This document shows, piece by piece, positions 1 through 55,041 of a stretch of 55,041 nt of DNA. The notes below the pieces were generated by a model, which worked only from the letters and a program-made list of their open reading frames with translations, had not been told where the DNA came from and did not search any database. The stretch lies in assembly GCA_964392415.1 (NCBI GenBank), contig CAYMPL010000003.1:1-55041 (forward strand). The letters are read 5' to 3'. Numbering within the stretch: position 1 is the stretch's first letter; every line of letters starts with the position of its first letter. This DNA comes from an uncultured bacterium. Its GTDB lineage: Bacteria > Bdellovibrionota > JACOXK01 > 2-02-FULL-40-11. The translations under genes and the position numbers were made by a program.

Positions 1-219
1 CTCCAAAAAAACATCCAGATTTTTTGTAATCTCAATCAACATCTGTGTTTCAGTTGGCTCGAGAGAAGTTGTTTTTGTCTGTGGAAGATCGATTGGAATC
101 CCCTGCTCCAAAAGCGGTGTGGTAATCATAAAAATAATCAGAAGCACAAGCATGACATCGACAAGCGGCGTCACATTGATTTCGCTCATCACATGATGCC
201 GATTGTTTTGATCCGCCAT
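1..219 (-). CDS. tolR: TolR/ExbD family protein (3' end runs off the window)
   Basis: Manual translation from ATG at 219: [35 protein letters not shown], the ExbD/TolR signature. Starts 2 bp after the tolQ stop. Confidence 0.85.
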
Positions 220-221
220 TT

Positions 222-917
222 TCAGGCCCTGCGTTTGATCATGTTGATAAAATCGGAAGAAAAGCTCTCCATCTCAGAAGTAAAAAGCCTGATCCGCGCC
301 TGGAAATAGTTAAAGGCAACCACAGCAGGGATTGCCGCCGCAAGTCCCATTGCTGTTGCAATCAACGCCTCAGAAATTCCGGGAGCCACCACAGCTAAAT
401 TTGCAACCCCGGTGCTTCCGATGTTCTGAAATGAAGTCATGATCCCCCAGACCGTCCCAAAAAGTCCGATAAACGGGGCTGTAGACCCTGTTGTTGCCAA
501 AAAATAGACCGCTTTTTCAAGCCGGGTCGTTTCTGCCGTAATCGCCCTGCGCAGCGAACGGATGACATTTTCAAAGGCTGAAGCGTCAAACTCTTTCCCT
601 TTCCCCCCCCCTTTTTCAAGCTCATGACAGGCTGCGCGGAAGAGATGGGCAAGCGGTGAATTTGAATAGGTCTCTATCCCCGTCATCAATTTATCCCAAT
701 TCTCCCCTTCATAAAAACGATCGATAAAAATCTCGGTCTGTCTTTTCGCTTCTTTAAACACAAAATATTTGGCCAAAATGATCGCCCAACAGAAAATAGA
801 TGCCAAAACGAGAATGAGCATCACAAATTTCACCATCGGACCCGCCCCGACAATTAAATTCCATGAACTGGCCTGGCCCGCGGGCGCTGCCAATGCGATG
901 TTTAAAAAAACATTCAT
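222..917 (-). CDS. tolQ: TolQ (MotA/TolQ/ExbB proton channel)
   Basis: [21 protein letters not shown] and [21 protein letters not shown] motifs; AGGAGG SD upstream. Confidence 0.9.
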
Positions 918-948
918 TATAGAGGCTCCTCCTTCGTGTACGGCTAAA

Positions 949-977
949 TTGACTTCACTGATACCTCATGCTATCTT
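949..977 (+). promoter_or_regulatory. sigma70-like promoter of the psd-pssA-asd operon
   Basis: TTGACT-N17-TATCTT with extended-10 TG, 13 nt before ATG 991; no SD. Confidence 0.5.
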
Positions 978-990
978 TAGTCAATTTTTT

Positions 991-1644
991 ATGCGAAATC
1001 AAGGCTTTATCGTTGCCCGAGAAGGAATTAAATGGCTGCTTGCGGGATTTCTTATCACCCTTTTTTTCTTCCTTGTGAAATGGCCAGCCGCGGCCTTTAT
1101 TTTTTTGGGTTTGACACTCTTCATAGCTTTTTTTTTCAGGAATCCAAAACGCGACATTCCAAATCAGCCGGGCATTGTCCTTTCTCCCGCGGATGGGAAA
1201 ATTTGTATGATCACAGAGGCCTATGAAAAGAGATTCCTCAAAGAGAAAAGAAAGCGTATCTCTATTTTTATGTCCGTTTTTAATTGCCATCTCAATCGCT
1301 CGCCCGTTGAAGCAAAAGTCATCGATACGCACTATCATCCAGGAAAATTTCACCTTGCCAACGTTGATAAAGCCTCTGACTTGAATGAACAGCATACGAT
1401 TCTTCTTGAAGATCAGTCCACACATCGCTATGTTCTCGTTCAAATCGCGGGTTTTCTCGCCCGACGGATTGTAAGCTATGTAAAGCCCGGCGACACTCTA
1501 AAAATGGGCGAGCTTTTTGGCATTATTCAATTCGGTTCCCGTGTCGATCTCTATCTCCCTGAAAATGTGAATTTAAAAGTAACCGTCGGTGATTCGGTAT
1601 GCGGCGGTGAAACGGTCATTGGAGTCATGGGAGTCATAAAATGA
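991..1644 (+). CDS. psd: Phosphatidylserine decarboxylase proenzyme
   Basis: FFFRNP, SPADGK, ISIFMSVFNCHLNRSP and FGSRVD (GS autocleavage site). Start moved to 991 because the longer ORF overlaps tolQ. Confidence 0.9.
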   Translation: MRNQGFIVAREGIKWLLAGFLITLFFFLVKWPAAAFIFLGLTLFIAFFFRNPKRDIPNQPGIVLSPADGKICMITEAYEKRFLKEKRKRISIFMSVFNCHLNRSPVEAKVIDTHYHPGKFHLANVDKASDLNEQHTILLEDQSTHRYVLVQIAGFLARRIVSYVKPGDTLKMGELFGIIQFGSRVDLYLPENVNLKVTVGDSVCGGETVIGVMGVIK

Positions 1645-2432
1645 GATCCTCACTGCCGCAGCCGACCCAAAGAAGGAATGTTGTTTATTTCCTCCCAAAT
1701 CTATTCACCACAGCCAATCTTTTTTGTGGATTCTATTCCATCATTGCGTCTCTGCAGGATTCATTTCTTCAGGCGGCCTTTGCAATTATCATCGCGGGTA
1801 TTTTTGATATCCTTGACGGCCGGGTCGCGCGTCTTACAAAAGTTCATTCAAAATTTGGCGAAGAATATGATTCGCTTGCCGACCTTGTCTCGTTCGGTCT
1901 CGCGCCTGCTATTCTGATCTATCTATGGTCGCTCGAATCGTTTGGGAGAATCGGCTGGCTTGCGTCATTTGCTTTCGTAGCCTGCGGGGCTTTGCGGCTT
2001 GCGCGGTTCAATACGAAAACTGCCGTTTCGGAAAAACGCTATTTTGAGGGGCTTCCGATCCCCGTAGCCGCTTACGGGTTGGTTTTTACAACATTCCTGT
2101 TTTATGAAATGATGCTTGAAGAAACGAGAAATGCTTTTAATTTGCTTTTGCCTGTCATCCTCGCAGTTCTTATGGTAAGCAGCATCAAATACCGAAGTTT
2201 TAAAGATCTTGATCTTAAAGACCGCAGATCGGTCGGGCTTTTGGTTTTTGTTGTGTTTCTGATCATGATCATTGCTGCCAATCCAGCGGTTATGATGTTT
2301 GTGGTCATGATTGGATATATTGCCTCGGGCCCCATTTTTCATTTTTTCCGTGAAAAAAAAATAAAAAATAACTTAAGAAAATCAGACCTTTATCTTATCG
2401 CTAAAAAAGAAGGGACTCATCATGAAAAATAA
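1641..2432 (+). CDS. pssA: CDP-diacylglycerol--serine O-phosphatidyltransferase
   Basis: LPNLFT; DILDGRVARL...FGEEYDSLAD (CDP-alcohol phosphotransferase motif); ATGA overlap with psd. Confidence 0.92.
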   Translation: MRSSLPQPTQRRNVVYFLPNLFTTANLFCGFYSIIASLQDSFLQAAFAIIIAGIFDILDGRVARLTKVHSKFGEEYDSLADLVSFGLAPAILIYLWSLESFGRIGWLASFAFVACGALRLARFNTKTAVSEKRYFEGLPIPVAAYGLVFTTFLFYEMMLEETRNAFNLLLPVILAVLMVSSIKYRSFKDLDLKDRRSVGLLVFVVFLIMIIAANPAVMMFVVMIGYIASGPIFHFFREKKIKNNLRKSDLYLIAKKEGTHHEK

Positions 2433-3477
2433 ATCGTGGAATATCGCCGTTATCGGCGCCACCGGCGCCGTCGGCCGGGAAATGGTGTCCATTCTCGAAG
2501 AGCGAAAATTTCCTGTCGATCAGCTTTTTTTGTATGCATCTGAAAATTCTGTCGGCCAAACCGTTGAATTCAGGCAACGGCCATGCAGGATCCGGCCTCT
2601 CAATGCCGAAACGCTAAAAGATTTTAAATCGATCCAGATTGCATTGATGAGTGCAGGGGCTTCTGTCAGTCGGGAATTTGCCCCAAAAATTACAGATCAG
2701 GGAGCTGTCTGCATTGACAATTCAGCTGCCTGGCGGATGGACAGAGACGTCCCGCTTGTTGTGCCTGAAGTCAATTATCACGATCTTTCTCTCTTCAGCC
2801 GGAAAAGAATCGTCGCAAACCCAAATTGTTCAACGACCCAGCTCGTTCAGGTTTTAAAACCGATTCATGATGAGTTTCGGGTGAAGCGGGTGGTGGTCTC
2901 CACCTATCAGGCCGCCGCGGGAAAAGGAAATGGCGGAATTCGTGAACTCGCAGAACAGACGGCTTCCATTTTGAATCAAAAAAAAATCGTTATTGAAGAA
3001 TTTCCTCATCAAATCGCGTTTAATTGTATCCCCCATATCGGCGATTTTCTGGAAAATGGATATACCGTTGAAGAAATGAAAATGATTGAGGAAACTTTAA
3101 AAATCATGAATGCGCCCGAAATGCGTATTTCGGCGACGTGTGTGAGGGTCCCTGTTTTTTATGGGCATAGCGAATCAGTCAACATAGAAACAGAGCGCAA
3201 AGCCAATGCCGCGGAAATTCGCAAACTTTTGTCACGACAAAAAGGGGTAAAAGTAGTTGATAATCCCAAAAAGAATCTCTATCCTTTAAACATTGAAGCC
3301 GCAGGCTCTGATGAAACCTTTGTTGGAAGAATCCGCGAGGATTTGTCCCGCAAGGATTTGTCAATGAAAGATGGGAAAAATGGAATCGATTTGTGGATTG
3401 TCTCAGACAGTCTGAGAAAAGGGGCGGCGCTCAATGCCGTTCAAATCGCGGAGGCATTAACCGACGAATTCTTATGA
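2422..3477 (+). CDS. asd: Aspartate-semialdehyde dehydrogenase
   Basis: GATGAVG, DNSAAWRM, ANPNCST, CVRVPVFYGHS, LRKGAALNAVQIAE. Confidence 0.95.
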   Translation: MKNKSWNIAVIGATGAVGREMVSILEERKFPVDQLFLYASENSVGQTVEFRQRPCRIRPLNAETLKDFKSIQIALMSAGASVSREFAPKITDQGAVCIDNSAAWRMDRDVPLVVPEVNYHDLSLFSRKRIVANPNCSTTQLVQVLKPIHDEFRVKRVVVSTYQAAAGKGNGGIRELAEQTASILNQKKIVIEEFPHQIAFNCIPHIGDFLENGYTVEEMKMIEETLKIMNAPEMRISATCVRVPVFYGHSESVNIETERKANAAEIRKLLSRQKGVKVVDNPKKNLYPLNIEAAGSDETFVGRIREDLSRKDLSMKDGKNGIDLWIVSDSLRKGAALNAVQIAEALTDEFL

Positions 3478-4523
3478 GCCGAAAGATCATCTTCTTCATT
3501 GCCCTGTTCTATTTTCTTACCTTTGTGACCGCGTTTGTGATGGCCGTTCCTGAAAAGGCTCGTGAAGAAGATCTTGAGGAGATCCAAAGGGAACTAGAGG
3601 CTTCAGAAGCCGCAATAGAAGATGAAGATCTTGTCGAACTCGAAAAAGAAAAACCAAAACCGACAGAAGATCCTTTCCTAATCCAGCCACCTCAGAAGAA
3701 AGAAGAAGAACCTGAGCCTTTTTCAGAGGCTACAGAGGAGGAAGCCCCGCTTCCATCTCCCGCTGTCGAAGAAGAAATTCCAGAACTTGCTCCTCTTGCG
3801 GAAACAATTATTCCCGATGATCCAACTGAAAAAGCGAAAGAAGAGGAGATCAAAGTTGAAAACAATAATAAGGTAGTTCTGGAAGAAGTCTCTCAGAAAG
3901 AATCCCCGCAATCGTGGGGAATGACTCTTATGGGAGGAACCTATCGCCCGGATAAATACAAGGGGCGGGGGACTGATCTCTATGATCAAATTTACAAAGG
4001 TCAGGACTGGTTTTTAAATAATAAGGGGCTTTGGACCGATCTCGCGCTGGAATGGCAATTTTTCCGGCTCTTTGGGACACTGTCAGCAAAATTATCATCG
4101 GGGGTTTGGTACATCGAAACCAACCATGATCCAACAAGTGTAGAAGGAAGCCTAAAGCAGAGATATCGCCTTTTCGCTGTTCCGTTAACGCTCGGAGGGG
4201 TATATCGTTTTCACTTTTGGTCGAACCAGCCGATCATTCCTTTCGCCGAAGGGGGGGGCGGAAATGTCATGTTCCGACAAACGACGGCTCCCCAGGGGGA
4301 TCAGTACCAAGATGTCGTTCGCCAAATTTATGTTGCAGGCGCCGGGGTTCAAATTAACGGAAACATCTTTGATCCGAAAGCGGCTCGAAGTTTTGATATC
4401 AACTGGGGGGTAAACCGAACCCATTTTATCGCAGAATTTCGCATTATCCGAAGTCTCGATAATGACGAATTCGATTTTTCCGGACAAGACCTGATCACAG
4501 CCGGATTGTTGTTTGAATTCTGA
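3474..4523 (+). CDS. Exported outer-membrane beta-barrel protein, resembling MXAN_2562 family, with acidic N-terminal linker
   Basis: Signal peptide MSRKIIFFIALF...; E/P-rich region; beta-strand domain with FDPKAARSFDINWGVNRTHF and C-terminal AGLLFEF. Family call is from recall of motifs. Confidence 0.6.
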   Translation: MSRKIIFFIALFYFLTFVTAFVMAVPEKAREEDLEEIQRELEASEAAIEDEDLVELEKEKPKPTEDPFLIQPPQKKEEEPEPFSEATEEEAPLPSPAVEEEIPELAPLAETIIPDDPTEKAKEEEIKVENNNKVVLEEVSQKESPQSWGMTLMGGTYRPDKYKGRGTDLYDQIYKGQDWFLNNKGLWTDLALEWQFFRLFGTLSAKLSSGVWYIETNHDPTSVEGSLKQRYRLFAVPLTLGGVYRFHFWSNQPIIPFAEGGGGNVMFRQTTAPQGDQYQDVVRQIYVAGAGVQINGNIFDPKAARSFDINWGVNRTHFIAEFRIIRSLDNDEFDFSGQDLITAGLLFEF

Positions 4524-4529
4524 ATTATC

Positions 4530-5264
4530 ATGCGACTCATCAAATTCGTCATTCAGTACGATGGCACCCACTACTATGGCTGGCAGAGACAAATTATAAC
4601 CCCAACCATCCAACAAATTCTCGAAGACACACTCCGAAAAATCACAAACAAAGATGTTAAAATCAAAGGATCCGGCCGAACGGATCGCGGTGTTCACGCG
4701 CTGGGACAAGTTGCCCATTGCAGAGTTGAAACATCTTTAGACGACCCAACCCTTCTCAATGCGGCAAATGCCCTTCTTCCTAAAGACATTCTCATCAAAG
4801 AACTTAAAACCGAAACAGATTCTTTCGACGCGCAAAGAAATGTCTATTCAAAAATCTATTTCTATCAAATTCTCAATACCCCCTTTCCAGATCCGATGTT
4901 ACGCCACTACAGCTGGTGGCTGCCAAAAGCATTGGATCAAGAAGCCATGAATGAGACCGCTTCTAAAATCGTTGGAGAATATGATTTCTCAGCTTTTAGA
5001 AATCAGGGGAACTCCGTTAAAACAACCGTTCGAAAGATTTACCGCTCCCGTTTCTTTGCGGAGCATCCTTATCTTATTTATGAAATTGAAGGGGGTGGTT
5101 TTTTAAAACAGATGGTTAGAAATCTCGTTTCTACCTTTGTCAGAGTGGGTCGTGGTCAAATGACCCTTGCCCAATTTGAAGAGCTTTTGGCATCAGGGGA
5201 CAGAACTCAGGCGCCGCCGCCTGCGCCTCCCCAGGGACTTTTTCTAAAATCAGTTACTTATTGA
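4530..5264 (+). CDS. truA: tRNA pseudouridine(38-40) synthase
   Basis: YDGTHYYGWQRQ, GSGRTDRGVHALGQ, FLKQMVRN, APPQGLFL. Confidence 0.95.
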   Translation: MRLIKFVIQYDGTHYYGWQRQIITPTIQQILEDTLRKITNKDVKIKGSGRTDRGVHALGQVAHCRVETSLDDPTLLNAANALLPKDILIKELKTETDSFDAQRNVYSKIYFYQILNTPFPDPMLRHYSWWLPKALDQEAMNETASKIVGEYDFSAFRNQGNSVKTTVRKIYRSRFFAEHPYLIYEIEGGGFLKQMVRNLVSTFVRVGRGQMTLAQFEELLASGDRTQAPPPAPPQGLFLKSVTY

Positions 5265-5289
5265 CTTTTTTTTTACCATTAAGTAGATT
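5261..5289 (+). promoter_or_regulatory. sigma70-like promoter of rplM-rpsI
   Basis: TTGACT-N17-TAGATT; the -35 overlaps the truA stop codon. Confidence 0.6.
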
Positions 5290-5300
5290 CCCGTGGATTT

Positions 5301-5747
5301 ATGAATACAATGACAAACCGGACTTATACTACAAAGCCTAAGGACATTACGCGGAAATGGTATCTTATCGATGCCAAAGACCAGATCCTCGGACGATTGA
5401 GCGTAAAGGCCGCAAATATCTTACGGGGGAAAGAGAAACCACTCTTTTCGCCCCATCTCGACTGTGGTGATTTTGTCGTCATTATCAACGCGGAGCGGAT
5501 CAAACTGACGGGGGATAAATTGAATCAAAAGATTTATTACCGGCATTCAAGACATGTGGGGGGATTAAAATCAAAAACTGCAAAAGAAATTCTTGAAAAA
5601 CACCCTCCCCGCCTGATCTTTGAGGCGGTCAAAGGAATGCTCCCGCAGAACAATTTAAGCCGAAGAATGATTAAAAAATTAAAGGTGCATTGTGGAGCGT
5701 CCCATCCCCATGAGGCGCAATCCCCCACTCTTTTAAAGGTCTCGTAA
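5301..5747 (+). CDS. rplM: 50S ribosomal protein L13
   Basis: WYLIDA, LGRL, LRGKEKP, DCGDFVVIINA, YYRHS, VKGMLP. Start may be 5310. Confidence 0.97.
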   Translation: MNTMTNRTYTTKPKDITRKWYLIDAKDQILGRLSVKAANILRGKEKPLFSPHLDCGDFVVIINAERIKLTGDKLNQKIYYRHSRHVGGLKSKTAKEILEKHPPRLIFEAVKGMLPQNNLSRRMIKKLKVHCGASHPHEAQSPTLLKVS

Positions 5748-5748
5748 T

Positions 5749-6141
5749 ATGGAACAAAGATTCTACGCAACAGGAAAAAGAAAAACAGCCATCGCGCGCG
5801 TCTATTTATATCCCCAGGGGGGTGGAAATTTTCAAATCAATACGGAGTCGTTGGAAAAGTATTTTTCACGTAAATCAACGCAGCTTATTGCAAGACAACC
5901 GCTGGCTTTGACAAAGCTCGATAAAAATGTCGATATCTATGCCAACGTTTTCGGGGGGGGGCAATCCGGGCAGGCAGACGCCATCAGGCTTGGAATTTCA
6001 AGGGCATTGATTTCCTACAATCCTGAACTGCGAAAAACACTTAAAGCACATGGCTTTCTTACCCGTGATTCACGAATTGTAGAGAGAAAAAAGCCAGGTC
6101 AAAAGGGAGCCAGAGCAAAATATCAGTATTCTAAACGCTAA
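5749..6141 (+). CDS. rpsI: 30S ribosomal protein S9
   Basis: TGKRKTAIARV, GGGQSGQADAIRLGISRAL, LTRDSRIVERKKPG, QYSKR. Confidence 0.97.
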   Translation: MEQRFYATGKRKTAIARVYLYPQGGGNFQINTESLEKYFSRKSTQLIARQPLALTKLDKNVDIYANVFGGGQSGQADAIRLGISRALISYNPELRKTLKAHGFLTRDSRIVERKKPGQKGARAKYQYSKR

Positions 6142-6177
6142 AGTCATTCCGAACACGAAGTGTGAGGAATCTTTCTC

Positions 6178-6741
6178 TTACCAGAGAAATCCGAAATCAA
6201 AGCCCCAGCCATCATCCTCATTATAATAATTTCTGCCTCTTTTGGAGGGGGCTGGCTGATTCCAATAATCAAAGCGAACCTGCCATTGATCCCCACGAGG
6301 ATATCCTGGAATAGCGCCAAAGAATTCACCAGAACTTGTCCAGTTCGCGCTCGAATTATACGAGGTGTTCATCTGGTATTTTGAATAGGGGGATTGGTTA
6401 TATAAATGCCAGGGCGTATAGCCATATCCCTGCTGTCTGGAATAGTCGCTATATTGTTGAAAGATATCATAACCTGACACACAATGCCCATTTATATCTC
6501 TAAAAACGGTGTTCGGATTGTGGGTTAAGAATTCGCCGGCATTCGGAGCATAACCGTTATAAGGGATCGGGTTAAATCCATTAAAGTTTGAAATTAACTG
6601 CGAGCAGTCTTGAGAAAATTGCTGATTGCCCGGCTGACTCACCTGTGTTGGATCTGACTCTTCATCCCCGCAATTTACAAGCAGAAATGCCATCATCCCA
6701 ATCAGGGCTATCAAGAGAATTTTATTCAATATCTTCATCAC
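6178..6741 (-). CDS. Hypothetical lipoprotein, N/Q/Y/G/S-rich
   Basis: GGAGG SD; signal peptide ending LVN-C; no recognised family. Confidence 0.65.
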   Translation of the reverse strand: MMKILNKILLIALIGMMAFLLVNCGDEESDPTQVSQPGNQQFSQDCSQLISNFNGFNPIPYNGYAPNAGEFLTHNPNTVFRDINGHCVSGYDIFQQYSDYSRQQGYGYTPWHLYNQSPYSKYQMNTSYNSSANWTSSGEFFGAIPGYPRGDQWQVRFDYWNQPAPSKRGRNYYNEDDGWGFDFGFLW

Positions 6742-6786
6742 TCTCTACCTCCAAAGCATTTAAAAAGAGTTTCTATGATGATAGAT

Positions 6787-6803
6787 TGCAACAGATATGC
6801 CAG
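6787..6803 (-). promoter_or_regulatory. sigma54 (-24/-12) promoter of the lipoprotein gene
   Basis: Minus strand CTGGCATATCTGTTGCA = GG-N10-GC, about 45 nt upstream of the start; AT-rich tract upstream. Confidence 0.6.
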
Positions 6804-6908
6804 AGAGTTAAAACATTTTAACTATATGATATCACTTATGTTTATATATATTCACTTCAAATAAAAGATCGGAACCACCGCCCCCGTGCCAAAATTTGCT
6901 AAACAGGA

Positions 6909-6924
6909 TGACGGAATCTGTCAC
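6909..6924. promoter_or_regulatory. Candidate activator-binding palindrome TGAC-N7-GTCA
   Basis: TGACGGAATCTGTCAC, about 110 bp upstream of the sigma54 promoter; similar to 21859-21874. Confidence 0.35.
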
Positions 6925-6971
6925 TAGATAACACTTGCGTCACCCCTCGAATTTTAGCTAGATTAAAATGA

Positions 6972-8564
6972 GTGAATGTTCTTTTTATTACGCCGAGTCA
7001 CAATGTGACGATTGGCCTCAATCAGGGTGTCGCTATTTTAGCATCCCTTCTCAAACGTGAGGGACATCAGGTTGCCTATATTCTCATAAATGACCGCATG
7101 GGCTATAAATGGAGCGAATGGCAGCAGTGGCTCCCCCAACAAATAGAAAAGTTTAAACCCGATATCATCGGCCACTCTGTCATGACCCCGCAATGGAAAT
7201 ATACCCGCGTTATTGGAAATTATCTTGAAAAAAACTACCCTCATCTTGTTCAGGTTGTAGGAGGTCCCCACCCCTCCCAATATCCGGAAGAGGTCTTTAA
7301 CGACGGCTCTGAATTCATCGATCTCATCTGTCTCGGCGAAGCAGATCTGACATTTCCTCAATTTTTGCGTGAAAACACCCCTGAGACCTTAAGATCACGG
7401 ACCTATAAAACCGATGTCAAAAGCCTCTGGTTTCGCTTCGACGACGGACGCGTCATTAAAAATCCGAACGACACCTTTGTCGACCTCACAAAGCTCCCCC
7501 CTGAAGACAAATCGATTTTTGATCTTAACGCCTATATCAAGGAAAAGGGGAATCAAATTGAAGTCACCGTGGGGCGCGGATGTCCCTATAAATGCACGTA
7601 TTGTTTTAATGAATCGTATTTTAATCTCTATAAAAAAGATAATCCAACCCTTCAGATAAAAAATTTTCTTCGTTTTAAGGATATGGATATTATTTTTCAG
7701 GAAATCAGGGATGCGCTTCAAATCGCCGAGGTTCCCATTCGCGCGCTCGCGTTTGTCGACGATAATTTTCTGATCAATTACAGCTTTCTTGAAAAATTTT
7801 GCGCGCGCTACAAAAAAGAGATTGGCTTGCCGTTTGTCGTGAATGTTCATCCGCTGACGCTCAACGAAGCCAAGGGGGAGCTGATTGGAGATGCCGGCGT
7901 CATCTCCATGCGATTCGGCGTCGAATCCGGCAGTGAACGCCTGAGAAAGGATGTACTCGACCGGCAGACGCCCGAAGCGGCTATTGAGAGGGCATTTAAC
8001 ATTGCCCGAAAATTCAACGTCATGCCAAGCTCCTACAATATGATTGGAATACCGACGGAATCAAAAGAGGAGCTTCTCGACACGCTGAGAGTAAACGCCA
8101 GACTCGCTCCCGATGTCATCAAAATCATGACCTTTTATCCGTTCCACGGAACAAGGCTTTATGACTTCTGTGTCGAGCGGGATCTTATCGACTGGAGGAA
8201 GAAAGAAGAACTGGATAACTACGATTCAGGATCGTGCCTTAAATTTCCCCAGGACCATCATCTGTTTTTGAAAAAAGTTCAGACGATTTTCCCCTGGTTT
8301 CTCAACTTTTACGGGAGGTTGGATCCCTTCGGCTTTTATAAAAAAGAAATTGACAAGGCGCTCGCTCTTACCGAAGAGGAATGGGAAAGTTTTAACTACG
8401 ACGATATTAACTTAAGACTGACTCAAAAAATGGAGGCTGAGAATCTGACCTTCTATAAAACCCACTTCAATAGAAGTATCGCGATCAGAGTTCCCACCTT
8501 CTGGGAGAGAAGCTCATTACAGCGCCAGCATGAAATCGCGGATCCCGGCGAACAGATGAAATAA
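6972..8564 (+). CDS. Cobalamin-binding radical SAM protein (class B type)
   Basis: N-terminal B12-binding domain (VVGGPHPS, ICLGEAD); GRGCPYKCTYC CxxxCxxC; DDNF; FGVESGS; NMIGIPTE. Confidence 0.9.
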   Translation: MNVLFITPSHNVTIGLNQGVAILASLLKREGHQVAYILINDRMGYKWSEWQQWLPQQIEKFKPDIIGHSVMTPQWKYTRVIGNYLEKNYPHLVQVVGGPHPSQYPEEVFNDGSEFIDLICLGEADLTFPQFLRENTPETLRSRTYKTDVKSLWFRFDDGRVIKNPNDTFVDLTKLPPEDKSIFDLNAYIKEKGNQIEVTVGRGCPYKCTYCFNESYFNLYKKDNPTLQIKNFLRFKDMDIIFQEIRDALQIAEVPIRALAFVDDNFLINYSFLEKFCARYKKEIGLPFVVNVHPLTLNEAKGELIGDAGVISMRFGVESGSERLRKDVLDRQTPEAAIERAFNIARKFNVMPSSYNMIGIPTESKEELLDTLRVNARLAPDVIKIMTFYPFHGTRLYDFCVERDLIDWRKKEELDNYDSGSCLKFPQDHHLFLKKVQTIFPWFLNFYGRLDPFGFYKKEIDKALALTEEEWESFNYDDINLRLTQKMEAENLTFYKTHFNRSIAIRVPTFWERSSLQRQHEIADPGEQMK

Positions 8565-8565
8565 G

Positions 8566-10479
8566 ATGTGCGGGATTGCAGGCGTATTAAGACTTCATTC
8601 AGACCTATCGCTCTCCCCCTATCTCCCCCACTTTACTAAAATGCCCGATCAGTTTGTTCATCGGGGTCCAGACCACCTGGGGACCTGGTATAACGATGAC
8701 ATTTTTTTGGCGCACGCGCGATTAAAAATCGTCGATTTATCGGAGCAGGCAAATCAACCGCTTTTTAACGAAGACCGCACAGTCCTGCTCTTATTTAACG
8801 GCGAGATTTATAATTTTAAGACGCTTCGTTCTCAATTGATTCAAAAGGGGCACCGTTTTCGTTCTGAAGGAGATGGAGAAGTCATCGTTCATCTTTATGA
8901 AGAACATGGCGAATCTTTTGTAAAGCATCTGGAGGGAATGTTTGCGCTGTCACTCTGGGATCAGAAACAAAAGAAACTGATTCTTGCGAGGGATCGGACG
9001 GGGAAAAAACCGCTTTTTTTTGTCAGTTCTTCTTCATTTTTTTTCTTTGCCTCTGAAATCAAGGCCTTCTTTCCCATCCCTGAAATCCAAATAGAAAAAA
9101 ATGAAGAGGCCTTTCCCCTTTACTTTGTCCACGGCAACATCCCCACCCCTCACACATTCTACAAAAATATCTACCAACTTGAGCCTGCCCATCTTCTCAT
9201 CTGCGAAGCAGGACGTCCGATGAGAAAAATAGAATATTGGGATTTAAAAACCTATTTCAAAAATCCCCATAATATAAAGAAGCACATTCAAAAAACCGAA
9301 GCAATCGAGACGATCCGATATCTCCTAAAAACCGCCGTCTCAAAACGGCTGATGGCCGATGTGCCTGTCGGCGCGTTTCTCAGCGGCGGCATCGATTCAA
9401 CGATTATTACCGCGATTGCAAGAGATGAGCTCCAAAAACCGCTGCGAACATTCAGTATCGGATTTGAAGGAGATCCCCGATATGATGAATCCCCATACGC
9501 TCGAATCGCATCTCAACGTTTTCAAACCGAGCACCAGGAATTTCATCTGACCCCTCAGATGGTCCCCGAGATTTTTGACCGGATTCTCTGGCATTATGAC
9601 GCCCCTTTTGCCGACTCTTCGGCCATTCCCACATCCGTCGTTTCACAGCTCGCGCGAAGGGAAGTCACCGTGGCGCTTACCGGGGATGGGGGGGACGAAA
9701 ATTTTGCCGGATACCAACGTTTCGTCGCCTCAGTCTGGATGGAGAAGATTCCACCCTTTTTTTGGAAAGCGCTCAAGAGCGTTTGCCCGAAACCGGTATC
9801 ATCTACATTTAACGTATCATCGTTCTCCCGGGTGTCGCGCGCTCTTGAGGCGGCCAATCTTTCGTTAGAAGCAAGAATTTGCAGATGGCTCTCTTACTTC
9901 TATACAGACTTGAGACATCTTTTGAATCCTGCATTTTATCCGTCATCAGAGCTCTCAAGCGTTCTTTCTGCCCCCTTCTCAAACGAAGATTTGAGTGAGC
10001 TTACGCCGCTCTCTAAACTCCTCTATCTCAATTTCAAAGGCTATCTGGCTGACGATCTCAATTTCAAAATGGATAGGGCAAGCATGATGCATTCGCTTGA
10101 AACCCGCGCGCCTTTCCTCGACCATCATCTGATTGAATATTGCGCCTCTCTCCCCGATTCTTTTAAGATCAGAGGATTTCAAACTAAATATATTCTCAAA
10201 GAAGCCTATAAAGACATTTTGCCAAAAGAAATCGTCTACCGGAGAAAGACAGGATTTGGAGTTCCCCTTGGAAAATGGTTCAGGGGGCACCTCAAAACCT
10301 TTTTACTCGATCATTTAAGTAACATCGAAGATTCAGCTGAATATATCAATCCTCAGTATGTGCGAGAACTCCTCGCCACCCATTTCCGCGGCGAAGATCA
10401 TTCCATGAAGCTATGGAGCATCCTCATGTTCCACGCGTGGAATACCCCTTCCTCTAAAAGAACGCCCAACTTCCGTTAA
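8566..10479 (+). CDS. asnB: Asparagine synthase (glutamine-hydrolysing) family amidotransferase
   Basis: MCGIAG (Ntn Cys), HRGPD, NGEIYNF, FLSGGIDS, LTGDGGDE, RAPFLD. Confidence 0.92.
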   Translation: MCGIAGVLRLHSDLSLSPYLPHFTKMPDQFVHRGPDHLGTWYNDDIFLAHARLKIVDLSEQANQPLFNEDRTVLLLFNGEIYNFKTLRSQLIQKGHRFRSEGDGEVIVHLYEEHGESFVKHLEGMFALSLWDQKQKKLILARDRTGKKPLFFVSSSSFFFFASEIKAFFPIPEIQIEKNEEAFPLYFVHGNIPTPHTFYKNIYQLEPAHLLICEAGRPMRKIEYWDLKTYFKNPHNIKKHIQKTEAIETIRYLLKTAVSKRLMADVPVGAFLSGGIDSTIITAIARDELQKPLRTFSIGFEGDPRYDESPYARIASQRFQTEHQEFHLTPQMVPEIFDRILWHYDAPFADSSAIPTSVVSQLARREVTVALTGDGGDENFAGYQRFVASVWMEKIPPFFWKALKSVCPKPVSSTFNVSSFSRVSRALEAANLSLEARICRWLSYFYTDLRHLLNPAFYPSSELSSVLSAPFSNEDLSELTPLSKLLYLNFKGYLADDLNFKMDRASMMHSLETRAPFLDHHLIEYCASLPDSFKIRGFQTKYILKEAYKDILPKEIVYRRKTGFGVPLGKWFRGHLKTFLLDHLSNIEDSAEYINPQYVRELLATHFRGEDHSMKLWSILMFHAWNTPSSKRTPNFR

Positions 10480-12087
10480 AATTGCAATTGCAAGCAACAG
10501 CAATCCGCCGGCCAAAAGACCATTTAAATCCAACGAACGAAATTGAATCCATTTTTGAATCCCCTGATTTGCCATGAATACCAGCGCGGAGAGTGTGACT
10601 GCCAACATAAAGAGTGTTGGAAAAAGAGTTAGCCAGAAAGCCTTACGCTTTGTTTTCCAGAGCCAGATAGTGACCCCCGTCAGCGTTAACGCGGCCAATA
10701 GCTGATTACTCGATCCAAAGACAGGCCAAATGCTTTTCCAAACGGGAACCTGAGACGACCCAAACATATTGGTAAGAAAAATATAAGCCAGCGGAATAAG
10801 AAGTGTGGCGAGCGTGCTTCCATACCGCGCGACTCGCCCTTTTTGCCAGCCGGTAAATTCTTGAAAAATATATCGCCCAAGCCGTGTCGCCACATCGAGC
10901 GTGTCAAAAATAAATGTCGCGAACGCAAGCATTCCAAAAGAGATCGCAAATTGAAGATCGATCCCCAAGACAGAGATAAATTTCCCAAGCCCTTCGGCAT
11001 AAATAAGCCCGGGATCCTTTCCTTGAACCGCCTGCGGCGAAAGAACCATCACCGTTATAAGAGCCATCAGAGCCACAACTCCCTCTAAAAGCATCCCCCC
11101 ATATCCAACCAGTTTCGAGTGGCTTTCTTTAGAAATTTGTTTTGAAGTTGTGCCAGATGAGACCAGTCCATGGAAACCAGAACATGCCCCGCACGCAATC
11201 GTTACAAACATGATCGGGAAAAGCGGCTGCCCAATCGGATTCGTAAACGACACAAAGATCGGATATTGAATCTCAAAACCCCCAAAGAGTATACCGGCAA
11301 CACCGCCCAAGAGCGCCACATAGAGGAAAAATCCCCCCAGATAGCCTCGCGGCTGGAGAAGAATCCACATCGGAACCACTGAGGCGATGAAGCAATATCC
11401 CAAAATGATCAGATCCCAGGTAATTCCCTGATTCAAATTGCCCGGCAGTCGAATCGGAAGATATTGTCCCCCCCATATAATGAGCAACAAAAGAGGTACC
11501 CCCAAAGACGTTGCAAGCCAGAGGGGAGCCTTGAACCGATAAAGCGCGAGCCCCATCGCCGTCGCAAGAAGAAGATACATAAAAGAAGACGACGCGACGG
11601 CCCCACCCACCTTTGGTTCCAGAAAATAGCGCGCGGTTAAATCTGTAAACGCGATAATGATGTAAATAATGGAGAGCCAAATAAAAAAAAGAAACAAAAG
11701 ATAGGCCCGTTGACCGACCTGCTCTTTGACAATCTCTGCGACCGAACGGGCATGATGACGAACCGATGCAACCAGCGATGAAAAATCGTGAAACGCGCCG
11801 ATAAAAATCGCGCCCAACACAATCCAAAGAAGCGCCGGCCCCCATCCGAACCAAATTCCGGCTGTTATCGGTCCAACGATTGGGCCAGCCGCTGAAATCG
11901 CCGCAAAATGCTGCCCCAGAAGTACCGGGGGTTTCGTCGGAATATAATCAACACCATCATTCAGACGGATCGCGGGTGTCGGCTGAGAATCATCGAGCCC
12001 AAAAAGACGAGAGATGATGCCGCCATAAATCCAGAATGCGAGCAGAAAGAGACCCAAAACGAAAATAGCGATGATTTCAACGCCCAT
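10411..12087 (-). CDS. cstA: Carbon starvation protein A family peptide/pyruvate transporter
   Basis: GQHFAAISAAGPIVGP, TIACGACSGFHGL, GYGGMLLEG, DTLDVATRLGRY. Start set at MGVEII. Confidence 0.9.
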   Translation of the reverse strand: MGVEIIAIFVLGLFLLAFWIYGGIISRLFGLDDSQPTPAIRLNDGVDYIPTKPPVLLGQHFAAISAAGPIVGPITAGIWFGWGPALLWIVLGAIFIGAFHDFSSLVASVRHHARSVAEIVKEQVGQRAYLLFLFFIWLSIIYIIIAFTDLTARYFLEPKVGGAVASSSFMYLLLATAMGLALYRFKAPLWLATSLGVPLLLLIIWGGQYLPIRLPGNLNQGITWDLIILGYCFIASVVPMWILLQPRGYLGGFFLYVALLGGVAGILFGGFEIQYPIFVSFTNPIGQPLFPIMFVTIACGACSGFHGLVSSGTTSKQISKESHSKLVGYGGMLLEGVVALMALITVMVLSPQAVQGKDPGLIYAEGLGKFISVLGIDLQFAISFGMLAFATFIFDTLDVATRLGRYIFQEFTGWQKGRVARYGSTLATLLIPLAYIFLTNMFGSSQVPVWKSIWPVFGSSNQLLAALTLTGVTIWLWKTKRKAFWLTLFPTLFMLAVTLSALVFMANQGIQKWIQFRSLDLNGLLAGGLLLLAIAILTEVGRSFRGRGIPRVEHEDAP

Positions 12088-12156
12088 ATCTTTTTCTATT
12101 TCTAATCGATTCAAAAATGTGGACAAGGATTTTTTTTTTCGCTATCGTAAAAATCA

Positions 12157-13188
12157 ATGAAGGTATTGGTGTCAGGGGGGGCAGGATTTATCGGCTCTTA
12201 TCTGTGCGAAGAATTGCTCCTGAAAGGACACGAAGTCTTTATCATCGATGACCTCTCTACCGGCAGCAAGGAAAATATAGGACACCTTGTAGAATCGTCT
12301 AAGTTCCATCCGTTCTTTGAAACGATTATGAACGAATCGCTTCTGGCGGAACTGGTGGATCAATGCGATCTTATATTTCACCTGGCCGCCGTTGTTGGCG
12401 TAAAGAATGTAATTCGTTCTCCGGTCGAAACAATTCAACGCAATGTCAAAGGGACTGAGCTTGTTCTTAAATTTGCGAATGTGAAAAAAAAGAAAGTCTT
12501 TCTGACCTCTACCTCCGAAGTTTATGGAAAGGGGAACAAATCCTCTTTTAATGAAAGGGACGATCTCACGATCGGCCCAACCTATATTGGAAGATGGAGC
12601 TATGCCTGTTCCAAGGCCATTGACGAATTTTTGGCGCTTGCCTATTGGAAAGAATATAAACTCCCCGTTATCGTGGTAAGACTCTTCAACATCATCGGGC
12701 CCAAACAAACAGGGCGATATGGAATGGTGATGCCGAGATTTATCGATCAGGCCCTTCAAAACAAGCCGATCACCATTTATGGAGACGGGAAACAAACGCG
12801 CTGCTTCCTCTATGTAAAAGACGCGGTTTCTGCCATGCTCAACCTTGCGTTTCACGAAGGAACCATCGGAGAAATCTTCAATTTGGGAAACCCCCATGAA
12901 ATCTCTATCAGCGATCTTGCAGCCCTGATCGTAAAGATAACAGGGTCAAAATCGACATTTCAATTCATCCCCTACAATCAATGCTACGATAGTGGTTTTG
13001 AGGATATGCCGAGGCGTGTCCCCGACATTCATAAAGTTCAATCCCTTATTTCCTTCGAACCAAAAACGGATCTCGCTGAAATAATCCGATTTATTATTCA
13101 TGAGAAAACTTTAAAGACACCCCCCGGATTTCAGAAAGACTCCGCTCCGCTGTTAAGAGATATTTCACGGGAACATGCTGCATTGTAA
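12157..13188 (+). CDS. NAD-dependent nucleotide-sugar epimerase/dehydratase
   Basis: GGAGFIG, STSEVYG, YACSK (YxxxK), RLFNIIGPKQ, IYGDGKQTRCF. Confidence 0.9.
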   Translation: MKVLVSGGAGFIGSYLCEELLLKGHEVFIIDDLSTGSKENIGHLVESSKFHPFFETIMNESLLAELVDQCDLIFHLAAVVGVKNVIRSPVETIQRNVKGTELVLKFANVKKKKVFLTSTSEVYGKGNKSSFNERDDLTIGPTYIGRWSYACSKAIDEFLALAYWKEYKLPVIVVRLFNIIGPKQTGRYGMVMPRFIDQALQNKPITIYGDGKQTRCFLYVKDAVSAMLNLAFHEGTIGEIFNLGNPHEISISDLAALIVKITGSKSTFQFIPYNQCYDSGFEDMPRRVPDIHKVQSLISFEPKTDLAEIIRFIIHEKTLKTPPGFQKDSAPLLRDISREHAAL

Positions 13189-14470
13189 GAATAAGCATGA
13201 TTTTTACGACCGCCTCTCGAAATTCTTCGTTTGCGCGCTGGCTGTTTCCATCCCTCTCAGCAAAGTGGCGATAGACATTTCTTTATCCTTTGCTTTAATT
13301 TTTTTTATTTTGAAGAAGATATCGGAAAGACAACCCCTCGCCCCCAATCCACTCTCTAAACCGATCGTAATTTTTCTCTGCTACGCGCTCATATCGCTTC
13401 TGTGGGGCAACCATCTTGAATTAAACAGCCGCGGGATGATTAAATTTTTCAAAGATTTTGCCGTTTTCTTTCTCGTCGTTGAATTATTTCAAGAGCGTAA
13501 CTCTCTAAAAAACTTAATTCACTGTTTGCTCGCCGGCGCCGTTATTACCTGCCTCAATGGACTTTTTCAGTACTTCAACGCCCTCGATTTTATCTATTCA
13601 CAGGAATTTGGAGCGCGCATTACCTCAACTTTTAAAAACCCAACGATCCTGTCAACTTATCTCGTTTGCATTTTGCCCCTGCCAGCGCTGTTTTTAAAAG
13701 AGGGGAACCTAAAAAACAATTTCCTCTACCTCTCCATGGTCGTACTATTTGCAATGATCTTTATTTTTTCATTCAGTCGTAATACCTTTTTTTTATTTTC
13801 ACTGGCCTTGATTTTTTTAGGATGGTTTTCTGCCCCATTCAAACGTTTCACGAAAATAGCGTTTATCATCCTTTTCATTATCCCCCTTCTCTTTATAAAA
13901 CTTTCCCAGACCCATAGCATCGCCCAGATGGTTCTAAATCCTTCCATCAGTCCCTCATTGGCAGAACGCGCTTACCTATGGAAAATTGCCAAAGAAATGA
14001 TCTCTGATCATCCACTGGCGGGGCACGGAATTAACAGCTATGCGGCAATTCGTTCGAACTATTTCCCTCCGATTGATCAGATGCCCCCTTCTTTCAGATA
14101 CCTTCACGATGCGCATCCCCATAACAGCTATTTAAAAATCTGGATTGAAACCGGCTTGATTGGACTCTTGCTCTATCTATCGATATTTTTTGTTTTTCTG
14201 ATTTTTATAATGAAAGTTCTTAAGACTGCGCCCCTGTACCAACGCCGGCGGCTTTATCCCTATATGGTCGGTTGTTTCGTGTTTGTTGTTTCCTCTTTAT
14301 TTGACACATTTTTGATGGGGGCGCCGCAGCTTAGAATGGTATTTTGGCTGCTGACCGGACTCTTTGTTGTTGAATTAAAAACCCTGGAATCTAGACAATG
14401 TTCATCAGTTTTTGAAGCTGTTCCGACGAGAGATGCCGCAGCGGTCCCATTTGTCGGGCTGCAAACATAA
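13175..14470 (+). CDS. O-antigen ligase (Wzy_C/WaaL) family membrane protein
   Basis: Polytopic; FSFSR, ERAYLWK, HPLAGHG, HPHNSYLKIWIETGLIG. Confidence 0.82.
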   Translation: MLHCKNKHDFYDRLSKFFVCALAVSIPLSKVAIDISLSFALIFFILKKISERQPLAPNPLSKPIVIFLCYALISLLWGNHLELNSRGMIKFFKDFAVFFLVVELFQERNSLKNLIHCLLAGAVITCLNGLFQYFNALDFIYSQEFGARITSTFKNPTILSTYLVCILPLPALFLKEGNLKNNFLYLSMVVLFAMIFIFSFSRNTFFLFSLALIFLGWFSAPFKRFTKIAFIILFIIPLLFIKLSQTHSIAQMVLNPSISPSLAERAYLWKIAKEMISDHPLAGHGINSYAAIRSNYFPPIDQMPPSFRYLHDAHPHNSYLKIWIETGLIGLLLYLSIFFVFLIFIMKVLKTAPLYQRRRLYPYMVGCFVFVVSSLFDTFLMGAPQLRMVFWLLTGLFVVELKTLESRQCSSVFEAVPTRDAAAVPFVGLQT

Positions 14471-15017
14471 CCTGCGCGACATGCTCCATTCGTTCCAATT
14501 TGTTAAAGGCATCCCAAAGATCTCTTCCCAGACAGAGAACGCCATGACGATCCAATATCAGGGCATCATGTTTTTGAATGAATTCCCGGATTCTCTCCGG
14601 CACTTCATAAGAGGTAGGCGTTGTATAGGGAACAACTGGAATCTCTCCTACGGAAAGAACAACCTCGGGGAGATGATCCTTCCCAAGGTCGAGCCCGGCC
14701 AATGTGTGAGCAATGCAAAAAATGGGATGGGCATGAACCACTGCAGAGATATCCTGTCTCTCTTCATAGACCTTAAGATGCATCAGAATTTCCTGAGATG
14801 CCCGACCCCCTCCTAAAATCTTTTTCCCTTTTAAATCAGTGATAATCATGAGCTCAGGCTTGAGAAAACCTTTATGAACACCGGATGGCGTAATGAGCAA
14901 ACGTTCGGGATGATATCGAACACTCACATTTCCATCAGTAGAACTGATAAAGTTCTTTTCATACATCCGGCGACAGACTTCAACGAGCTCTTTTCTATAT
15001 TCCCTTTCTGTTTTCAT
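14391..15017 (-). CDS. Class II aldolase/adducin family protein
   Basis: GNVSVR, ITPSG, E..MH, VVHAHP, HG metal-binding motifs. Confidence 0.88.
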   Translation of the reverse strand: MKTEREYRKELVEVCRRMYEKNFISSTDGNVSVRYHPERLLITPSGVHKGFLKPELMIITDLKGKKILGGGRASQEILMHLKVYEERQDISAVVHAHPIFCIAHTLAGLDLGKDHLPEVVLSVGEIPVVPYTTPTSYEVPERIREFIQKHDALILDRHGVLCLGRDLWDAFNKLERMEHVAQVMFAARQMGPLRHLSSEQLQKLMNIV

Positions 15018-15025
15018 GAAAATCC

Positions 15026-15054
15026 TATCTATCGAAGCATTTTTCGGATGTCAA
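15026..15054 (-). promoter_or_regulatory. sigma70-like promoter of the aldolase gene
   Basis: TTGACA-N17-TAGATA, 8 nt before ATG. Confidence 0.45.
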
Positions 15055-15086
15055 TTCCTACCGCCCTGTGATAATGTTCAATCCCG

Positions 15087-15938
15087 ATGGCAAAAAAGAT
15101 CGGTCCCTATTCGCTCGAACTCCTTGAAACAGGAGAATTTGCGTTGGATGGGGGGGCAATGTTTGGTGTTGTCCCCAAAAATCTATGGCAAAAAACAAAT
15201 CCGGCAGATCTTGAAAATCGGATAACGATGGCCCTTCGTGTTCTTTTGGTACGATCCAAAGATCGTAATATTCTCATCGATACCGGCATCGGAACAAAAT
15301 GGGATGAGAAATACCAAAAAATTTATCGTATTAATCATGGGAATAACACGCTTGAAAAATCACTGGCATCGGCAGGGATAAAGCCTGCGGATATTACCGA
15401 TGTTATCCTCACGCATCTTCATTTTGACCATGCCGGCGGATGCACCTACAAAGAGGGGGAAGAGATCAAGCCTACCTTTCCAAATGCAATTCATTATATT
15501 CAGAAAGAGCAGTGGAAATGGGCACATCGGCCGACTGAAAAAGACCGGGCCAGTTTTTTGAAAGAGAATTTTGAACCGTTGATGTCAGTAAAATTAGAAC
15601 TTCTTTCAGGGGAAATTGAACTCTATCCTGGAATCTCTATTTTAATTTCGCACGGGCATACCGCATCGATGCAGCTTGTTAAAATTTCAAATGGTAAAGA
15701 AACACTTTTATATTGCGCGGATCTCATCCCGACTTCTGCCCATATCGCAATTCCCTATCTCATGAGCTACGATAATATGCCTCTTGTTTTGATGGAGGAA
15801 AAACGGCATATTTTGGATCAGGCGGTGAGAGAAAACTGGATTCTTTGTTTTGAACACGATCCACTGATCGGCGCCGCAACCGTGAAGAAAGATCCCCAAA
15901 CGGGCCGGTTTGGTTTAAAAGAGAAGATCACTGTCTGA
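15087..15938 (+). CDS. MBL-fold metallo-hydrolase (YtnP-like)
   Basis: DGGAMFGVVPK, THLHFDHAGG, HGHT, FEHDP. Confidence 0.88.
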   Translation: MAKKIGPYSLELLETGEFALDGGAMFGVVPKNLWQKTNPADLENRITMALRVLLVRSKDRNILIDTGIGTKWDEKYQKIYRINHGNNTLEKSLASAGIKPADITDVILTHLHFDHAGGCTYKEGEEIKPTFPNAIHYIQKEQWKWAHRPTEKDRASFLKENFEPLMSVKLELLSGEIELYPGISILISHGHTASMQLVKISNGKETLLYCADLIPTSAHIAIPYLMSYDNMPLVLMEEKRHILDQAVRENWILCFEHDPLIGAATVKKDPQTGRFGLKEKITV

Positions 15939-15939
15939 C

Positions 15940-16021
15940 GCTGGGGTGGCGGAATTGGCAGACGCGCAGGACTTAGGATCCTGTGGGGCAACCTGTGGAG
16001 GTTCGAATCCTCTCCCCAGCA
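15940..16021 (+). tRNA. tRNA-Leu(TAG)
   Basis: Acceptor stem GCTGGGG/CCCCAGC; D-loop GGAATTGGCAGAC; anticodon arm CAGGA-CTTAGGA-TCCTG; long variable arm; GGTTCGAATCC; CCA not encoded. Confidence 0.95.
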
Positions 16022-16094
16022 AAATCTTACACAATTATAAGTATATATCCTTATTAAAGCTTAATTTATATCATATTATAATATGATTATATAC

Positions 16095-16123
16095 TTGACT
16101 TTATCAAAGTATATCCTTATAAT
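16095..16123 (+). promoter_or_regulatory. sigma70 promoter giving a predicted leaderless transcript
   Basis: TTGACT-N17-TATAAT, 6 nt before ATG 16130. Confidence 0.7.
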
Positions 16124-16129
16124 ATATTC

Positions 16130-16597
16130 ATGAAAAAAAATATCGCCTTCTATCGAAGGCAAGTCAGCGAGAAGCTCGAGATTCTTAGACAATACAGGGA
16201 TAAAATGCCCATGTATACTGGAAGGTGGATTAAGGTGGTTAGACAGGCGCTGGGGATGACCCAGGCTCAGCTTGCAAGACGCTTAGGTATTCAACCTCAG
16301 AGTCTCCACAACCTAGAAAAAAATGAGTTGAACCAGTCTATTTCCATTGGTTCTTTAAAAAAGGTTGCAAATGCGTTACATTGTCAAATTTACATAGTCT
16401 TCATACCGGATAAGGCGATTGAAAAAGTTGTTCAAGAAAACGCTATGCAAACTGCGACAAAAATTATTATGGACACCGCACATACGATGGATTTGGAAAA
16501 ACAAGCGCCTACTGAAAAGTTTTTAAAAAAACAAATTAAAGAAGTTGCTGAGGAACTTATCAGAAATGCTGACAAGCGGATTTGGGAAAATCATTGA
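16130..16597 (+). CDS. Mobile mystery protein A (XRE-family HTH)
   Basis: WIKVVRQALGMTQAQLARRLG HTH; ALHCQIYIVFIP; HTMDLEKQ; terminal IW. Confidence 0.85.
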   Translation: MKKNIAFYRRQVSEKLEILRQYRDKMPMYTGRWIKVVRQALGMTQAQLARRLGIQPQSLHNLEKNELNQSISIGSLKKVANALHCQIYIVFIPDKAIEKVVQENAMQTATKIIMDTAHTMDLEKQAPTEKFLKKQIKEVAEELIRNADKRIWENH

Positions 16598-17193
16598 AGA
16601 TCAACAATCCACCAGGCTCTACACCATTAAATGACGCATCAGGACTCATTCCAGATCATATTCATACACAAGAGCAACTATGGGAATGGGAATATCAAAA
16701 TATTATTAAAGCGCGAAATAAATTTTTGAAAAGAAGATCTCATAGAAAACAATGGTTAAATATAGATTTTATTAAACAAGTTCATTTTGAAATGTTTGAC
16801 GAGACATGGACATGGGCAGGAAAATTTCGGATTTCAGAAGTCAATTTAGGAGTTCCTGTAATTCAGATTCAAGAAGCAATGATAAATTTGTGCAATGATG
16901 TCAAAATTTGGCCCAAAGATTCAAAGGAAAAGATAAAAGAAAATGCCATCAAATTACATCATCGTTTGACTCAAATTCATTCTTTTCGAGATGGTAATGG
17001 ACGTCATGCGAGACTTCTTGCAGATATTTATTTATATTATAACTATCTCAAACCTTTCTTATGGGGAATAAAGCTTTTGAATAAACAAAATGAAATTAGA
17101 AAAAAATATTTAGCTACTTTAAAGGCAGCTGATAAAGGAAATTTGGCGCCTTTAAAAAAATTTGCTGAGTCGTCCTTCAAAATGAGCGGCTGA
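16582..17193 (+). CDS. Mobile mystery protein B (Fic/Doc family)
   Basis: PPGSTPL..GLIP, WAGKFR, HHRLTQIHSFRDGNGRHAR; overlaps protein A. Confidence 0.85.
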   Translation: MGKSLKINNPPGSTPLNDASGLIPDHIHTQEQLWEWEYQNIIKARNKFLKRRSHRKQWLNIDFIKQVHFEMFDETWTWAGKFRISEVNLGVPVIQIQEAMINLCNDVKIWPKDSKEKIKENAIKLHHRLTQIHSFRDGNGRHARLLADIYLYYNYLKPFLWGIKLLNKQNEIRKKYLATLKAADKGNLAPLKKFAESSFKMSG

Positions 17194-17246
17194 GCGTCTT
17201 ACACTAAAAAAATGGCTTATGGTTTTTTTTCCTAAATTAAAGATCA

Positions 17247-17450
17247 CGCTTAGCGGGGGACAGGTCAAATCATTACCACTCTCCAATTCAGTGGCAGTAG
17301 ATTTACTTAACGCGCGTATGTGGCATCATCGGTTCTCCGATGCGATCACCGCCGACAAAGAGAATATCATTTTTATCATCTCTCCCTTTTGCGAAGGCTG
17401 CATTCCCAAATTCCCAATCTTCTCTTTCTGGGCTGAACGTCCCTATAGCG
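17247..17450 (-). ncRNA. Candidate structured non-coding RNA (unassigned)
   Basis: Closing helix 17257-17268 with 17433-17443 encloses at least 4 hairpins. All wobble pairs are G.U only on the minus strand. TTGACA on the minus strand at 17517-17522. Confidence 0.35.
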
Positions 17451-17604
17451 AGATTATGGTTAATGATAAAAACGACATAGAATTTGTAGTCATCTTTAAG
17501 AGGAATTATTTGATCGTGTCAATTATTTTTTTCTTGCATCTCTTTTTTAGCTATGTTCTATCACATCTCATTATAAACAAACCTAACACACAAGGAGGTA
17601 TCAT

Positions 17605-18816
17605 ATGGGGCATAGGTCAATTCTTTTTTTAGTAACACTTTTGCTTTCTCCATCTGTTTTTTCGGATGGTGAACCGATGCATCAAGATCCTAATGAAGGA
17701 TATGTGGCTCCCGGAAAATTCTATTGGACACGGCTCTATTGGAAGGGAACCAAAGACGCGTTTGACCGGGGAGCGCTCTATTTCGTTGATGAAAATGGAA
17801 AAGAATCGCGAACCAATCTTTTTCTCATTGCGGGAATGAATCGAATGATTGCTTCTGCAAAAAGGTATAATGAAGAAGCATTGGAATCTCTCAAAACCTA
17901 TGGAACCCCATCAGAAGTTCTTCCTCAACGAGATGATTGGGATAATTTTAAGACTGGGGCGGTAAAAGTGGCAACCAAGCCATGGGGTTTGATTGCGCAC
18001 AAGGCTGAAAAAGTCAAAGAGAATGCCAAGAGGAATTATGAGGATATGGGAGGCGCCACTCTCAGAAACTGGGGACCTCTGGGACGCATCGTTGTGACCG
18101 CATGGAATGGCCTTCAAATTGTGGGCGAAACCATTGGAATTATCGGCGTTGAGCTTCCGCTTGAATTGGCTTTTAGAATCGTCCCAAAATATTGGATTGG
18201 CGTCACCCTGGATCCTGAGGACGGAATTGTTACCCGTGATGGTTTTGTCTCAAGCACCGTACGTCCGATTCTTCGCCCATTCTTACCGGTTCTTGGCGCT
18301 GGCTGGTATTGGGGGGTTCTTGAGCCTTCTAATCTCGCACTTCGTGGAACCCCGTCAGCTACAGCAGGGGCTGTTGGAACACTGCTGACTGGGATGACAG
18401 CTCTCGCGGAAGGGGGAAAATATCTGGTCTGGGATTCGTGGAGGTCTGAATCAACTTCAACTGATCAAGAAACGGCCTTCTATCAAACAGAAGATGGAAA
18501 AAATGTCGGCTTTATTATTCCAGTTCCTGAGGACCCAAAAGTGAGCGACGATTTAAGGATCCTCTTTGAAAATGCCGAAGATTCTCATGCCCTTGCTCTC
18601 GGGTTTGAAGAGATTATTTCTCAAAACCCGGACAAAAAATGGGTGGCGCTGAGCTATATTACTTCAAGACTCGCTGAAACGATCCATGCCCTCCATGAAA
18701 ATGGGGAACAGTATCAGGGTGAAGATCGGGAAGCGCGTTTGACAGAAGCTGCCTATCTCTCCAATCTTAAAGCTGTTTATTCAGAGGCCTTAAAAGAAGA
18801 GATGGAAGGGAGTTAG
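17605..18816 (+). CDS. Hypothetical exported protein
   Basis: GGAGG SD, signal peptide MGHRSILFLVTLLLSPSVFS, 403-aa ORF; no family recognised. Confidence 0.7.
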   Translation: MGHRSILFLVTLLLSPSVFSDGEPMHQDPNEGYVAPGKFYWTRLYWKGTKDAFDRGALYFVDENGKESRTNLFLIAGMNRMIASAKRYNEEALESLKTYGTPSEVLPQRDDWDNFKTGAVKVATKPWGLIAHKAEKVKENAKRNYEDMGGATLRNWGPLGRIVVTAWNGLQIVGETIGIIGVELPLELAFRIVPKYWIGVTLDPEDGIVTRDGFVSSTVRPILRPFLPVLGAGWYWGVLEPSNLALRGTPSATAGAVGTLLTGMTALAEGGKYLVWDSWRSESTSTDQETAFYQTEDGKNVGFIIPVPEDPKVSDDLRILFENAEDSHALALGFEEIISQNPDKKWVALSYITSRLAETIHALHENGEQYQGEDREARLTEAAYLSNLKAVYSEALKEEMEGS

Positions 18817-18819
18817 CAA

Positions 18820-18890
18820 GTCATTTTCCATAAGAAAATGACACGAAAGATATAAGGATATCAGACGAACCAGTTTGAAAGAGCTGGTTC
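18820..18890 (+). terminator. Two tandem hairpins after the exported-protein gene
   Basis: GTCATTTTC-CATAA-GAAAATGAC (18820-18842) and GAACCAGTTT-GAAA-GAGCTGGTTC (18867-18890); no U-tract. Confidence 0.35.
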
Positions 18891-18921
18891 GTCGACCTCA
18901 TTATATGCTACCATCTCTCTC

Positions 18922-19815
18922 GTGCGGCTCGGGATTGTCGACTTAGGAACAAATTCTCTTCGATTTGATATCTACAAAATTGATTCCTCTAAAAATAAAA
19001 AATTGCTCTATCGAAGCAAAGAAATGATCCGTCTCGGAGAAGATCTTTTTGTCACAAAAAAAATATCGATGGCCGCGGAAAGGCGCGTTCTTAAAACCCT
19101 TTCCAAAGTTGTTAAAATAGCCGAAGCCCACCGAACCGATAAAATGTGCTGTTATGGCACAAGTCCGTTTCGAGAAGCCGTAAACGCGGAAAGACTTCTT
19201 AAAAAAATTCAAAAAAAAACAGGTCTCAACATTGAAGTTATCTCTGGACAACATGAAGCTGATCTGATTGCAAAAGGAATTCTTAAGAGTGTAAGATCTT
19301 TAAAACCAATCCTCTTAATCGATATTGGCGGGGGGAGTACTGAATTTACGCTTGCCAAAAATGGCCTCTCTAAATTCTCCATCAGCATTCCTTTTGGATC
19401 TCTCAAACTTCAGGATATTTATTTAAAAAACCACCCTCCTTCTCAAGAAGCCATCGAAAAAATGAGACGAGCTATTAGAAAAACATTAGAAGAAAAATTA
19501 GGCTTTTACCGACAAGAGAAAATTCCCACTGCGATCGGGAGCGCGGGAACCATCAAGGCCCTGTATAAGGTCACCCACTCCCGCCATAAAAAAATCGATA
19601 TTAAGAATTTAGAAAATTTTTTAAAAAAAATTAAAAATAAAAAACTCCCCGAATTAAAAAGGCTGCTAAAAACAGAAGGACGCCGGGGGGATATTATTCT
19701 TGCGGGAACGATCTTATTGATTGAATGTCTTCATTTTTTTAATCTGAAATCAATTTCTGTGACAAAATGGGGTTTAAGAGACGGTATTCTTCGGGAGCAA
19801 ATAGATGGCGCATAA
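18922..19815 (+). CDS. ppx: Ppx/GppA family exopolyphosphatase (catalytic domain only)
   Basis: VDLGTNS, IRLGE, TSPFREAVN, EVISGQHEA, DIGGGSTE, GLRDG. Confidence 0.88.
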   Translation: MRLGIVDLGTNSLRFDIYKIDSSKNKKLLYRSKEMIRLGEDLFVTKKISMAAERRVLKTLSKVVKIAEAHRTDKMCCYGTSPFREAVNAERLLKKIQKKTGLNIEVISGQHEADLIAKGILKSVRSLKPILLIDIGGGSTEFTLAKNGLSKFSISIPFGSLKLQDIYLKNHPPSQEAIEKMRRAIRKTLEEKLGFYRQEKIPTAIGSAGTIKALYKVTHSRHKKIDIKNLENFLKKIKNKKLPELKRLLKTEGRRGDIILAGTILLIECLHFFNLKSISVTKWGLRDGILREQIDGA

Positions 19816-20782
19816 ACTTCGTAAGCCATTGACGGATGAGCACATTTTTAAAAGCATTAAAGCGACGGTTCGAAAAATAGCGAAGGAAGATGTGGCCAGA
19901 TCTGATCTTAAAATCGTAGATACAGCCTTAAAAGAGTTGGTTTATACCTTTAAAATCTTTGCCCCTTATCGTGGAAAACGTAAAATAACGATATTTGGCT
20001 CGGCAAGATCGCTTCACTCTGATCCTACCGCCCGCCAGGCGAGACGATTTGCAAAAGAAATCGTTCGCCTAGGCTACATGGTTTTAACAGGCGCGGGGGG
20101 AGGAATTATGCAAGCCGCACAGGAAGGAGCTGGGAGTGAAAACAGTTTTGGGCTCAATATCCGGCTTCCATTTGAGCAAAAAGCCAATCCTGTCATCAAG
20201 GAAGATCGAAAGCTTATTCATTTTAAATATTTCTTCACCCGAAAGTTGACAATGGTCAAGGAAAGCGATGCGCTTGTTTTGTTCCCCGGGGGCTTCGGCA
20301 CTCAGGATGAAATGCTTGAAACCCTGACCCTTCTCCAAACGGGGAAAACCCTTCCCAAGCCAGTTGTCTGCATCGACAAAAAAGGGGGGGGCTATTGGAA
20401 GCAATGGAAAAGATTCAATTTCGGAACATTGATAAAAAATCATCTGATATCAAAAGAAGATAAAAAGTTTATTTTCTTCACGGATCAAATAGAAGATGCT
20501 GTTTCCCACATCACAAAATTTTATCATAATTATCATTCACTTCGTTTTTTCGAAAAATGGCTTTTGATCCGGGTCTGGAGACTGCCGTCCAATCCCCTGC
20601 TGAGGCGACTGGGACAGAAGTTCAAAGACATTCTTTCTTCCGGAGGCATCCATTCCATTCCAACGCACCTCTTACCCGATCCAGAACATGAAGCGCTCCC
20701 ATTAAAAACGCTTCGCCTTCAATTCAATCGAAAGAATTTTGGAAGATTAAGGCAATTGATTGATGAACTTAATGAGTATTAA
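19805..20782 (+). CDS. LOG family nucleotide phosphoribohydrolase with extra domains
   Basis: TIFGSAR, TGAGGGIMQAA, YFFTRKLTMVKES, FPGGFGTQDE. Confidence 0.85.
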   Translation: MAHKLRKPLTDEHIFKSIKATVRKIAKEDVARSDLKIVDTALKELVYTFKIFAPYRGKRKITIFGSARSLHSDPTARQARRFAKEIVRLGYMVLTGAGGGIMQAAQEGAGSENSFGLNIRLPFEQKANPVIKEDRKLIHFKYFFTRKLTMVKESDALVLFPGGFGTQDEMLETLTLLQTGKTLPKPVVCIDKKGGGYWKQWKRFNFGTLIKNHLISKEDKKFIFFTDQIEDAVSHITKFYHNYHSLRFFEKWLLIRVWRLPSNPLLRRLGQKFKDILSSGGIHSIPTHLLPDPEHEALPLKTLRLQFNRKNFGRLRQLIDELNEY

Positions 20783-21753
20783 TCATCATAAACTGGACGC
20801 TGGGCATGTTCCCAATAAATGGCGCGCCGCTTAATCTCAAAAAAATATTTTGAAATACCGGCTAATCGTTTATCCCATTGCGGATCCGGGCTTTGCCCCT
20901 CAACAATTTTTCGAAACTCCGAGACCAGTGTTGCCAGGGCAAAGGAATCTAACAGGATTTTTTTGAATGCCCATGTCATGATGAACGCTGAGATCAAAAA
21001 ATAAAGTTTCAGCGATGGCAAAAACATTGACAGCCCCAAAAGCGGGGGTAAAAGAACCATAAAATAAGCGGCAGAAAAAAGGATTGTTAAAAGATAAATA
21101 TATACGGAAGATTTATAAATTTTTTTAAAATTTTGCGCGCAAAGAATTAAACTTTCTCGCAAATTCTCCCAGAGAATTTCATCTTTTTTTATGAAACAAT
21201 GACTGATCAGAAGAGCAGTCATGTATTTCATATTTAAAAAAAGATCGACGAACCATATTTTTCGCCATATTTTTTGCCATGTTTTTCGAAAGAAAAATGA
21301 CTGATCATTGAACGGCGCGCCCATTTTCAAAGGAAATGGGCTTGCGACTAATATCTCATTCAGACTCTTATGAAGTCTCACATAGGCATCGTAAATTCTT
21401 TGTCGGTTTCCAAATTTTTGCGTCACTTTTTTTCGGGAAAACCGAATCTGAAATTTTGTCACGGGAACCTTCTCATGAGTGGCCAATTCAACAAGAACCG
21501 CCAGATAATTGGCTTCGAGGATTGAAAAGACCTGTTGTTTAAAGAAACGATAGATTAAAACAGCCCCGCCTAAACCCAAAAAGAACAACACCCATGTAAT
21601 CGTAGAACTCTTAAAGATTAAGGAAAAACCAAAAATGACTCCCCAATAAAGAATGGCGCCGAGGGCAAAAAAACCATACCACCTCGTTCGGAGACAGACT
21701 TGCGGCCATGTTCTTAAGAAATAGCGCCAGCCGATTTTGAGTTCTTCGAACAT
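20779..21753 (-). CDS. Hypothetical membrane protein
   Basis: 324-aa ORF with about 4 hydrophobic segments filling the gap; no family recognised. Confidence 0.65.
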   Translation of the reverse strand: MFEELKIGWRYFLRTWPQVCLRTRWYGFFALGAILYWGVIFGFSLIFKSSTITWVLFFLGLGGAVLIYRFFKQQVFSILEANYLAVLVELATHEKVPVTKFQIRFSRKKVTQKFGNRQRIYDAYVRLHKSLNEILVASPFPLKMGAPFNDQSFFFRKTWQKIWRKIWFVDLFLNMKYMTALLISHCFIKKDEILWENLRESLILCAQNFKKIYKSSVYIYLLTILFSAAYFMVLLPPLLGLSMFLPSLKLYFLISAFIMTWAFKKILLDSFALATLVSEFRKIVEGQSPDPQWDKRLAGISKYFFEIKRRAIYWEHAQRPVYDD

Positions 21754-21797
21754 CTGTCTATTTTACTTATCGGCGGTTTCAGGTGACGTACTTAGCC

Positions 21798-21855
21798 AGA
21801 TCCTTCGGGTTCCTTCCCCTTCGTTGCACTCTGGGTCAGGACGCTCAGGATGACA
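21798..21855. repeat. REP-like palindrome (GATCCTTCG...CTCAGGATGACA) with nested insert
   Basis: Same arms as the copies at 30240-30271 and 43635-43723. Confidence 0.7.
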
Positions 21856-21980
21856 AGTTGACAAAATCTGTCACCCGGTTACCATTGAAGATAGTGACGC
21901 AATTTGTGGCTCTGGAACGTAGATAGGAAGCCAAACAGCTTTAGAACTAAATCATAAGTAAGAACATATACTTAAACATA

Positions 21981-23651
21981 ATGTTTGCAGCACAAAAAAA
22001 TTCCGCTCCCCTTTTGGGAGATTCCGCAGATCGCCGTTCCTTAAAGGTCATTTTGTCAGACCCGAGGGCAAAGGATCAGACGCTCTGGTTTCTCTTTTTC
22101 AGGGCAATGGTAACCTCGCTTCTCCTGGCTATTACGCTGATCTATCAGATTAAAGACAGCACCGTTATTCGCCCGCAAGACCTCTTCCCCATTTATTCGC
22201 TGATCGGACTGACTTATTTCATTACGATCTTATTCACGCAGATTATCGACCGGATTAAAAACCTGACCACCTTTATTGTCAGCCAAATTGCCTACGACAT
22301 TCTATTTACGACAGCGTTGATTTATATTACCGGCACACAGCAAGCCGTCTTCACTTTTCTCTATCTTTTTACGATCGCCTTTGCCTCTTTTTTATTTTAC
22401 CGGACAGGGGCGCTCTATGCGGCAGCTTTTTCAAGCATCTGCTTTAGCACGCTTCTCATCCTCAATCCGATCCCCCAAAGTGAAAAACATCTTCTGACGC
22501 TCATTTTTAATAATATTGCGTTTTTTCTGGTCGCCTTTTTGAGCAGCTATATTGCTGAACAATTCCAGGAGTTCGGAATTAAACTGAAGAAAGGGCAGGA
22601 GAGCATCCGGGAACTTGAAGATCTCAATAGAATCATCATTGACAACATGAAGTCAGGATTGCTTACGACGGATCTCCAAAACCGCATTATCTATTTCAAT
22701 CGCGCGGCTGAGATCATCACTGGTTTTTCACTCAATATTATTTACAAAAAAAATATCTTTGAAATCTTTCCGGATCTTAAAAAACAGTGGTTTAAAAAAT
22801 TATCCGGAAACCGCAATGCGTCCCCTCTCCGGCAGAGCTTTATTTTTAAAAAATTCCCTAATGAAGAACTGACATTCGGTTTTTCACTTTCACCCCTGCG
22901 TGACGCAAATAATAACCATTTCGGTTACATCCTTCTTTTTGAAGATCTCACAAAAATTATCCAGATGGAACAGCATCTCCAGAGATCCGATAAACTGGCC
23001 GCAGTTGGAAAGCTTGCCGCCGGAATCGCGCATGAAATCCGCAATCCACTGGCGTCCGTAAGCGGTTCCATCGAAGTTCTCAGCAGAGAACTTCATGTCA
23101 AAGAGGAAAATAAAAAATTGATGGATATCGTTTTAAAAGAAACGGAAAGGCTCAATCACCTGGTAAACGAATTTCTGGATTATGTGAAACCAACTGACAT
23201 TCCCAAGGAATCATTTGATCTTGATGAAACCATTGAGGAAACATTGAACGCAATCGCCTTCGACAAATCGATCCCTAAAAATGTGAAAGTTTCATTTCTG
23301 CCTTCTCAAAAAAAATGCCAGATCAGGGGAAACAAAGAAAAAATGAAACAGGTTTTCTGGAATTTATTCCTAAATGCGCATCAGGCCATGCCAAAAGGGG
23401 GTGATATCGAAATCCGGACAACTCAAAAAGAAGATCAAATACAAATCAAAATTTCGGATTCAGGCGCAGGCATTCCAGAAGAAATTATCAATAAGATTTT
23501 TGACCCCTTTTTTACAACAAAGTCGAAAGGGACAGGATTGGGATTATCTCTCGTTCATAAAATTATTGAAGCCCACGAGGGACGAATTTTCGTGAATTCA
23601 AAAGAGGGAGAGGGAACAACGTTTACGATAACGCTGCCTACCGCCATTTGA
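21981..23651 (+). CDS. pilS: PilS-like sensor histidine kinase (membrane domain + PAS)
   Basis: AHEIRNPL, NLFLNA, DSGAG, FDPFFTTK, GTGLGL; adjacent to pilR and pilD. Confidence 0.8.
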   Translation: MFAAQKNSAPLLGDSADRRSLKVILSDPRAKDQTLWFLFFRAMVTSLLLAITLIYQIKDSTVIRPQDLFPIYSLIGLTYFITILFTQIIDRIKNLTTFIVSQIAYDILFTTALIYITGTQQAVFTFLYLFTIAFASFLFYRTGALYAAAFSSICFSTLLILNPIPQSEKHLLTLIFNNIAFFLVAFLSSYIAEQFQEFGIKLKKGQESIRELEDLNRIIIDNMKSGLLTTDLQNRIIYFNRAAEIITGFSLNIIYKKNIFEIFPDLKKQWFKKLSGNRNASPLRQSFIFKKFPNEELTFGFSLSPLRDANNNHFGYILLFEDLTKIIQMEQHLQRSDKLAAVGKLAAGIAHEIRNPLASVSGSIEVLSRELHVKEENKKLMDIVLKETERLNHLVNEFLDYVKPTDIPKESFDLDETIEETLNAIAFDKSIPKNVKVSFLPSQKKCQIRGNKEKMKQVFWNLFLNAHQAMPKGGDIEIRTTQKEDQIQIKISDSGAGIPEEIINKIFDPFFTTKSKGTGLGLSLVHKIIEAHEGRIFVNSKEGEGTTFTITLPTAI

Positions 23652-23672
23652 AATATGAATAAGGAGGAAGCC

Positions 23673-25073
23673 ATGATAAATGAAACACCGATTAAAATTC
23701 TCGTCGTCGACGATGAAGAGAGCCTTCGTGAATTCCTTGAGATTATGCTCAAACGCGAGGGATATGACGTTACAACGGCCGCTGATGGAGAGCAGGCAAT
23801 CAAGCTTTTGGAAAAGAAAAGTTTTGATTTGATCCTGACCGATCTTCAGATGCCAAAAGTCCATGGCATGGAGGTGCTGTCAAAGGCCAAAGAAATTGAT
23901 CCCGACTCGGTGGTCATTGTCATTACGGCATTCGGTTCGACCGAATCGGCTGTGGAGGCAATGAAACTCGGGGCTTACGACTACATCACAAAGCCTTTCA
24001 AAATCGATGAGATCAAATTGATCATTCGAAAGGCTTTGGAAAAAAGAACCCTTTTTATCGAAAATATTTATTTAAAAAAAGAGCTGGGGAGCAAATATCA
24101 CTTTGGAAACCTTATCGGAAGCGCCCCTTCGATGATTAAAATCTATGATCTCATCCAGCGTGTGAGTCAGACAAAGACCAACATATTGATCACGGGAGAT
24201 AGCGGAACCGGAAAAGAGCTTGTCGCAAAAGCAATCCATTATAACGGCCCGCTTAAAGACAGGCCTTTCGTAACCGTAAACTGCGGCGCGATTCCGGAGA
24301 ACCTTATCGAAAGTGAGCTCTTTGGGCATAAAAAGGGCTCTTTTACTGGGGCCGTCTCAGATAAGCTTGGTCTTTTCGAGGTTGCCAATAACGGAACGAT
24401 CTTCCTGGATGAAATCGGGGAACTTGAGCACCACGTCCAGGTAAAATTGCTGCGTGTCCTTCAGGACAAAACCTTTAAAAAGGTGGGGGGCATTGAAGAC
24501 ATTAAAGTCAACGTTCGCGTGATGGCTGCAACGAATAAAGAGCTTCAGGCGGAAGTTGCCAAGGGGCGTTTCCGTGAGGATCTTTATTATCGTCTGAATG
24601 TCATCCACATACAACTGCCGCCGCTGAGAGAAAGAAAGGAAGACATTCAAATCCTTGCCATGCATTTTCTGGAAAAATATAACGCGCAGCTTGGAAAAAA
24701 GATCAAAAAAATCTCCAAAGAAGCGATGGATGCCCTCATCCATTATGATTATCCTGGAAATGTGAGAGAGCTTGAAAATATCCTCGAAAGAACCGTTGCG
24801 CTGGAAAACGGGGCCGCGATTCTTCCAGAGAGCCTCCCCCCTGTTGTCTTTCATCCGGGCGCGGCAGCAACGGCTGGCAGGAAGCCGCTCCCTTCAGAAA
24901 TGGTAGTCACCATGGAAGGGATCGATCTTGAAAAGATTGTAGGAGAGATCGAAAGGGATCTCTTGCAAAAAGCGCTCAAAAAAGCGGGAGGTATCAAGAA
25001 AAAGGCCGCAAAGCTTTTAGGGATTAGCTTTCGATCGATAAGGTACAGACTCGAAAAATATGGCATGGAATAA
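23673..25073 (+). CDS. pilR: PilR-like sigma54-dependent response regulator
   Basis: Receiver domain (VVDDE, DLQMP); GDSGTGKE, ELFGHKKGSFTGA, FLDEIGE, FREDLYYRLNV; C-terminal HTH; AGGAGG SD supports start 23673. Confidence 0.85.
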   Translation: MINETPIKILVVDDEESLREFLEIMLKREGYDVTTAADGEQAIKLLEKKSFDLILTDLQMPKVHGMEVLSKAKEIDPDSVVIVITAFGSTESAVEAMKLGAYDYITKPFKIDEIKLIIRKALEKRTLFIENIYLKKELGSKYHFGNLIGSAPSMIKIYDLIQRVSQTKTNILITGDSGTGKELVAKAIHYNGPLKDRPFVTVNCGAIPENLIESELFGHKKGSFTGAVSDKLGLFEVANNGTIFLDEIGELEHHVQVKLLRVLQDKTFKKVGGIEDIKVNVRVMAATNKELQAEVAKGRFREDLYYRLNVIHIQLPPLRERKEDIQILAMHFLEKYNAQLGKKIKKISKEAMDALIHYDYPGNVRELENILERTVALENGAAILPESLPPVVFHPGAAATAGRKPLPSEMVVTMEGIDLEKIVGEIERDLLQKALKKAGGIKKKAAKLLGISFRSIRYRLEKYGME

Positions 25074-25818
25074 TCTTTTTTACGCGGTTTTTGGCGCCCT
25101 TGTTGGAAGCTTTCTCAATGTCTGTATTGTAAGACTCCCAAAGGATGAGTCGGTGCTTTTTCCACGCTCTCACTGTAGATCATGCCAGACCCCGCTTCCG
25201 TTCTATGATCTCGTTCCGATTGTCAGCTATCTCTGGCTTTGGGGACGGTGTCGTCACTGCGGTCAAAGAATAACTATTGAATATCCGATCGTTGAGGGAC
25301 TCACCGCTTTTCTTGCCTGGGTTGCCTTTGACGAATTTGGTTTGACCGCAATCGGGATTTCTTATTTCTTCTTCATCTGCTCTCTGATCGTTGTGACATT
25401 TATTGATCTTCACCACCGTATTATCCCAGATACGATCAGCATTGGGGGAATCATTCTTGGATTCCTTCTCTCTTTTGGGCTACTCGGAATCAATTATATC
25501 GAATCCCTGCTTGGTATTCTTCTCGGCGGCGGACTCCTTCTTCTTCTTGCCTACATCTATTTTAAAACAACAAAACGGGAAGGGATGGGCGGAGGGGATA
25601 TCAAGCTTGCCGCAATGATGGGGGCTTTCTTAGGTTATAAAAATATCTTTGTCGTTTTAATGGTGAGTTCTATTCTCGGTTCCCTTTGGGGACTTTCTCT
25701 TGTTCTTCTGAGACATCAAAATCTTAAAGAAGCAATTCCTTACGGACCTTTTTTAGCCGCCGCGGGAATCATCACGCTCTTCTACGGCGAGCATATTCTC
25801 TATTTTTTGGGATATTAG
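25060..25818 (+). CDS. pilD: Prepilin peptidase
   Basis: GSFLNVCIVRLP, SHCRSC...CRHC Cys pairs, FIDLHHRIIPD, GMGGGDIKL, PYGPFL. Confidence 0.93.
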   Translation: MAWNNLFYAVFGALVGSFLNVCIVRLPKDESVLFPRSHCRSCQTPLPFYDLVPIVSYLWLWGRCRHCGQRITIEYPIVEGLTAFLAWVAFDEFGLTAIGISYFFFICSLIVVTFIDLHHRIIPDTISIGGIILGFLLSFGLLGINYIESLLGILLGGGLLLLLAYIYFKTTKREGMGGGDIKLAAMMGAFLGYKNIFVVLMVSSILGSLWGLSLVLLRHQNLKEAIPYGPFLAAAGIITLFYGEHILYFLGY

Positions 25819-25832
25819 CGCTGCCGGTTTTA

Positions 25833-26693
25833 CTAAGGCTTCTTTTCCACTTCGTCTTCTATCAGCGACTCATTCACCCGAATCGTTGCGTTTTTTCTAA
25901 GACTTGAGAAAAACTGATTGTAAATTGCTTCCTGTTTTTTTGCCATCGCCTGTGATTGAAGCCTGCGTTTGTCCGCATCTTTAAACTTTCGAACGCCAGT
26001 CAGTTTGATAATATGATAGCCATATTTGGTTTTCACAAGATCGCTCACGTCACCCACTTTTTTAAGATTAAACGCCGCGTCACTGAATTCTTTGACCATG
26101 CTGTCTCTGGTAAAATAGTCGAGATCGCCATTATTTTTCGCCGATGGGCCATTTGAGTAGGTTTTTACGAGTTTTCCAAAATCCTCCCCCGCTTTGGCGC
26201 GCCTCAACGCCACTTCTGCCCTCTTTTTGATTTCAGCTTCTTTTTCCGGGGATGTCCCAGATGGAACTTGAAGTAAAATGTGACTCGCGCGAATTTCTGG
26301 AGATTCGTTAAAATGTTTTTCAAGATCTTTGTCTGTCAGCTTAATTTTTTCAAATTGTGAATAGACCTCGCGTTCCAAAAGATGCTGGGAGAGAAGAATG
26401 CGAAAATCGTATTGGGCCTTTTCTTCTTTATCGATCCCCCGTTTGGTCGCCTCCCGCGCCGAAAGTTCAAGATTAATCAGATTTTCAAGAAATGTTTTTT
26501 TGGGAACACGATATTTGAAGCGATCGACATACCACTGATAACGCTTGTTAAACTCAGCGACGGTAATCCCCTCCCCATTGATCTCAGCAACCACCCATTT
26601 TTGGGAAGGTTTAGCGGGTTTCGCCTCGCCATTCGGCGCTTTTTTACACCCCTGTAGAAGCAGTATGATGACGATCCATTGTGCTATTTTCAT
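25833..26693 (-). CDS. PpiC/PrsA-type peptidyl-prolyl isomerase lipoprotein
   Basis: LQG-C lipobox; RASHIL, GDLDYF, FSDAAF, TKYGYHII; ATGA overlap with mfd. Confidence 0.88.
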   Translation of the reverse strand: MKIAQWIVIILLLQGCKKAPNGEAKPAKPSQKWVVAEINGEGITVAEFNKRYQWYVDRFKYRVPKKTFLENLINLELSAREATKRGIDKEEKAQYDFRILLSQHLLEREVYSQFEKIKLTDKDLEKHFNESPEIRASHILLQVPSGTSPEKEAEIKKRAEVALRRAKAGEDFGKLVKTYSNGPSAKNNGDLDYFTRDSMVKEFSDAAFNLKKVGDVSDLVKTKYGYHIIKLTGVRKFKDADKRRLQSQAMAKKQEAIYNQFFSSLRKNATIRVNESLIEDEVEKKP

Positions 26694-29600
26694 GTTACCT
26701 CCTGTAATGACAGCCATTCATTTGCGAATCTTCGAACCATCGGCAAAATGTCTTTCCACTCCTGAACTTTTGCAGCCAACCGATTTCCTGAACTCATCTG
26801 ATACTGTTTTGGATTCGTTTTGACAAGTTCAATCACCCGGTTTGGATCGACCGGGGTTTGATCTGAAAAGGTCATAAACACTCTCTGAGTTCCGTAATCA
26901 ATCGCTCTGATCCCCAATTTTTTGAGATAAAACTTGATCGCCATCAGTTCAAAGAGATGATAGACGTTATCCGGAATAGGCCCAAAACGATCACGCATCT
27001 CCTCTTCTATCTCCATCAATTCTTCTTCATGTTGAATCGAAGAAAGATGGCGGTAAAACACGAGCTTCTCACTCATATCTGGAATATAATCTTCATCGAT
27101 ATAAGCATCCATCTTCAAATTCATTTCGGGTTCCATGCCTAAATCGACACTCTCTCCTTTCAACTCGCGAACCGTCTGCTCCAGGAGTTCCGTATACATT
27201 TCAAAACCGATCGCGGCGATATGTCCCGACTGATCTTTTCCCAAAATATTCCCGCCGCCGCGAATTTCCAAATCGTGGCTTGCGATCTTAAATCCAGCCC
27301 CAAGCTCCGAGGCGCCCTGAATGGCTTGAAGCCGTTTTTTGGCATCAGCGGTTATCTGATCTTCACCAGGAATAAGAAGATAGGCAAACGCCCGCTCGTG
27401 CGAGCGCCCCACCCGCCCCCGAAGCTGGTAGAGTGTTGCCAAACCAAAGGTATCGGCACGATCGATAATGATCGTATTTGCCGTCGGAATATCGATTCCG
27501 CTCCCCACGATGGTTGTGCAGACCAGAACATTAAATTTTTGGTTTAAAAAATCGTGCATGACTTTTTCGACTGCTGTCTCTCTCATCTGACCGTGCGCGA
27601 AATGGATTTTGGCTTCAGGGACAAGCTTTTGAAGATGGCGCGTCATCCCCGAAATCGTTTCAACCCGATTGTGGAGAAAAAAAACCTGCCCCCCTCTGTG
27701 GATTTCATTTAGGATCGCTTCACGAATGGTGTGATCGTCAAATTTCGAAATATACGTTCGAATCGCACGGCGATCCTGCGGGGGGGTATTGATCACACTT
27801 AAATCACGAACCCCCATGAGCGACATGTGAAGGGTGCGGGGGATCGGCGTTGCCGTCAGCGTTAAAACATCGAGTTCGGTTTTCATCTTCTTGATTCTTT
27901 CTTTATGGACCACTCCAAAGCGCTGTTCTTCATCGATGATGAGAAGGCCAAGATCCTGAAACCCAATATCCCGCGAAAGAAGGCGATGGGTGCCAATCAC
28001 AATATCCGCCCCCCCTTTTTTAATTTTTTCAACCACCCTTTTTTGCTCCGCCGCTTTGACAAAACGAGAGAGCATCACCACCTGAATGCCAAAGGGATCG
28101 AGTCTTTTCTGAAAGAGGCGATAGTGCTGATCGACGAGAAGCGTCGTCGGCGCCAGCAGCGCCACCTGTTTTTTATCAAAAACCACTTTCACCGCCGCGC
28201 GGATCGCAACCTCCGTTTTTCCGTAGCCAACATCGCCGCAGACGAGACGATCCATCGGTTTGGGCTCGCACAAATCGTGGATCACTTCTTCAATAGCCCT
28301 CATCTGATCTTGGGTTTCCTCATATGGAAACGTCGCCTCAAATTCATGAAAATAAGGATCCGGCGGGGAAAATGAATAACCGCTCGCCTGCTGTCTTGCC
28401 GCGTACAAATTCAGGAGCTCATAGGCTATCTCCTGAATCGCTTTTTTGACCCTCGATTTTGTTTTTTGCCAACCCTTTGCGCCCAGTTTATCGAGGGGAA
28501 CCGCCCCCTCTTTGCTCCCCAGATACGGCTGAATGACATTCAACCTGTGAACAGGGACATAAAGACGATCGTTGTCCGCATATTCCATCAATACATAATC
28601 GTTCTCGTGATCCGCGGTTTTAAGTCTCTTAAGCCCCTGATAAAGCCCGATGCCATGATCGGCATGAACCATCGGATCCCCTATTTTCAACTCCGCCAAA
28701 TTCGAGATAAATGGCGCTTTTTTTGAAGGACCGGCCGTCTGGCTTGGTCTTTTCTTTCGCTCGCCAAAAATTTCATCTTCCGTAATAAAGACTGTTTTTT
28801 CATCCGGATCCCGAAAGCCCGAACTCAATTCTCCTGAAACAAAAATCAGATGAAAATGCCGAAAGCCATTATTCTTTCGGATTTCATGAATCGTTTGAAG
28901 CGCGAATGATTTTTCGAGAAACATGCAGCGAATACCATACGGCTCCATCAATTCCCGAAAACGCTCATGCTGTATTTTTGTGTGCGCGGTCAAAATGACG
29001 ACATATCCTTCATCGCGCCAATTTTTGAGATGCTCGGCAAGCGGGTTTAGCATTTCAAGCGATTTGTTTTTTAATTTTCTAAAGTCGAGACGAATATCCT
29101 GATTATCTTCCATGTGAACCACTCTATTTTTCTCTTTTTCGGAAAGCAGCTCGATCGGTGAAATATGGATATATTTTTGAGGACTCAAATAAATCTCCAT
29201 CTCTTTTTTTGTGGAATAAAAATCGGAGACCGGCGCTGAGATTCTTTTATCTTTCATCGCCTCCTGAAAATCACGTTCGCATTCTTCCTCAAAAGTGGCC
29301 ATTGCATCCTCAATCTTTGTCTTATCCGAATAAACCAGATCAAAACACTCCGGGAAATAATCCAAAAGATGCGACAATTTCGAATAGAAAAAAGAAAGAT
29401 AATAGTCTACGCCTGAAAAATAGATGCGATGTTTCACATATTCCAAAATCTGATCACGATCCCCCTTTTTTACCCCCTCCTCATCCGCATGCCGTTTGAT
29501 CGCTTCCAATGCCTGTTCCATATAGGGCTCCCCATAAATAATTTCGCGGGCGGGAATCACCGCAATCTCTGGAATATCTTTTTGTAAAGACCTCTGCGTG

Positions 29601-30193
29601 GCGGGATCAAATGTCCGGATTGTCTCAATCTCATCTCCCACAAATTCAAGGCGATAGGGAACTGGAGAAAGCGGCGTAAAAAGATCGAGAATCCCCCCTT
29701 TCACACTGAACGTCCCTTTATCCTCAACCGTTTCCACCCTCTGATATCCGTTTTCAGAAAGTTCTCTAATCAACTTGTCACGATCGATCTCCCCCCCCTC
29801 TTTCAAAAAAAGGGTCCGATCGATCAGGACTTCTCTGGGAATCACGCGCTGCATCAGCGCATCGACGGTAGAAATAACCAAAAGATCCCTCTCCTGAAGG
29901 AGGTGATACAGAACTTTCAGCCGGGACATGATGATCTCTGGATGGGGAGAATAAGTATCGAAAGGATGAGACTCCCATCCCGCATAATACAGGATACGAT
30001 CTTTTAAATCCGGCAAAAAAAAGGAAAGGTCAGAAACAAGATTTTCAGCCTCCCTATGCGACTCCGCAATGAAAAGGAGGGTACTCCGCTTGAATGCCCA
30101 ATAGGACGATAAAAAAAAGGGAAGACCTCCCCCTTTGAGACCGGTGACATTCACCCCCCCCTCCACCGCTTCAAAGCGAGAGAAATCAAACAT
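26690..30193 (-). CDS. mfd: Transcription-repair coupling factor
   Basis: UvrB-like N-terminus; CarD/TRCF domain; [17 protein letters not shown]; DEEQRFGV; QLRGRVGRS. Confidence 0.97.
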
Positions 30194-30239
30194 GCTTATA
30201 TGAAATTAGCATAGCAAACAGCGTTTGACGAGTCAGAAA

Positions 30240-30271
30240 CGTCATTCTGAGCGCGTTAGCGCGAAGAATCC
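30240..30271. repeat. REP-like palindrome, opposite orientation
   Basis: CGTCATTCTGAGCGCGTTAGCGCGAAGAATCC. Confidence 0.7.
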
Positions 30272-30444
30272 CATCGAGCTACGGTAAGGCCTCAGAACCT
30301 GTGAAAAAATTGAGAAAGTATAATTCAACCGCTCGAATTTATCGCCACCGATCCCCATTCAATGTGGTCAGGTTCTCGAAACTGCAGTCAGCATCTACTG
30401 ATGCAGGGTTTCTATCTGAACCAATACGCAAGGAGAGAGCTATC

Positions 30445-30966
30445 ATGAAGTATTTTCTATCTATCATTTTTACAGTCTTACTCTTTGCTACGAGCAATAT
30501 CGTATTTGGCTATGCGATTGATTGCAAAGGGGGGAGGGTCACGGATCTCACTGAAAATTCAGATGGTACCGCAACACTGGAAAGCGATGATAGTCAGGTT
30601 CGTTTGTTCCTCACAGAGTATGCTTTGGATGGCAGGCCATCAGCGGATGATTTCTTTCTATATAGAAAAGACGGCGAACGCGAACCGACCACTGACTCTG
30701 CCTTGCAGCAGGTAACATACCTCAGAAAAGATGATGCCAAAGCGTACGATTATGATGCATACGATCAGCTTTGGAAATTTGAGACAAAAAAAGTTTATGT
30801 TTATGAAGTTTTGCCTCAGGATCAAACTCATGTCATAAAAGTGGAATGGGTGTTGTTAAAAGGACTTTCGGGTTCAGCGGATAACCCCGTAACGATTTCC
30901 CGGGTTTATTTTAAAGGCTCAGAGACGCCTGTTCGTTATGTAAGTTGGTGCCGGAAAGTCAGATAA
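30445..30966 (+). CDS. Hypothetical exported protein
   Basis: AGGAG SD, signal peptide MKYFLSIIFTVLLFA; two distant Cys. Confidence 0.65.
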   Translation: MKYFLSIIFTVLLFATSNIVFGYAIDCKGGRVTDLTENSDGTATLESDDSQVRLFLTEYALDGRPSADDFFLYRKDGEREPTTDSALQQVTYLRKDDAKAYDYDAYDQLWKFETKKVYVYEVLPQDQTHVIKVEWVLLKGLSGSADNPVTISRVYFKGSETPVRYVSWCRKVR

Positions 30967-31012
30967 TCAATTTATCTTGACGGATAATCATCGACTGCAA
31001 TATATCTCTGTC

Positions 31013-32041
31013 ATGTTAAAACAAATTCTCTTTTTAATACTTCTTTCATTTTTTACATTGCCTCTTTTTGCGCAAGCGCCGGCGGGGGAAGTCTGTGAAG
31101 AAACAGATCCCAAAAAAATCGTCGCGGAGGTCTATGGACAAAAGCTTTCGGAAGGAGAGCTCAATCGATCTCTCAGTATGGATCTTTTCCAGATGCAGAA
31201 AAATATTTATAACCTAAAAAAACGTAAAATCGACGAATGGGTTGAAAAAATCCTTCTTGAAAAAGAAGCCATGAAAAAGAAGATAACGCTTGAGCAGTTG
31301 ATGGAAAAAGAAGTCCGGAATAAAATAAGATCGATAAGCCAAAAAGATGTGGATAAATTTTATGAACAAAACAAAGAACGCCTTCCAGGGACAAAAGAGC
31401 AGCTCGCGGATAGAATTAAGAGCTTTCTTGAGAATGAGGGGAGACAAACCACCTATCGCAACTATGTGGATCGCCTAAAAAAGAGGGCACGGGTCGTCTA
31501 TTCTCTTTCCAAACCAGAACATCCCCGCGTTGAACTTTCATTAACACCGGGACCTACCCGGGGAAAAGAAAACGCAAAAGTAAAAATTGTCGAGTTCTCT
31601 GATTTTGAATGTCCGGGGTGTGCAGGGCTGGTGGCCAAACTCGATCGTGTCTTAAAAAAATACGGCAGCAAGATCAGCCTTACCTTTAAAGCCTACCCGC
31701 TCAGCTTTCACAAAAAAGCGGTTTTAGCCCATCAGGCATCCCTTTGTGCGGATGACCAGGGGAAATTCTGGCCTTATCACGACATTCTTTTTAAAAGCCA
31801 ACAGGCTTTGGAAAGAAAAGATCTGGAAGGATACGCTGAAAAACTCAAAATCGATATGACAAAGTTCAGGCAATGCCTAGACAGCGGCGAAAAATTCGCA
31901 AAGGTTCAAAAAGACATTTCAGAAGGCGATCAGGCCGGCGTCAACGCCACTCCCACCTTCTTCATCAATGGCAAAATCGTTGTCGGCGATATTCCTCAGG
32001 AACAGATTGAAGAGCTGATTAACGAGGAATTGAAGCGGTAA
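31013..32041 (+). CDS. DsbA-family thioredoxin-fold protein with SurA-like N-terminal domain
   Basis: Signal peptide; IVEFSDFECPGC; GVNATPTFFING cis-Pro loop. Confidence 0.85.
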   Translation: MLKQILFLILLSFFTLPLFAQAPAGEVCEETDPKKIVAEVYGQKLSEGELNRSLSMDLFQMQKNIYNLKKRKIDEWVEKILLEKEAMKKKITLEQLMEKEVRNKIRSISQKDVDKFYEQNKERLPGTKEQLADRIKSFLENEGRQTTYRNYVDRLKKRARVVYSLSKPEHPRVELSLTPGPTRGKENAKVKIVEFSDFECPGCAGLVAKLDRVLKKYGSKISLTFKAYPLSFHKKAVLAHQASLCADDQGKFWPYHDILFKSQQALERKDLEGYAEKLKIDMTKFRQCLDSGEKFAKVQKDISEGDQAGVNATPTFFINGKIVVGDIPQEQIEELINEELKR

Positions 32042-32052
32042 AATGTCAGCTT

Positions 32053-32445
32053 ATGTACACCCAATTTATAACCATTTTTATCTTCCTTTTAATCGGGGCG
32101 GCGATTGTGCCGGCTATTCTCCTGGTGGGAAAAATTCTTAGGCCGCATCATCCAGATGAAAAAAAATTAACGACTTATGAATGCGGAGAAGAGGCGATCG
32201 GCTCTTCATGGGTACAATTTAATTTGCGATTTTATGTGATTGCGATCCTTTTTCTAATCTTTGATGTTGAGGCGGTCATTATGTTTCCTGTCGCGGCTGT
32301 TTTCAGGCAATGGATTTTAAGTTCTCCCGCCAATGCCTGGCTTGTTTTTACCGAGGTCTCCATTTTTCTTCTGATCCTCATCGTGGGCTTTGCCTATGCC
32401 TGGCATAAAGGGGACTTTGAGTGGATTCGGGAAAGGAAAAGCTAA
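32053..32445 (+). CDS. nuoA: Complex I subunit A (set 1)
   Basis: TYECGEE, FYVIAILFLIFDVE, KGDFEW. Confidence 0.95.
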   Translation: MYTQFITIFIFLLIGAAIVPAILLVGKILRPHHPDEKKLTTYECGEEAIGSSWVQFNLRFYVIAILFLIFDVEAVIMFPVAAVFRQWILSSPANAWLVFTEVSIFLLILIVGFAYAWHKGDFEWIRERKS

Positions 32446-32448
32446 GCA

Positions 32449-33561
32449 GTGTCATTTCCTGAATTTTTAAGAGAGCTTCTCGCTTTTTCCCCTCTCCTGG
32501 CCTCCATTCCCCTTTGGGTCTACAGTCTTATTGCAATCCTGGGTCTTCTTTTCCTTTTCGTCTTCCCCTTCGCTGGAATTGCTGTCTACGTTGAAAGAAA
32601 GATCGCTGGAGACATTCAGTCGCGTATCGGCCCAAACGTCGTCGGCCCCTATGGAATCCTCCAATGGATCGCAGATGCTTTAAAACTCCTGGTAAAAGAG
32701 GATATTATCCCCAAAAATGCCGACCGAAAGCTCTTTATTTTATCGCCGATGATTATCTTTATCAGCGGCGCGGCAGCTTTCGCTGTCATCCCCTTTGCTG
32801 AAAATCTGATTATTGCGGATCTCAATATCGGTATTTTCTATCTGATCGCGATTTCCTCGATGGTCACGCTTGGCATCATTATCGGCGGATGGGCATCCAA
32901 TAACAAGTGGTCGCTTTTAGGGGGGCTTCGCGCGGCGGCACAAATTGTCTCCTATGAAATTCCGGTTGCGCTCTGTATCTTAACCGCGGTACTTGTCACC
33001 GGTACCCTCGATATGACTCAAATTGTAAAAAACCAGTCTCCCTACGCGTGGAATATTTTTCATAACCCTTTTATGACGATTGCCGGTTTCGTTTACTTTA
33101 TTTCAGCGCTGGCTGAAGTAAACCGCACCCCCTTTGACATCCCGGAAGCGGAATCTGAGCTTGTTTCCGGCTACAACACGGAATATAGCGGCATGCGTTT
33201 CGCGATCTTTTTTCTCGTCGAATACGCCAACTGTTTTGTGATTTGCGCGGTGGCAACAACGCTTTTCTTCGGCGGGTGGCATCTGCCGCTGATCGACACC
33301 TCAGGGCTTTCCCCCGCATTTCGAATCCCGCTTCAAGTTGTTGTCTTTATGTCCAAAGCCTTTCTTCTCCTTCTCGTCATAATGTGGATCCGCTGGACAC
33401 TGCCACGATACAGAGTCGATCAGCTGATGAAACTCTGCTGGGAAATTCTCGTCCCCTTTGCTTTTGCGGCGCTTTTCGGAACAGCGCTTTGGATGGTTCT
33501 TTTTCAGGGGAAAGGAATTCCAGAGATGATCTGGGAGCTTCTAAAAAAGGTGGTGGAATGA
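32449..33561 (+). CDS. nuoH: Complex I subunit H (set 1)
   Basis: ERKIAGDIQSRIGPN, ADALKLLVKE, RTPFDIPEAESELVSGYNTEYSG, RYRVDQLM. Confidence 0.95.
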   Translation: MSFPEFLRELLAFSPLLASIPLWVYSLIAILGLLFLFVFPFAGIAVYVERKIAGDIQSRIGPNVVGPYGILQWIADALKLLVKEDIIPKNADRKLFILSPMIIFISGAAAFAVIPFAENLIIADLNIGIFYLIAISSMVTLGIIIGGWASNNKWSLLGGLRAAAQIVSYEIPVALCILTAVLVTGTLDMTQIVKNQSPYAWNIFHNPFMTIAGFVYFISALAEVNRTPFDIPEAESELVSGYNTEYSGMRFAIFFLVEYANCFVICAVATTLFFGGWHLPLIDTSGLSPAFRIPLQVVVFMSKAFLLLLVIMWIRWTLPRYRVDQLMKLCWEILVPFAFAALFGTALWMVLFQGKGIPEMIWELLKKVVE

Positions 33562-34055
33562 CCTCCTACGATTTTATTTTCTACGCGTTTTCAGGGGTCA
33601 TTATCGGATCATCTGTTGTTTGCGTCTTTCATCCGAATATTCTTTATGCGGGACTTTCCCTTTTTGGAGCTTTTTTTGGAGTGGCTGGGATTTATTTGCT
33701 TCTGGGAGCCGATTTTTTGGCGGCAACACAGGTTTTGATCTATGTCGGGGGGATTCTCACATTGCTTCTTTTTGCAGTCATGCTTTCTAAAAATATTTAT
33801 GGGGTAAAATTTGAAGAAGAAAAAAAGAGAAAAATCGTCCCCACCCTTTTTTGTCTGATTCTTTTGGGTTTTCTCGTGAAGCTCATATTCTCAGCCCACT
33901 GGAATATCGTCACCCCAACTGATCCGCCAACTGCTACAACCCATCGTCTCGGAACACTCCTCTTAACCGACTATCTTTTGCCATTTGAATTGGCCTCTGT
34001 TCTTCTTTTGGCATCCCTCATAGGGGCGATCGTTTTGGCGAGGAGTAAAAGTTAG
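33558..34055 (+). CDS. nuoJ: Complex I subunit J (set 1)
   Basis: QVLIYVGGILTLLLFAVML, YLLPFELASVLLL; ATGA overlap with nuoH. Confidence 0.92.
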   Translation: MTSYDFIFYAFSGVIIGSSVVCVFHPNILYAGLSLFGAFFGVAGIYLLLGADFLAATQVLIYVGGILTLLLFAVMLSKNIYGVKFEEEKKRKIVPTLFCLILLGFLVKLIFSAHWNIVTPTDPPTATTHRLGTLLLTDYLLPFELASVLLLASLIGAIVLARSKS

Positions 34056-34058
34056 CAG

Positions 34059-34370
34059 ATGTTACACGTTGAATTAAAGCATTACCTCGTTCTCTCATCC
34101 ATTCTTTTTGTGCTTGGAATTCTCTCGATTATTTCAAGAAAAAACTCGATTGGGGTTTTGATGGGGATAGAACTTGTGCTGATCTCCGCAAGTATTAATT
34201 TTGTCGCATTCTCAAAATATATCGCGATGGATCTCTCAGGGCAGGTTTTTGCCCTCTTTCTTTTCATTATTTCGGTTTCAGAAGCGATCGTCGCTCTCGC
34301 CATTGTGCTCCGGATTTATCAAAACAGGGCATCTGTAGATATGGATGATGTCGGAGATCTTAAATGTTAA
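34059..34370 (+). CDS. nuoK: Complex I subunit K (set 1)
   Basis: MGIELVL and VSEAIVALA (both conserved Glu). Confidence 0.93.
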   Translation: MLHVELKHYLVLSSILFVLGILSIISRKNSIGVLMGIELVLISASINFVAFSKYIAMDLSGQVFALFLFIISVSEAIVALAIVLRIYQNRASVDMDDVGDLKC

Positions 34371-36358
34371 CAGCCATGACTGCGATTCTTATTTCACCCC
34401 TGATTTCATTTGCAGTTCAGATTTTCTTCGGAAAACGCCTCCCAAGATCTGGAGATTGGGTTTCGATCTTTGCCATTTTTCTCTCCCTTGTCCTTTCGAT
34501 CCTTCATTTTATGGATGTTTTCAGCGCTTTTGATCCTTCCTTTAAACTGACCTTCTCCTGGCTCTGGCTCGACATTCCCGAATTTAGACTTGAGTTTGGC
34601 TACCACATCGACAACGTCAGTTCGCTGATGCTCGTTGTGGTCACAGGAGTCAGTTTCCTGATTCATCTCTATTCGGTCGGCTATATGCGCGGGGATTCAA
34701 GATACAGCCGCTATTTTGCCTATCTCTCTTTCTTCTCCTTTTCGATGATCGGGCTTGTTCTCGTTGATAATCTGTTTTTTCTCTACATTTTTTGGGAACT
34801 GGTGGGTCTCTCTTCCTACCTTCTCATTGCCTTCTGGTTTGAAAAACCAGAAGCGGCAGCGGCAGGCAAGAAGGCCTTTATTGTGACGCGTATCGGCGAC
34901 GTGGGGATGTTTGTAGGAATTCTTCTCATCTTCTTCCAAACAAACGGTCTTCTCAAATACGACGATGTTTTCGGCGCTGTTTCAAAGGGGCTTTTCAACT
35001 CCGATATATTTGGAATCTCAGTTTTAACGATTGCGGGGGTCTGTCTCTTTTTGGGAGCGGTCGGAAAATCTGCCCAGTTTCCACTCCATATTTGGCTTCC
35101 AGACGCCATGGAGGGCCCGACACCGATTTCAGCGCTGATTCATGCGGCAACAATGGTCGCTGCGGGGGTCTATCTCGTCATACGGATGTTCCCTTTTTTA
35201 TCCGATGACGCGCTGCTCATCATCGCGTATACAGGGGGATTCACCGCTTTTTTCGCCGCAACGATGGCTGTCACACACACTGATATCAAAAAAATTCTCG
35301 CCTATTCAACGATCAGCCAGCTGGGATTTATGATGCTTGGGGTGGGGGTCGGAAATTATACGGGGGGATTTTTTCATCTCGTCACACACGCCGCTTTCAA
35401 AGCTTCGCTCTTTCTCTGCGCGGGGAGTGTGATTCATGCGACACATTCGCAAGACATTCGTGAGATGGGGGGATTACGCCAAAAAATGCCGATCACATTC
35501 TGGGCAAGTCTTATAGCTACGCTTGCTATATCAGGAGTACCTTTTTTCTCAGGATTCGTCAGTAAGGATTTAATTTTGGGAAGCGTCTATTCATTTGCAA
35601 ATGAAAATCCAGTTCATATTCTGCTGCCGATATTTGGTTTTGGTGGCGCGCTGCTTACCGCTTTTTATATGTTCCGCTGGTTGTTCTTGATCTTTTTTGG
35701 CACAGCCAAAAAAAATCAGCTGCATGAATCGACTTGGACAATGACCATACCGTTGATCTGCCTGAGCATCCTCTCCTTCGCTATTATTTTCACAGGTTCC
35801 CCACTCTGTTTGGGTGAACTCAATCTCTTTGGTTCTTCCAGCCAGTGGTTTACACATCTCATTGTTTCTCCAAAAACAACGGAATCCCATGAGAATGCGC
35901 ATCTCATTCCTTTAATCCTCTCCCTTTCCATCGTTACTGCTGGAATTCTTCTTTCGTACCTCACCTATTCCAGAAAGCTTATCGATCCCCAAAAGATCTC
36001 GGACAAATTCAAGGGCATCTATAAGACACTCACAAATCTTTATTGGATCGATGAACTCACCGAATGGCTGATCGTGAACAACCAGATCCGTCTCAATAAT
36101 GTCCTTGCCAACTTTGACAACCGTGTGATTGATGAAACGCTTGTTGATGGCTGGGCGCCCCTTACGGCAAAGACCTCCCTTATTTCAGGTGATTTTGACA
36201 ATCGGGCCATCGATCAGACACTGGTTGATGGAACAGGGAGGATCATTGGTCAGACGGGGACAGAAATCCGAAAAATTCAGACTGGAAAAGTTCAACAATA
36301 TCTTTTATTAGGACTTGGGGCTGCCTGTATAACGCTCTTGATTCTTTTAATGGTTTAA
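34364..36358 (+). CDS. nuoL: Complex I subunit L (set 1), elongated transverse helix
   Basis: FWELVGLSSY, GKSAQFPLHIWLPDAMEGPTP, HLVTHAAFKA, FVSKD, IQTGKVQQY. Confidence 0.95.
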   Translation: MLTAMTAILISPLISFAVQIFFGKRLPRSGDWVSIFAIFLSLVLSILHFMDVFSAFDPSFKLTFSWLWLDIPEFRLEFGYHIDNVSSLMLVVVTGVSFLIHLYSVGYMRGDSRYSRYFAYLSFFSFSMIGLVLVDNLFFLYIFWELVGLSSYLLIAFWFEKPEAAAAGKKAFIVTRIGDVGMFVGILLIFFQTNGLLKYDDVFGAVSKGLFNSDIFGISVLTIAGVCLFLGAVGKSAQFPLHIWLPDAMEGPTPISALIHAATMVAAGVYLVIRMFPFLSDDALLIIAYTGGFTAFFAATMAVTHTDIKKILAYSTISQLGFMMLGVGVGNYTGGFFHLVTHAAFKASLFLCAGSVIHATHSQDIREMGGLRQKMPITFWASLIATLAISGVPFFSGFVSKDLILGSVYSFANENPVHILLPIFGFGGALLTAFYMFRWLFLIFFGTAKKNQLHESTWTMTIPLICLSILSFAIIFTGSPLCLGELNLFGSSSQWFTHLIVSPKTTESHENAHLIPLILSLSIVTAGILLSYLTYSRKLIDPQKISDKFKGIYKTLTNLYWIDELTEWLIVNNQIRLNNVLANFDNRVIDETLVDGWAPLTAKTSLISGDFDNRAIDQTLVDGTGRIIGQTGTEIRKIQTGKVQQYLLLGLGAACITLLILLMV

Positions 36359-36367
36359 GGAGGAAGC

Positions 36368-37918
36368 GTGATTTTACCAGAATTTATTTCAGATCATATT
36401 TTAAGCTGGATGGTCCTTTCACCCCTTATTGGAATAGCGCTGATTCTTCTTATTCCACGGCTCCAGAACAACGCCATTCGCTGGATTTCAGTTTTGACGA
36501 CCGCGATTCCCCTCTTATTGTCGGTTGCCCTTATTTTTCTTTTCGATCGGGATGAGGCCGGGATTCAATTTGTAGAAAGGGCCCCCTGGATTACGAGCTT
36601 TAATATCTATTACTATCTGGGGACCGACGGGCTCTCGGTCACGATGCTTCTTCTGACCGCCCTGCTCTCATTCCTCTGTGTGTTCGCCTCATGGGGGATC
36701 GACAGAGGGGTCAAAGGCTATTTCTCGATGTTTCTTCTTTTGGAAACAGGGATGATGGGGGTCTTTGCCGCCCTCGACTTCTTTCTCTTCTATCTCTTCT
36801 GGGAAGTGATGCTCCTTCCGATGTATTTCTTAATCGGCGTCTGGGGGGGACCCAAAAAAGAGTTCGCCGCGATCAAGTTCTTTCTCTATACCCTCTTTGG
36901 CTCTGTCCTCATGCTCGTTGTTATGCTTGCATTTTATTTTTACAGTGAGCCGCATACTTTCGACCTCGTTGAACTCTCAACCGGGATTCTTCAATTTAAA
37001 AACGTGGAAATTTTTGGAATTTCATTGACGCCGGAAACATTCCGAAGAATCCTCTATATCTTTCTATTCATTGGTTTTGCGATTAAAGTTCCCATCTTCC
37101 CGTTTCATACATGGCTCCCTCTCGCGCACGTCGAAGCTCCCACCCCAATTTCTGTTCTCCTTGCCGGAATACTTTTAAAAATGGGGGCATACGGACTCTT
37201 AAGGATCAGCTTTCCGATTTTACCGGAGGAAACAATTTGGTTTGCTTACCCACTTGCGTTTATGGGACTGATCAATGTGATCTATGGAGCTTTTTGCGCG
37301 ATGGCTCAGATTACGCTCCCCGCCTCCAAAGGGGGAAACGACTGGAAAAAACTGATCGCCTATTCATCGATTAATCACATGGGGTATGTTCTCTTGGGAA
37401 TGTCTGTTTTTACAACGGAGGGGATGAACGGAGCTGTTTTCCAGATGTTTAATCATGGCACAACGACGGCAATGCTCTTTCTTTTGGTCGGTGTTATCTA
37501 CGACCGCGTCCATCACAGAAAGATCGATGGCTTCGGGGGGCTAGGTGCTCAGCTTCCTGTCTACACAGGCGTTGTCGCGTTGGCTTTCTTTGCGTCACTT
37601 GGACTGCCGGGGCTTTCGAGCTTTATCTCTGAAGTGCTTGTATTTTTGGGGGCATTTAAGGTTTACCCGACAATCACTATTCTAGCCACTCTCGGCATTA
37701 TCCTCAATGCGGCCTTTTTCCTCTGGGTATTCCAGAAAATCTTTTTTGGCCCGCTCAATAGCAGCTATAAAGATCTTAAAGATTTAAATTGGCGTGAGAA
37801 GGTCTCGCTGATTCCGCTTTCTATTATTGTGGTTGCGCTTGGGGTCTATCCCATGCCAGTCCTCAACCTCATGAAGGCAAGTCTTGATAAACTGATTCTT
37901 TTAATTCAGGCCACTTAA
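36368..37918 (+). CDS. nuoM: Complex I subunit M (set 1)
   Basis: FWEVMLLPMY, AIKVPIFPFHTWLP.AHVEAP, LLKMGAYG, FISEVL. Confidence 0.95.
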   Translation: MILPEFISDHILSWMVLSPLIGIALILLIPRLQNNAIRWISVLTTAIPLLLSVALIFLFDRDEAGIQFVERAPWITSFNIYYYLGTDGLSVTMLLLTALLSFLCVFASWGIDRGVKGYFSMFLLLETGMMGVFAALDFFLFYLFWEVMLLPMYFLIGVWGGPKKEFAAIKFFLYTLFGSVLMLVVMLAFYFYSEPHTFDLVELSTGILQFKNVEIFGISLTPETFRRILYIFLFIGFAIKVPIFPFHTWLPLAHVEAPTPISVLLAGILLKMGAYGLLRISFPILPEETIWFAYPLAFMGLINVIYGAFCAMAQITLPASKGGNDWKKLIAYSSINHMGYVLLGMSVFTTEGMNGAVFQMFNHGTTTAMLFLLVGVIYDRVHHRKIDGFGGLGAQLPVYTGVVALAFFASLGLPGLSSFISEVLVFLGAFKVYPTITILATLGIILNAAFFLWVFQKIFFGPLNSSYKDLKDLNWREKVSLIPLSIIVVALGVYPMPVLNLMKASLDKLILLIQAT

Positions 37919-37925
37919 GGAAAAC

Positions 37926-39398
37926 ATGGAAAATCTTTCTACAGCTCTTCTTCTTTATTCGCCCGAAATGATCATCGCCATCACACTCTGTTTCGCGCTC
38001 ATTATCCAGATGATTTCAAAGAATAAGACGCTGACTTTTCTAACCGTCCTTTCGGGACTTCTTGTTTCAGCTTATGCCAGCCTTCGGCTGAGCGAAGTTG
38101 AGCCGCAAACCTATTTTTCAAATCTTCTCAGTCACGATCCCTTTTCTCTCTTTTTTAGAGCCTTCTTTATATTAGCGACTTTTTTCACTTTTCTTTTCAG
38201 CTTCACATCTCATGAGATCTCGGAAGACCGCCATTCTGAATTTTATTTGATGATACTTTCTGTTCTCATCGGAATGACAACGCTCGTTTCTTCCATAAAT
38301 ATCCTCTCGCTCTATCTTTCATTGGAACTGGTGAGTATTGTCTCTTATGCTCTTGCCGGTTTTAGAAAGGAGCATCCCGCTTCAAACGAAGCGGCCATTA
38401 AATATCTCCTTTACGGGGCCATGGCATCGGGAACGATGCTTTGGGGGCTATCGCTTCTCTATGGACTGACAGGAACACTCAATCTCTATCTTCTTAAAGC
38501 AGCCCTTTCTTCTTCCTATATTGATCCCCTCTCACTCCACGCTATTTTCATCATGCTCCTTTTTGGATTTGGATTTAAGATGGCATTTGTTCCATTTCAT
38601 ATGTGGGCGCCGGATGTCTACCACGGAGCTCCCACCCCGACTGCCGCTTTTTTTACGGTTGCCCCAAAAGCCGCAGGGTTTGCGATCTTTATTCGCTTTT
38701 TCTACACCGTTTTTGCAAATCCGGTCGGTAATGGAACTGAATGGGTCTGGTACGCAAATCTTAACTGGCCGCTTTTTATTGCGATTCTTTCAGCCCTAAC
38801 GATGACCGTTGGAAATTTATCCGCGCTTTTTCAAAAGAATGCCAAACGGATGCTCGCTTATTCAAGCATTGCCCACGCTGGATATATGATGCTGGGACTC
38901 GTCGCCCTGACACAATCGGGAATTTCTGCGGTTCTCTTTTATATCGTTGTTTACTTTTTTATGAATTTTGGGGCCTTCTTTATTGTGGGGCTCGTGGGAA
39001 ATATCTTTAAAAATGAAGAAATCTCAAATTTTAAGGGACTGGGATGGAAATCGCCGCTGGTTGGAATTTCTATGGCGATCTTCCTTTTATCTCTCACAGG
39101 ACTCCCCCCTCTCGGCGGTTTTATCGGAAAGGTTTATCTTTTTTTAGCGCTCGTTCAGAAAGAGATCTACTGGCTGCTGATTGTGGCAATTATCAATACC
39201 GTTATTTCACTTTATTACTACGCATATATCATCCGTGAAATGTTTCTTGAAAAACCGGAAAATGAAACCCGGATTGTTCTTTCCCCGCTCCATGCAGTCA
39301 CACTCCTTCTTCTTGTCGTTCCAACCGTTGTTCTTGGCATCTATTGGGAACCGTTAATGACCTACGTTTCAAAATCGCTGCAATTTGTACAACCTTAA
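37926..39398 (+). CDS. nuoN: Complex I subunit N (set 1)
   Basis: LELVSIVSY, GFKMAFVPFHMWAPDVY, PKAAG, KRMLAYSSIAH, FIGK. Confidence 0.95.
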   Translation: MENLSTALLLYSPEMIIAITLCFALIIQMISKNKTLTFLTVLSGLLVSAYASLRLSEVEPQTYFSNLLSHDPFSLFFRAFFILATFFTFLFSFTSHEISEDRHSEFYLMILSVLIGMTTLVSSINILSLYLSLELVSIVSYALAGFRKEHPASNEAAIKYLLYGAMASGTMLWGLSLLYGLTGTLNLYLLKAALSSSYIDPLSLHAIFIMLLFGFGFKMAFVPFHMWAPDVYHGAPTPTAAFFTVAPKAAGFAIFIRFFYTVFANPVGNGTEWVWYANLNWPLFIAILSALTMTVGNLSALFQKNAKRMLAYSSIAHAGYMMLGLVALTQSGISAVLFYIVVYFFMNFGAFFIVGLVGNIFKNEEISNFKGLGWKSPLVGISMAIFLLSLTGLPPLGGFIGKVYLFLALVQKEIYWLLIVAIINTVISLYYYAYIIREMFLEKPENETRIVLSPLHAVTLLLLVVPTVVLGIYWEPLMTYVSKSLQFVQP

Positions 39399-39444
39399 TA
39401 AATCATTTATTGAATCCTGACTCTACTTAAAGTAAGGAGTAGCC

Positions 39445-41067
39445 ATGAATTGGGCCATGAACTGGAATCGAAGAAATTTTTTAAAATTCATGGGAAGAAG
39501 TTCTGTAGCTCTTTGGACGCTCTCTTCTCTAAACTCACTGGCTTCATGCGCATCCATCCCTCCTCAAAAAAAGAAACTGCTCCCTTTCGAACCGATTCCA
39601 CCTTCCTCAGAAGATCAACTGATTTTGGCAGATGGGTTTCAACATAAAATTGTCCTTTCGTGGGGTGAAGTGATCAATCGACAGGGGGAGCGATTCGGAT
39701 TTAACAATGACTTTACAGCCTTTTTTCCATTCGACCCCTTTAAACCGGATGACGGCCTCTTTTGGGTTAACCACGAATACCCGCATCCTATTTTCATCAA
39801 CGGCTATATTTCGGGAGAAGTCCGGACAAAATCGCAAATTGAGGCGGAACAGGCATCTCTGGGGGGGACGATTATACGGATTCGCCAAAATATGGGAGGC
39901 GGGTGGGAGCCGGTTTTTGACGACTTTCGCAATCGAAGAATTTCTGCCATCACGCCGATCCCCATCGTATCGACGCGGCCGATAGCCGGAAAAAAAGTTG
40001 CCATGGGAACACTCGCAAATTGCGCGGGGGGAGTCACCCCCTGGCGAACGGTTCTCTCCTGTGAAGAAACGTATGAAGACTTTTATGGTGAAAGGGATTT
40101 TTTGAATAAAAGAGACCGGATCGTCCCTGAGTCTGCCTACGGCTGGCATCGTTTTTTCTTTTATCCCCCTGAACATTACGGCTGGGTGGTGGAAGTTGAT
40201 CCCTTTACGGCAAAATCAAAAAAACTGACTGCCCTGGGACGGTTTGGTCATGAGGGGGCGAATATCGCGTTGACGAGTGATGGACGCCCGGTCGTTTACA
40301 TGGGGGATGATGGAATCGATCGCTGTCTCTATAAGTTTGTCGGGAAGTATACGGGAACGCTCGAGACTGGAACGCTCTATGTTGCCAATATCGAAAAGGG
40401 GATATGGATCCCGCTCGATATTAAAAAAACAGCCTCTCTTCAAAAATATTTTAAAGATCAGACAGAAGTCCTGACGTATGCGCGCGAGGCGTCAAAAATT
40501 GTCGGCGGAACCCCGCTGGCACGTCCTGAAGATGTCGAATATGATCCCGTCTCCAAAGAAATTTTTGTGGCTCTCACAAAAGACAAAAACAAAGGAAATT
40601 ATTTTGGTTCTCTTTTGAGGCTTATTGAAAAAGACCATGATCCGGGAGCTATCGAATTCGAGGCCGCAGTCTTTTTGACAGGGGGGGAAGAGAGCGGTTT
40701 TGCATGCCCCGATAATATGGTCTTTGATCGGAAGGGGAATCTCTGGCTTACCGGCGATATGTCAGAGAAAGATATGGGAAACGCCCCTTATCAAAAATTC
40801 AAAAACAACGGCCTCTTTTTTATTCCAATGAACGGGCCCCATGCGGGGAGTGTTTTCCAGGTCGCCTCCGCCCCCGTTGATGCCGAGTTCACCGGCACTT
40901 CATTTTCACCCGATGGTAAAACCCTTTTTATTTCGGTTCAACATCCAGGTGAACGAACGCAAAGTCTCGATCAACTCACCAGCCATTGGCCTGATGGCGG
41001 AAATGCCATTCCACGCCCGAGCGTTGTTGCGATTTCAGGCCCGGCGCTGGAAAAAATTGTGTCATAA
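39445..41067 (+). CDS. phoX: PhoX-family alkaline phosphatase, Tat-exported
   Basis: NRRNFLK twin-Arg; VNHE, NCAGGVTPWRTVLSCEE, GRFGHE, RPED, PDN, AEFTG, VQHPGE. Confidence 0.88.
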   Translation: MNWAMNWNRRNFLKFMGRSSVALWTLSSLNSLASCASIPPQKKKLLPFEPIPPSSEDQLILADGFQHKIVLSWGEVINRQGERFGFNNDFTAFFPFDPFKPDDGLFWVNHEYPHPIFINGYISGEVRTKSQIEAEQASLGGTIIRIRQNMGGGWEPVFDDFRNRRISAITPIPIVSTRPIAGKKVAMGTLANCAGGVTPWRTVLSCEETYEDFYGERDFLNKRDRIVPESAYGWHRFFFYPPEHYGWVVEVDPFTAKSKKLTALGRFGHEGANIALTSDGRPVVYMGDDGIDRCLYKFVGKYTGTLETGTLYVANIEKGIWIPLDIKKTASLQKYFKDQTEVLTYAREASKIVGGTPLARPEDVEYDPVSKEIFVALTKDKNKGNYFGSLLRLIEKDHDPGAIEFEAAVFLTGGEESGFACPDNMVFDRKGNLWLTGDMSEKDMGNAPYQKFKNNGLFFIPMNGPHAGSVFQVASAPVDAEFTGTSFSPDGKTLFISVQHPGERTQSLDQLTSHWPDGGNAIPRPSVVAISGPALEKIVS

Positions 41068-41074
41068 GGATTTC

Positions 41075-41971
41075 ATGAAAAAAGAATCTTTGGCTCAGGG
41101 GGCGATGATTGTCATATCCGCCGTTTGGGGTTCAACTTTTATTATGGTGAAAGAAGCCTTGAACGGCGTGCATCCTTTGACGCTCACCAGTTTTCGTTTT
41201 TTGATCGCCTCTTTTCTTTTGCTTCCGTGGGTTTTTAAGAAAAGAAGCTCTTTTAGAAACGCCCTTTCAGCGGGCTGTTATTTGGGAATTTTTCTTTGGA
41301 TTCTTTATCTCACTCAGACATGCGGGCTTTATTTTACTTCGGCCGCAAATTCCGGTTTTCTCACCGGGCTCTTTATTGTATTTATCCCGATATTTCTCTT
41401 TTTTGTTTCCGGAGTACGCATCGGGAAATTTCAAATTTTCACCATTGGTTTGGCCACCTTCGGCGTGTGGCTCTTAACAGGCGGGGTGGAGAAGTTCAAT
41501 ATCGGCGACGGACTCACCATTATCTGCGCATCTGCTTACGCGGCGCACGTTCTTCTGATCGACCGATATGCCAAGAGTTCCCTGGAACCTGTGCATTTGG
41601 CCTTCATTCAGTTTTTTCTGGTAGGTTTCTTAAGTCTTCTTGCCTCCCTCCCTATCGGAGAAAGAGCGTTCCTCATCGATCCCTCCGTTTGGGACAGCAT
41701 CATTTTTCTCACCCTTTTTCCAACGCTTCTTGCATTTTTTATCCAGCTTTGGGCTCAAAAATTTGTGTCCCCCGTTAAAGCCGGGCTCATCTATACTCTT
41801 GAACCCGCCTTTGCGGCGCTCTTTGCCTGGACTGTAGGAGGAGAAGAGATCACCTGGAGAGGGGTTTTGGGAGGAGGGCTTGCTTTCCTGGCAATTTTTC
41901 TTTCTGAATTTTATCATCAGCGTCATTCCGAGGCCGCAGGCCGAGGAATCTCGTCGGAAGCCTCTTGGTGA
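41075..41971 (+). CDS. EamA/DMT family transporter
   Basis: WGSTF, SAANSGFLTGL, EPAFAALFAW; about 10 TM segments. Confidence 0.88.
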   Translation: MKKESLAQGAMIVISAVWGSTFIMVKEALNGVHPLTLTSFRFLIASFLLLPWVFKKRSSFRNALSAGCYLGIFLWILYLTQTCGLYFTSAANSGFLTGLFIVFIPIFLFFVSGVRIGKFQIFTIGLATFGVWLLTGGVEKFNIGDGLTIICASAYAAHVLLIDRYAKSSLEPVHLAFIQFFLVGFLSLLASLPIGERAFLIDPSVWDSIIFLTLFPTLLAFFIQLWAQKFVSPVKAGLIYTLEPAFAALFAWTVGGEEITWRGVLGGGLAFLAIFLSEFYHQRHSEAAGRGISSEASW

Positions 41972-41981
41972 AAGCGGCTGA

Positions 41982-42030
41982 TTTTTTTACCTTGAGTAAT
42001 CCCATACAATTACATATAAAAAAAACGATG
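41982..42030 (+). promoter_or_regulatory. Promoter/operator block, copy 1 (before nuoA set 2)
   Basis: TTGAGT-N17-TATAAA-N7-ATG with GTAAT-N8-ATTAC; near-identical to 43735-43783. Confidence 0.7.
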
Positions 42031-42396
42031 CTTGTGGAGAATCACATTGCCGTCATGCTCATGTTTCTTTTTGCTGTTCTTTTGGGGGCGGCAATGATCG
42101 GGCTTTCGGCGGTGGTGGGGCGTGTCAAACGCGACCCCGAAAAGCTCTCTGTTTACGAGTGCGGCGCCCCCCCTTCAGGAACCTCAAGAGAGCGATTTTC
42201 GGTCAAATTTTATCTGGTGGCTATCTTCTTTCTCATCTTTGATATTGAAATCGTTTTTCTTTATCCCTGGGCGCTGATTTTTAAACGCCAGCTTTCACAG
42301 GGCCCTTTGATTTTGGTTGAAATGCTGATTTTTCTTGCCCTTCTCATCGTCGGTTATCTTTATATATGGAAAAAACGGGGGCTTGAATGGGATTAG
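42028..42396 (+). CDS. nuoA: Complex I subunit A (set 2)
   Basis: VYECG, RFSVKFYLVAIFFLIFDIE, RGLEWD. Confidence 0.95.
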   Translation: MLVENHIAVMLMFLFAVLLGAAMIGLSAVVGRVKRDPEKLSVYECGAPPSGTSRERFSVKFYLVAIFFLIFDIEIVFLYPWALIFKRQLSQGPLILVEMLIFLALLIVGYLYIWKKRGLEWD

Positions 42397-43556
42397 GTAA
42401 TTAATCCAAGTTCTTTTAAGCCTTCCCGCCAAGGAATAGCGAGAATATTCCCAATCTTTTTTTTATGTGGATCCCTTGAAAAAATGAAGGCTTCGGCGTT
42501 TTTGAAATCTTTTAAAAATCTTTCCAGGGTTCGACTATCTCGTTCATCAATATGATCATTCGATTTAATTTCAATCAGCGCAGTCGGTTCTCCAGGTCTC
42601 TCAATAATTAAATTGATTTCTGCATTGTCTTTTGTTCTAAGATAGGAAAGGCGGTAATCTTTTTTAAAATATTGATTTAAACGATCTATTTCTATAATCA
42701 AAAAATGTTCAAATGCCTTACCAAATGCATAAGTATTTGGAAGCAATTTTACCGGAAGCTGCCGTGCCAGAGCTCTTTGAATGCCTGTATCAAAGAAATA
42801 AAATTTCGGATTCGTTCGCTGCTGTTTTCGAATCGATCGATGATGCGGTTCAAGCATAAAACCGATCAATGTATCTTCCAGAATCTGAAAATAAGATTGA
42901 ACCGTTTTTGTGTCACTGCCAACATCCCTTGCTATATTTGTAAAATTAATAATCTCACCATTGGCTTGTGCGGCAATTTCAAGAAACCGTCTAAACGGAT
43001 CCAATTTTCGGATGATGTGCTCAGCCCAGATCTCCTCCTTCAAATAGGTCTGCGCGTAGGATGTCAAATAGTCATGTTTTTCTTCTTCTGTTTTCAAGTG
43101 AAAGATTTTCGGGAGCGTCCCCCAGTGTAGTGTTTCTCCAAGATCGAACGAATCGCCGAGTTCGACGTGGGTCAGTGAAAAGAGATGATTGACAAATGCT
43201 CGGCCCGCCAGAAGATTTGCCCCTCCCTTTTTCAATTTTCGCGCGCTTGATCCGGTCATTGAAAATTTAATTGGCGTTGATTCAATGAGCGAATGGACAA
43301 CATCGAGCAGCTTGGGCTGTTTCTGAATTTCATCGATAATAATCCAGTCGATCGAACCGATCTGAGCTTTTGCCTGTTCTGCTAAGACAGCAGGATTTCT
43401 TAAAAAAAGGTCTTCTGTTTTGGGATCAAGGAGGTCGAACCAGAGGATGCGTCCATCTTTAAAAAACATCTGTAAAAACGTAGACTTACCTGTTCCACGC
43501 GCTCCAAATATAAAAAAACTATTTGATTTCAGAGGCTTAATAATCCTATGGAACAT
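42393..43556 (-). CDS. AAA_14 ATPase with DUF4143-type C-terminal domain
   Basis: GARGTGKST, IIIDEIQK, TGSSA, PKFYFFDTG, IEIKS. Confidence 0.85.
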   Translation of the reverse strand: MFHRIIKPLKSNSFFIFGARGTGKSTFLQMFFKDGRILWFDLLDPKTEDLFLRNPAVLAEQAKAQIGSIDWIIIDEIQKQPKLLDVVHSLIESTPIKFSMTGSSARKLKKGGANLLAGRAFVNHLFSLTHVELGDSFDLGETLHWGTLPKIFHLKTEEEKHDYLTSYAQTYLKEEIWAEHIIRKLDPFRRFLEIAAQANGEIINFTNIARDVGSDTKTVQSYFQILEDTLIGFMLEPHHRSIRKQQRTNPKFYFFDTGIQRALARQLPVKLLPNTYAFGKAFEHFLIIEIDRLNQYFKKDYRLSYLRTKDNAEINLIIERPGEPTALIEIKSNDHIDERDSRTLERFLKDFKNAEAFIFSRDPHKKKIGNILAIPWREGLKELGLIT

Positions 43557-43634
43557 ATTCCATATTTATACGATAATTATGGAGTTTTGTCCACAATTAG
43601 TTTATGTCGGCAATAAGTCGTTCGTCAAAAAAAT

Positions 43635-43723
43635 GAGATCCTTCGCCCTTCGGGGAGAGGCATGACACACAGGGATCCTTCGCTGCGCTCAGGATGACAG
43701 AGGGCTTCGGGCTCAGGATGACA
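43635..43723. repeat. Cluster of three REP-like units
   Basis: GAGATCCTTCG..., GGATCCTTCGCTGCGCTCAGGATGACA, CTTCGGGCTCAGGATGACA. Confidence 0.75.
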
Positions 43724-43734
43724 GATATTGAAAG

Positions 43735-43783
43735 TTTTTTGCCTTGAGTAATCTCCTATAATTACATATAAAAAAGGGCGATG
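43735..43783 (+). promoter_or_regulatory. Promoter/operator block, copy 2 (before nuoH set 2)
   Basis: TTGAGT-N17-TATAAA-N8-ATG with GTAAT-N8-ATTAC. Confidence 0.7.
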
Positions 43784-44833
43784 TCACCTCTGGATTTTAC
43801 GATCCTTTTCATAAAGATTGTTGTTGTCCTTGGGGTTTTGCTCAATATGGTCCCCCTTCTGGTCTGGGTTGAAAGGCGGGGAGCGGCATTCATTCAGGAT
43901 CGCCCCGGCCCTAATCGGGTTGGCCCTTTGGGGCTTTTTCAGCCGCTTGCAGATGCGCTGAAGTTTATTTTTAAAGAAGATCCGATCCCCTTTCATGTCG
44001 ATCCCGTCCTTTTTATCCTTGCCCCGCTGTTTGCGCTGATCCCGGCTGTTGTCACATTTGCCGCCATCCCTTTTGGGGATACGATTGAACTTTTTGGAAG
44101 AACCATCACGCTTCAGGTCGCCGATATGAATATCGGCATTCTCTATATTCTTGCGTTCGGTTCCCTCGGTGTTTATGGAATTCTTATCGCCGGATGGGCA
44201 TCAAACAACAAATACTCAACCCTCGGCGCGCTCCGTTCATCGGCTCAAATGATCAGTTACGAAATCGCGATGGGGGCCGCGCTCGTCGGCCCTCTGATGA
44301 TCTATGAAACATTCTCTTTGAAAGAAATGGTCTTTCGACAAGAAGCAATCTGGGGGATTTTTCTTCAACCCCTCGCCTTTGTCATTGTTTTGATAGCCGC
44401 TTTTGCTGAATGCAATCGATTGCCGTTCGACCTTCCGGAAGGGGAGGCGGAAATTGTTGCTGGTTATCACACGGAATACGGAAGCATGAAATTTGCGATC
44501 TTTTTTATGGCTGAATATCTGCATGTCGTTACGATTTGTTCGTTAATCGCAACCCTCTTTCTTGGCGGGTGGCATTTGATTCCTGGGATGGTGACCGTTG
44601 CGGAATGGGTTGGGATTCCGACATTTCCAACTTCGGTTGGGCTCTCGCTTCTTCAGGTTGCTTCCTTCTGCATTAAAACAGCTTTTATGATCTGGATTTT
44701 TATCTGGGTCCGATGGACATTTCCAAGATTTCGTTATGACCAGCTCATGTCCTTTGGATGGAAAATCATGGTCCCGCTGGGACTCGTCAATATTCTTTTA
44801 ACAACAGTTGCGCTCTATTTTAAATGGATTTAA
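43781..44833 (+). CDS. nuoH: Complex I subunit H (set 2)
   Basis: ERRGAAFIQDRPGPNRVG, ADALK, RLPFDLPEGEAEIVAGYHTEY, RFRYDQLM. Confidence 0.95.
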   Translation: MSPLDFTILFIKIVVVLGVLLNMVPLLVWVERRGAAFIQDRPGPNRVGPLGLFQPLADALKFIFKEDPIPFHVDPVLFILAPLFALIPAVVTFAAIPFGDTIELFGRTITLQVADMNIGILYILAFGSLGVYGILIAGWASNNKYSTLGALRSSAQMISYEIAMGAALVGPLMIYETFSLKEMVFRQEAIWGIFLQPLAFVIVLIAAFAECNRLPFDLPEGEAEIVAGYHTEYGSMKFAIFFMAEYLHVVTICSLIATLFLGGWHLIPGMVTVAEWVGIPTFPTSVGLSLLQVASFCIKTAFMIWIFIWVRWTFPRFRYDQLMSFGWKIMVPLGLVNILLTTVALYFKWI

Positions 44834-44837
44834 GTTC

Positions 44838-45347
44838 ATGGCAATGCTCTATCAGATAACCATTTGGCTGCTCTCGGCAATCTGCATTGTTTGCGCCCTC
44901 TCCGTGATTCTCCAGAAAAATCCTGTGGTCAGCGCGATTCATCTCATCGGCTGCTTTTTTGCGCTCGCCGGGCTTTTTTTGATGCTTCAGGCGCCGTTTC
45001 TTGCGGCAGCTCAAATCATTGTCTATGCTGGCGCCATTATGGTTCTTTTTATTTTTGTCATTATGCTTCTTAATCTCAAAAAAGATCCGGAGCGTTTTTC
45101 GAGAGCAAGACTCTTTAGACTCCCCAGGATCGTCCTCCTTCTCCTTTTGCTTTTTTCATTTTTAACTTCCATTTTTGCAACGGCGTTCCCTTTTGTGTCG
45201 CATAGGGGGGCTAATATAGGAAGGTCTGTGGGCGATGTGGCAACGCTTCTTTTTACCAAATATCTTTTCCCTTTTGAACTTGCATCTCTGCTTCTTCTCA
45301 TCGCCATGATCGGGGGGATCGTGATGGCAAAAAAAAGGGCGCCATGA
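44838..45347 (+). CDS. nuoJ: Complex I subunit J (set 2)
   Basis: [32 protein letters not shown]. Confidence 0.93.
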
Positions 45348-45643
45348 GCTATTCGTACTATTTAATTTTAAGCTCCATTTTATTTACGATCGGCGTCTCC
45401 GGTGTTTTGCTGAGACGCAATCTCATTGTGGTTTTTATGTCTATTGAACTGATGCTAAACAGCGTCAATCTTCAACTCGCCGCCATTTCCAAATATCTTC
45501 ACTTTCTGGACGGACAAATTTTTGTCTTTTTCATTATTACGGTTGCCGCGGCGGAAGCAGCCGTGGGGCTTGCGATTGTCATTGCTTTGTACCGCCATAA
45601 AGAAACAACCAACATTGACGAGATCAATCTTTTAAAAGGGTAA
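45344..45643 (+). CDS. nuoK: Complex I subunit K (set 2)
   Basis: [18 protein letters not shown]. Confidence 0.95.
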
Positions 45644-45645
45644 CC

Positions 45646-47547
45646 ATGATTACACTGATCCTTCTCTCTCCATTACTCGGTTTTTTAATCAATGGCCTGA
45701 TCGGAAAAAAACTCCCCAAAGCGATGGTGGGGGGAATTGCCTGTTTTACCGTATTTATCTCTTTTGTCTTTTCATTCTATTCTTTCATTCAGTTCCTCGA
45801 CAGCCCTGAGGTGTGGCGAAATCTCTCCACCACGCTTTTTTCATGGATTCCTCTTTTGGGGGTTGATGTCGCATTAAAACTCGATCCGTTATCACAGCTG
45901 ATGGTTCTTGTGGTCACGGGCGTCGGTTTTTTTATTCATCTCTATTCAGTCCATTACATGGATCATGACTCGGGATTTGCCCGATATTTTTCGTATCTCA
46001 ATCTCTTTATCTTTTCGATGCTGCTTCTGGTCCTCGCAAATAATCTTTTGCTTCTTTTTATTGGATGGGAAGGGGTGGGTCTCTGCTCGTATCTTTTGAT
46101 CGGCTTTTGGTTTGAAGACGAAGAAAAAGCGATGGCGGGGAAAAAGGCTTTTATCGTCAACCGGATCGGAGATCTTGCGTTTCTCATCGCTCTTTTTCTG
46201 GTGTTTGCCACCTTCGGAACCCTAAACATCGACAGTCTTAAATTTGCCGAAGTCTCTCCGGAACAGAGAGCAACGATCGGTCTTATCACCCTCCTTCTCT
46301 TCATCGGAGCCTGCGGCAAATCCGCGCAAATCCCCCTCTACGTTTGGCTCCCGGACGCAATGGCAGGCCCCACACCGGTTTCCGCGCTGATTCATGCCGC
46401 AACGATGGTAACGGCGGGGGTCTATATGGTCGCGCGTCTCCATTTTTGGTATGTTCTTGCCCCCGCTACGATGACCGTTGTGGCTGTGACTGGCCTTGTG
46501 ACTGCTCTCTTTTCAGCGGCAATAGCCTTCTTTCAAAACGACATCAAAAAAATTCTTGCCTACTCAACCATCAGCCAGCTTGGATATATGTTCCTTGCGG
46601 TTGGAATTGGAGCCTTTTCCAGCGGCATTTTTCACCTCATCACGCACGCATTTTTCAAGGCGCTCCTCTTTTTGGGGGCAGGGAGTGTGATTCACGCCCT
46701 TTCCAATGAACAAGATATTCAGAAAATGGGGAATCTCCGGTCAAAACTCCCACTGACACATCTGACTTTTCTTTTTGGAACACTCGCGATTATCGGCATT
46801 CCCCCTTTCTCGGGATTCTTCAGTAAAGATGAAATTCTTTGGATGGCATTTAATCGTCATCCGCTTTTTTGGGTTTTGGGCCTGATCGGGGCATGGATGA
46901 CAACTTTCTATATGGTCAGGCTTTTTACTCTCGTCTTCTATGGCTCCTCACAGCCAGAAAAAAAACAAGAACGCTTGCATCAGCCGCATGAGGCCCCGCC
47001 ACTGATGGCGCTGGCATTAATTGTGCTTTCTATCTTTACGCTGCTCGGCGGCCTCATCGGTGTCCCCTCTATTCTTTATAAGATTTTAAAGATTGATCAC
47101 TTTCTCGACGTCTTCCTAAAACCGACATTCCCCGTTCACCTTGCGACAGATGCGGGTCATCATCTTGAATATCTTTTGATGGGTCTGACCATCTCGGGAA
47201 CAGCGCTCATTGCCGTTTTGACCTTTCTTCTTTATCACCGATACCGGGAAACTGCCCTTCATTGGAAACTTAAATTCAGAGCTCTTCATAAGATCGTCGC
47301 AGATAAATTTTATGTGGATGAATTGTATGATCTCCTCCTGGTTCGTCCTCTCAACCGAGGCGCGGACTTTCTCCTGCGCACGTTTGACTTGAAAATCATC
47401 GATGGTTTTGTCAATGGTCTGGCAAAAATGAATCTTTATGGAGGTAACCGCTATTCCGTGATCCAAAATGGAAATCTTCAGACATACGCTTTCATCTTTG
47501 TGCTGGGGGCATTTTTGGTCATGCTCTATTATTTACGGGGATTTTGA
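45646..47547 (+). CDS. nuoL: Complex I subunit L (set 2), normal-length helix
   Basis: GWEGVGLCSY, GKSAQIPLYVWLPDAMAGPTP, HAFFKA, FFSKD, IQNGNLQTY. Confidence 0.95.
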   Translation: MITLILLSPLLGFLINGLIGKKLPKAMVGGIACFTVFISFVFSFYSFIQFLDSPEVWRNLSTTLFSWIPLLGVDVALKLDPLSQLMVLVVTGVGFFIHLYSVHYMDHDSGFARYFSYLNLFIFSMLLLVLANNLLLLFIGWEGVGLCSYLLIGFWFEDEEKAMAGKKAFIVNRIGDLAFLIALFLVFATFGTLNIDSLKFAEVSPEQRATIGLITLLLFIGACGKSAQIPLYVWLPDAMAGPTPVSALIHAATMVTAGVYMVARLHFWYVLAPATMTVVAVTGLVTALFSAAIAFFQNDIKKILAYSTISQLGYMFLAVGIGAFSSGIFHLITHAFFKALLFLGAGSVIHALSNEQDIQKMGNLRSKLPLTHLTFLFGTLAIIGIPPFSGFFSKDEILWMAFNRHPLFWVLGLIGAWMTTFYMVRLFTLVFYGSSQPEKKQERLHQPHEAPPLMALALIVLSIFTLLGGLIGVPSILYKILKIDHFLDVFLKPTFPVHLATDAGHHLEYLLMGLTISGTALIAVLTFLLYHRYRETALHWKLKFRALHKIVADKFYVDELYDLLLVRPLNRGADFLLRTFDLKIIDGFVNGLAKMNLYGGNRYSVIQNGNLQTYAFIFVLGAFLVMLYYLRGF

Positions 47548-49067
47548 TGTTTTTGGAAAACACTCTTTTAACGATCGTGATTTTTCTTCCGCTCATGGGG
47601 GCGCTCCTGCTCTTTTTGCTGCCGGGGATTGTCCGACATCACGCGCAGTGGATCGCGCTCGGAATCGCCGCATTTGAATTTGGTCTTTCTATCTTAATTT
47701 TCGATTTTTTTGATCCCTCCACCCATCTTCTTCAACTGGTTCAAAAAACCCCCTGGATTCCTTCCCTTGGAGTTTCCTATTTTATTGGCATTGATGGCAT
47801 CAGTCTCTGGCTTGTCTGTCTTACCACTTTTTTAACCCCTGTTGTTATTCTCGCCTCAGAGATCAAAGACCGGGGGTATCTCGCTTCTTTTTTAATTTTG
47901 GAAACGGCAATGGTCGGCACCTTCCTAGCGCTCGATCTTCTCCTCTTCTACCTTTTCTGGGAGATGATGCTCATTCCAATGTATTTCATTATTGGCATGT
48001 GGGGGGGGGCAAGACGAATTTACGCAACGCTCAAATTTTTTATTTACACATTGGCAGGGGGTGTTTTTATGCTCCTTGGCATTATCTTTTTAATTTATCT
48101 CCATCACGAACAGTTCGGATTTTTCTCGGCAAGCCTTCTCGATATTTACGCGGTTCAAATCCCTTTTGACTATTCGCATTTTCTAAACCCCCAGAATCTT
48201 CTTTTTCTCGCGTTTGCTGTTGCCTTCCTGATCAAAGTCCCGATGTTCCCATTTCATACCTGGCTCCCCGATGCCCATGTGGAAGCGCCGACAGGGGGGA
48301 GTGTCATTCTGGCAGGGGTCCTTTTGAAAATGGGGGCCTATGGTTTCTTAAGATTTGCAATCCCTCTTTTCCCGGAGGCGACAACATTTTTTACCCCGGC
48401 TCTGATTGCGCTTTCGCTCATCGGCGTAATTTACGGCGCTTTCCTCGCCCTCGCTCAAAACGATTTAAAAAAACTGGTTGCCTATTCATCGATCAGCCAC
48501 ATGGGGCTTGTCATGCTTGGGATCTTTGTTTCAAATGGCTTTGGATTGAGCGGCGGTGTTTTTCAGATGCTCTCTCACGGCGTCTCAACAGGGGCGCTCT
48601 TTCTTTTGGTCGGCATCCTCTATGAGAGACGTCATACACGCGAGATCTCCCATTTTGGCGGACTGACCAAAGTCATGCCGATGTATGCTGTTTTTTTCAT
48701 GATTATCACGCTCTCATCGCTCGCACTGCCAACGACCAATGGCTTCATTGGAGAATTTCTGGTTCTTCTCGGCGCCTTTTATGAGCAGCCGCTGTATGCC
48801 GTACTGGGAGGAACCACAGCCATTTTTAGCGCCACCTATCTTTTGAGAATGTATCAAAAGGTGATGTTTGGCCCACTGAAATATGAAGAGAATAAAGGAT
48901 TGAGAGATTTATCCCCCAAAGAAATTGCCTCTCTCATTCCGATTATGATCATGATTTTCTGGATGGGATTATACCCAAAAACATTTTTAAGTAAGATGGA
49001 GAAATCGATCGATCATCTGGTTTCACAGAGACATTCGTATCAGTTGGAGATTTATGAGAAAAAGTAG
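47547..49067 (+). CDS. nuoM: Complex I subunit M (set 2)
   Basis: FWEMMLIPMY, IKVPMFPFHTWLPDAHVEAP, LLKMGAYG, FIGEFL. Confidence 0.95.
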   Translation: MFLENTLLTIVIFLPLMGALLLFLLPGIVRHHAQWIALGIAAFEFGLSILIFDFFDPSTHLLQLVQKTPWIPSLGVSYFIGIDGISLWLVCLTTFLTPVVILASEIKDRGYLASFLILETAMVGTFLALDLLLFYLFWEMMLIPMYFIIGMWGGARRIYATLKFFIYTLAGGVFMLLGIIFLIYLHHEQFGFFSASLLDIYAVQIPFDYSHFLNPQNLLFLAFAVAFLIKVPMFPFHTWLPDAHVEAPTGGSVILAGVLLKMGAYGFLRFAIPLFPEATTFFTPALIALSLIGVIYGAFLALAQNDLKKLVAYSSISHMGLVMLGIFVSNGFGLSGGVFQMLSHGVSTGALFLLVGILYERRHTREISHFGGLTKVMPMYAVFFMIITLSSLALPTTNGFIGEFLVLLGAFYEQPLYAVLGGTTAIFSATYLLRMYQKVMFGPLKYEENKGLRDLSPKEIASLIPIMIMIFWMGLYPKTFLSKMEKSIDHLVSQRHSYQLEIYEKK

Positions 49068-49073
49068 CAGTTT

Positions 49074-50522
49074 ATGACAGAACAGCTTTTTTACTTTTCA
49101 CCTCTTCTTATTCTTACCATAACCGCGCTCTTTGTCCTTCTCATTGACGCCTTTCTTAAAAACGGAGCGCCAAAATTGGCATTTCTTCTTTCCCTCATTG
49201 GCATCTCCGCCGCCTCTTTCGCCTGCATTGAGCTTTGGAAAGAGCCTACCCTCTCTCTCTTTTATGAAGCGATCCGGCTCGACCGGTTTTCACTCTTTTT
49301 TACGTTACTTTCTCTCTTTTTAATCCTTTTGACTCTTTTAAATACCTATCGTCCCCTCATGGAAAAGAGACTGCCAGCAGGGGAATTTTTATTCTTTCTG
49401 CTCTGCTCCGGCATCGGGATGTCACTCATGGCATGGGCGACCGATTTAATCACGCTTTTTATGAGTTTAGAAATCATGAGCCTCTCGGTCTACATCTTGA
49501 CAGGAATTGAAAAGGAGAGAATCACCGCCACGGAAGGGGCGTTTAAATATTTTCTGCTCGGTGCTTTCTCAACTGGTTTTTTGCTCTATGGAATTGCCCT
49601 GATCTATTCAATCACAGGCTCCGTTCTCTTCTCTGATATCTCAAATTTTCTTGTGGTCTCAAAACAGACGCTCCCAACCGTTTTTTACATCGGAGCGGCG
49701 CTCCTCATGGTAGGCTTCGGATTTAAAATCGCCGCCGTCCCCTTTCATATGTGGGTCCCCGATGTTTATGAAGGGGCGGGAACGGCTGTAACAGCACTCA
49801 TGGCGACCGGGGTTAAGGCCGCAGGCTTTGCCGCATTGGTTCGTTTTTTTATTGTGTCTCTTCTGTCCCTCAAAACAGAGTGGAATTTTGTCTTATTTTG
49901 GCTCGCTGTATTAACGATGACGGTCGGAAATCTTGCGGCATTGGTTCAGACGAACCTCAAACGGATGCTTGCCTATTCGAGTATTGCGCACGCCGGATAT
50001 CTTCTTGTGGCTGTCTCGGCAACGCAGGCGCAAAACTTCGATCTTGGAACAAGCGCGATTCTCTTTTATCTGATCGCCTACGGACTGATGACGATTGGCG
50101 CATTTTCTGTCATGATTTTTGCAAGCCATCACAAAGAAAGAAACTTCCTTGATGACTATGCGGGATTCGGGCTTCAGCATCCGTATCTCGGTCTTGCAAT
50201 GGTTCTTTTTATGCTCTCGCTGACCGGCATCCCTCTCACGGCAGGATTTATCGGAAAGTTTTATATTTTTAGCGCCGCCCTTAAATCAAAAGACTTTATT
50301 CTCGCCGTCATTGCAATAATGAACAGCATCATCGCGGCCTACTATTACCTTCGCGTCATTGTTGTGTTTTATATGAAGCCGCAGACTTCGCCGATTGCGA
50401 TTCAATCATCTTTTGCGCTTAATTTGTCCCTGCTTCTTACTTCCATCGGAACCCTTGGACTCGGCCTCTTTCCTTCTCAGATTCTTAAAATTATCAAAGA
50501 TTCCGTAACCGCGCTTTTGTAA
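49074..50522 (+). CDS. nuoN: Complex I subunit N (set 2)
   Basis: LEIMSLSVY, GFKIAAVPFHMWVPDVYEGA, VKAAG, FIGKFY. Confidence 0.95.
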   Translation: MTEQLFYFSPLLILTITALFVLLIDAFLKNGAPKLAFLLSLIGISAASFACIELWKEPTLSLFYEAIRLDRFSLFFTLLSLFLILLTLLNTYRPLMEKRLPAGEFLFFLLCSGIGMSLMAWATDLITLFMSLEIMSLSVYILTGIEKERITATEGAFKYFLLGAFSTGFLLYGIALIYSITGSVLFSDISNFLVVSKQTLPTVFYIGAALLMVGFGFKIAAVPFHMWVPDVYEGAGTAVTALMATGVKAAGFAALVRFFIVSLLSLKTEWNFVLFWLAVLTMTVGNLAALVQTNLKRMLAYSSIAHAGYLLVAVSATQAQNFDLGTSAILFYLIAYGLMTIGAFSVMIFASHHKERNFLDDYAGFGLQHPYLGLAMVLFMLSLTGIPLTAGFIGKFYIFSAALKSKDFILAVIAIMNSIIAAYYYLRVIVVFYMKPQTSPIAIQSSFALNLSLLLTSIGTLGLGLFPSQILKIIKDSVTALL

Positions 50523-50556
50523 TTCGAAGTATTCAATCCAGGCTGTTGATAGTTTT

Positions 50557-52020
50557 TTAAATAATCTTCCACGGCACTCTCACATCCCCTTTTCGAACCG
50601 TCCATTTCTGCTCATCAAAGAATTGGAGATAAGGAATTGCGAATTTTCGCGAGATGGAGAACATATTTTTGAGATCGATGACCCGCATTTCGGAGTGCGT
50701 CTTAAAAAAATCGGCCAGTTTCAATTTTAATGACGCGAGTCCGGCCGATGAAATATAAAAATCACCGGGAAGTCTTGTGATTTCCCGCTTATTTTGAAGA
50801 GCCTTGAGAACCGGGTTGATCTCATTTTCCGCGGAGCCGAACTTTTTGACGAGATCGGTGATTTCAAATGCCTCTAATGTATTTGAACGACTCTGAAAAA
50901 AGTTTAAAATGGCTGCATAAAGAGCCCCATTAAAAAGAGGCTTTGCGTCGACAATCGGCTTCTCTTTTTTGCCAAAACCAATAGATGCTTTCTCAAGCGG
51001 ATTCGGATTTATGATGATGCCTCCACCACTGGTGGTTTCTCGTCGTAAAATGAACCGATCGCCAGGGAGAAGAGCCAGGGGTTTGGAAAATCTGAGAAAG
51101 CTATGGCCAGTCTGATCTAGAGGACGAATCTTTACTTGTGCGCGGCTGGTTCCGATATGGATTGTAAAATAACCCTCTGCTTTTTTCTCAAGCTGTGCGG
51201 AGGCTCTCTTTGTAACAGACAGCGCCCCCTTTTTTCCTAATACCTCCCCTCGATGAACTTCAACTTTTGAAACCCCTTTTATATTGAGCGCAGCCCGCGA
51301 AGGGGCATTAAGCTCCGCATACGACTTCCCGTAAGCATGGATTTGACGAACACGAACCATTTTTCCCAGCGGATAGAGTTCAAGCTGATCTTCCAATCGA
51401 AGGCATCCCGAAATGAGGGGACCCGTAACAATAGTGCCATGACCGGGGAGCGTAAAGACGCGATCAATGAAAACCCGCGTGACTCCTTCGCTTCGGTTTT
51501 GATGACCTATGATTTGATCACAGTCAAAAATTTTTTGTTTTAGCGCATCTATCCCCTCTCCTGTTTTTGCTGAAACAAAAAGAGGAGTACTGATCTCCAA
51601 AAATGTCCCTCTCAGTTCTTTTTGAAGCCGATCGAGGGTGAAAAGACGTTCTTCTTGGCACAAAAGATCGGCTTTTGACAAAACCACAATCCCTTTTTTA
51701 ATTCCGAGAAGCGTTAAAATTGAAAGATGCTCACGGCTTTGCGGCATCATCCCTTCATTGGCGGCAATCACAAACAAGACAAGATCGATCTGCGCCGCCC
51801 CCATCACCATTGTTTTCACAAACCGCTCATGACCGGGGACATCGACAATTCCAACAACGAACTCATCTGAAAACCGAAGGGGCGCAAATCCCAATTCAAT
51901 GCTGATGCCGCGCTCTTTTTCCTGCGGCAGACGATCTGTATCAATCCCCGTAAGCGCTTTGGTCAACGCGGTTTTTCCGTGATCGATATGTCCCGCGGTG
52001 CCAACAATAAAAGATTTCAT
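50557..52020 (-). CDS. selB: Selenocysteine-specific elongation factor (compact)
   Basis: [28 protein letters not shown]; C-terminal [13 protein letters not shown]...RKGDVR winged-helix motif. Start set at [10 protein letters not shown]. Confidence 0.9.
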
Positions 52021-52075
52021 TGAAAGCGATTTAGCAGAGTTTGACTGCTGATACAACCCATGAAGTATTCATTAC
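52018..52075. repeat. Imperfect 58-bp direct repeat, copy A
   Basis: 50/58 identical to 53566-53623; includes the selB ATG. Confidence 0.8.
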
Positions 52076-52110
52076 TTGCTCTGAATAGGCCGCTTTATTT
52101 TCTACTTTGT

Positions 52111-52683
52111 TCAAAAAAACCACTGAGGCAGGTTTAGATTCATTTTTAGGGCGTATTTTTTGAGTTTCGTTTTTTTAAGCATATTTAAATTCCATTCTTT
52201 GAGCTCAATCAGGTTCGGAGACAAAACAGCCTTATTCAGATAAATATAATCCAGAAGCGCTTTTTCAGGTTCCGCAAGTGCGCAGCCGGGTTGATCTTTG
52301 AATCCAAAAAAATATTTTTTTTGAATATGCTGATAACTGATGGTTCCGAAAGAAGTCTGCAATTTATAGGGGGATCCCAATGTGACGCAAGTCAGCACGT
52401 GTGGCATCTGACTTAAAATGCCAAATCGGCTGAGCGCGGATTCCAATGAGATGTAATTGGGTTGCTGAATCTGCGAAGAAATTTCGTCTAGCGTGGGAAG
52501 ATTAAATGGATTTGCATAATAATTTCGACAAATTCGAGCAATGATGTTTTGTTTTGACAAGCGCGACAGATTGATTCTGAGGGAAATCGCTTTACTATGG
52601 GTTAATAATTTTAAATGATTGATATGAAAAATTTTAATATTTTTATTTTTTTTGAAAAAACACAGCCAATCACGCGTTTTCAT
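52111..52683 (-). CDS. AbiEi-like type IV antitoxin / transcriptional regulator
   Basis: PNYISLESALSRFGILSQ, ISYQHI, AEPEKALLDYIYL. Confidence 0.8.
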   Translation of the reverse strand: MKTRDWLCFFKKNKNIKIFHINHLKLLTHSKAISLRINLSRLSKQNIIARICRNYYANPFNLPTLDEISSQIQQPNYISLESALSRFGILSQMPHVLTCVTLGSPYKLQTSFGTISYQHIQKKYFFGFKDQPGCALAEPEKALLDYIYLNKAVLSPNLIELKEWNLNMLKKTKLKKYALKMNLNLPQWFF

Positions 52684-52686
52684 TTC

Positions 52687-53517
52687 TTATCTTAATTTTT
52701 TGAAATTTTCGAGAGATTGAATAATTCTTTTACAAATCATGTCATATTGATCTTCAAAAATTTTTCTATAATTCAGAGGTAAAAAACGATCCATTTCTTG
52801 TCGCAAAATAGAAACACCGTTCCGAGACAGCGCTTCAATATTTTTATGGAATTTTAAATTAAATTTCTTCTTGGAAACATGATAATCTTTAAGTTTTTTT
52901 TGAACGATGCGCTTTGTTTTTGCGTGAATGGTGAGCTTGAGTGTTTCAAGCAGAAAAAAGAGATCCCAAATATCCCTTCCTTTCAGATATTCTCTGGCCG
53001 AAAAAGCGACGATTTTATCGCATAAAATTTCTTCCGGTGTTTCAACTACGACAGCGGGATGAAATGGAATTTTTGAAATTTGCAGAATTACAGGATGATG
53101 CGTGTACGAAGGGACGTTTGCGACTTCGATATTCGTTCTGTCTTCAAGCTTCAGCTCCGGAATGTTCAAGCGCAGATGCCATCTGAGAAAAGTGTCGGAT
53201 TTTTTCTGGATTTTAATTTCGCTTTTTTCAACGAAGGGGAACTGCTTTTCCATATAAGAGGAAAGCTTTTGAAAGGGGCGATCGAAGTGTTGAAAGAAAG
53301 AAGAGGGGCTTCGGCTCAGAACAAAGTCAAGGTCTTCCGAATAGCGAACACCGCCATAGCACATGCGAAGCGCTGTTCCGCCCTGAAAAACGAGGTGAGA
53401 GAAAAGCCCTTTTTTAAAGAGGTAATCCAAAATGAGACCGTGGATGTATTCTTTTAAGACGAGTGAAACAGCCACACCCGCGTCTTGAGCTTCTCTCTGA
53501 ATATCCGCCAGGTTCAT
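52687..53517 (-). CDS. AbiEii-family nucleotidyltransferase type IV toxin
   Basis: LVFQGGTALRMCYGGVRYSEDLDF, EILCDKI, KGRDIWDL. Confidence 0.88.
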   Translation of the reverse strand: MNLADIQREAQDAGVAVSLVLKEYIHGLILDYLFKKGLFSHLVFQGGTALRMCYGGVRYSEDLDFVLSRSPSSFFQHFDRPFQKLSSYMEKQFPFVEKSEIKIQKKSDTFLRWHLRLNIPELKLEDRTNIEVANVPSYTHHPVILQISKIPFHPAVVVETPEEILCDKIVAFSAREYLKGRDIWDLFFLLETLKLTIHAKTKRIVQKKLKDYHVSKKKFNLKFHKNIEALSRNGVSILRQEMDRFLPLNYRKIFEDQYDMICKRIIQSLENFKKLR

Positions 53518-53524
53518 GATTTAT

Positions 53525-53553
53525 ATAATATACAAATATGTATATTTAGTCAA
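53525..53553 (-). promoter_or_regulatory. AbiE promoter with palindromic operator
   Basis: TTGACT-N17-TATTAT-N7-ATG; AATATACA-N4-TGTATATT at 53527-53546. Confidence 0.65.
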
Positions 53554-53565
53554 TTAAAGAAACCG

Positions 53566-53623
53566 CATGGAGAGCGATGTAGCAGAGTTTGTCTGCTGAT
53601 ACAACTAAGGAAGTATTTATTAC
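53566..53623. repeat. Imperfect 58-bp direct repeat, copy B
   Basis: Matches 52018-52075; includes the stop codon of the upstream gene and an orphan ATG. Confidence 0.8.
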
Positions 53624-54906
53624 GGAATAGCGAGAACAAAATCTTGAAGGCCTTTATTCACAAAATCATCCCCCGACTGTTGTATGCATCCGCCTATGAC
53701 GGTGGCTTTGTCGCCAGAAGATACGGCTGAGCCGGGAACATCCAGGCTTCGTGCCATCCCATCGGCTGAAATCGTTTGAGTGACTGCTACTTCACCCGCG
53801 GGTGTCGAACCGAAAACACTCTCTTCACCATTATGAATCTGCCCTCCAAAAGCTCCTCTAAAATTACCGTTCTGGTCAAAAACATTCACGCCTGAAAAAC
53901 CAGAAAACATATCCTTAACACTCGGAACAAAATTCCCCTTTATTTCGAATTTAACTCTTTCGCCTGCCCGAACGACGGTTGCGCCTGTAATTGTAAAGTT
54001 TTTACACGTCCTCTCCCCCCCAGCTGTGGGAGCAGCCGCTTGATCTCCTGACGGAGCAGGTGTTGGAGTAATAATTTGATCAGTAGGCGGCAGCGGTTCT
54101 TCCGGCACGGTTACTGGCTGATCAGATGGACCGCTGATGGGGGTTGTTTGCACCGGCGAAACTTCAGGACAGCAGCATTTTGCAAAACCGAAAACATTTA
54201 ATTTTAAATGAATCGATCTATCGATTCCCCCTGCCTCATACCCCTGAGAAAAATCGATTATCCCTTTGATCTCCTGCCTGAAGCAGACATTTTTCCCATC
54301 TTTTTCAGGCCCCTCTACCGCTGCGACTTCTAAGAGACTCAAAATTTGTTCAAGAATCTCTCCCTGGGTTGTTTTTCGAAATTGAGCGCCCCCCCCTTCG
54401 CTGTTAGCGTTAATTTCATTCTCCATTAATGCTATGACTGTTACCCCTGCGATATCTTCTCCAGGAGGGATTTCAACCGGCGTTTCCGTAATCCGCGCTG
54501 GATCATCAGAGGATTTCGATCGATCTTCTATGACCTCGGATACCTTGATATCGAGAACTGAGATATCGAATAAAAGGAAACAGCCCTCTGTCAGTTCAAT
54601 TTTTCCAGTCAGTTTTGGGGCAGAAATCTTAGGAATGAAGACGAAAGTCTCCCCTTGGGGAATCTCCTCTTTTTTCTGTTGCTGAAAAGCTTTAAATCCA
54701 GCAAGCATCTCACCCATCTGACGGTTACGGCGGATTCTAAACATGTTACCTTCAAGCTCAATACCCGGCGCAATATCAATACCCCCTTCCGGCGTTTTTC
54801 TTATTAAACCGCCTAATGTATCTTTTGGCCTACACTCTATTTGCACGCCATTGGCCAAAAGAAGGGGACTAAGGAGTAGGCTTAAAAGAACGATCCAGTA
54901 TTTCAC
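53620..54906 (-). CDS. Hypothetical exported two-domain protein with P/T-rich linker
   Basis: AGGAG SD, GTG start, signal peptide MKYWIVLLSLLLSPLLLA; CCC motif. Confidence 0.7.
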   Translation of the reverse strand: MKYWIVLLSLLLSPLLLANGVQIECRPKDTLGGLIRKTPEGGIDIAPGIELEGNMFRIRRNRQMGEMLAGFKAFQQQKKEEIPQGETFVFIPKISAPKLTGKIELTEGCFLLFDISVLDIKVSEVIEDRSKSSDDPARITETPVEIPPGEDIAGVTVIALMENEINANSEGGGAQFRKTTQGEILEQILSLLEVAAVEGPEKDGKNVCFRQEIKGIIDFSQGYEAGGIDRSIHLKLNVFGFAKCCCPEVSPVQTTPISGPSDQPVTVPEEPLPPTDQIITPTPAPSGDQAAAPTAGGERTCKNFTITGATVVRAGERVKFEIKGNFVPSVKDMFSGFSGVNVFDQNGNFRGAFGGQIHNGEESVFGSTPAGEVAVTQTISADGMARSLDVPGSAVSSGDKATVIGGCIQQSGDDFVNKGLQDFVLAIP

Positions 54907-55039
54907 CTATAATTTCTCCTAGTGTGGGTGTGTTTTGAATATACACGTTGATATCCTTTTCATTTTCCATTTTTTTCATCTCGAGAAGCGCTTGTTCAAT
55001 ACGGGCTTCATCAATAGACTGCAGAATCGGAAGATAGTG
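54869..55039 (-). CDS. Possible 3' end of a gene entering from the right edge
   Basis: Open frame ...HYLPILQSIDEARIEQALLEMKK... to TAG; product not identified. Confidence 0.3.
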   Translation of the reverse strand, partial: HYLPILQSIDEARIEQALLEMKKMENEKDINVYIQNTPTLGEIIGEILDRSFKPTP

Positions 55040-55041
55040 AT

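Follow-up and report, generated by a model that had tools for sequence, protein, structure and literature searches.

[quoted passage not shown] By accepted practice, a fourth module is recognised in genomes from two features in combination, a second nuoM gene and a longer lateral helix (HL) of NuoL; in published work, 2M complex I is marked by an HL lengthened by about 26-27 aa (PMC9040806, PMC6606698). In the window, i.e., the whole stretch of 55,041 nucleotides of DNA that was analysed, a gene set is present (set 1) that shows such an HL extension, of 27 aa, and has no second nuoM in its cluster. The question is then how many antiporter-like positions the arm built on this NuoL has and, if there are four, what fills the additional one.

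Two membrane-arm gene sets and the HL repeat of NuoL1

Set 1 lies on the + strand and consists of nuoA1 (32053..32445; Pfam Oxidored_q4, E=6.7e-33), nuoH1 (32449..33561; Pfam NADHdh, E=2.7e-118), nuoJ1 (33558..34055; Pfam Oxidored_q3), nuoK1 (34059..34370; Pfam Oxidored_q2), nuoL1 (34364..36358; 664 aa, of the long-HL type, with Pfam Proton_antipo_N and Proton_antipo_M), nuoM1 (36368..37918; 516 aa, Pfam Proton_antipo_M) and nuoN1 (37926..39398; Pfam Proton_antipo_M, clustering with NuoN of the long-HL group described below). nuoJ1 probably starts with the ATG at 33558, overlapping the stop of nuoH1, as judged from a GGTGG-like upstream sequence and a length of 165 aa as in relatives, and no nuoI is present between nuoH1 and nuoJ1. 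NuoM1 matches Paracoccus Nqo13 over its full length (residues 11-502, E=7.6e-109), has the FWE, AIKVP, LLKMG and SFISE motifs and, in the M/N alignment, the M-type TM12 Glu (E422); with its 14-TM core, TM5 Glu, TM7 Lys, TM8 Lys and TM12 Glu it is a NuoM/ND4/Nqo13 subunit. Set 2, also on the + strand, consists of nuoA2 (41965..42396; Pfam Oxidored_q4 from residue 43), nuoH2 (43781..44833; Pfam NADHdh), nuoJ2 (44808..45347; Pfam Oxidored_q3), nuoK2 (45344..45643; a 99-aa ORF read in frame, its position matching that of nuoK in the close relative L086), nuoL2 (45646..47547; 633 aa), nuoM2 (47544..49067; 44% identical to NuoM1) and nuoN2 (49074..50522; antiporter-like, grouping with set 2). The true start of nuoA2 is probably downstream of the listed TTG, the orthologue in L086 having 124 aa. 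By tblastn the 55 kb contain exactly six antiporter-like genes, with one nuoM per set and no third nuoM or nuoM fragment in the window, and the single nuoM that had been reported for the nuoL1 operon by the first-pass annotation is indeed the only one of set 1, lying between nuoL1 and nuoN1.

NuoL1 has the Pfam core, the L-type TM5 Glu, the TM7 Lys, the TM8 His and the TM12 Lys-Asp of a NuoL/ND5/Nqo12 subunit, for which the cluster order K-L-M-N is also that expected, and its pump residues E145, K235, H260, K346 and K401/D402 are invariant among 80 homologues. The top Foldseek matches of its AF2 model are NdhF/Nqo12/ND5 chains, and likewise the best matches in the PDB. DSSP of the model gives for the C-terminus a helix 514-536, then the HL (residues 560-636; 36041..36271, + strand) and the TM16 anchor helix (residues 642-663; 36287..36352, + strand), which is the layout of TM15, amphipathic lateral helix and TM16. 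A conserved IQTGxxQxY precedes TM16, in which Q639, G641, Q644 and Y646 are invariant in the 80 homologues, and the QTGxxQxY lead-in is identical in long-HL and short-HL NuoL.

The HL of NuoL1 contains a repeat. In translation, the stretch encoded by 36053-36292 reads ...ANFDNRVIDETLVDGWAPLTAKTSLISGDFDNRAIDQTLVDGTGR..., where, as defined by the translation and the homologue alignment, repeat core 1 is FDNRVIDETLVDG (F584-G596; 36113..36151, + strand) and repeat core 2 is FDNRAIDQTLVDG (F611-G623; 36194..36232, + strand). The 13-mers from F584 and F611 have 11 of 13 residues identical and are offset by 81 nt or 27 codons, so that the two repeats placed by the first-pass annotation at 36113 and 36194 are borne out by translation. 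When NuoL1 was shuffled 60 times, no 13-mer self-match was better than 8/13, and the repeat is far beyond chance. At the DNA level the 39-nt cores are identical at 29 of 39 bases, synonymous codons differ at 6 of the 11 identical residues, and the complete 81-nt units are identical in 41 of 81 columns only. Because the duplication is present in all 80 homologues, the D-x4-D pairs are invariant and 6/11 synonymous codons differ, the duplication is old, being neither an artefact nor recent, with its similarity retained at the protein level; an assembly artefact, which had been named beforehand as a result that would overturn the reading of the repeat, is contradicted by the synonymous differences and the conservation. 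The four residues D585, D590, D612 and D617 are invariant, forming two D-x4-D units 26-28 residues apart in 80/80 homologues, and both copies are under strong purifying selection.

From the anchor Y/F-x-x-DE-L to Q-T/N-G there are 79 positions in NuoL1 and 52 in NuoL2, in agreement with the spans of 80 aa and 53 aa given earlier, which are inclusive counts, and the HL of NuoL1 exceeds that of NuoL2 by 27 residues or ~40 Å. The lengths of the HL predicted by AF2 are 77 residues for NuoL1 and 50 residues for NuoL2. The former is split into helices 560-607 and 612-636 by a gap of 4 residues between the repeat units, while the latter is, by the same method, one helix (residues 557-606) with a single FDLKIIDGFVNG motif at 47383-47418. 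The pLDDT of the NuoL1 model is 84.8 overall. Looping-out of the repeat, another result named beforehand as adverse, is not what AF2 predicts; the predicted structure is helical with the short break at 608-611, at a pLDDT of about 50-60 in the second unit. The PDB search with the NuoL1 C-terminus gave only a single-unit match, in which core 2 is paired with the one motif copy in M. smegmatis NuoL.

The long-HL, single-nuoM group

The survey comprised NuoL loci from 80 genomes, with the HL measured between the Y/F-x-x-DE-L and Q-T/N-G anchors. The HL span is bimodal, being either 51-53 aa or 76-80 aa, and neighbour-joining places NuoL1 among 36 loci that are all long-HL, with a moderate bootstrap of 48/100 for the whole group. 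A single nuoM between nuoL and nuoN (L-M-N contiguous) is present in about 30 of the 36 loci, and a second nuoM occurs in none of the 36 within the contig DNA covered. Most operons of the group that are complete on their contigs read ABCDHIJKLMN, as in Ignavibacteria, Melioribacter, Kapabacteria, Balneolales, Poribacteria and Planctomycetota; the group also takes in Marinimicrobia operons and 'Deltaproteobacteria' MAGs. From these comparisons, NuoL1 is an ordinary member of a large and old NuoL group having the F-D-x4-D-x2-3-V-(D/N)-G unit twice, sharing the long HL and the canonical single-nuoM cluster with 35 other loci, and a single nuoM beside a long-HL nuoL is the normal gene content for the group. 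The view of the operon as unusual or gene-losing, among those raised in the first-pass annotation, is not supported, a long HL being shared by 36 loci without a second nuoM.

The close relatives, with NuoL identity of 49-86%, have one nuoM per set, and no second nuoM, which had been suggested as something to look for at this locus, is present in the clusters of L001, L002, L085, L086 and L087. The long-HL set followed in tandem by the short-HL set is conserved in this lineage, being present in the window, L001 (68% NuoL identity), L086 (86%) and L087 (49%), and the same order is probably present in L088 and L008; in L085 (63% identity), the 7 kb downstream of set 1 contain no second set. Since a second nuoM is seen neither in the 36 loci nor in the sets of the close relatives, a long HL does not predict a second nuoM gene in the operon. 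This part of the '2M' helix signature as it was first read does not hold, while the other part does, in that the HL is long in all four two-nuoM operons considered below. Two further explanations were rejected. Local loss of nuoM is inconsistent with the group-wide trait of a long HL with a single nuoM. As for an unrecognised extra membrane gene, the inserted ORFs examined (L003, L004, L007) are soluble or of mobile elements, each being confined to one locus, and the long-HL operons have no recurrent extra ORF in common.

Two-nuoM operons number four in the survey (L056, L060, L068, L080), and in all four the HL is of 76-80 aa, via duplication of the motif-bearing unit of the NuoL1 type. The NuoL of L056 groups with the short-HL L065 and with NuoL2 (bootstrap 99/100), and the two NuoM of L056 are still 79% identical; the HL unit duplication in L056 thus took place independently, meaning that at least one of the four two-nuoM operons arrived at it independently. 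The NuoM pair in other 2M operons can be only 31-35% identical. When compared with 1M and 2M NuoL, as had been proposed at the outset, NuoL1 has an HL long like that of 2M and NuoL2 has a short one. L1, M1 and N1 give congruent trees, and M2 goes with the L2 and N2 of its set.

The similarity of the two HL units within a protein is 0.53, versus 0.47/0.48 for orthologous units between proteins and 0.44 for the cross comparison, and a one-residue indel in the HL motif is usually common to both copies of one protein; these weakly suggest concerted evolution, the signal being small and mixed with that of phylogeny. Of 37 conserved M-specific columns, NuoN of the long-HL group is M-like in only 3, with the HL-contact residues not singled out, which weakly argues against an N subunit with an M-type surface for the second HL unit. 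Between NuoM of the long-HL group and the remaining NuoM only four columns differ, by conservative substitutions, and in this column comparison no adaptation to self-packing is visible.

Number of pump positions in the long-HL arm

We tentatively favour, at somewhat short of an even chance, a model in which the arm has four antiporter-like positions, L-M-M-N, the extra one being most simply filled by a second copy of NuoM1. In the model, the HL would act as a ruler with one motif unit lying on each NuoM, and the brace that runs from TM15 to the TM16 anchor, longer by ~40 Å, would span about the additional width of one antiporter-like subunit. TM16 would retain its usual dock on NuoN beside NuoJ/K, the single nuoM1 gene would yield both NuoM copies, and the four-position arm 1 would pump one proton more per cycle than the short-HL arm of set 2. 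In line with the model, every visible two-nuoM operon has lengthened the HL by the same unit duplication, the TM16 motif is unchanged and NuoN is not M-like; the dock of TM16 is considered conserved because TM16 in Mrp covalently continues into the NuoJ-like domain. It is noted that to our knowledge there is no case among complex I relatives of one gene filling two positions. Against a second NuoM1 copy stands the occurrence of nuoM duplication in 0/36 group loci, and against four positions in general stand the low pLDDT and the break in the second unit, the group bootstrap and the lack of visible NuoM self-packing adaptation. As published before, the HL links the TM7 helices of successive subunits and its length scales with the antiporter-like subunits, from Mrp (2) through complex I (3) to 2M (4) (PMC7419157). 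Extended to all long-HL single-nuoM complexes, namely that these are cryptic four-pump enzymes in which one nuoM gene supplies two adjacent subunits with the HL unit as the ruler, the proposal is possible but rather doubtful.

By contrast, the arm may have three modules, L1-M1-N1, with a longer brace, where the second unit lies on NuoN and TM16 docks at NuoK/J/A/H, leaving the stoichiometry unchanged. The HL would then clamp the entire arm including the E-channel. The K/J/A module has about one antiporter width, so that such a geometry is possible, and the gene content being exactly canonical in the 36 group loci, the HL insertion in the canonical single-M clusters of Manganitrophaceae, the NuoM without visible adaptation and the residue at the position of M1 R380, which is K in 57% of the long-group N and variable in the short-group N, are all consistent with this arrangement. 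It has, however, to account for TM16 and its lead-in being unchanged despite the need for a new dock, for the joining of TM16 in Mrp to the NuoJ-like domain right after the last antiporter-like subunit, which implies that the dock is ancient, for the duplication of the same HL unit wherever a second nuoM gene is present, in at least one case independently, and for the few M-like columns of the long-group N. On balance we consider it the main alternative, yet not a probable one.

Another alternative keeps the four modules but takes the second NuoM from another locus, either NuoM2 of set 2 or elsewhere, possibly in a conditional manner. Such a supply is conceivable, since in every genome examined by locus or literature the long-HL set is accompanied by another nuo set that includes a nuoM; in I. 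album, M. roseus and Ca. Tepidiaquacella Ch128a (L024) there is either a second nuo set or an ndhM apart from the cluster, true 2M operons tolerate two M as divergent as noted above, and the tandem order of the long-HL and short-HL sets is compatible with it while giving no proof. We nevertheless regard it as unlikely, for M2 groups with L2 and N2, in a lineage where the short HL is already matched by one M, the congruent L1, M1 and N1 trees speak against it, as does the set 1 of L085 with no second set nearby, and the FCB and Planctomycetota operons are solitary at their loci. Moreover, the green sulfur bacteria are reported to have only one 11-gene set, which is related to the set of I. album, the likeness being one of gene sets and not of HL type. 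As an explanation of the duplication, a neutral relic, an artefact of assembly or a loop devoid of structural role is highly improbable. The low AF2 confidence and the break at 608-611 in the second unit would be explained in this way, but not the presence of the duplication, with its four invariant Asp, in all 80 homologues and in the 36 loci; the synonymous-site differences exclude a recent or artefactual repeat, the second unit is predicted to be helical and the HL unit was duplicated independently at least twice.

Relation to known complexes

The long-HL and single-nuoM combination is already known for 'Ca. Manganitrophaceae', where Complex_I_1 and Complex_I_2 have the canonical single-nuoM order and a NuoL with an HL insertion (Yu et al. 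2022, PMC9040806). The authors call this combination curious and leave an extra pump subunit undecided (PMC9040806). Set 1 resembles these complexes in having one nuoM, a canonical cluster and an HL insertion, the likeness being with the published description rather than with the sequences, and differs in belonging to another phylum and in the long-HL set standing in tandem with a short-HL set. The survey shows the trait to be far more widely spread, extending to FCB, Planctomycetota, Marinimicrobia and 'Deltaproteobacteria' MAGs. Compared with 2M complex I (Nitrospira, Chloroflexi and others), as described in papers citing Chadwick et al. 2018, the HL of NuoL1 is lengthened at the same place, whereas the NuoL1 cluster and those of the close relatives lack a second nuoM gene, as do the 55 kb if the nuoM of set 2 is left aside.

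NuoL1 shares with canonical NuoL/Nqo12/ND5/NdhF (E. coli, T. thermophilus, Paracoccus, M. smegmatis, cyanobacterial/plant NDH) the fold, the pump residues, the TM15-HL-TM16 arrangement and QTGxxQxY, but has two motif units where all solved chains have one; NuoL2 of the window belongs to this short single-unit type. No structure of a long-HL NuoL was found in the PDB, all NuoL/ND5/NdhF chains aligning end to end with the short single-unit profile without insertion. MrpA is likewise an L-like subunit, its amphipathic HL bracing the antiporter-like subunit next to it and leading into TM16, while Mrp differs in having two antiporter-like subunits, a NuoJ-like domain after TM16 and no redox module; by HMMER, the HL regions of MrpA and NuoL have no alignable similarity.

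In the survey, a long HL formed by the same unit duplication is far commoner than a second nuoM gene, and it characterises an entire NuoL group, to which the cultivable Melioribacter and Ignavibacterium belong. If the four-pump proposal is true, 5 H+/2e- relatives of complex I would be no rarity but widely distributed (Ignavibacteria, Marinimicrobia, Planctomycetota and others), the bioenergetic accounting for several phyla would change, and this would be the first case of one gene for two positions in the enzyme family. In this lineage, adjacent four- and three-module arms could then swap on a Q-module encoded elsewhere, changing the stoichiometry. If instead it is not true, the HL length alone would be an unreliable marker of 2M, which is relevant to MAG annotation.

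Finally, we note that neither membrane-arm set in the window is accompanied by its own nuoBCDI, and that in Chloroflexi 2M clusters nuoBCDI likewise lie outside the membrane-arm cluster.

Two membrane-arm gene sets and the lateral helix of NuoL1

Two complex I membrane-arm gene clusters, both on the + strand, are located within the 55-kb window. Set 1 comprises nuoA1 (32053-32445), nuoH1 (32449-33561), nuoJ1 (33558-34055), nuoK1 (34059-34370), nuoL1 (34364-36358; 664 aa), nuoM1 (36368-37918) and nuoN1 (37926-39398), and set 2 comprises nuoA2 (41965-42396), nuoH2 (43781-44833), nuoJ2 (44808-45347), nuoK2 (45344-45643), nuoL2 (45646-47547; 633 aa), nuoM2 (47544-49067) and nuoN2 (49074-50522). 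In both sets nuoI is absent between nuoH and nuoJ, and none of nuoB, C, D and I is present among the larger window ORFs scanned; one Q-module encoded elsewhere may serve both arms. A tblastn search with L1, M1, N1 and M2 puts the number of antiporter-like genes in the window at exactly six, with neither a third nuoM nor a nuoM fragment.

The first-pass annotation described a repeat and a longer lateral helix (HL, between TM15 and the TM16 anchor) in NuoL1, and both are confirmed: FDNRVIDETLVDG from 36113 (F584) recurs as FDNRAIDQTLVDG from 36194 (F611), with an offset of 27 codons, and the span from the DE-L anchor to Q-T/N-G is 79 positions in NuoL1 versus 52 in NuoL2. The two 13-mers are identical at 11/13 residues, while the best 13-mer self-match in 60 shuffles of NuoL1 never exceeded 8. 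At the DNA level the cores share 29/39 bases, with different synonymous codons at 6 of the 11 conserved residues, and the full 81-nt units share 41/81 columns. The duplication is therefore old, its two copies being held similar by protein-level selection, and it is neither an assembly artefact nor of recent origin. With AlphaFold2 and homologue alignments, the HL of NuoL1 is predicted as two helices (560-607 and 612-636) ahead of TM16 (642-663), the second unit having low confidence (pLDDT ~50-60), and that of NuoL2 as one helix (557-606) followed by TM16 (610-630), i.e., 77 versus 50 residues, a difference of ~40 Å if each helical residue adds 1.5 Å.

The long lateral helix with a single nuoM

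Among the best 120 database matches to NuoL1 (649-731 aa where full length; where named, 'Deltaproteobacteria', Marinimicrobia, Calditrichaeota and Glassbacteria MAGs), the full-length members have the motif twice. Two D-x4-D units, 26-28 residues apart, are present in 80/80 aligned homologues, with no variation at D585, D590, D612 and D617 or at the anchors D563 and Q639/G641/Q644/Y646. The motif has a one-residue length variant (IDGxVNG versus IDxxLVDG) that is usually equal in both copies (34 short/short, 38 long/long and 8 mixed, n=80), and the lineage-specific residues after FD (NR/NR, L[KR]/L[KR], WD/YD) also tend to agree between copies.

In a survey of species-representative genomes, giving 80 loci each with 10-kb flanks, HL spans fall into two sharply separated classes, 51-53 and 76-80. 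In a neighbour-joining tree of the NuoL core, with the HL left out, NuoL1 falls within a 36-locus group (bootstrap moderate, 48/100) of Ignavibacteria, Melioribacter, Kapabacteria, Gracilimonas, a Chitinophagaceae MAG, Marinimicrobia, Poribacteria, Planctomycetota, Bacteriovoracia and 'Deltaproteobacteria' MAGs. The long HL is common to every one of these loci, and no second nuoM occurs within the loci and flanks surveyed; in ~30 of them one nuoM lies contiguous between nuoL and nuoN, and most operons complete on their contigs have the order ABCDHIJKLMN. The close relatives also have a single nuoM: L001/L002 (68% NuoL identity), L085 (63%), L086 (86%) and L087 (49%). Since a single nuoM is thus normal for this NuoL group, the local loss of a second nuoM suggested earlier is not supported. 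The trees of M and N place NuoM1 and NuoN1 in groups matching that of NuoL1, so set 1 forms one coherent, co-evolving module.

Two nuoM genes are present at four surveyed loci: L056 (Anaerolineae), L060 and L068 (Verrucomicrobiota) and L080 (Thermoflexus). In each of them the HL measures 76-80 and contains two copies of the motif, in agreement with the published HL insertion of 26 aa (PMC9040806). L056 NuoL clusters with short-HL NuoL, namely those of L065, window set 2 and L001 set 2 (bootstrap 99/100), and its HL extension therefore arose independently of the large long-HL group. The two NuoM of L056 retain 79% identity; for the pairs in L060, L068 and L080 the figure is 31-35%. The nuoBCDI genes are also absent from Chloroflexi clusters of 2M complex I (PMC7117926), which has a second nuoM and an extended HL. 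The proposed '2M' signature holds as a resemblance in the HL but not as membership, because the defining second nuoM gene is missing from set 1. The same mismatch is reported for Complex_I_1 and Complex_I_2 of Manganitrophaceae, with canonical gene content and order yet the HL insertion, for which Yu et al. (2022, PMC9040806) leave open an extra pump subunit. Already known in this way, it now proves to be a widespread puzzle that can be tested in cultivable organisms.

Among solved homologues, the short-HL C-terminal profile matches T. elongatus NdhF1 and Paracoccus Nqo12 end to end without insertion, and likewise spans chloroplast NdhF, M. smegmatis NuoL, T. thermophilus Nqo12, plant Nad5 and E. 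coli NuoL; no solved homologue has a two-unit HL. The NuoL1 C-terminus gives only a single-unit match to solved structures, and its model fits canonical chains (Foldseek) at ~4 Å rmsd without the C-terminus and 10-14 Å with it.

Possible arrangements of arm 1

We tentatively favour an arm 1 with four antiporter-like positions in the order L-M-M-N, where the extra M position would be filled by another copy of NuoM1. The HL joins the TM7 helices of successive antiporter-like subunits (PMC7419157), its length follows subunit number (two in Mrp, three in complex I, four in 2M), and the increment here equals one unit exactly, or about the width of a subunit; in every case with a second nuoM gene, it is this same unit that has been duplicated. 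TM16 and its QTGxxQxY lead-in are unaltered, and in Mrp TM16 continues directly into the NuoJ-like domain, so the docking site of TM16 next to the last antiporter-like subunit is an ancient one. The invariant Asp pairs are kept in both units, which usually have the same one-residue indel state and are at least as alike within one protein as orthologous units are between proteins (0.53 versus 0.47/0.48). We consider a non-functional relic very improbable. Long-group NuoN is M-like at just 3/37 M-specific conserved columns. However, one gene filling two positions has no known precedent, nuoM duplication is seen nowhere in the 36-locus group, and long-group NuoM has no distinctive adaptation. Three modules with TM16 docked further in on NuoK/J/A/H would fit the canonical gene content directly; this arrangement is the main rival and in our estimate only somewhat less likely.

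That the second M comes from another locus, as in the earlier suggestion of NuoM2 supplied in trans, is possible but improbable and not favoured. In its favour, the window shares with L001, L086 and L087, and probably with L088 and L008, a conserved order in which the long-HL set precedes the short-HL set, and a second nuo set or separate ndhM is present in I. album, M. roseus and Ca. Tepidiaquacella Ch128a. Nevertheless, in the trees M1 lies in the group matching the long HL while M2 co-evolves with L2 and N2 of the set it belongs to, L085 has set 1 with no set 2 nearby, the FCB operons are solitary at their loci, and green sulfur bacteria, judged by gene-set count, are reported with one 11-gene set only.

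Neighbouring and intervening genes

The long-HL to short-HL order persists in relatives whose NuoL identity is as low as 49%; the second set of L087 reads A-C-E-F-H-J-K-L-M. An AAA_14/DUF4143 ATPase gene (42393-43556, -) splits set 2 between nuoA2 and nuoH2, which are contiguous in L086 and L001, and it is therefore an insertion specific to this lineage; upstream of nuoA2, L086 carries a toxin-antitoxin-like HepT/Polbeta pair instead. Between the sets lie phoX, which encodes an alkaline phosphatase, and a gene for an EamA-family transporter (39445-41971), as in L086 but not L001, which has just one small Trm112p-like gene there. Directly upstream of set 1 (26690-30193 and 30301-32041) are mfd, a 221-aa ORF that matches no Pfam family and a SurA_N/DsbA-like thioredoxin gene; of the three, mfd and the DsbA-like gene hold the same position in L001, L085 and L086. 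Elsewhere in the window, an HTH_3 gene followed by a Fic/DOC-domain gene (16130-17193) resembles a toxin-antitoxin or regulatory pair. The region 50557-54906 holds selB (selenocysteine elongation factor; 50557-52056, -) and, nearby, an AbiEii-type nucleotidyltransferase toxin gene (52687-53517, -) flanked by two ORFs with no Pfam match (52111-52683 and 53620-54906, -).

Foreign genes also occur in other long-HL operons: a soluble 686-aa protein with a DGQQR (DUF262-like) motif (L007, 6894-8954) and a DDE transposase (L004, 13627-14973), both between nuoM and nuoN, and, between nuoK and nuoL, a gene with ankyrin repeats (L003, 9215-9922). In the closed Kapabacteria genome (L016), nuoL is broken into two ORFs.

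Follow-up and report, generated by a model that had tools for sequence, protein, structure and literature searches.

Operon 'death' by insertion is a described fate in the life cycle of operons (Price, Arkin and Alm, 2006, The Life-Cycle of Operons, PMC1480536). [quoted passage not shown] The recovery of downstream expression after an operon split is rarely visible, and a literature phrase search for promoter duplication after such a split returned nothing relevant. Here, we analyse a 55,041-nt stretch of DNA (the window, taken as a whole) from an uncultured groundwater bacterium that carries two sets of nuo genes. Its set 2 resembles operon death in that a conserved nuoA-nuoH pair is split by horizontally mobile genes and the downstream part needs its own promoter. 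Nevertheless, there are two differences. The first is that the promoter gained by the nuoH2 part appears to be copied from the operon itself and placed at the start codon, and not to be an unrelated one. The second is that several strains stably keep the split arrangement with a cargo that changes.

Promoters of leaderless mRNAs are common in Actinobacteria, Deinococcus and archaea. The sequence blocks described below resemble them, as 6-8 nt separate the -10 element from the ATG, a Shine-Dalgarno (SD) sequence is lacking and the spacing is kept across orthologs; they differ in that SD sequences are used at other genes here and that a linker of 7-8 nt allows a leader of 1-2 nt. A second comparison is with dyad operators in promoter spacers, as in repressor-occluded and MerR-type promoters. 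Here too an inverted repeat with conserved arms and a free centre is centred between -35 and -10. However, MerR-type spacers are 19-20 nt long, whereas the spacer here has the optimal 17 nt; the arms are short (5-6 bp), and neither a linked regulator gene at the locus nor a further regulon member was found. The third comparison concerns the AAA_14-DUF4143 ATPases (PADLOC PDC-S01, COG1373), whose models the cargo gene of the window matches; a listing of the PD-(D/E)XK nuclease superfamily includes DUF4143 (PMC3424549). In this case, however, the ATPase is cargo only and lies outside the regulatory feature, and relatives have the block without it.

Two near-identical blocks of 43 to about 45 nt run directly up to the start codons of nuoA2 and nuoH2 (Table 1), where the original prediction had placed them. 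A repeat search of the window returned them as a direct repeat of 41 nt with 90% identity, at 41983-42023 and 43735-43775 and with a spacing of 1752 nt, the longest exact run common to both being 16 nt. The positions given for TTGAGT-N17-TATAAA and GTAAT-N8-ATTAC were likewise confirmed in both blocks. A degenerate pattern of the block matched twice in the window versus 0.00 expected (100 shuffles), and GTAAT-N8-ATTAC occurs in the window only within the two blocks (0.02 expected). Set 1 is without the block, again as predicted: nuoA1 (32053) begins 11 nt past the stop of a DsbA-like gene and is directly followed by nuoH1.

Table 1. Positions in the window of the genes, predicted promoter blocks and further elements at the split set-2 locus
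Feature	Coordinates	Strand	Remarks
REP-like hairpin element GTCATTCCGAG...GAGGAATC	41922-41950	+	Between EamA gene and block 1; metagenome contig depth rises here
Block 1, predicted nuoA2 promoter	41983-42027	+	T-tract in 5' part; orthologous copies upstream of nuoA2 in L001, L016, L017, L014
Block 1 elements	-35, 41992-41997; -10, 42015-42020; ATG, 42028		TTGAGT; 17-nt spacer; TATAAA; 7 nt; ATG
Block 1 dyad	41996-42013		GTAAT-N8-ATTAC, within 17-nt spacer
nuoA2, 122 aa	42028-42396	+	Pfam Oxidored_q4, E 2.7e-35; TAG stop 42394-42396
AAA_14 + DUF4143 ATPase, 387 aa, defence candidate	42393-43556	-	Pfam; PADLOC PDC-S01, E 7.7e-58
Strain-specific cargo segment, nuoA2 stop to block 2	42397-43737		Missing in unsplit relatives; other genes in L023, X10, X11, X13
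ATPase promoter-like region	43557-43593	-	TGGACA 43593-43588; 17-nt spacer; TATAAA 43570-43565; 8 nt; ATG 43556
18-mer AGTCGTTCGTCAAAAAAA	43616-43633	+	Also 60 nt upstream of L001 nuoA2 block
Two tandem REP-like elements GTCATCCTGAG...GAAGGATCC	43654-43722	-	Immediately upstream of block 2
Block 2, predicted promoter copy fused to nuoH2	43735-43780	+	Same fusion in L023, X11, X13
Block 2 elements	-35, 43744-43749; -10, 43767-43772; ATG, 43781		TTGAGT; 17-nt spacer; TATAAA; 8 nt; ATG
Block 2 dyad	43748-43765
nuoH2-J2-K2-L2-M2-N2, downstream part of set 2	43781-50522	+	Pfam NADHdh, Oxidored_q3, Oxidored_q2, three Proton_antipo_M

The -35 hexamer matches TTGACA at four of six positions and is invariant in seven copies of the block, with TTGnnn in the more distant L002, L009, L012 and L013; the spacer is 17 nt in 7/7 copies and in these four as well. 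The -10 hexamer matches TATAAT at five of six positions. Its position 6 is A (A, G or C in the distant orthologs), so the usually critical T is missing, and a sigma-70 consensus scan gave no call. No SD sequence is present at nuoA2 or nuoH2, both of which start with ATG and have the upstream sequences ataaaaaaaacgATG and aaaaaagggcgATG, while SD-like GGAG/AGGA is found at phoX, nuoM1 and nuoN1. Because the -10 is just 7-8 nt from the ATG and an SD is lacking, the mRNA probably starts at or beside the start codon. The block thus fits a predicted sigma-70-like promoter that would yield a leaderless or nearly leaderless mRNA; with a linker of 7-8 nt, where 6 is canonical and is the distance in L002, L009 and L013, the 5' end could also lie 1-2 nt before the AUG. 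Among the usual consensus sites of sigma-32, sigma-54, ECF sigma factors, Rex, Fnr/Crp, ArcA, the Fur family, LexA and TyrR, none appears to fit the block.

The arrangement of the operon in relatives separates two states. In four unsplit lineages without the ATPase (L001, L016, L017 and L014), nuoA2 and nuoH2 are adjacent and there is a single block; L008, L018 and the more distant L002-L004 and L009-L013 likewise have the two genes side by side. The block is duplicated solely where the two genes are separated, namely in the window, in L023 (run X10) and in X11 and X13. Wherever nuoH2 carries a block, the strain also has an insertion, the cargo of which differs, and two blocks without an insertion were never seen among the relatives examined. 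This distribution, together with the promoter architecture and its conservation, supports the promoter duplication that had been proposed. The gap between nuoA2 and nuoH2 is 1384 nt in the window and holds at least two genes in L023/X10. The blastn breakpoints of the window against L001 are 42395 and 43780, and homology of L023 to the window begins at 43738; L023 has the order DUF4423 (minus strand), 172-nt spacer, block, nuoH2, and its cargo consists of DUF4423 and another ORF in place of the AAA_14/DUF4143 ATPase. In X10, X11 and X13, position 42395 is followed by AATTTTTTGTTGATAATAG..., that is, by other DNA 3' of nuoA2, and contigs with nuoA2-type and nuoH2-type blocks have equal depth. 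Both split haplotypes have the nuoA2 stop as left boundary and a right boundary 6 nt upstream of the block 2 -35. The antisense ATPase, to which the original prediction had attributed the split, need not be its cause, given that L023 has the same boundaries with an entirely different cargo. As the boundaries and the 8-nt linker are the same and the cargos are entirely different, the duplication is probably older than at least one present cargo; a cargo-free split intermediate was not seen among the strains examined. In DNA identity, nuoA2 is 94% identical to L001 (9583-9998), and the nuoH2-N2 segment is 90% identical to L001 and 93% to L023; the window and L023 form the closest pair (93.0%), the pairs with L001 being at 90.7% and 91.8%. 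Upstream of block 1, the relatives have HepT/MNT (L001), about 794 nt (X11), 66 nt (L016) or nuoN1 (L017).

Our preferred reading, to which we assign a probability of about 65%, is that the native set-2 promoter was copied to nuoH2 in the split sub-lineage and that a further factor, which is hypothetical, acts at its spacer. The block would be the native promoter of the second membrane-arm operon, nuoA2-H2-J2-K2-L2-M2-N2. In one sub-lineage (window, L023/X10, X11 and X13), nuoA2 and nuoH2 would have been separated and a promoter copy, originally with some upstream spacer, would have been joined to nuoH2 exactly at the ATG. This joining was probably guided by the microhomology (C)GATG, common to the promoter/nuoA2 and nuoA2/nuoH2 junctions, which read ...GGCGATGCT and ...ACCGATGTC in L016 and ...GGGGATGCT and ...TAAGATGTC in L001. 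Such a copy would give nuoH2-N2 both transcription and SD-independent translation initiation, would make up for the co-transcription and coupled translation with nuoA2 that had been lost and would keep both halves of the operon under one control sequence. From then on, the interval from the nuoA2 stop to block 2 would have been a slot with cargo turnover, occupied by the ATPase in the window and, in L023, by DUF4423 and an ORF. The length of the copied piece can be judged from the 18-mer of Table 1, which has one exact match in the window and one in L007 and is single-copy in runs X1 and X2; being single-copy, it is ruled out as a repeat and reflects true locus homology. Since this 18-mer from upstream of the L001 block lies upstream of block 2, more than the 41-nt block was probably copied, or else a fragment came from a related strain.

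Conservation of the block is bipartite. An invariant 26-nt core, CCTTGAGTAATC-N6-RATTACATATAAAAA, is found in seven copies from six strains; all 26 core columns are invariant, but of the 18 columns in the loop, 5' flank and linker 15 vary (seven copies; Fisher p = 3.5e-9), and in the centre of the block five of six columns vary. The core is under selection, because it is invariant while just 12 of the 48 four-fold sites of nuoA2 (25%) stay invariant in the same five taxa. The linker from -10 to ATG is 7 nt in all five nuoA2-type blocks and 8 nt in both nuoH2-type blocks, and the derived 8-nt form, AAAGGGCG, is common to the nuoH2-type blocks of the window and L023. Farther away, orthologs at 71-75% NuoH identity keep the geometry TTGnnn-17-TATAAR-6 to 8 nt-ATG: L002, L009 and L013 have TTGnnn-17-TATAAR-6-ATG with unrelated spacers, and L012 keeps CTTGAG..AATTAC-TATAAC. 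The extra DNA-binding factor, possibly a dimeric repressor or activator, is suggested by the outer spacer parts AATC and ATTACA, which make up GTAAT-N8-ATTAC and are no less conserved than the hexamers, whereas the 6 nt in the centre drift.

The dyad itself, GTAAT(C)-N6/8-(G)ATTAC, is a plausible candidate operator. Its arm columns are invariant in the seven copies and its centre is free, so that the earlier description of unchanged arms around a differing loop extends beyond the window; with invariant arms, no compensatory change is found in these copies. Taken alone, the symmetry is weak evidence for an operator, and for a 5-bp inverted repeat to lie between two conserved stretches is just mildly improbable. 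The same data could also come from a promoter alone with no regulator, AATC and ATTACA being contacts of the host RNA polymerase/sigma or shape requirements and the dyad a coincidence. We regard this as possible, but unlikely. The arms are just 5 bp in six of the seven copies, and the chance of such a repeat arising between the conserved 12-mer and 14-mer is roughly 0.05-0.1 by our own estimate; however, in L001 the arms reach 6 bp (GTAATC-N6-GATTAC), and the conserved and variable parts are symmetrical about the spacer centre. The spacers of sigma-70 promoters are normally free, and they are free in L002, L009 and L013, where the dyad is missing from the orthologous promoters, but in the block 14 non-hexamer core positions are invariant though 75% of the nuoA2 four-fold sites vary. 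The promoter-alone explanation would also agree with finding no further dyad in the window and no further block in the L001 genome or the metagenomes.

A less probable alternative, which we consider improbable, treats block 2 as a neutral relic, so that nuoH2-N2 would owe its expression to block 1 read-through or to a cargo promoter, with internal initiation aided by an A-rich tract. The convergent nuoA2 and ATPase genes have stops that overlap by 2 nt, with no terminator between them. Block 1 transcripts can therefore read through the antisense ATPase into nuoH2, and block 2 may not be necessary for transcription. Transcripts of the locus were looked for in RNA runs and found in none. Against a relic, all 26 core positions of block 2 are identical between the window and L023, whereas the flanking coding DNA differs by 7%, the sequences upstream are unrelated and two of the six loop positions differ. 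The block at nuoH2 is kept in X11 and X13 too, and read-through would have to pass at least 1.4 kb of antisense gene, with two antisense genes in L023.

Two further readings give the block a role in DNA insertion, and both are quite improbable. In the first, the block would also mark a cargo slot: defence and toxin-antitoxin genes would be repeatedly inserted at its 5' edge, always divergently, the duplication would have made a second slot, and the dyad would be used by a DNA-binding or a recombination protein instead of, or besides, a respiratory regulator. In the second, which we rate marginally lower still, the block would be or contain an att-like recombination or insertion hot spot, the second copy being the product of integration just upstream. 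The DNA directly upstream of both block types is indeed volatile up to a sharp boundary that lies 6-10 nt before the -35, but purifying selection on a promoter also gives such a boundary. The 5-6 bp dyad with its centre of 6-8 nt would suit such a site, yet the copies do not agree in this centre, and site-specific recombination requires cores that are identical. The three cargo sets identified are all on the minus strand; however, no recombinase or transposase lies in or beside any of them (ATPase, HepT/MNT, DUF4423 + ORF), the two copies flank nuoA2 plus cargo and not the cargo alone, and ATPase homologs occur at unrelated sites without the block. Finally, although assemblers can be misled by repeats, an assembly or chimera artefact is refuted, as the blocks share no exact run above 16 nt, both junctions are spanned with 0-1 mismatch by independent Logan contigs from four runs and two studies (nuoA2/ATPase by 41923-42644 and 42085-42692; ATPase/block 2/nuoH2 by 42811-44046 and 43547-44042), and a 2984-nt NCBI contig from another MAG has the same order of block 1, nuoA2 and ATPase.

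Several other identities of the block were considered and rejected. An N-terminal coding extension of nuoA2 is ruled out by indels between copies and by an in-frame TAA in block 2. An RNA or DNA hairpin element is ruled out by a fold energy of -1.7 kcal/mol and by the L014 copy, which folds otherwise. The alternative -10 TAYRAT in the loop and arm is good in W1, W2, L023 and L001, is lost in L016, L017 and L014 and has no -35 partner. A dispersed repeat of the REP or MITE type does not agree with the copy numbers, which are two for the window and one for the relative genome L001, or with a contig depth equal to single-copy depth, unlike that of the neighbouring REP-like elements; two block contexts in total are found across the eight runs with contigs over the block (X1-X3 and X9-X13, with none in X4), with one true extra locus among metagenomes, and no third context was found in the L001 genome, the JGI metagenomes or these runs. 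An ATPase-linked function of the dyad is ruled out by the presence of the block in four lineages without the ATPase. As a separate observation, the reading frame of block 1 is open and is called as protein P0363 in another MAG.

If the duplication of the native promoter is the correct reading, the locus is a case from nature in which promoter duplication brought about regulatory rescue, and in which co-occurring groundwater strains preserve the states: unsplit with one promoter, and two split haplotypes with a promoter copy at the next start codon. Leaderless starts may ease such a rescue, as a 43-nt cassette would bring both transcription and translation initiation, and the new gap would then become a turnover site for defence-type cargo. 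The bipartite conservation allows the arms, the centre and the hexamers to be altered separately, which could lead to a regulator that tells set 2 from set 1.

The cargo segment holds further elements. Beyond its own 90%-identity cluster, the closest homolog of the ATPase is 74% identical; the three closest homologs (P0121, P0122 and P0123) lie in unrelated contexts without the block, and a donor arrangement with the ATPase directly upstream of a nuoA2 block was not found among these three. The region upstream of the ATPase is homologous to that of P0121 in L019, which reads TTGACA-17-TATAAA-8-ATG. On the minus strand, the 18-mer consists of a T-tract and TTGACG, where a promoter scan gave TTGACG-18-TAAACT. 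The tandem REP-like elements upstream of block 2 have a contig depth of 65-95x versus 4-8x in their flanks in X1, X3 and X4 and of 33x versus 4-8x in X2, with a maximum of 859x.

The near-identical promoter blocks expected before nuoA2 and nuoH2 (the suffix marks the second of two nuo gene sets in the window) are both present where the original prediction had placed them. A repeat search returned a direct repeat of 41 nt with 90% identity (41983-42023 versus 43735-43775), and the degenerate pattern of shared bases matched twice in the window, with 0.00 matches expected from shuffles. The inverted repeat in the promoter spacer, GTAAT-N8-ATTAC (the dyad), likewise has two sites in the window, both in the blocks and none elsewhere, with 0.02 expected; as predicted, no block stands before set 1, where nuoA1 and nuoH1 adjoin. 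Since contigs of four sequencing runs from two groundwater studies span both junctions with 0-1 mismatch, an assembly artefact is ruled out.

Features of the window that bear on the split of nuo set 2
Feature	Position	Strand	Remarks
REP-like hairpin element	21810-21854	-	GTCATYCYGAG...GAAGRATCC
REP-like hairpin element	30241-30285	+	same pattern
nuo set 1	32053-39398		nuoA1 to nuoN1; nuoA1 and nuoH1 adjacent, without block
REP-like hairpin element	41922-41966	+	same pattern
nuoA2 start	ATG 42028	+	Oxidored_q4; block 1 ends here
AAA_14 + DUF4143 ATPase	42393-43556	-	between nuoA2 and nuoH2
REP-like hairpin elements	43654-43722	-	same pattern, two copies
nuoH2 start	ATG 43781	+	NADHdh; block 2 ends here

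The closest database genome (L001, GCA_964371555.1; NuoH2 93% identical to that of the window) has the order set 1, PhoX, EamA, set 2 in common with the window, and carries one block only, before nuoA2, with a gap of 1 nt between nuoA2 and nuoH2. The blastn breakpoints against this genome (window 42395 and 43780) show that the 1384 extra bases of the window fill precisely the interval from the nuoA2 stop to the nuoH2 ATG. A single block before nuoA2, with nuoH2 directly behind, was also found in three more close relatives, namely L016 (NuoA2 98% identical), L017/L018 (88% identical) and a JGI metagenome locus (L014); nuoA2 and nuoH2 are also adjacent in L008, and the operon is likewise unsplit in the more distant orthologs (L002-L004, L009-L013). 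In L017 (1148-3028), nuoA2 follows nuoN of set 1 after a 45-nt spacer that is entirely block, so that the two sets are directly in tandem, PhoX-EamA being missing between them.

A second split haplotype is carried by contigs of three groundwater runs (X10, X11 and X13), where the block is fused to nuoH2 behind unrelated upstream DNA and a second contig of equal depth carries the block before nuoA2. In these runs the DNA after the nuoA2 stop reads AATTTTTTGTTGATAATAG... and is neither nuoH2 nor the window ATPase. One of these contigs with the block at nuoH2, L023 (11.8 kb), has two minus-strand genes, a 246-aa ORF and one for DUF4423, then a spacer of 172 nt, the block and nuoH2-N2; its homology to the window sets in at 43738, a point 6 nt upstream of the -35 hexamer. 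From this homology start and the DNA after the nuoA2 stop, it follows that the two split haplotypes have their boundaries in common, but not their cargo, the genes inserted between the nuoA2 stop and block 2. Over nuoH2-L2, identity is highest between the window and L023 (93.0%), the pairs with L001 being 90.7% and 91.8% identical. The simplest reading of these sequences is a single duplication in the common ancestor of the window and L023, which would have been followed by cargo turnover. Strains with two blocks all have an insertion, and unsplit strains all have one block; the refuting case named with the original prediction, both blocks in a relative that lacks any insertion, did not occur. 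Thus, of the proposal that the promoter was duplicated after an antisense gene had split the operon, the duplication is supported, as it occurs only in split strains, but the ATPase need not have been the splitter, given the differing cargo of L023. Operon splitting by insertion is already known, and energy operons are reported to be the most stable class (Price et al., 2006; PMC1480536). It is unusual here that the operon has gained a second copy of its own promoter, joined on at the start codon, that several strains retain the split form and that the new gap swaps cargo.

Unsplit relatives have a short microhomology common to the promoter/nuoA2 and nuoA2/nuoH2 junctions: (C)GATG in L016 (GGCGATGCT and ACCGATGTC) and GATG in L001. 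A microhomology-mediated join would set the nuoH2 ATG at the position of the nuoA2 ATG relative to the -10 element, and so would account for the end of the repeat falling at the ATG; this position is exactly what a leaderless start requires. The 18-mer AGTCGTTCGTCAAAAAAA lies in the window spacer upstream of block 2 and recurs in L001, where it stands 60 nt before the block of nuoA2; it is single-copy in the window, in two metagenome runs and in L007, a locus that carries the contig region also present in L001. Either the copied unit may originally have taken in upstream spacer, or the fragment may derive from a related strain.

The seven aligned copies of the block (five before nuoA2 and two before nuoH2) have in common a core of CCTTGAGTAATC, six variable bases and RATTACATATAAAAA, which contains the predicted TTGAGT-N17-TATAAA promoter. 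All 26 core columns are invariant; of the 18 columns that make up the centre, the 5' flank and the final 3 nt ahead of the ATG, 15 are variable (Fisher p = 3.5e-9). In the five taxa that supplied the nuoA2-type blocks, nuoA2 itself has 48 four-fold degenerate sites, of which only 12 are invariant; between pairs of taxa, divergence at four-fold sites goes up to 0.5-0.6. Together with the contrast between core and flank, this scarcity of invariant sites excludes neutral invariance of the 26 positions; the 14 that lie outside the hexamers are conserved far above what an unconstrained promoter spacer would show, which indicates that the block is under selection. Orthologs with 71-75% NuoH identity have wholly different spacer sequences; the geometry TTGnnn, 17 nt, TATAA(A/G), 6 nt, ATG is retained in L002, L009 and L013, and L012 retains CTTGAG..AATTAC-TATAAC. 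From the end of the -10 hexamer to the ATG, every nuoA2-type block has 7 nt and both nuoH2-type blocks have 8 nt (AAAGGGCG). No Shine-Dalgarno sequence was found at nuoA2 or nuoH2; one is present at phoX, nuoM1 and nuoN1. On the basis of this absence and the -10 spacing, transcription is predicted to start at or adjoining the A of the ATG, a probable leaderless start. The last base of the -10 hexamer is not T, and a consensus promoter scan made no call at the block. None of the RNA runs contains this locus.

The dyad behaves as predicted, with invariant arms and a drifting centre in the seven copies, and in L001 the arms extend to GTAATC and GATTAC. It is reasonable to hypothesise a protein site in the middle of the spacer, and we put the chance that the dyad is an operator at roughly one in three. 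Lineage-specific polymerase contacts could instead explain the conserved arms: the dyad symmetry is short, no third site occurs in the window, the relative's genome or the metagenomes scanned, the dyad is not in the more distant orthologous promoters, and no regulator is linked, all of which count against an operator. A nucleic-acid hairpin at the dyad is unlikely at -1.7 kcal/mol. Over 13 nt, the last codons of nuoA2 (42383-42395, TTGAATGGGATTA) and part of block 1 (41997-42009, TAATCCCATACAA) show 92% complementarity, probably by chance, since the match is weaker in L001.

The ATPase of the window matches the PADLOC candidate system PDC-S01, and DUF4143 has been classed among PD-(D/E)XK nucleases (PMC3424549). 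Outside its own 90%-identity cluster, its nearest homologs are at most 74% identical and lie in scattered phyla and unrelated loci. The closest, P0121 (74%; L019 1-1300), adjoins smpB and directly follows an apparent ssrA (tmRNA) 3' end (GGGTTCGATTCCCACCGCCTCCA), recognised by eye; ssrA is a classic site of island integration. The ATPase has its own short promoter-like region, and TTGACA-17-TATAAA-8-ATG upstream of P0121 is conserved with the window copy. The stop codons of the convergent nuoA2 and ATPase genes overlap, which leaves no space for a terminator between them. In relatives, set 2 has toxin-antitoxin cargo at its edges: L001 carries a HepT/MNT pair (8696-9509) immediately before its nuoA2 block, and L023 a PIN/MazE pair (8450-9021) immediately after nuoN2. 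The slot that precedes the nuoA2 promoter occurs in a third variant in the dominant X11 strain, where ~794 nt separate the EamA gene from block 1 (between window positions 41918 and 41980).

Both nuo sets (set 2, 42028-50522) consist of membrane-arm genes only, in the order A-H-J-K-L-M-N; neither has nuoI between H and J, and no nuoB/C/D/E/F/G was found among the Pfam-scanned ORFs (15087-20782, 21981-25818, 26690-50522). At 16130-17193, the gene of a small HTH_3 (XRE-type) protein overlaps with the next one, which encodes a Fic/DOC-domain protein; by appearance, the two are a toxin-antitoxin-like pair. The REP-like elements occupy intergenic spacers, and the family is very abundant in the community, as metagenome contig depth jumps from ~5-8x to 65-860x at its copies. 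As listed, the EamA ORF (40841-41971) is 376 aa long and shares 227 nt with the end of phoX; its L001 ortholog has 287 aa, and the gene probably starts further downstream than listed. The 3' end of the window ORF departs from L001 from 41919 on, where a REP-like element begins.

Follow-up and report, generated by a model that had tools for sequence, protein, structure and literature searches.

Few prokaryotic genes are as mobile as those of toxin–antitoxin (TA) and defence modules. How solitary two-gene modules of this kind enter the core chromosome without a recombinase of their own is largely unexplained, and the selB locus of an uncultured Bdellovibrionota bacterium from groundwater poses this question in a clean form: a filled site can be compared with empty ones, the ends of the cassette are defined, and a duplication has preserved both neighbouring genes. 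In the window analysed here (the whole stretch of 55,041 nucleotides), a horizontally acquired AbiE cassette of ~1.49 kb, comprising only abiEii, abiEi and their own promoter with its putative operator, sits exactly after the selB ATG, between two copies of the native 58-bp selB leader. Neither neighbour has been damaged: the upstream copy (copy B) keeps the stop codon of the preceding gene, and the downstream copy (copy A) keeps the promoter and start of selB.

The two repeats, at 52018–52075 (copy A) and 53566–53623 (copy B), both on the minus strand, are identical at 50 of 58 positions and spaced 1548 nt apart. Direct alignment reproduced the coordinates and identity given in a preliminary description of this DNA, and a blastn comparison of the window with itself recovered the pair with E=2.9e-12. 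On the minus strand each reads GTAAT..TTGTAT-17 nt-TA(A/C)ATC-7 nt-ATG, the promoter-to-ATG layout that had already been recognised. Copy A is the working selB leader. Copy B holds the TAA (53622–53620) of the upstream 428-residue ORF, a copy of the selB promoter in which the -10 has become TACATC, and an ATG whose reading frame closes after four codons (ATG CGG TTT CTT TAA), in agreement with the earlier account of both the stop and the idle start codon. The copies differ by 14%, with a longest uninterrupted identical run of 13 nt, and their homology past 58 nt was not significant (P=0.067 on the left, 0.275 on the right); a longer duplication, plausible by eye, was dropped after this test. 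A 26-nt core of the repeat occurs exactly twice in the window, where none was expected from 100 shuffles, and had no exact match in the genome and metagenome contig collections scanned. These counts led us to reject a dispersed (REP- or MITE-like) repeat, a possibility that the preliminary description had itself raised. Folding of the 58-mer and of other flanking repeats gave no attC-like or other strong secondary structure, the 58-mer forming only a 5–6 bp hairpin (z about -2) and the others having z about 0.

The gene that starts in copy A is indeed selB, as first proposed (50557–52020, minus strand; 487 residues from the ATG at 52020–52018), with Pfam matches to GTP_EFTU (1.5e-32) and SelB-wing_3 (1.5e-14). 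The nearest named SelB matches are 48% identical and come from ‘Deltaproteobacteria’ MAGs. The selB leader presents a -35 element TTGTAT (52056–52051), a 17-nt spacer and a TG-extended -10 element TAAATC (52033–52028), followed by 7 nt and the ATG. This promoter assignment is plausible from the sequence, its geometry and TG-extended -10 being conserved in four relatives (L002–L005); it was not called by a strict scan for the sigma-70 consensus, the last position of TAAATC not being T. With only 7 nt from the -10 to the ATG, the selB mRNA is probably leaderless. For a conserved RNA-like element upstream of the relatives' selB there was no Rfam or tRNA match. On the far side of the cassette, the 428-residue ORF (53620–54906, minus strand) has a secreted-looking product with no Pfam match and a single homologue, which lies in a different gene context.

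The insert between the repeats measures 1,490 bp. Its first gene, abiEii (52687–53517, minus strand), encodes a predicted nucleotidyltransferase toxin of 276 residues, identified by Pfam (PF08843, DUF1814; 7.3e-27, above cutoff), by PADLOC (AbiEii, 1.7e-51) and by its motifs: the catalytic GG(T) and SEDLDF motifs are intact, and G46, G47, S60, E61, D62, L63, K179, G180 and D182 are invariant across 24 homologues. The closest solved structure is that of AbiGII (PDB 9hlo, 7e-6). The second gene, abiEi (52111–52683, minus strand), begins 3 nt past the abiEii stop and encodes the predicted antitoxin and regulator, a protein of 190 residues that matches PADLOC AbiEi over residues 9–182 (7.9e-33), scores below the cutoff of Pfam AbiEi_4 (17.8 versus 25 bits) and found no match in a sequence search of the PDB. 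The left end of the cassette (53518–53565, minus strand) carries its promoter, TTGACT (53553–53548), 17 nt, TATTAT (53530–53525), 7 nt and ATG, from which the abiEii transcript is probably leaderless. A palindrome at 53544–53529, TATACA-N4-TGTATA, is kept in two related cassettes (L006 and L172) and is likely to be the AbiEi operator. Beyond the abiEi stop, a spacer of 35 nt (52076–52110, minus strand) leads to copy A and could be what is left of a longer duplication that has decayed, its similarity not being significant; the non-genic DNA inside the repeats amounts to 48 nt, the promoter, on one side and 35 nt on the other.

A DUF1814 toxin with intact motifs, an AbiEi-family partner and a palindrome in the promoter are features shared with the AbiE type IV TA and abortive infection systems, and with the related MenA–MenT and AbiG. 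The present pair differs in its probably leaderless transcript and in placing the toxin gene first, whereas in the studied Streptococcus and Lactococcus systems the antitoxin gene precedes the toxin gene; both orders occur among AbiE homologues, so the toxin-first arrangement is a variant that does not exclude the pair from AbiE. By analogy with other AbiE systems, AbiEii would most likely be a GTP-binding nucleotidyltransferase causing growth arrest, while AbiEi would most likely neutralise it and repress the promoter via the palindromic operator. The GC content of the cassette (0.29–0.41) is below that of its flanks (0.42–0.49), which points to a foreign origin. The preliminary description had seen no integrase or transposase, and Pfam and PADLOC likewise detected no integrase, transposase or recombinase domain inside the cassette, only the AbiE genes, and no integrase among the neighbouring genes of the window. 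No terminal inverted repeats were present, alignment of the ends being no better than shuffles in both the window and L006 (P 0.73–0.99).

Comparison with relatives allows the filled site to be set beside empty ones. Each of L002, L003, L004 and L005, whose SelB proteins are 84–58% identical to that of the window, has one copy of the leader and no AbiE. In these relatives the leader is the single intergenic stretch bounded by the stop codon of the upstream gene and the ATG of selB; the single-copy site that the preliminary description had suggested seeking in relatives is thus present in all four. L002, the closest, aligns both to copy B with its left flank (window 53645–53566, 86.6%) and to copy A with selB (window 52075–50557, 85%), and so has the topology expected of an empty site. 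Taken together, the four single-copy relatives and the flank match of L002 indicate that the cassette, on inserting, duplicated its target. Compared with the L002-type sequence, each copy has changes of its own, a pattern to be expected if duplication in situ was followed by drift, although this mosaic of differences alone cannot separate in-situ duplication from a copy imported from a close relative. A search for an exact empty site joining the 428-residue gene to selB found none, the one homologue of that ORF being placed elsewhere. At its selB locus, L004 contains two other TA inserts that have no border repeat of at least 20 nt.

The nearest relative of the cassette itself, L006 (78% DNA identity), lies at an unrelated genomic site between its own repeats of 104 nt, whose copies are 93% identical, derive from the 3' end of a neighbouring gene and are unrelated to the 58-mer. 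Homology between the two cassettes covers window positions 53566–52120, from the inner edge of copy B to just before the abiEi stop codon; the left terminus is common to within a few nt, and both cassettes end at or shortly after the abiEi stop. The 58-bp repeat is therefore not a fixed att core. The preliminary description had envisaged entry at the selB start either by a long target duplication or by att-like recombination. The L006 repeat, unrelated and locus-specific, and the lack of room for an attP disfavour the latter. The former is upheld by the single-copy relatives and the topology of L002: the cassette went in where selB begins, and the long duplication left in place the stop codon of the upstream gene as well as the promoter and ATG of selB. 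Two further contigs, L172 and L173, consist of the cassette only, with ends that coincide with the cassette ends; they have no terminal overlaps, and the idea that such cassette-sized contigs are circles was rejected. Excision by recombination between the repeats, also suggested earlier, gained no support. Among Logan contigs from 8 groundwater runs (~5x), none skipped the cassette as an empty-site allele would or contained a circle junction, an absence that at ~5x is weak evidence, and at 14% divergence, with identical runs of at most 13 nt, the two copies are by now ill suited to excision.

A second insert, 8 kb from the AbiE cassette, has the same layout, with the nuoH promoter duplicated through its ATG. 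Its body (42031–43734) contains nuoA (42028–42396, plus strand) and an AAA_14-DUF4143 ATPase gene (42393–43556, minus strand). On one side lies a copy of the nuoH promoter through the ATG, now heading nuoA (41983–42030, plus strand), and on the other the nuoH promoter, TTGAGT-17-TATAAA-8-ATG, with the nuoH start (43735–43783, plus strand). L004 has the corresponding empty site.

The same pattern, integrase-less insertion with a long target duplication, is seen a second time in this genome and is shared by many other bacteria. Of 166 AbiE loci, 21 have bracketing repeats, 25 pairs in all, versus 11.9 pairs expected under a positional null, a strong enrichment; with a gene-boundary-matched control, tight flanking repeats occurred in 7/93 (7.5%) versus 3/121 (2.5%; Fisher P=0.08), and we therefore do not claim that the enrichment is specific to AbiE. 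Repeat length differs by site, from 58 nt in the window and 104 nt in L006 to 30–125 nt or more elsewhere, and the stop-to-start pattern is seen at other loci with unrelated repeats. Tandem arrays (L134, L121 and L157) have repeat copies of equal extent for different cassettes, a feature more in keeping with site-specific or homology-driven integration than with a random stagger. Two AbiE loci duplicate tRNA 3' ends (L156, tRNA-Pro, and L133), the classic target of integrases. No integrase lay within 3 kb at the 10 repeat-bracketed loci examined. The roughly twenty look-alikes are spread across phyla, one of them lying between gyrB and gyrA. In a literature search, AbiE or TA cassettes flanked by long duplications had no direct precedent.

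It is probable, in our assessment, that the locus arose by insertion of the cassette with a long duplication of the resident target and not by import of an att site. In this model, the 58-bp duplication would have been copied from the resident sequence as the cassette inserted, either by staggered breaks ~58 bp apart that were filled in on each side of the insert, or by a template switch during replication, with the return lying upstream of the point of departure. Since neither a recombinase gene nor terminal inverted repeats occur in the cassette, the acting enzyme would have been supplied in trans or would be a host repair or replication function. The second insert and the similar cassettes elsewhere would also be products of the same process. 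Against this model stand the equal repeat extents in the arrays, the two duplicated tRNA 3' ends, the P=0.08 of the gene-boundary-matched control and the two TA inserts of L004 without border repeats. A likeness exists to IS1549 and IS1634, whose target-derived direct repeats are tens to hundreds of bp long and vary in length by site (8–514 bp), for which there is no mechanistic model (PMC2266710); these elements possess a DDE transposase and terminal inverted repeats, whereas the AbiE cassette has neither. Integron gene cassettes, including the TA cassettes of chromosomal integrons, are similarly small promoter-plus-ORF units that end just past the stop and alternate with repeats, but here the repeats originate in the gene or intergenic stretch that was targeted, and no attC dyad, R'/R'' cores or intI were seen.

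The alternatives differ widely in how well they account for these observations. An assembly artefact, in which two strains were joined at shared sequence, would be in keeping with the low coverage (~3–9x) and with a variant contig that branches within copy B at 53605; it is barely credible, since an identical run of at most 13 nt is too short to mislead an assembler, and both an independent assembly of 4,853 bp with the same arrangement and Logan contigs from several runs cross both junctions. Very unlikely, too, is the spread of a reused promoter or regulatory element apart from the cassette, with the bracketing a coincidence. Very similar promoters before unrelated genes are known (‘putative mobile promoters’, PMC3575422), and the 58-mer does contain a promoter-like element in two copies. 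However, the duplicated segment in copy B includes the stop of the upstream gene and the ATG of selB, and no real gene is driven from it, as expected of a by-product of insertion (the nuoA copy does head a gene), the homology of the window cassette to L006 begins precisely at the inner edge of copy B, unrelated repeats elsewhere follow the same stop-to-start logic, and beyond its two copies in the window the 58-mer was absent from the scanned collections.

Explanations that involve recombination at the repeats deserve more weight. The locus could be a CIME-type remnant, in which an integrase island at the selB 5' end made attL and attR and was later deleted down to an addictive TA pair, or a cargo-only satellite integrated in trans. 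Integrase-less cargo between direct repeats is the definition of a CIME, tandem accretion is known (PMC5704250), and both the equal repeat extents within arrays and the AbiE cassettes lying between tRNA 3' halves would follow. We nevertheless consider such an origin unlikely: the short non-genic stretches leave no space for attP arms or island remnants, no integrase was seen among the neighbouring genes of the window or within 3 kb of the 10 comparable loci, and the cassettes of the window and L006 share defined ends despite locus-specific, unrelated repeats, which independent decay would not be expected to produce. Less likely again is a Campbell-type integration, whereby a circle that had been excised from the same locus in another strain, and carried the cassette and a captured selB leader, entered through one RecA-dependent crossover within the 58-mer. 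This would give exactly repeat-cassette-repeat with both copies native-like, and would explain equal-extent arrays at one hotspot; the cassette-only contigs L172 and L173 suggest presence/absence or multi-context polymorphism in populations. Set against this, 58 bp is short for RecA, neither a circle junction nor a terminal overlap was found in the contigs, the repeats of the window and L006 are unrelated, and the first duplication at each new locus would still need another mechanism, so that the problem is merely shifted.

Insertion with duplication of the resident target thus remains our preferred reading of the selB locus. Much more tentatively, and with greater doubt than confidence, we suggest that AbiE pairs, AAA_14-DUF4143 ATPases and Panacea-type TA modules may form a class of recombinase-less mobile units that insert at gene boundaries with target duplications of 30–400 bp, whose edge often coincides exactly with a start codon, a stop codon or the end of a tRNA, and that build integron-like arrays with target-derived repeats through an undescribed trans-acting or host mechanism. 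Such units might, for example, enter through breaks at the margins of a complex bound to the promoter of a leaderless gene. If one mechanism is indeed common to the look-alikes, it would constitute a new route of gene insertion, and one that is gentle on compact genomes; if it is not, the locus still documents how selB, a gene of an essential pathway, kept its promoter after invasion.

Two direct repeats, at 52018-52075 (copy A) and 53566-53623 (copy B), are identical at 50 of 58 positions and lie 1,548 bp apart (E=2.9e-12 in a self-comparison of the window). The 58-mer is not a dispersed repeat here, as its 26-nt core is present exactly two times in the 55-kb window, where shuffles predict none. 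On the minus strand both copies read GTAAT...TTGTAT-17 nt-TA(A/C)ATC-7 nt-ATG, and the genes follow in the order 428-aa ORF (53620-54906, without a Pfam match), AbiEii (52687-53517), AbiEi (52111-52683) and SelB (50557-52020). The ATG of copy A (52020) starts selB; copy B contains the TAA of the 428-aa ORF and an ATG that opens only ATG CGG TTT CTT TAA. The preliminary description, which had placed a 58-bp duplication around AbiE at the selB start, with the upstream gene's stop and an idle ATG in copy B, was accurate on both points. The identical arrangement is seen in an independently assembled 4,853-bp sequence from a sample of Hainich groundwater, both junctions are spanned by contigs from several public runs, and assembler confusion is excluded because the two copies share no identical run longer than 13 nt, making an assembly artefact extremely improbable. 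The SelB proteins of the window and its close relatives are short (487-526 aa) and lack the PF09106 winged-helix domain found in homologues of ~632 aa.

In all four loci of SelB relatives (L002-L005, at 84, 76, 69 and 58% identity) selB stays beside nuoN, one leader copy is present and AbiE is absent. The single site of L002 matches both copy B together with the final codons of the 428-aa gene that form its left flank (window 53645-53566, 86.6%), and copy A with selB (52075-50557, 85%), an alignment topology that reads as an empty site. Because the upstream gene ends in NFILNIP* in L002, matching DFVLAIP* in the window, the ancestral arrangement was probably gene, stop, 58-mer, selB. Compared with the L002-type sequence, each copy in the window has changes of its own: one altered base in the -10 of copy B and, in copy A, two altered bases between -10 and ATG plus several right after the now-useless stop. 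These changes fit duplication of a resident sequence followed by drift, although it is also conceivable that one 58-mer copy was imported from a very close relative instead of being duplicated in situ. The cassette is compositionally foreign (GC 0.29-0.41 versus 0.42-0.49 in the flanks), and the neighbours on both sides were preserved after insertion. The locus arose by an insertion in which the target was duplicated, and the proposal that the module entered at the selB start by a long target duplication, keeping that start, is supported by the single-copy sites found in L002, L003, L004 and L005 and by the flank topology of L002.

The 1,490 bp between the repeats comprise a 48-nt stretch that contains a strong promoter, then abiEii, then abiEi (beginning 3 nt after abiEii) and a final 35 nt. 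The predicted promoter, TTGACT-17-TATTAT, lies 7 nt ahead of the ATG and surrounds the palindrome TATACA-N4-TGTATA. The catalytic motifs of AbiEii are intact and its nearest solved structure is AbiGII; the toxin gene comes first here, homologues showing both orders. A domain search of the cassette genes found no recombinase, bearing out the reported absence of an integrase or transposase. The cassette has no terminal inverted repeats and no attC-like fold, the 58-mer forming only a 5-6-bp hairpin (z about -2) that is not kept in L002.

A second repeat pair, at 41983-42030 and 43735-43783 (41 nt at 90% identity; 48 nt with one indel), brackets nuoA and, on the opposite strand, an AAA_14+DUF4143 ATPase gene (window 42393-43556). 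The copy at 43735-43783 ends in the nuoH ATG, and L004 is an empty site, with a single copy directly before nuoH and both nuoA and the ATPase absent. Taken with selB, there are therefore two inserts 8 kb apart, and in each the duplicated stretch is a promoter up to and including the ATG of the gene that follows. At selB, nuoH and abiEii (window 52018-52056, 43735-43783 and 53518-53553) the -10 and the ATG are only 7-8 nt apart, with the -10 in front, and the starts lack a Shine-Dalgarno sequence, which suggests leaderless mRNAs for all three genes, and that these are widespread in the lineage. The window also holds two paralogous nuo clusters (32800-39200 and 44100-50300; about 68-77% DNA identity, about 11.2 kb apart).

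The selB locus of L004 contains two further TA pairs (L004 436-1114 and 2776-3347), a TumE-like/HVO_A0114 pair upstream of selB and a MazE/PIN pair between selB and nuoN, and the locus is therefore a hotspot for TA insertion. At the borders of both L004 inserts there are no repeats of at least 20 nt and no long target duplication. Upstream of selB, the four relatives share a conserved ~120-nt element with a strong terminator hairpin at its end (GCTGCCACTTG...CAAGTGGCAGCTTTTGT; L002 4380-4535, L004 100-235, L003 1-20, L005 185-250), which matches no Rfam family or tRNA and did not turn up in the window. A REP-like element, CATTCCGAGG-N6-CCGAGGAAT, occurs at window 41924-41949, L004 1-33 and 252-284, and L003 ~40-70, the two L004 copies lying on either side of the conserved RNA-like element.

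The closest AbiEii (79% aa), at locus L006, sits beside an unrelated methyltransferase-family gene. Window 53566-52120 corresponds to L006 164-1610 at the DNA level (78.5%), with homology that sets in at copy B's inner edge and breaks off shortly before the abiEi stop codon. The left termini of the two cassettes coincide to within a few nt, and on the right each cassette finishes at its abiEi stop codon or soon after it. L006 has its own 104-nt flanking repeat (93% identical), from the 3' end of the methyltransferase-family neighbour; the repeats of the two loci are unrelated, each being locus-derived. This combination argues for target duplication at insertion, with the 58-mer being no fixed att site, and against both an element-borne attP and the separate erosion of two larger islands. 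The flanking repeats of three AbiE loci contain GTATCA or its complement (window 52046-52052, L006 ~108-114, and L164 2269-2288, where it forms a palindrome), a post-hoc observation that may reflect chance.

In a survey of 166 AbiEii loci, drawn from metagenomes and GTDB genomes, 25 repeat pairs (28-200 nt long, spaced 1.2-2.3 kb) bracket AbiEii, in 21 loci, against 11.9 expected. They enclose 1.44-1.87 kb, just two genes and a promoter, with the final stop codon usually 0-40 nt from the second repeat. The repeats are locus-specific, consisting of tRNA 3' halves (L156, tRNA-Pro; L133), 3' ends of adjacent genes (L006, L101, L134), codons 1-37 of a downstream gene (L121), a gyrB-gyrA intergenic stretch (L119) or hairpin or REP-like elements (L022/L027, L115, L166). 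L119 comes from a Saganbacteria MAG, and its cassette (2806-4339) lies between gyrB and gyrA, flanked by 45-nt repeats. Some loci are arrays with repeat copies of equal extent: AbiE then AbiE (L134), AbiE then an AAA_14-DUF4143 ATPase (L121), and a Panacea TA, AbiE and the ATPase (L157). Such ATPase genes recur beside AbiE cassettes (L121 4487-5872, L157 4170-5585, L164 4006-5292, L102 336-1526, and the window gene at 42393-43556), in two cases within one repeat-bounded array. At ten repeat-bracketed loci no integrase was found within 3 kb; a Mu-like transposase lies near one. With gene boundaries matched, tight flanking repeats occurred at 7/93 AbiE cassettes versus 3/121 control segments (P=0.08), and since at least two repeat-bounded cassettes are present in each of L134, L121 and L157, some of the control hits may be other cassettes from within these arrays. 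Repeat-bracketing is recurrent, but AbiE-specificity cannot be claimed.

Neither cassette-skipping contigs nor circle junctions appeared in eight public groundwater runs, which is weak evidence at a contig depth of ~5x. RecA requires a minimal homology length, and because the copies diverge by 14% and match perfectly over no more than 13 nt, excision by RecA is now expected to be rare. Two metagenome contigs, L172 (1,464 bp) and L173 (1,459 bp), are exactly one AbiE cassette each (promoter, abiEii, abiEi) without terminal overlap, the L172 operator palindrome being identical to that of the window; their ends, which coincide with those of the cassette, hint that in other communities the cassette may be polymorphic in its presence or sit in several contexts. 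A contig from run X3 is identical to the window over 52725-53605 and departs at 53605, inside copy B, into a loose end (CTATGATCTATAATATTCAACAGCTCGAAA on the + strand), and a contig from X7 terminates at the same base. The reverse complement of the X3 end has CTGTTGAATATTA in common with L002 4543-4555, and this branch may be a co-existing haplotype with AbiE but without the 428-aa gene.

What is directly established is an insertion with target duplication, both neighbours intact and no cis-encoded recombinase, terminal inverted repeats or attC. It seems reasonably likely that the long duplication was made in situ by trans-acting or host functions: widely staggered breaks followed by fill-in would generate it, as would a replication template switch re-entering upstream. 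Long variable duplications of 8-514 bp, without a mechanistic model, are described for IS1549 and IS1634 (PMC2266710). The main rival, integrase-dependent integration leaving a CIME-like remnant (CIMEs being defined in PMC5704250) or a cargo-only satellite, could draw on the tRNA targets and equal-extent arrays of the survey, but close cassette relatives have unrelated repeats, there is no room for an attP and the cassette ends match closely, so that we consider it unlikely. Campbell-type homologous integration of a circle with a captured site is more doubtful still; it could spread an existing repeat-cassette-repeat among relatives but not create a new one. Independent promoter reuse (cf. PMC3575422) is very improbable.

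From the preliminary description, insertion with a long target duplication is thus supported; att-like recombination, given the unrelated L006 repeat and the lack of room for attP, and excision between the repeats, given the eight runs, are not supported. As a toxin-antitoxin system the AbiE pair is an unremarkable addition to its family, with the gene order reversed, and its seating in the chromosome is an unusual, recurrent variant.
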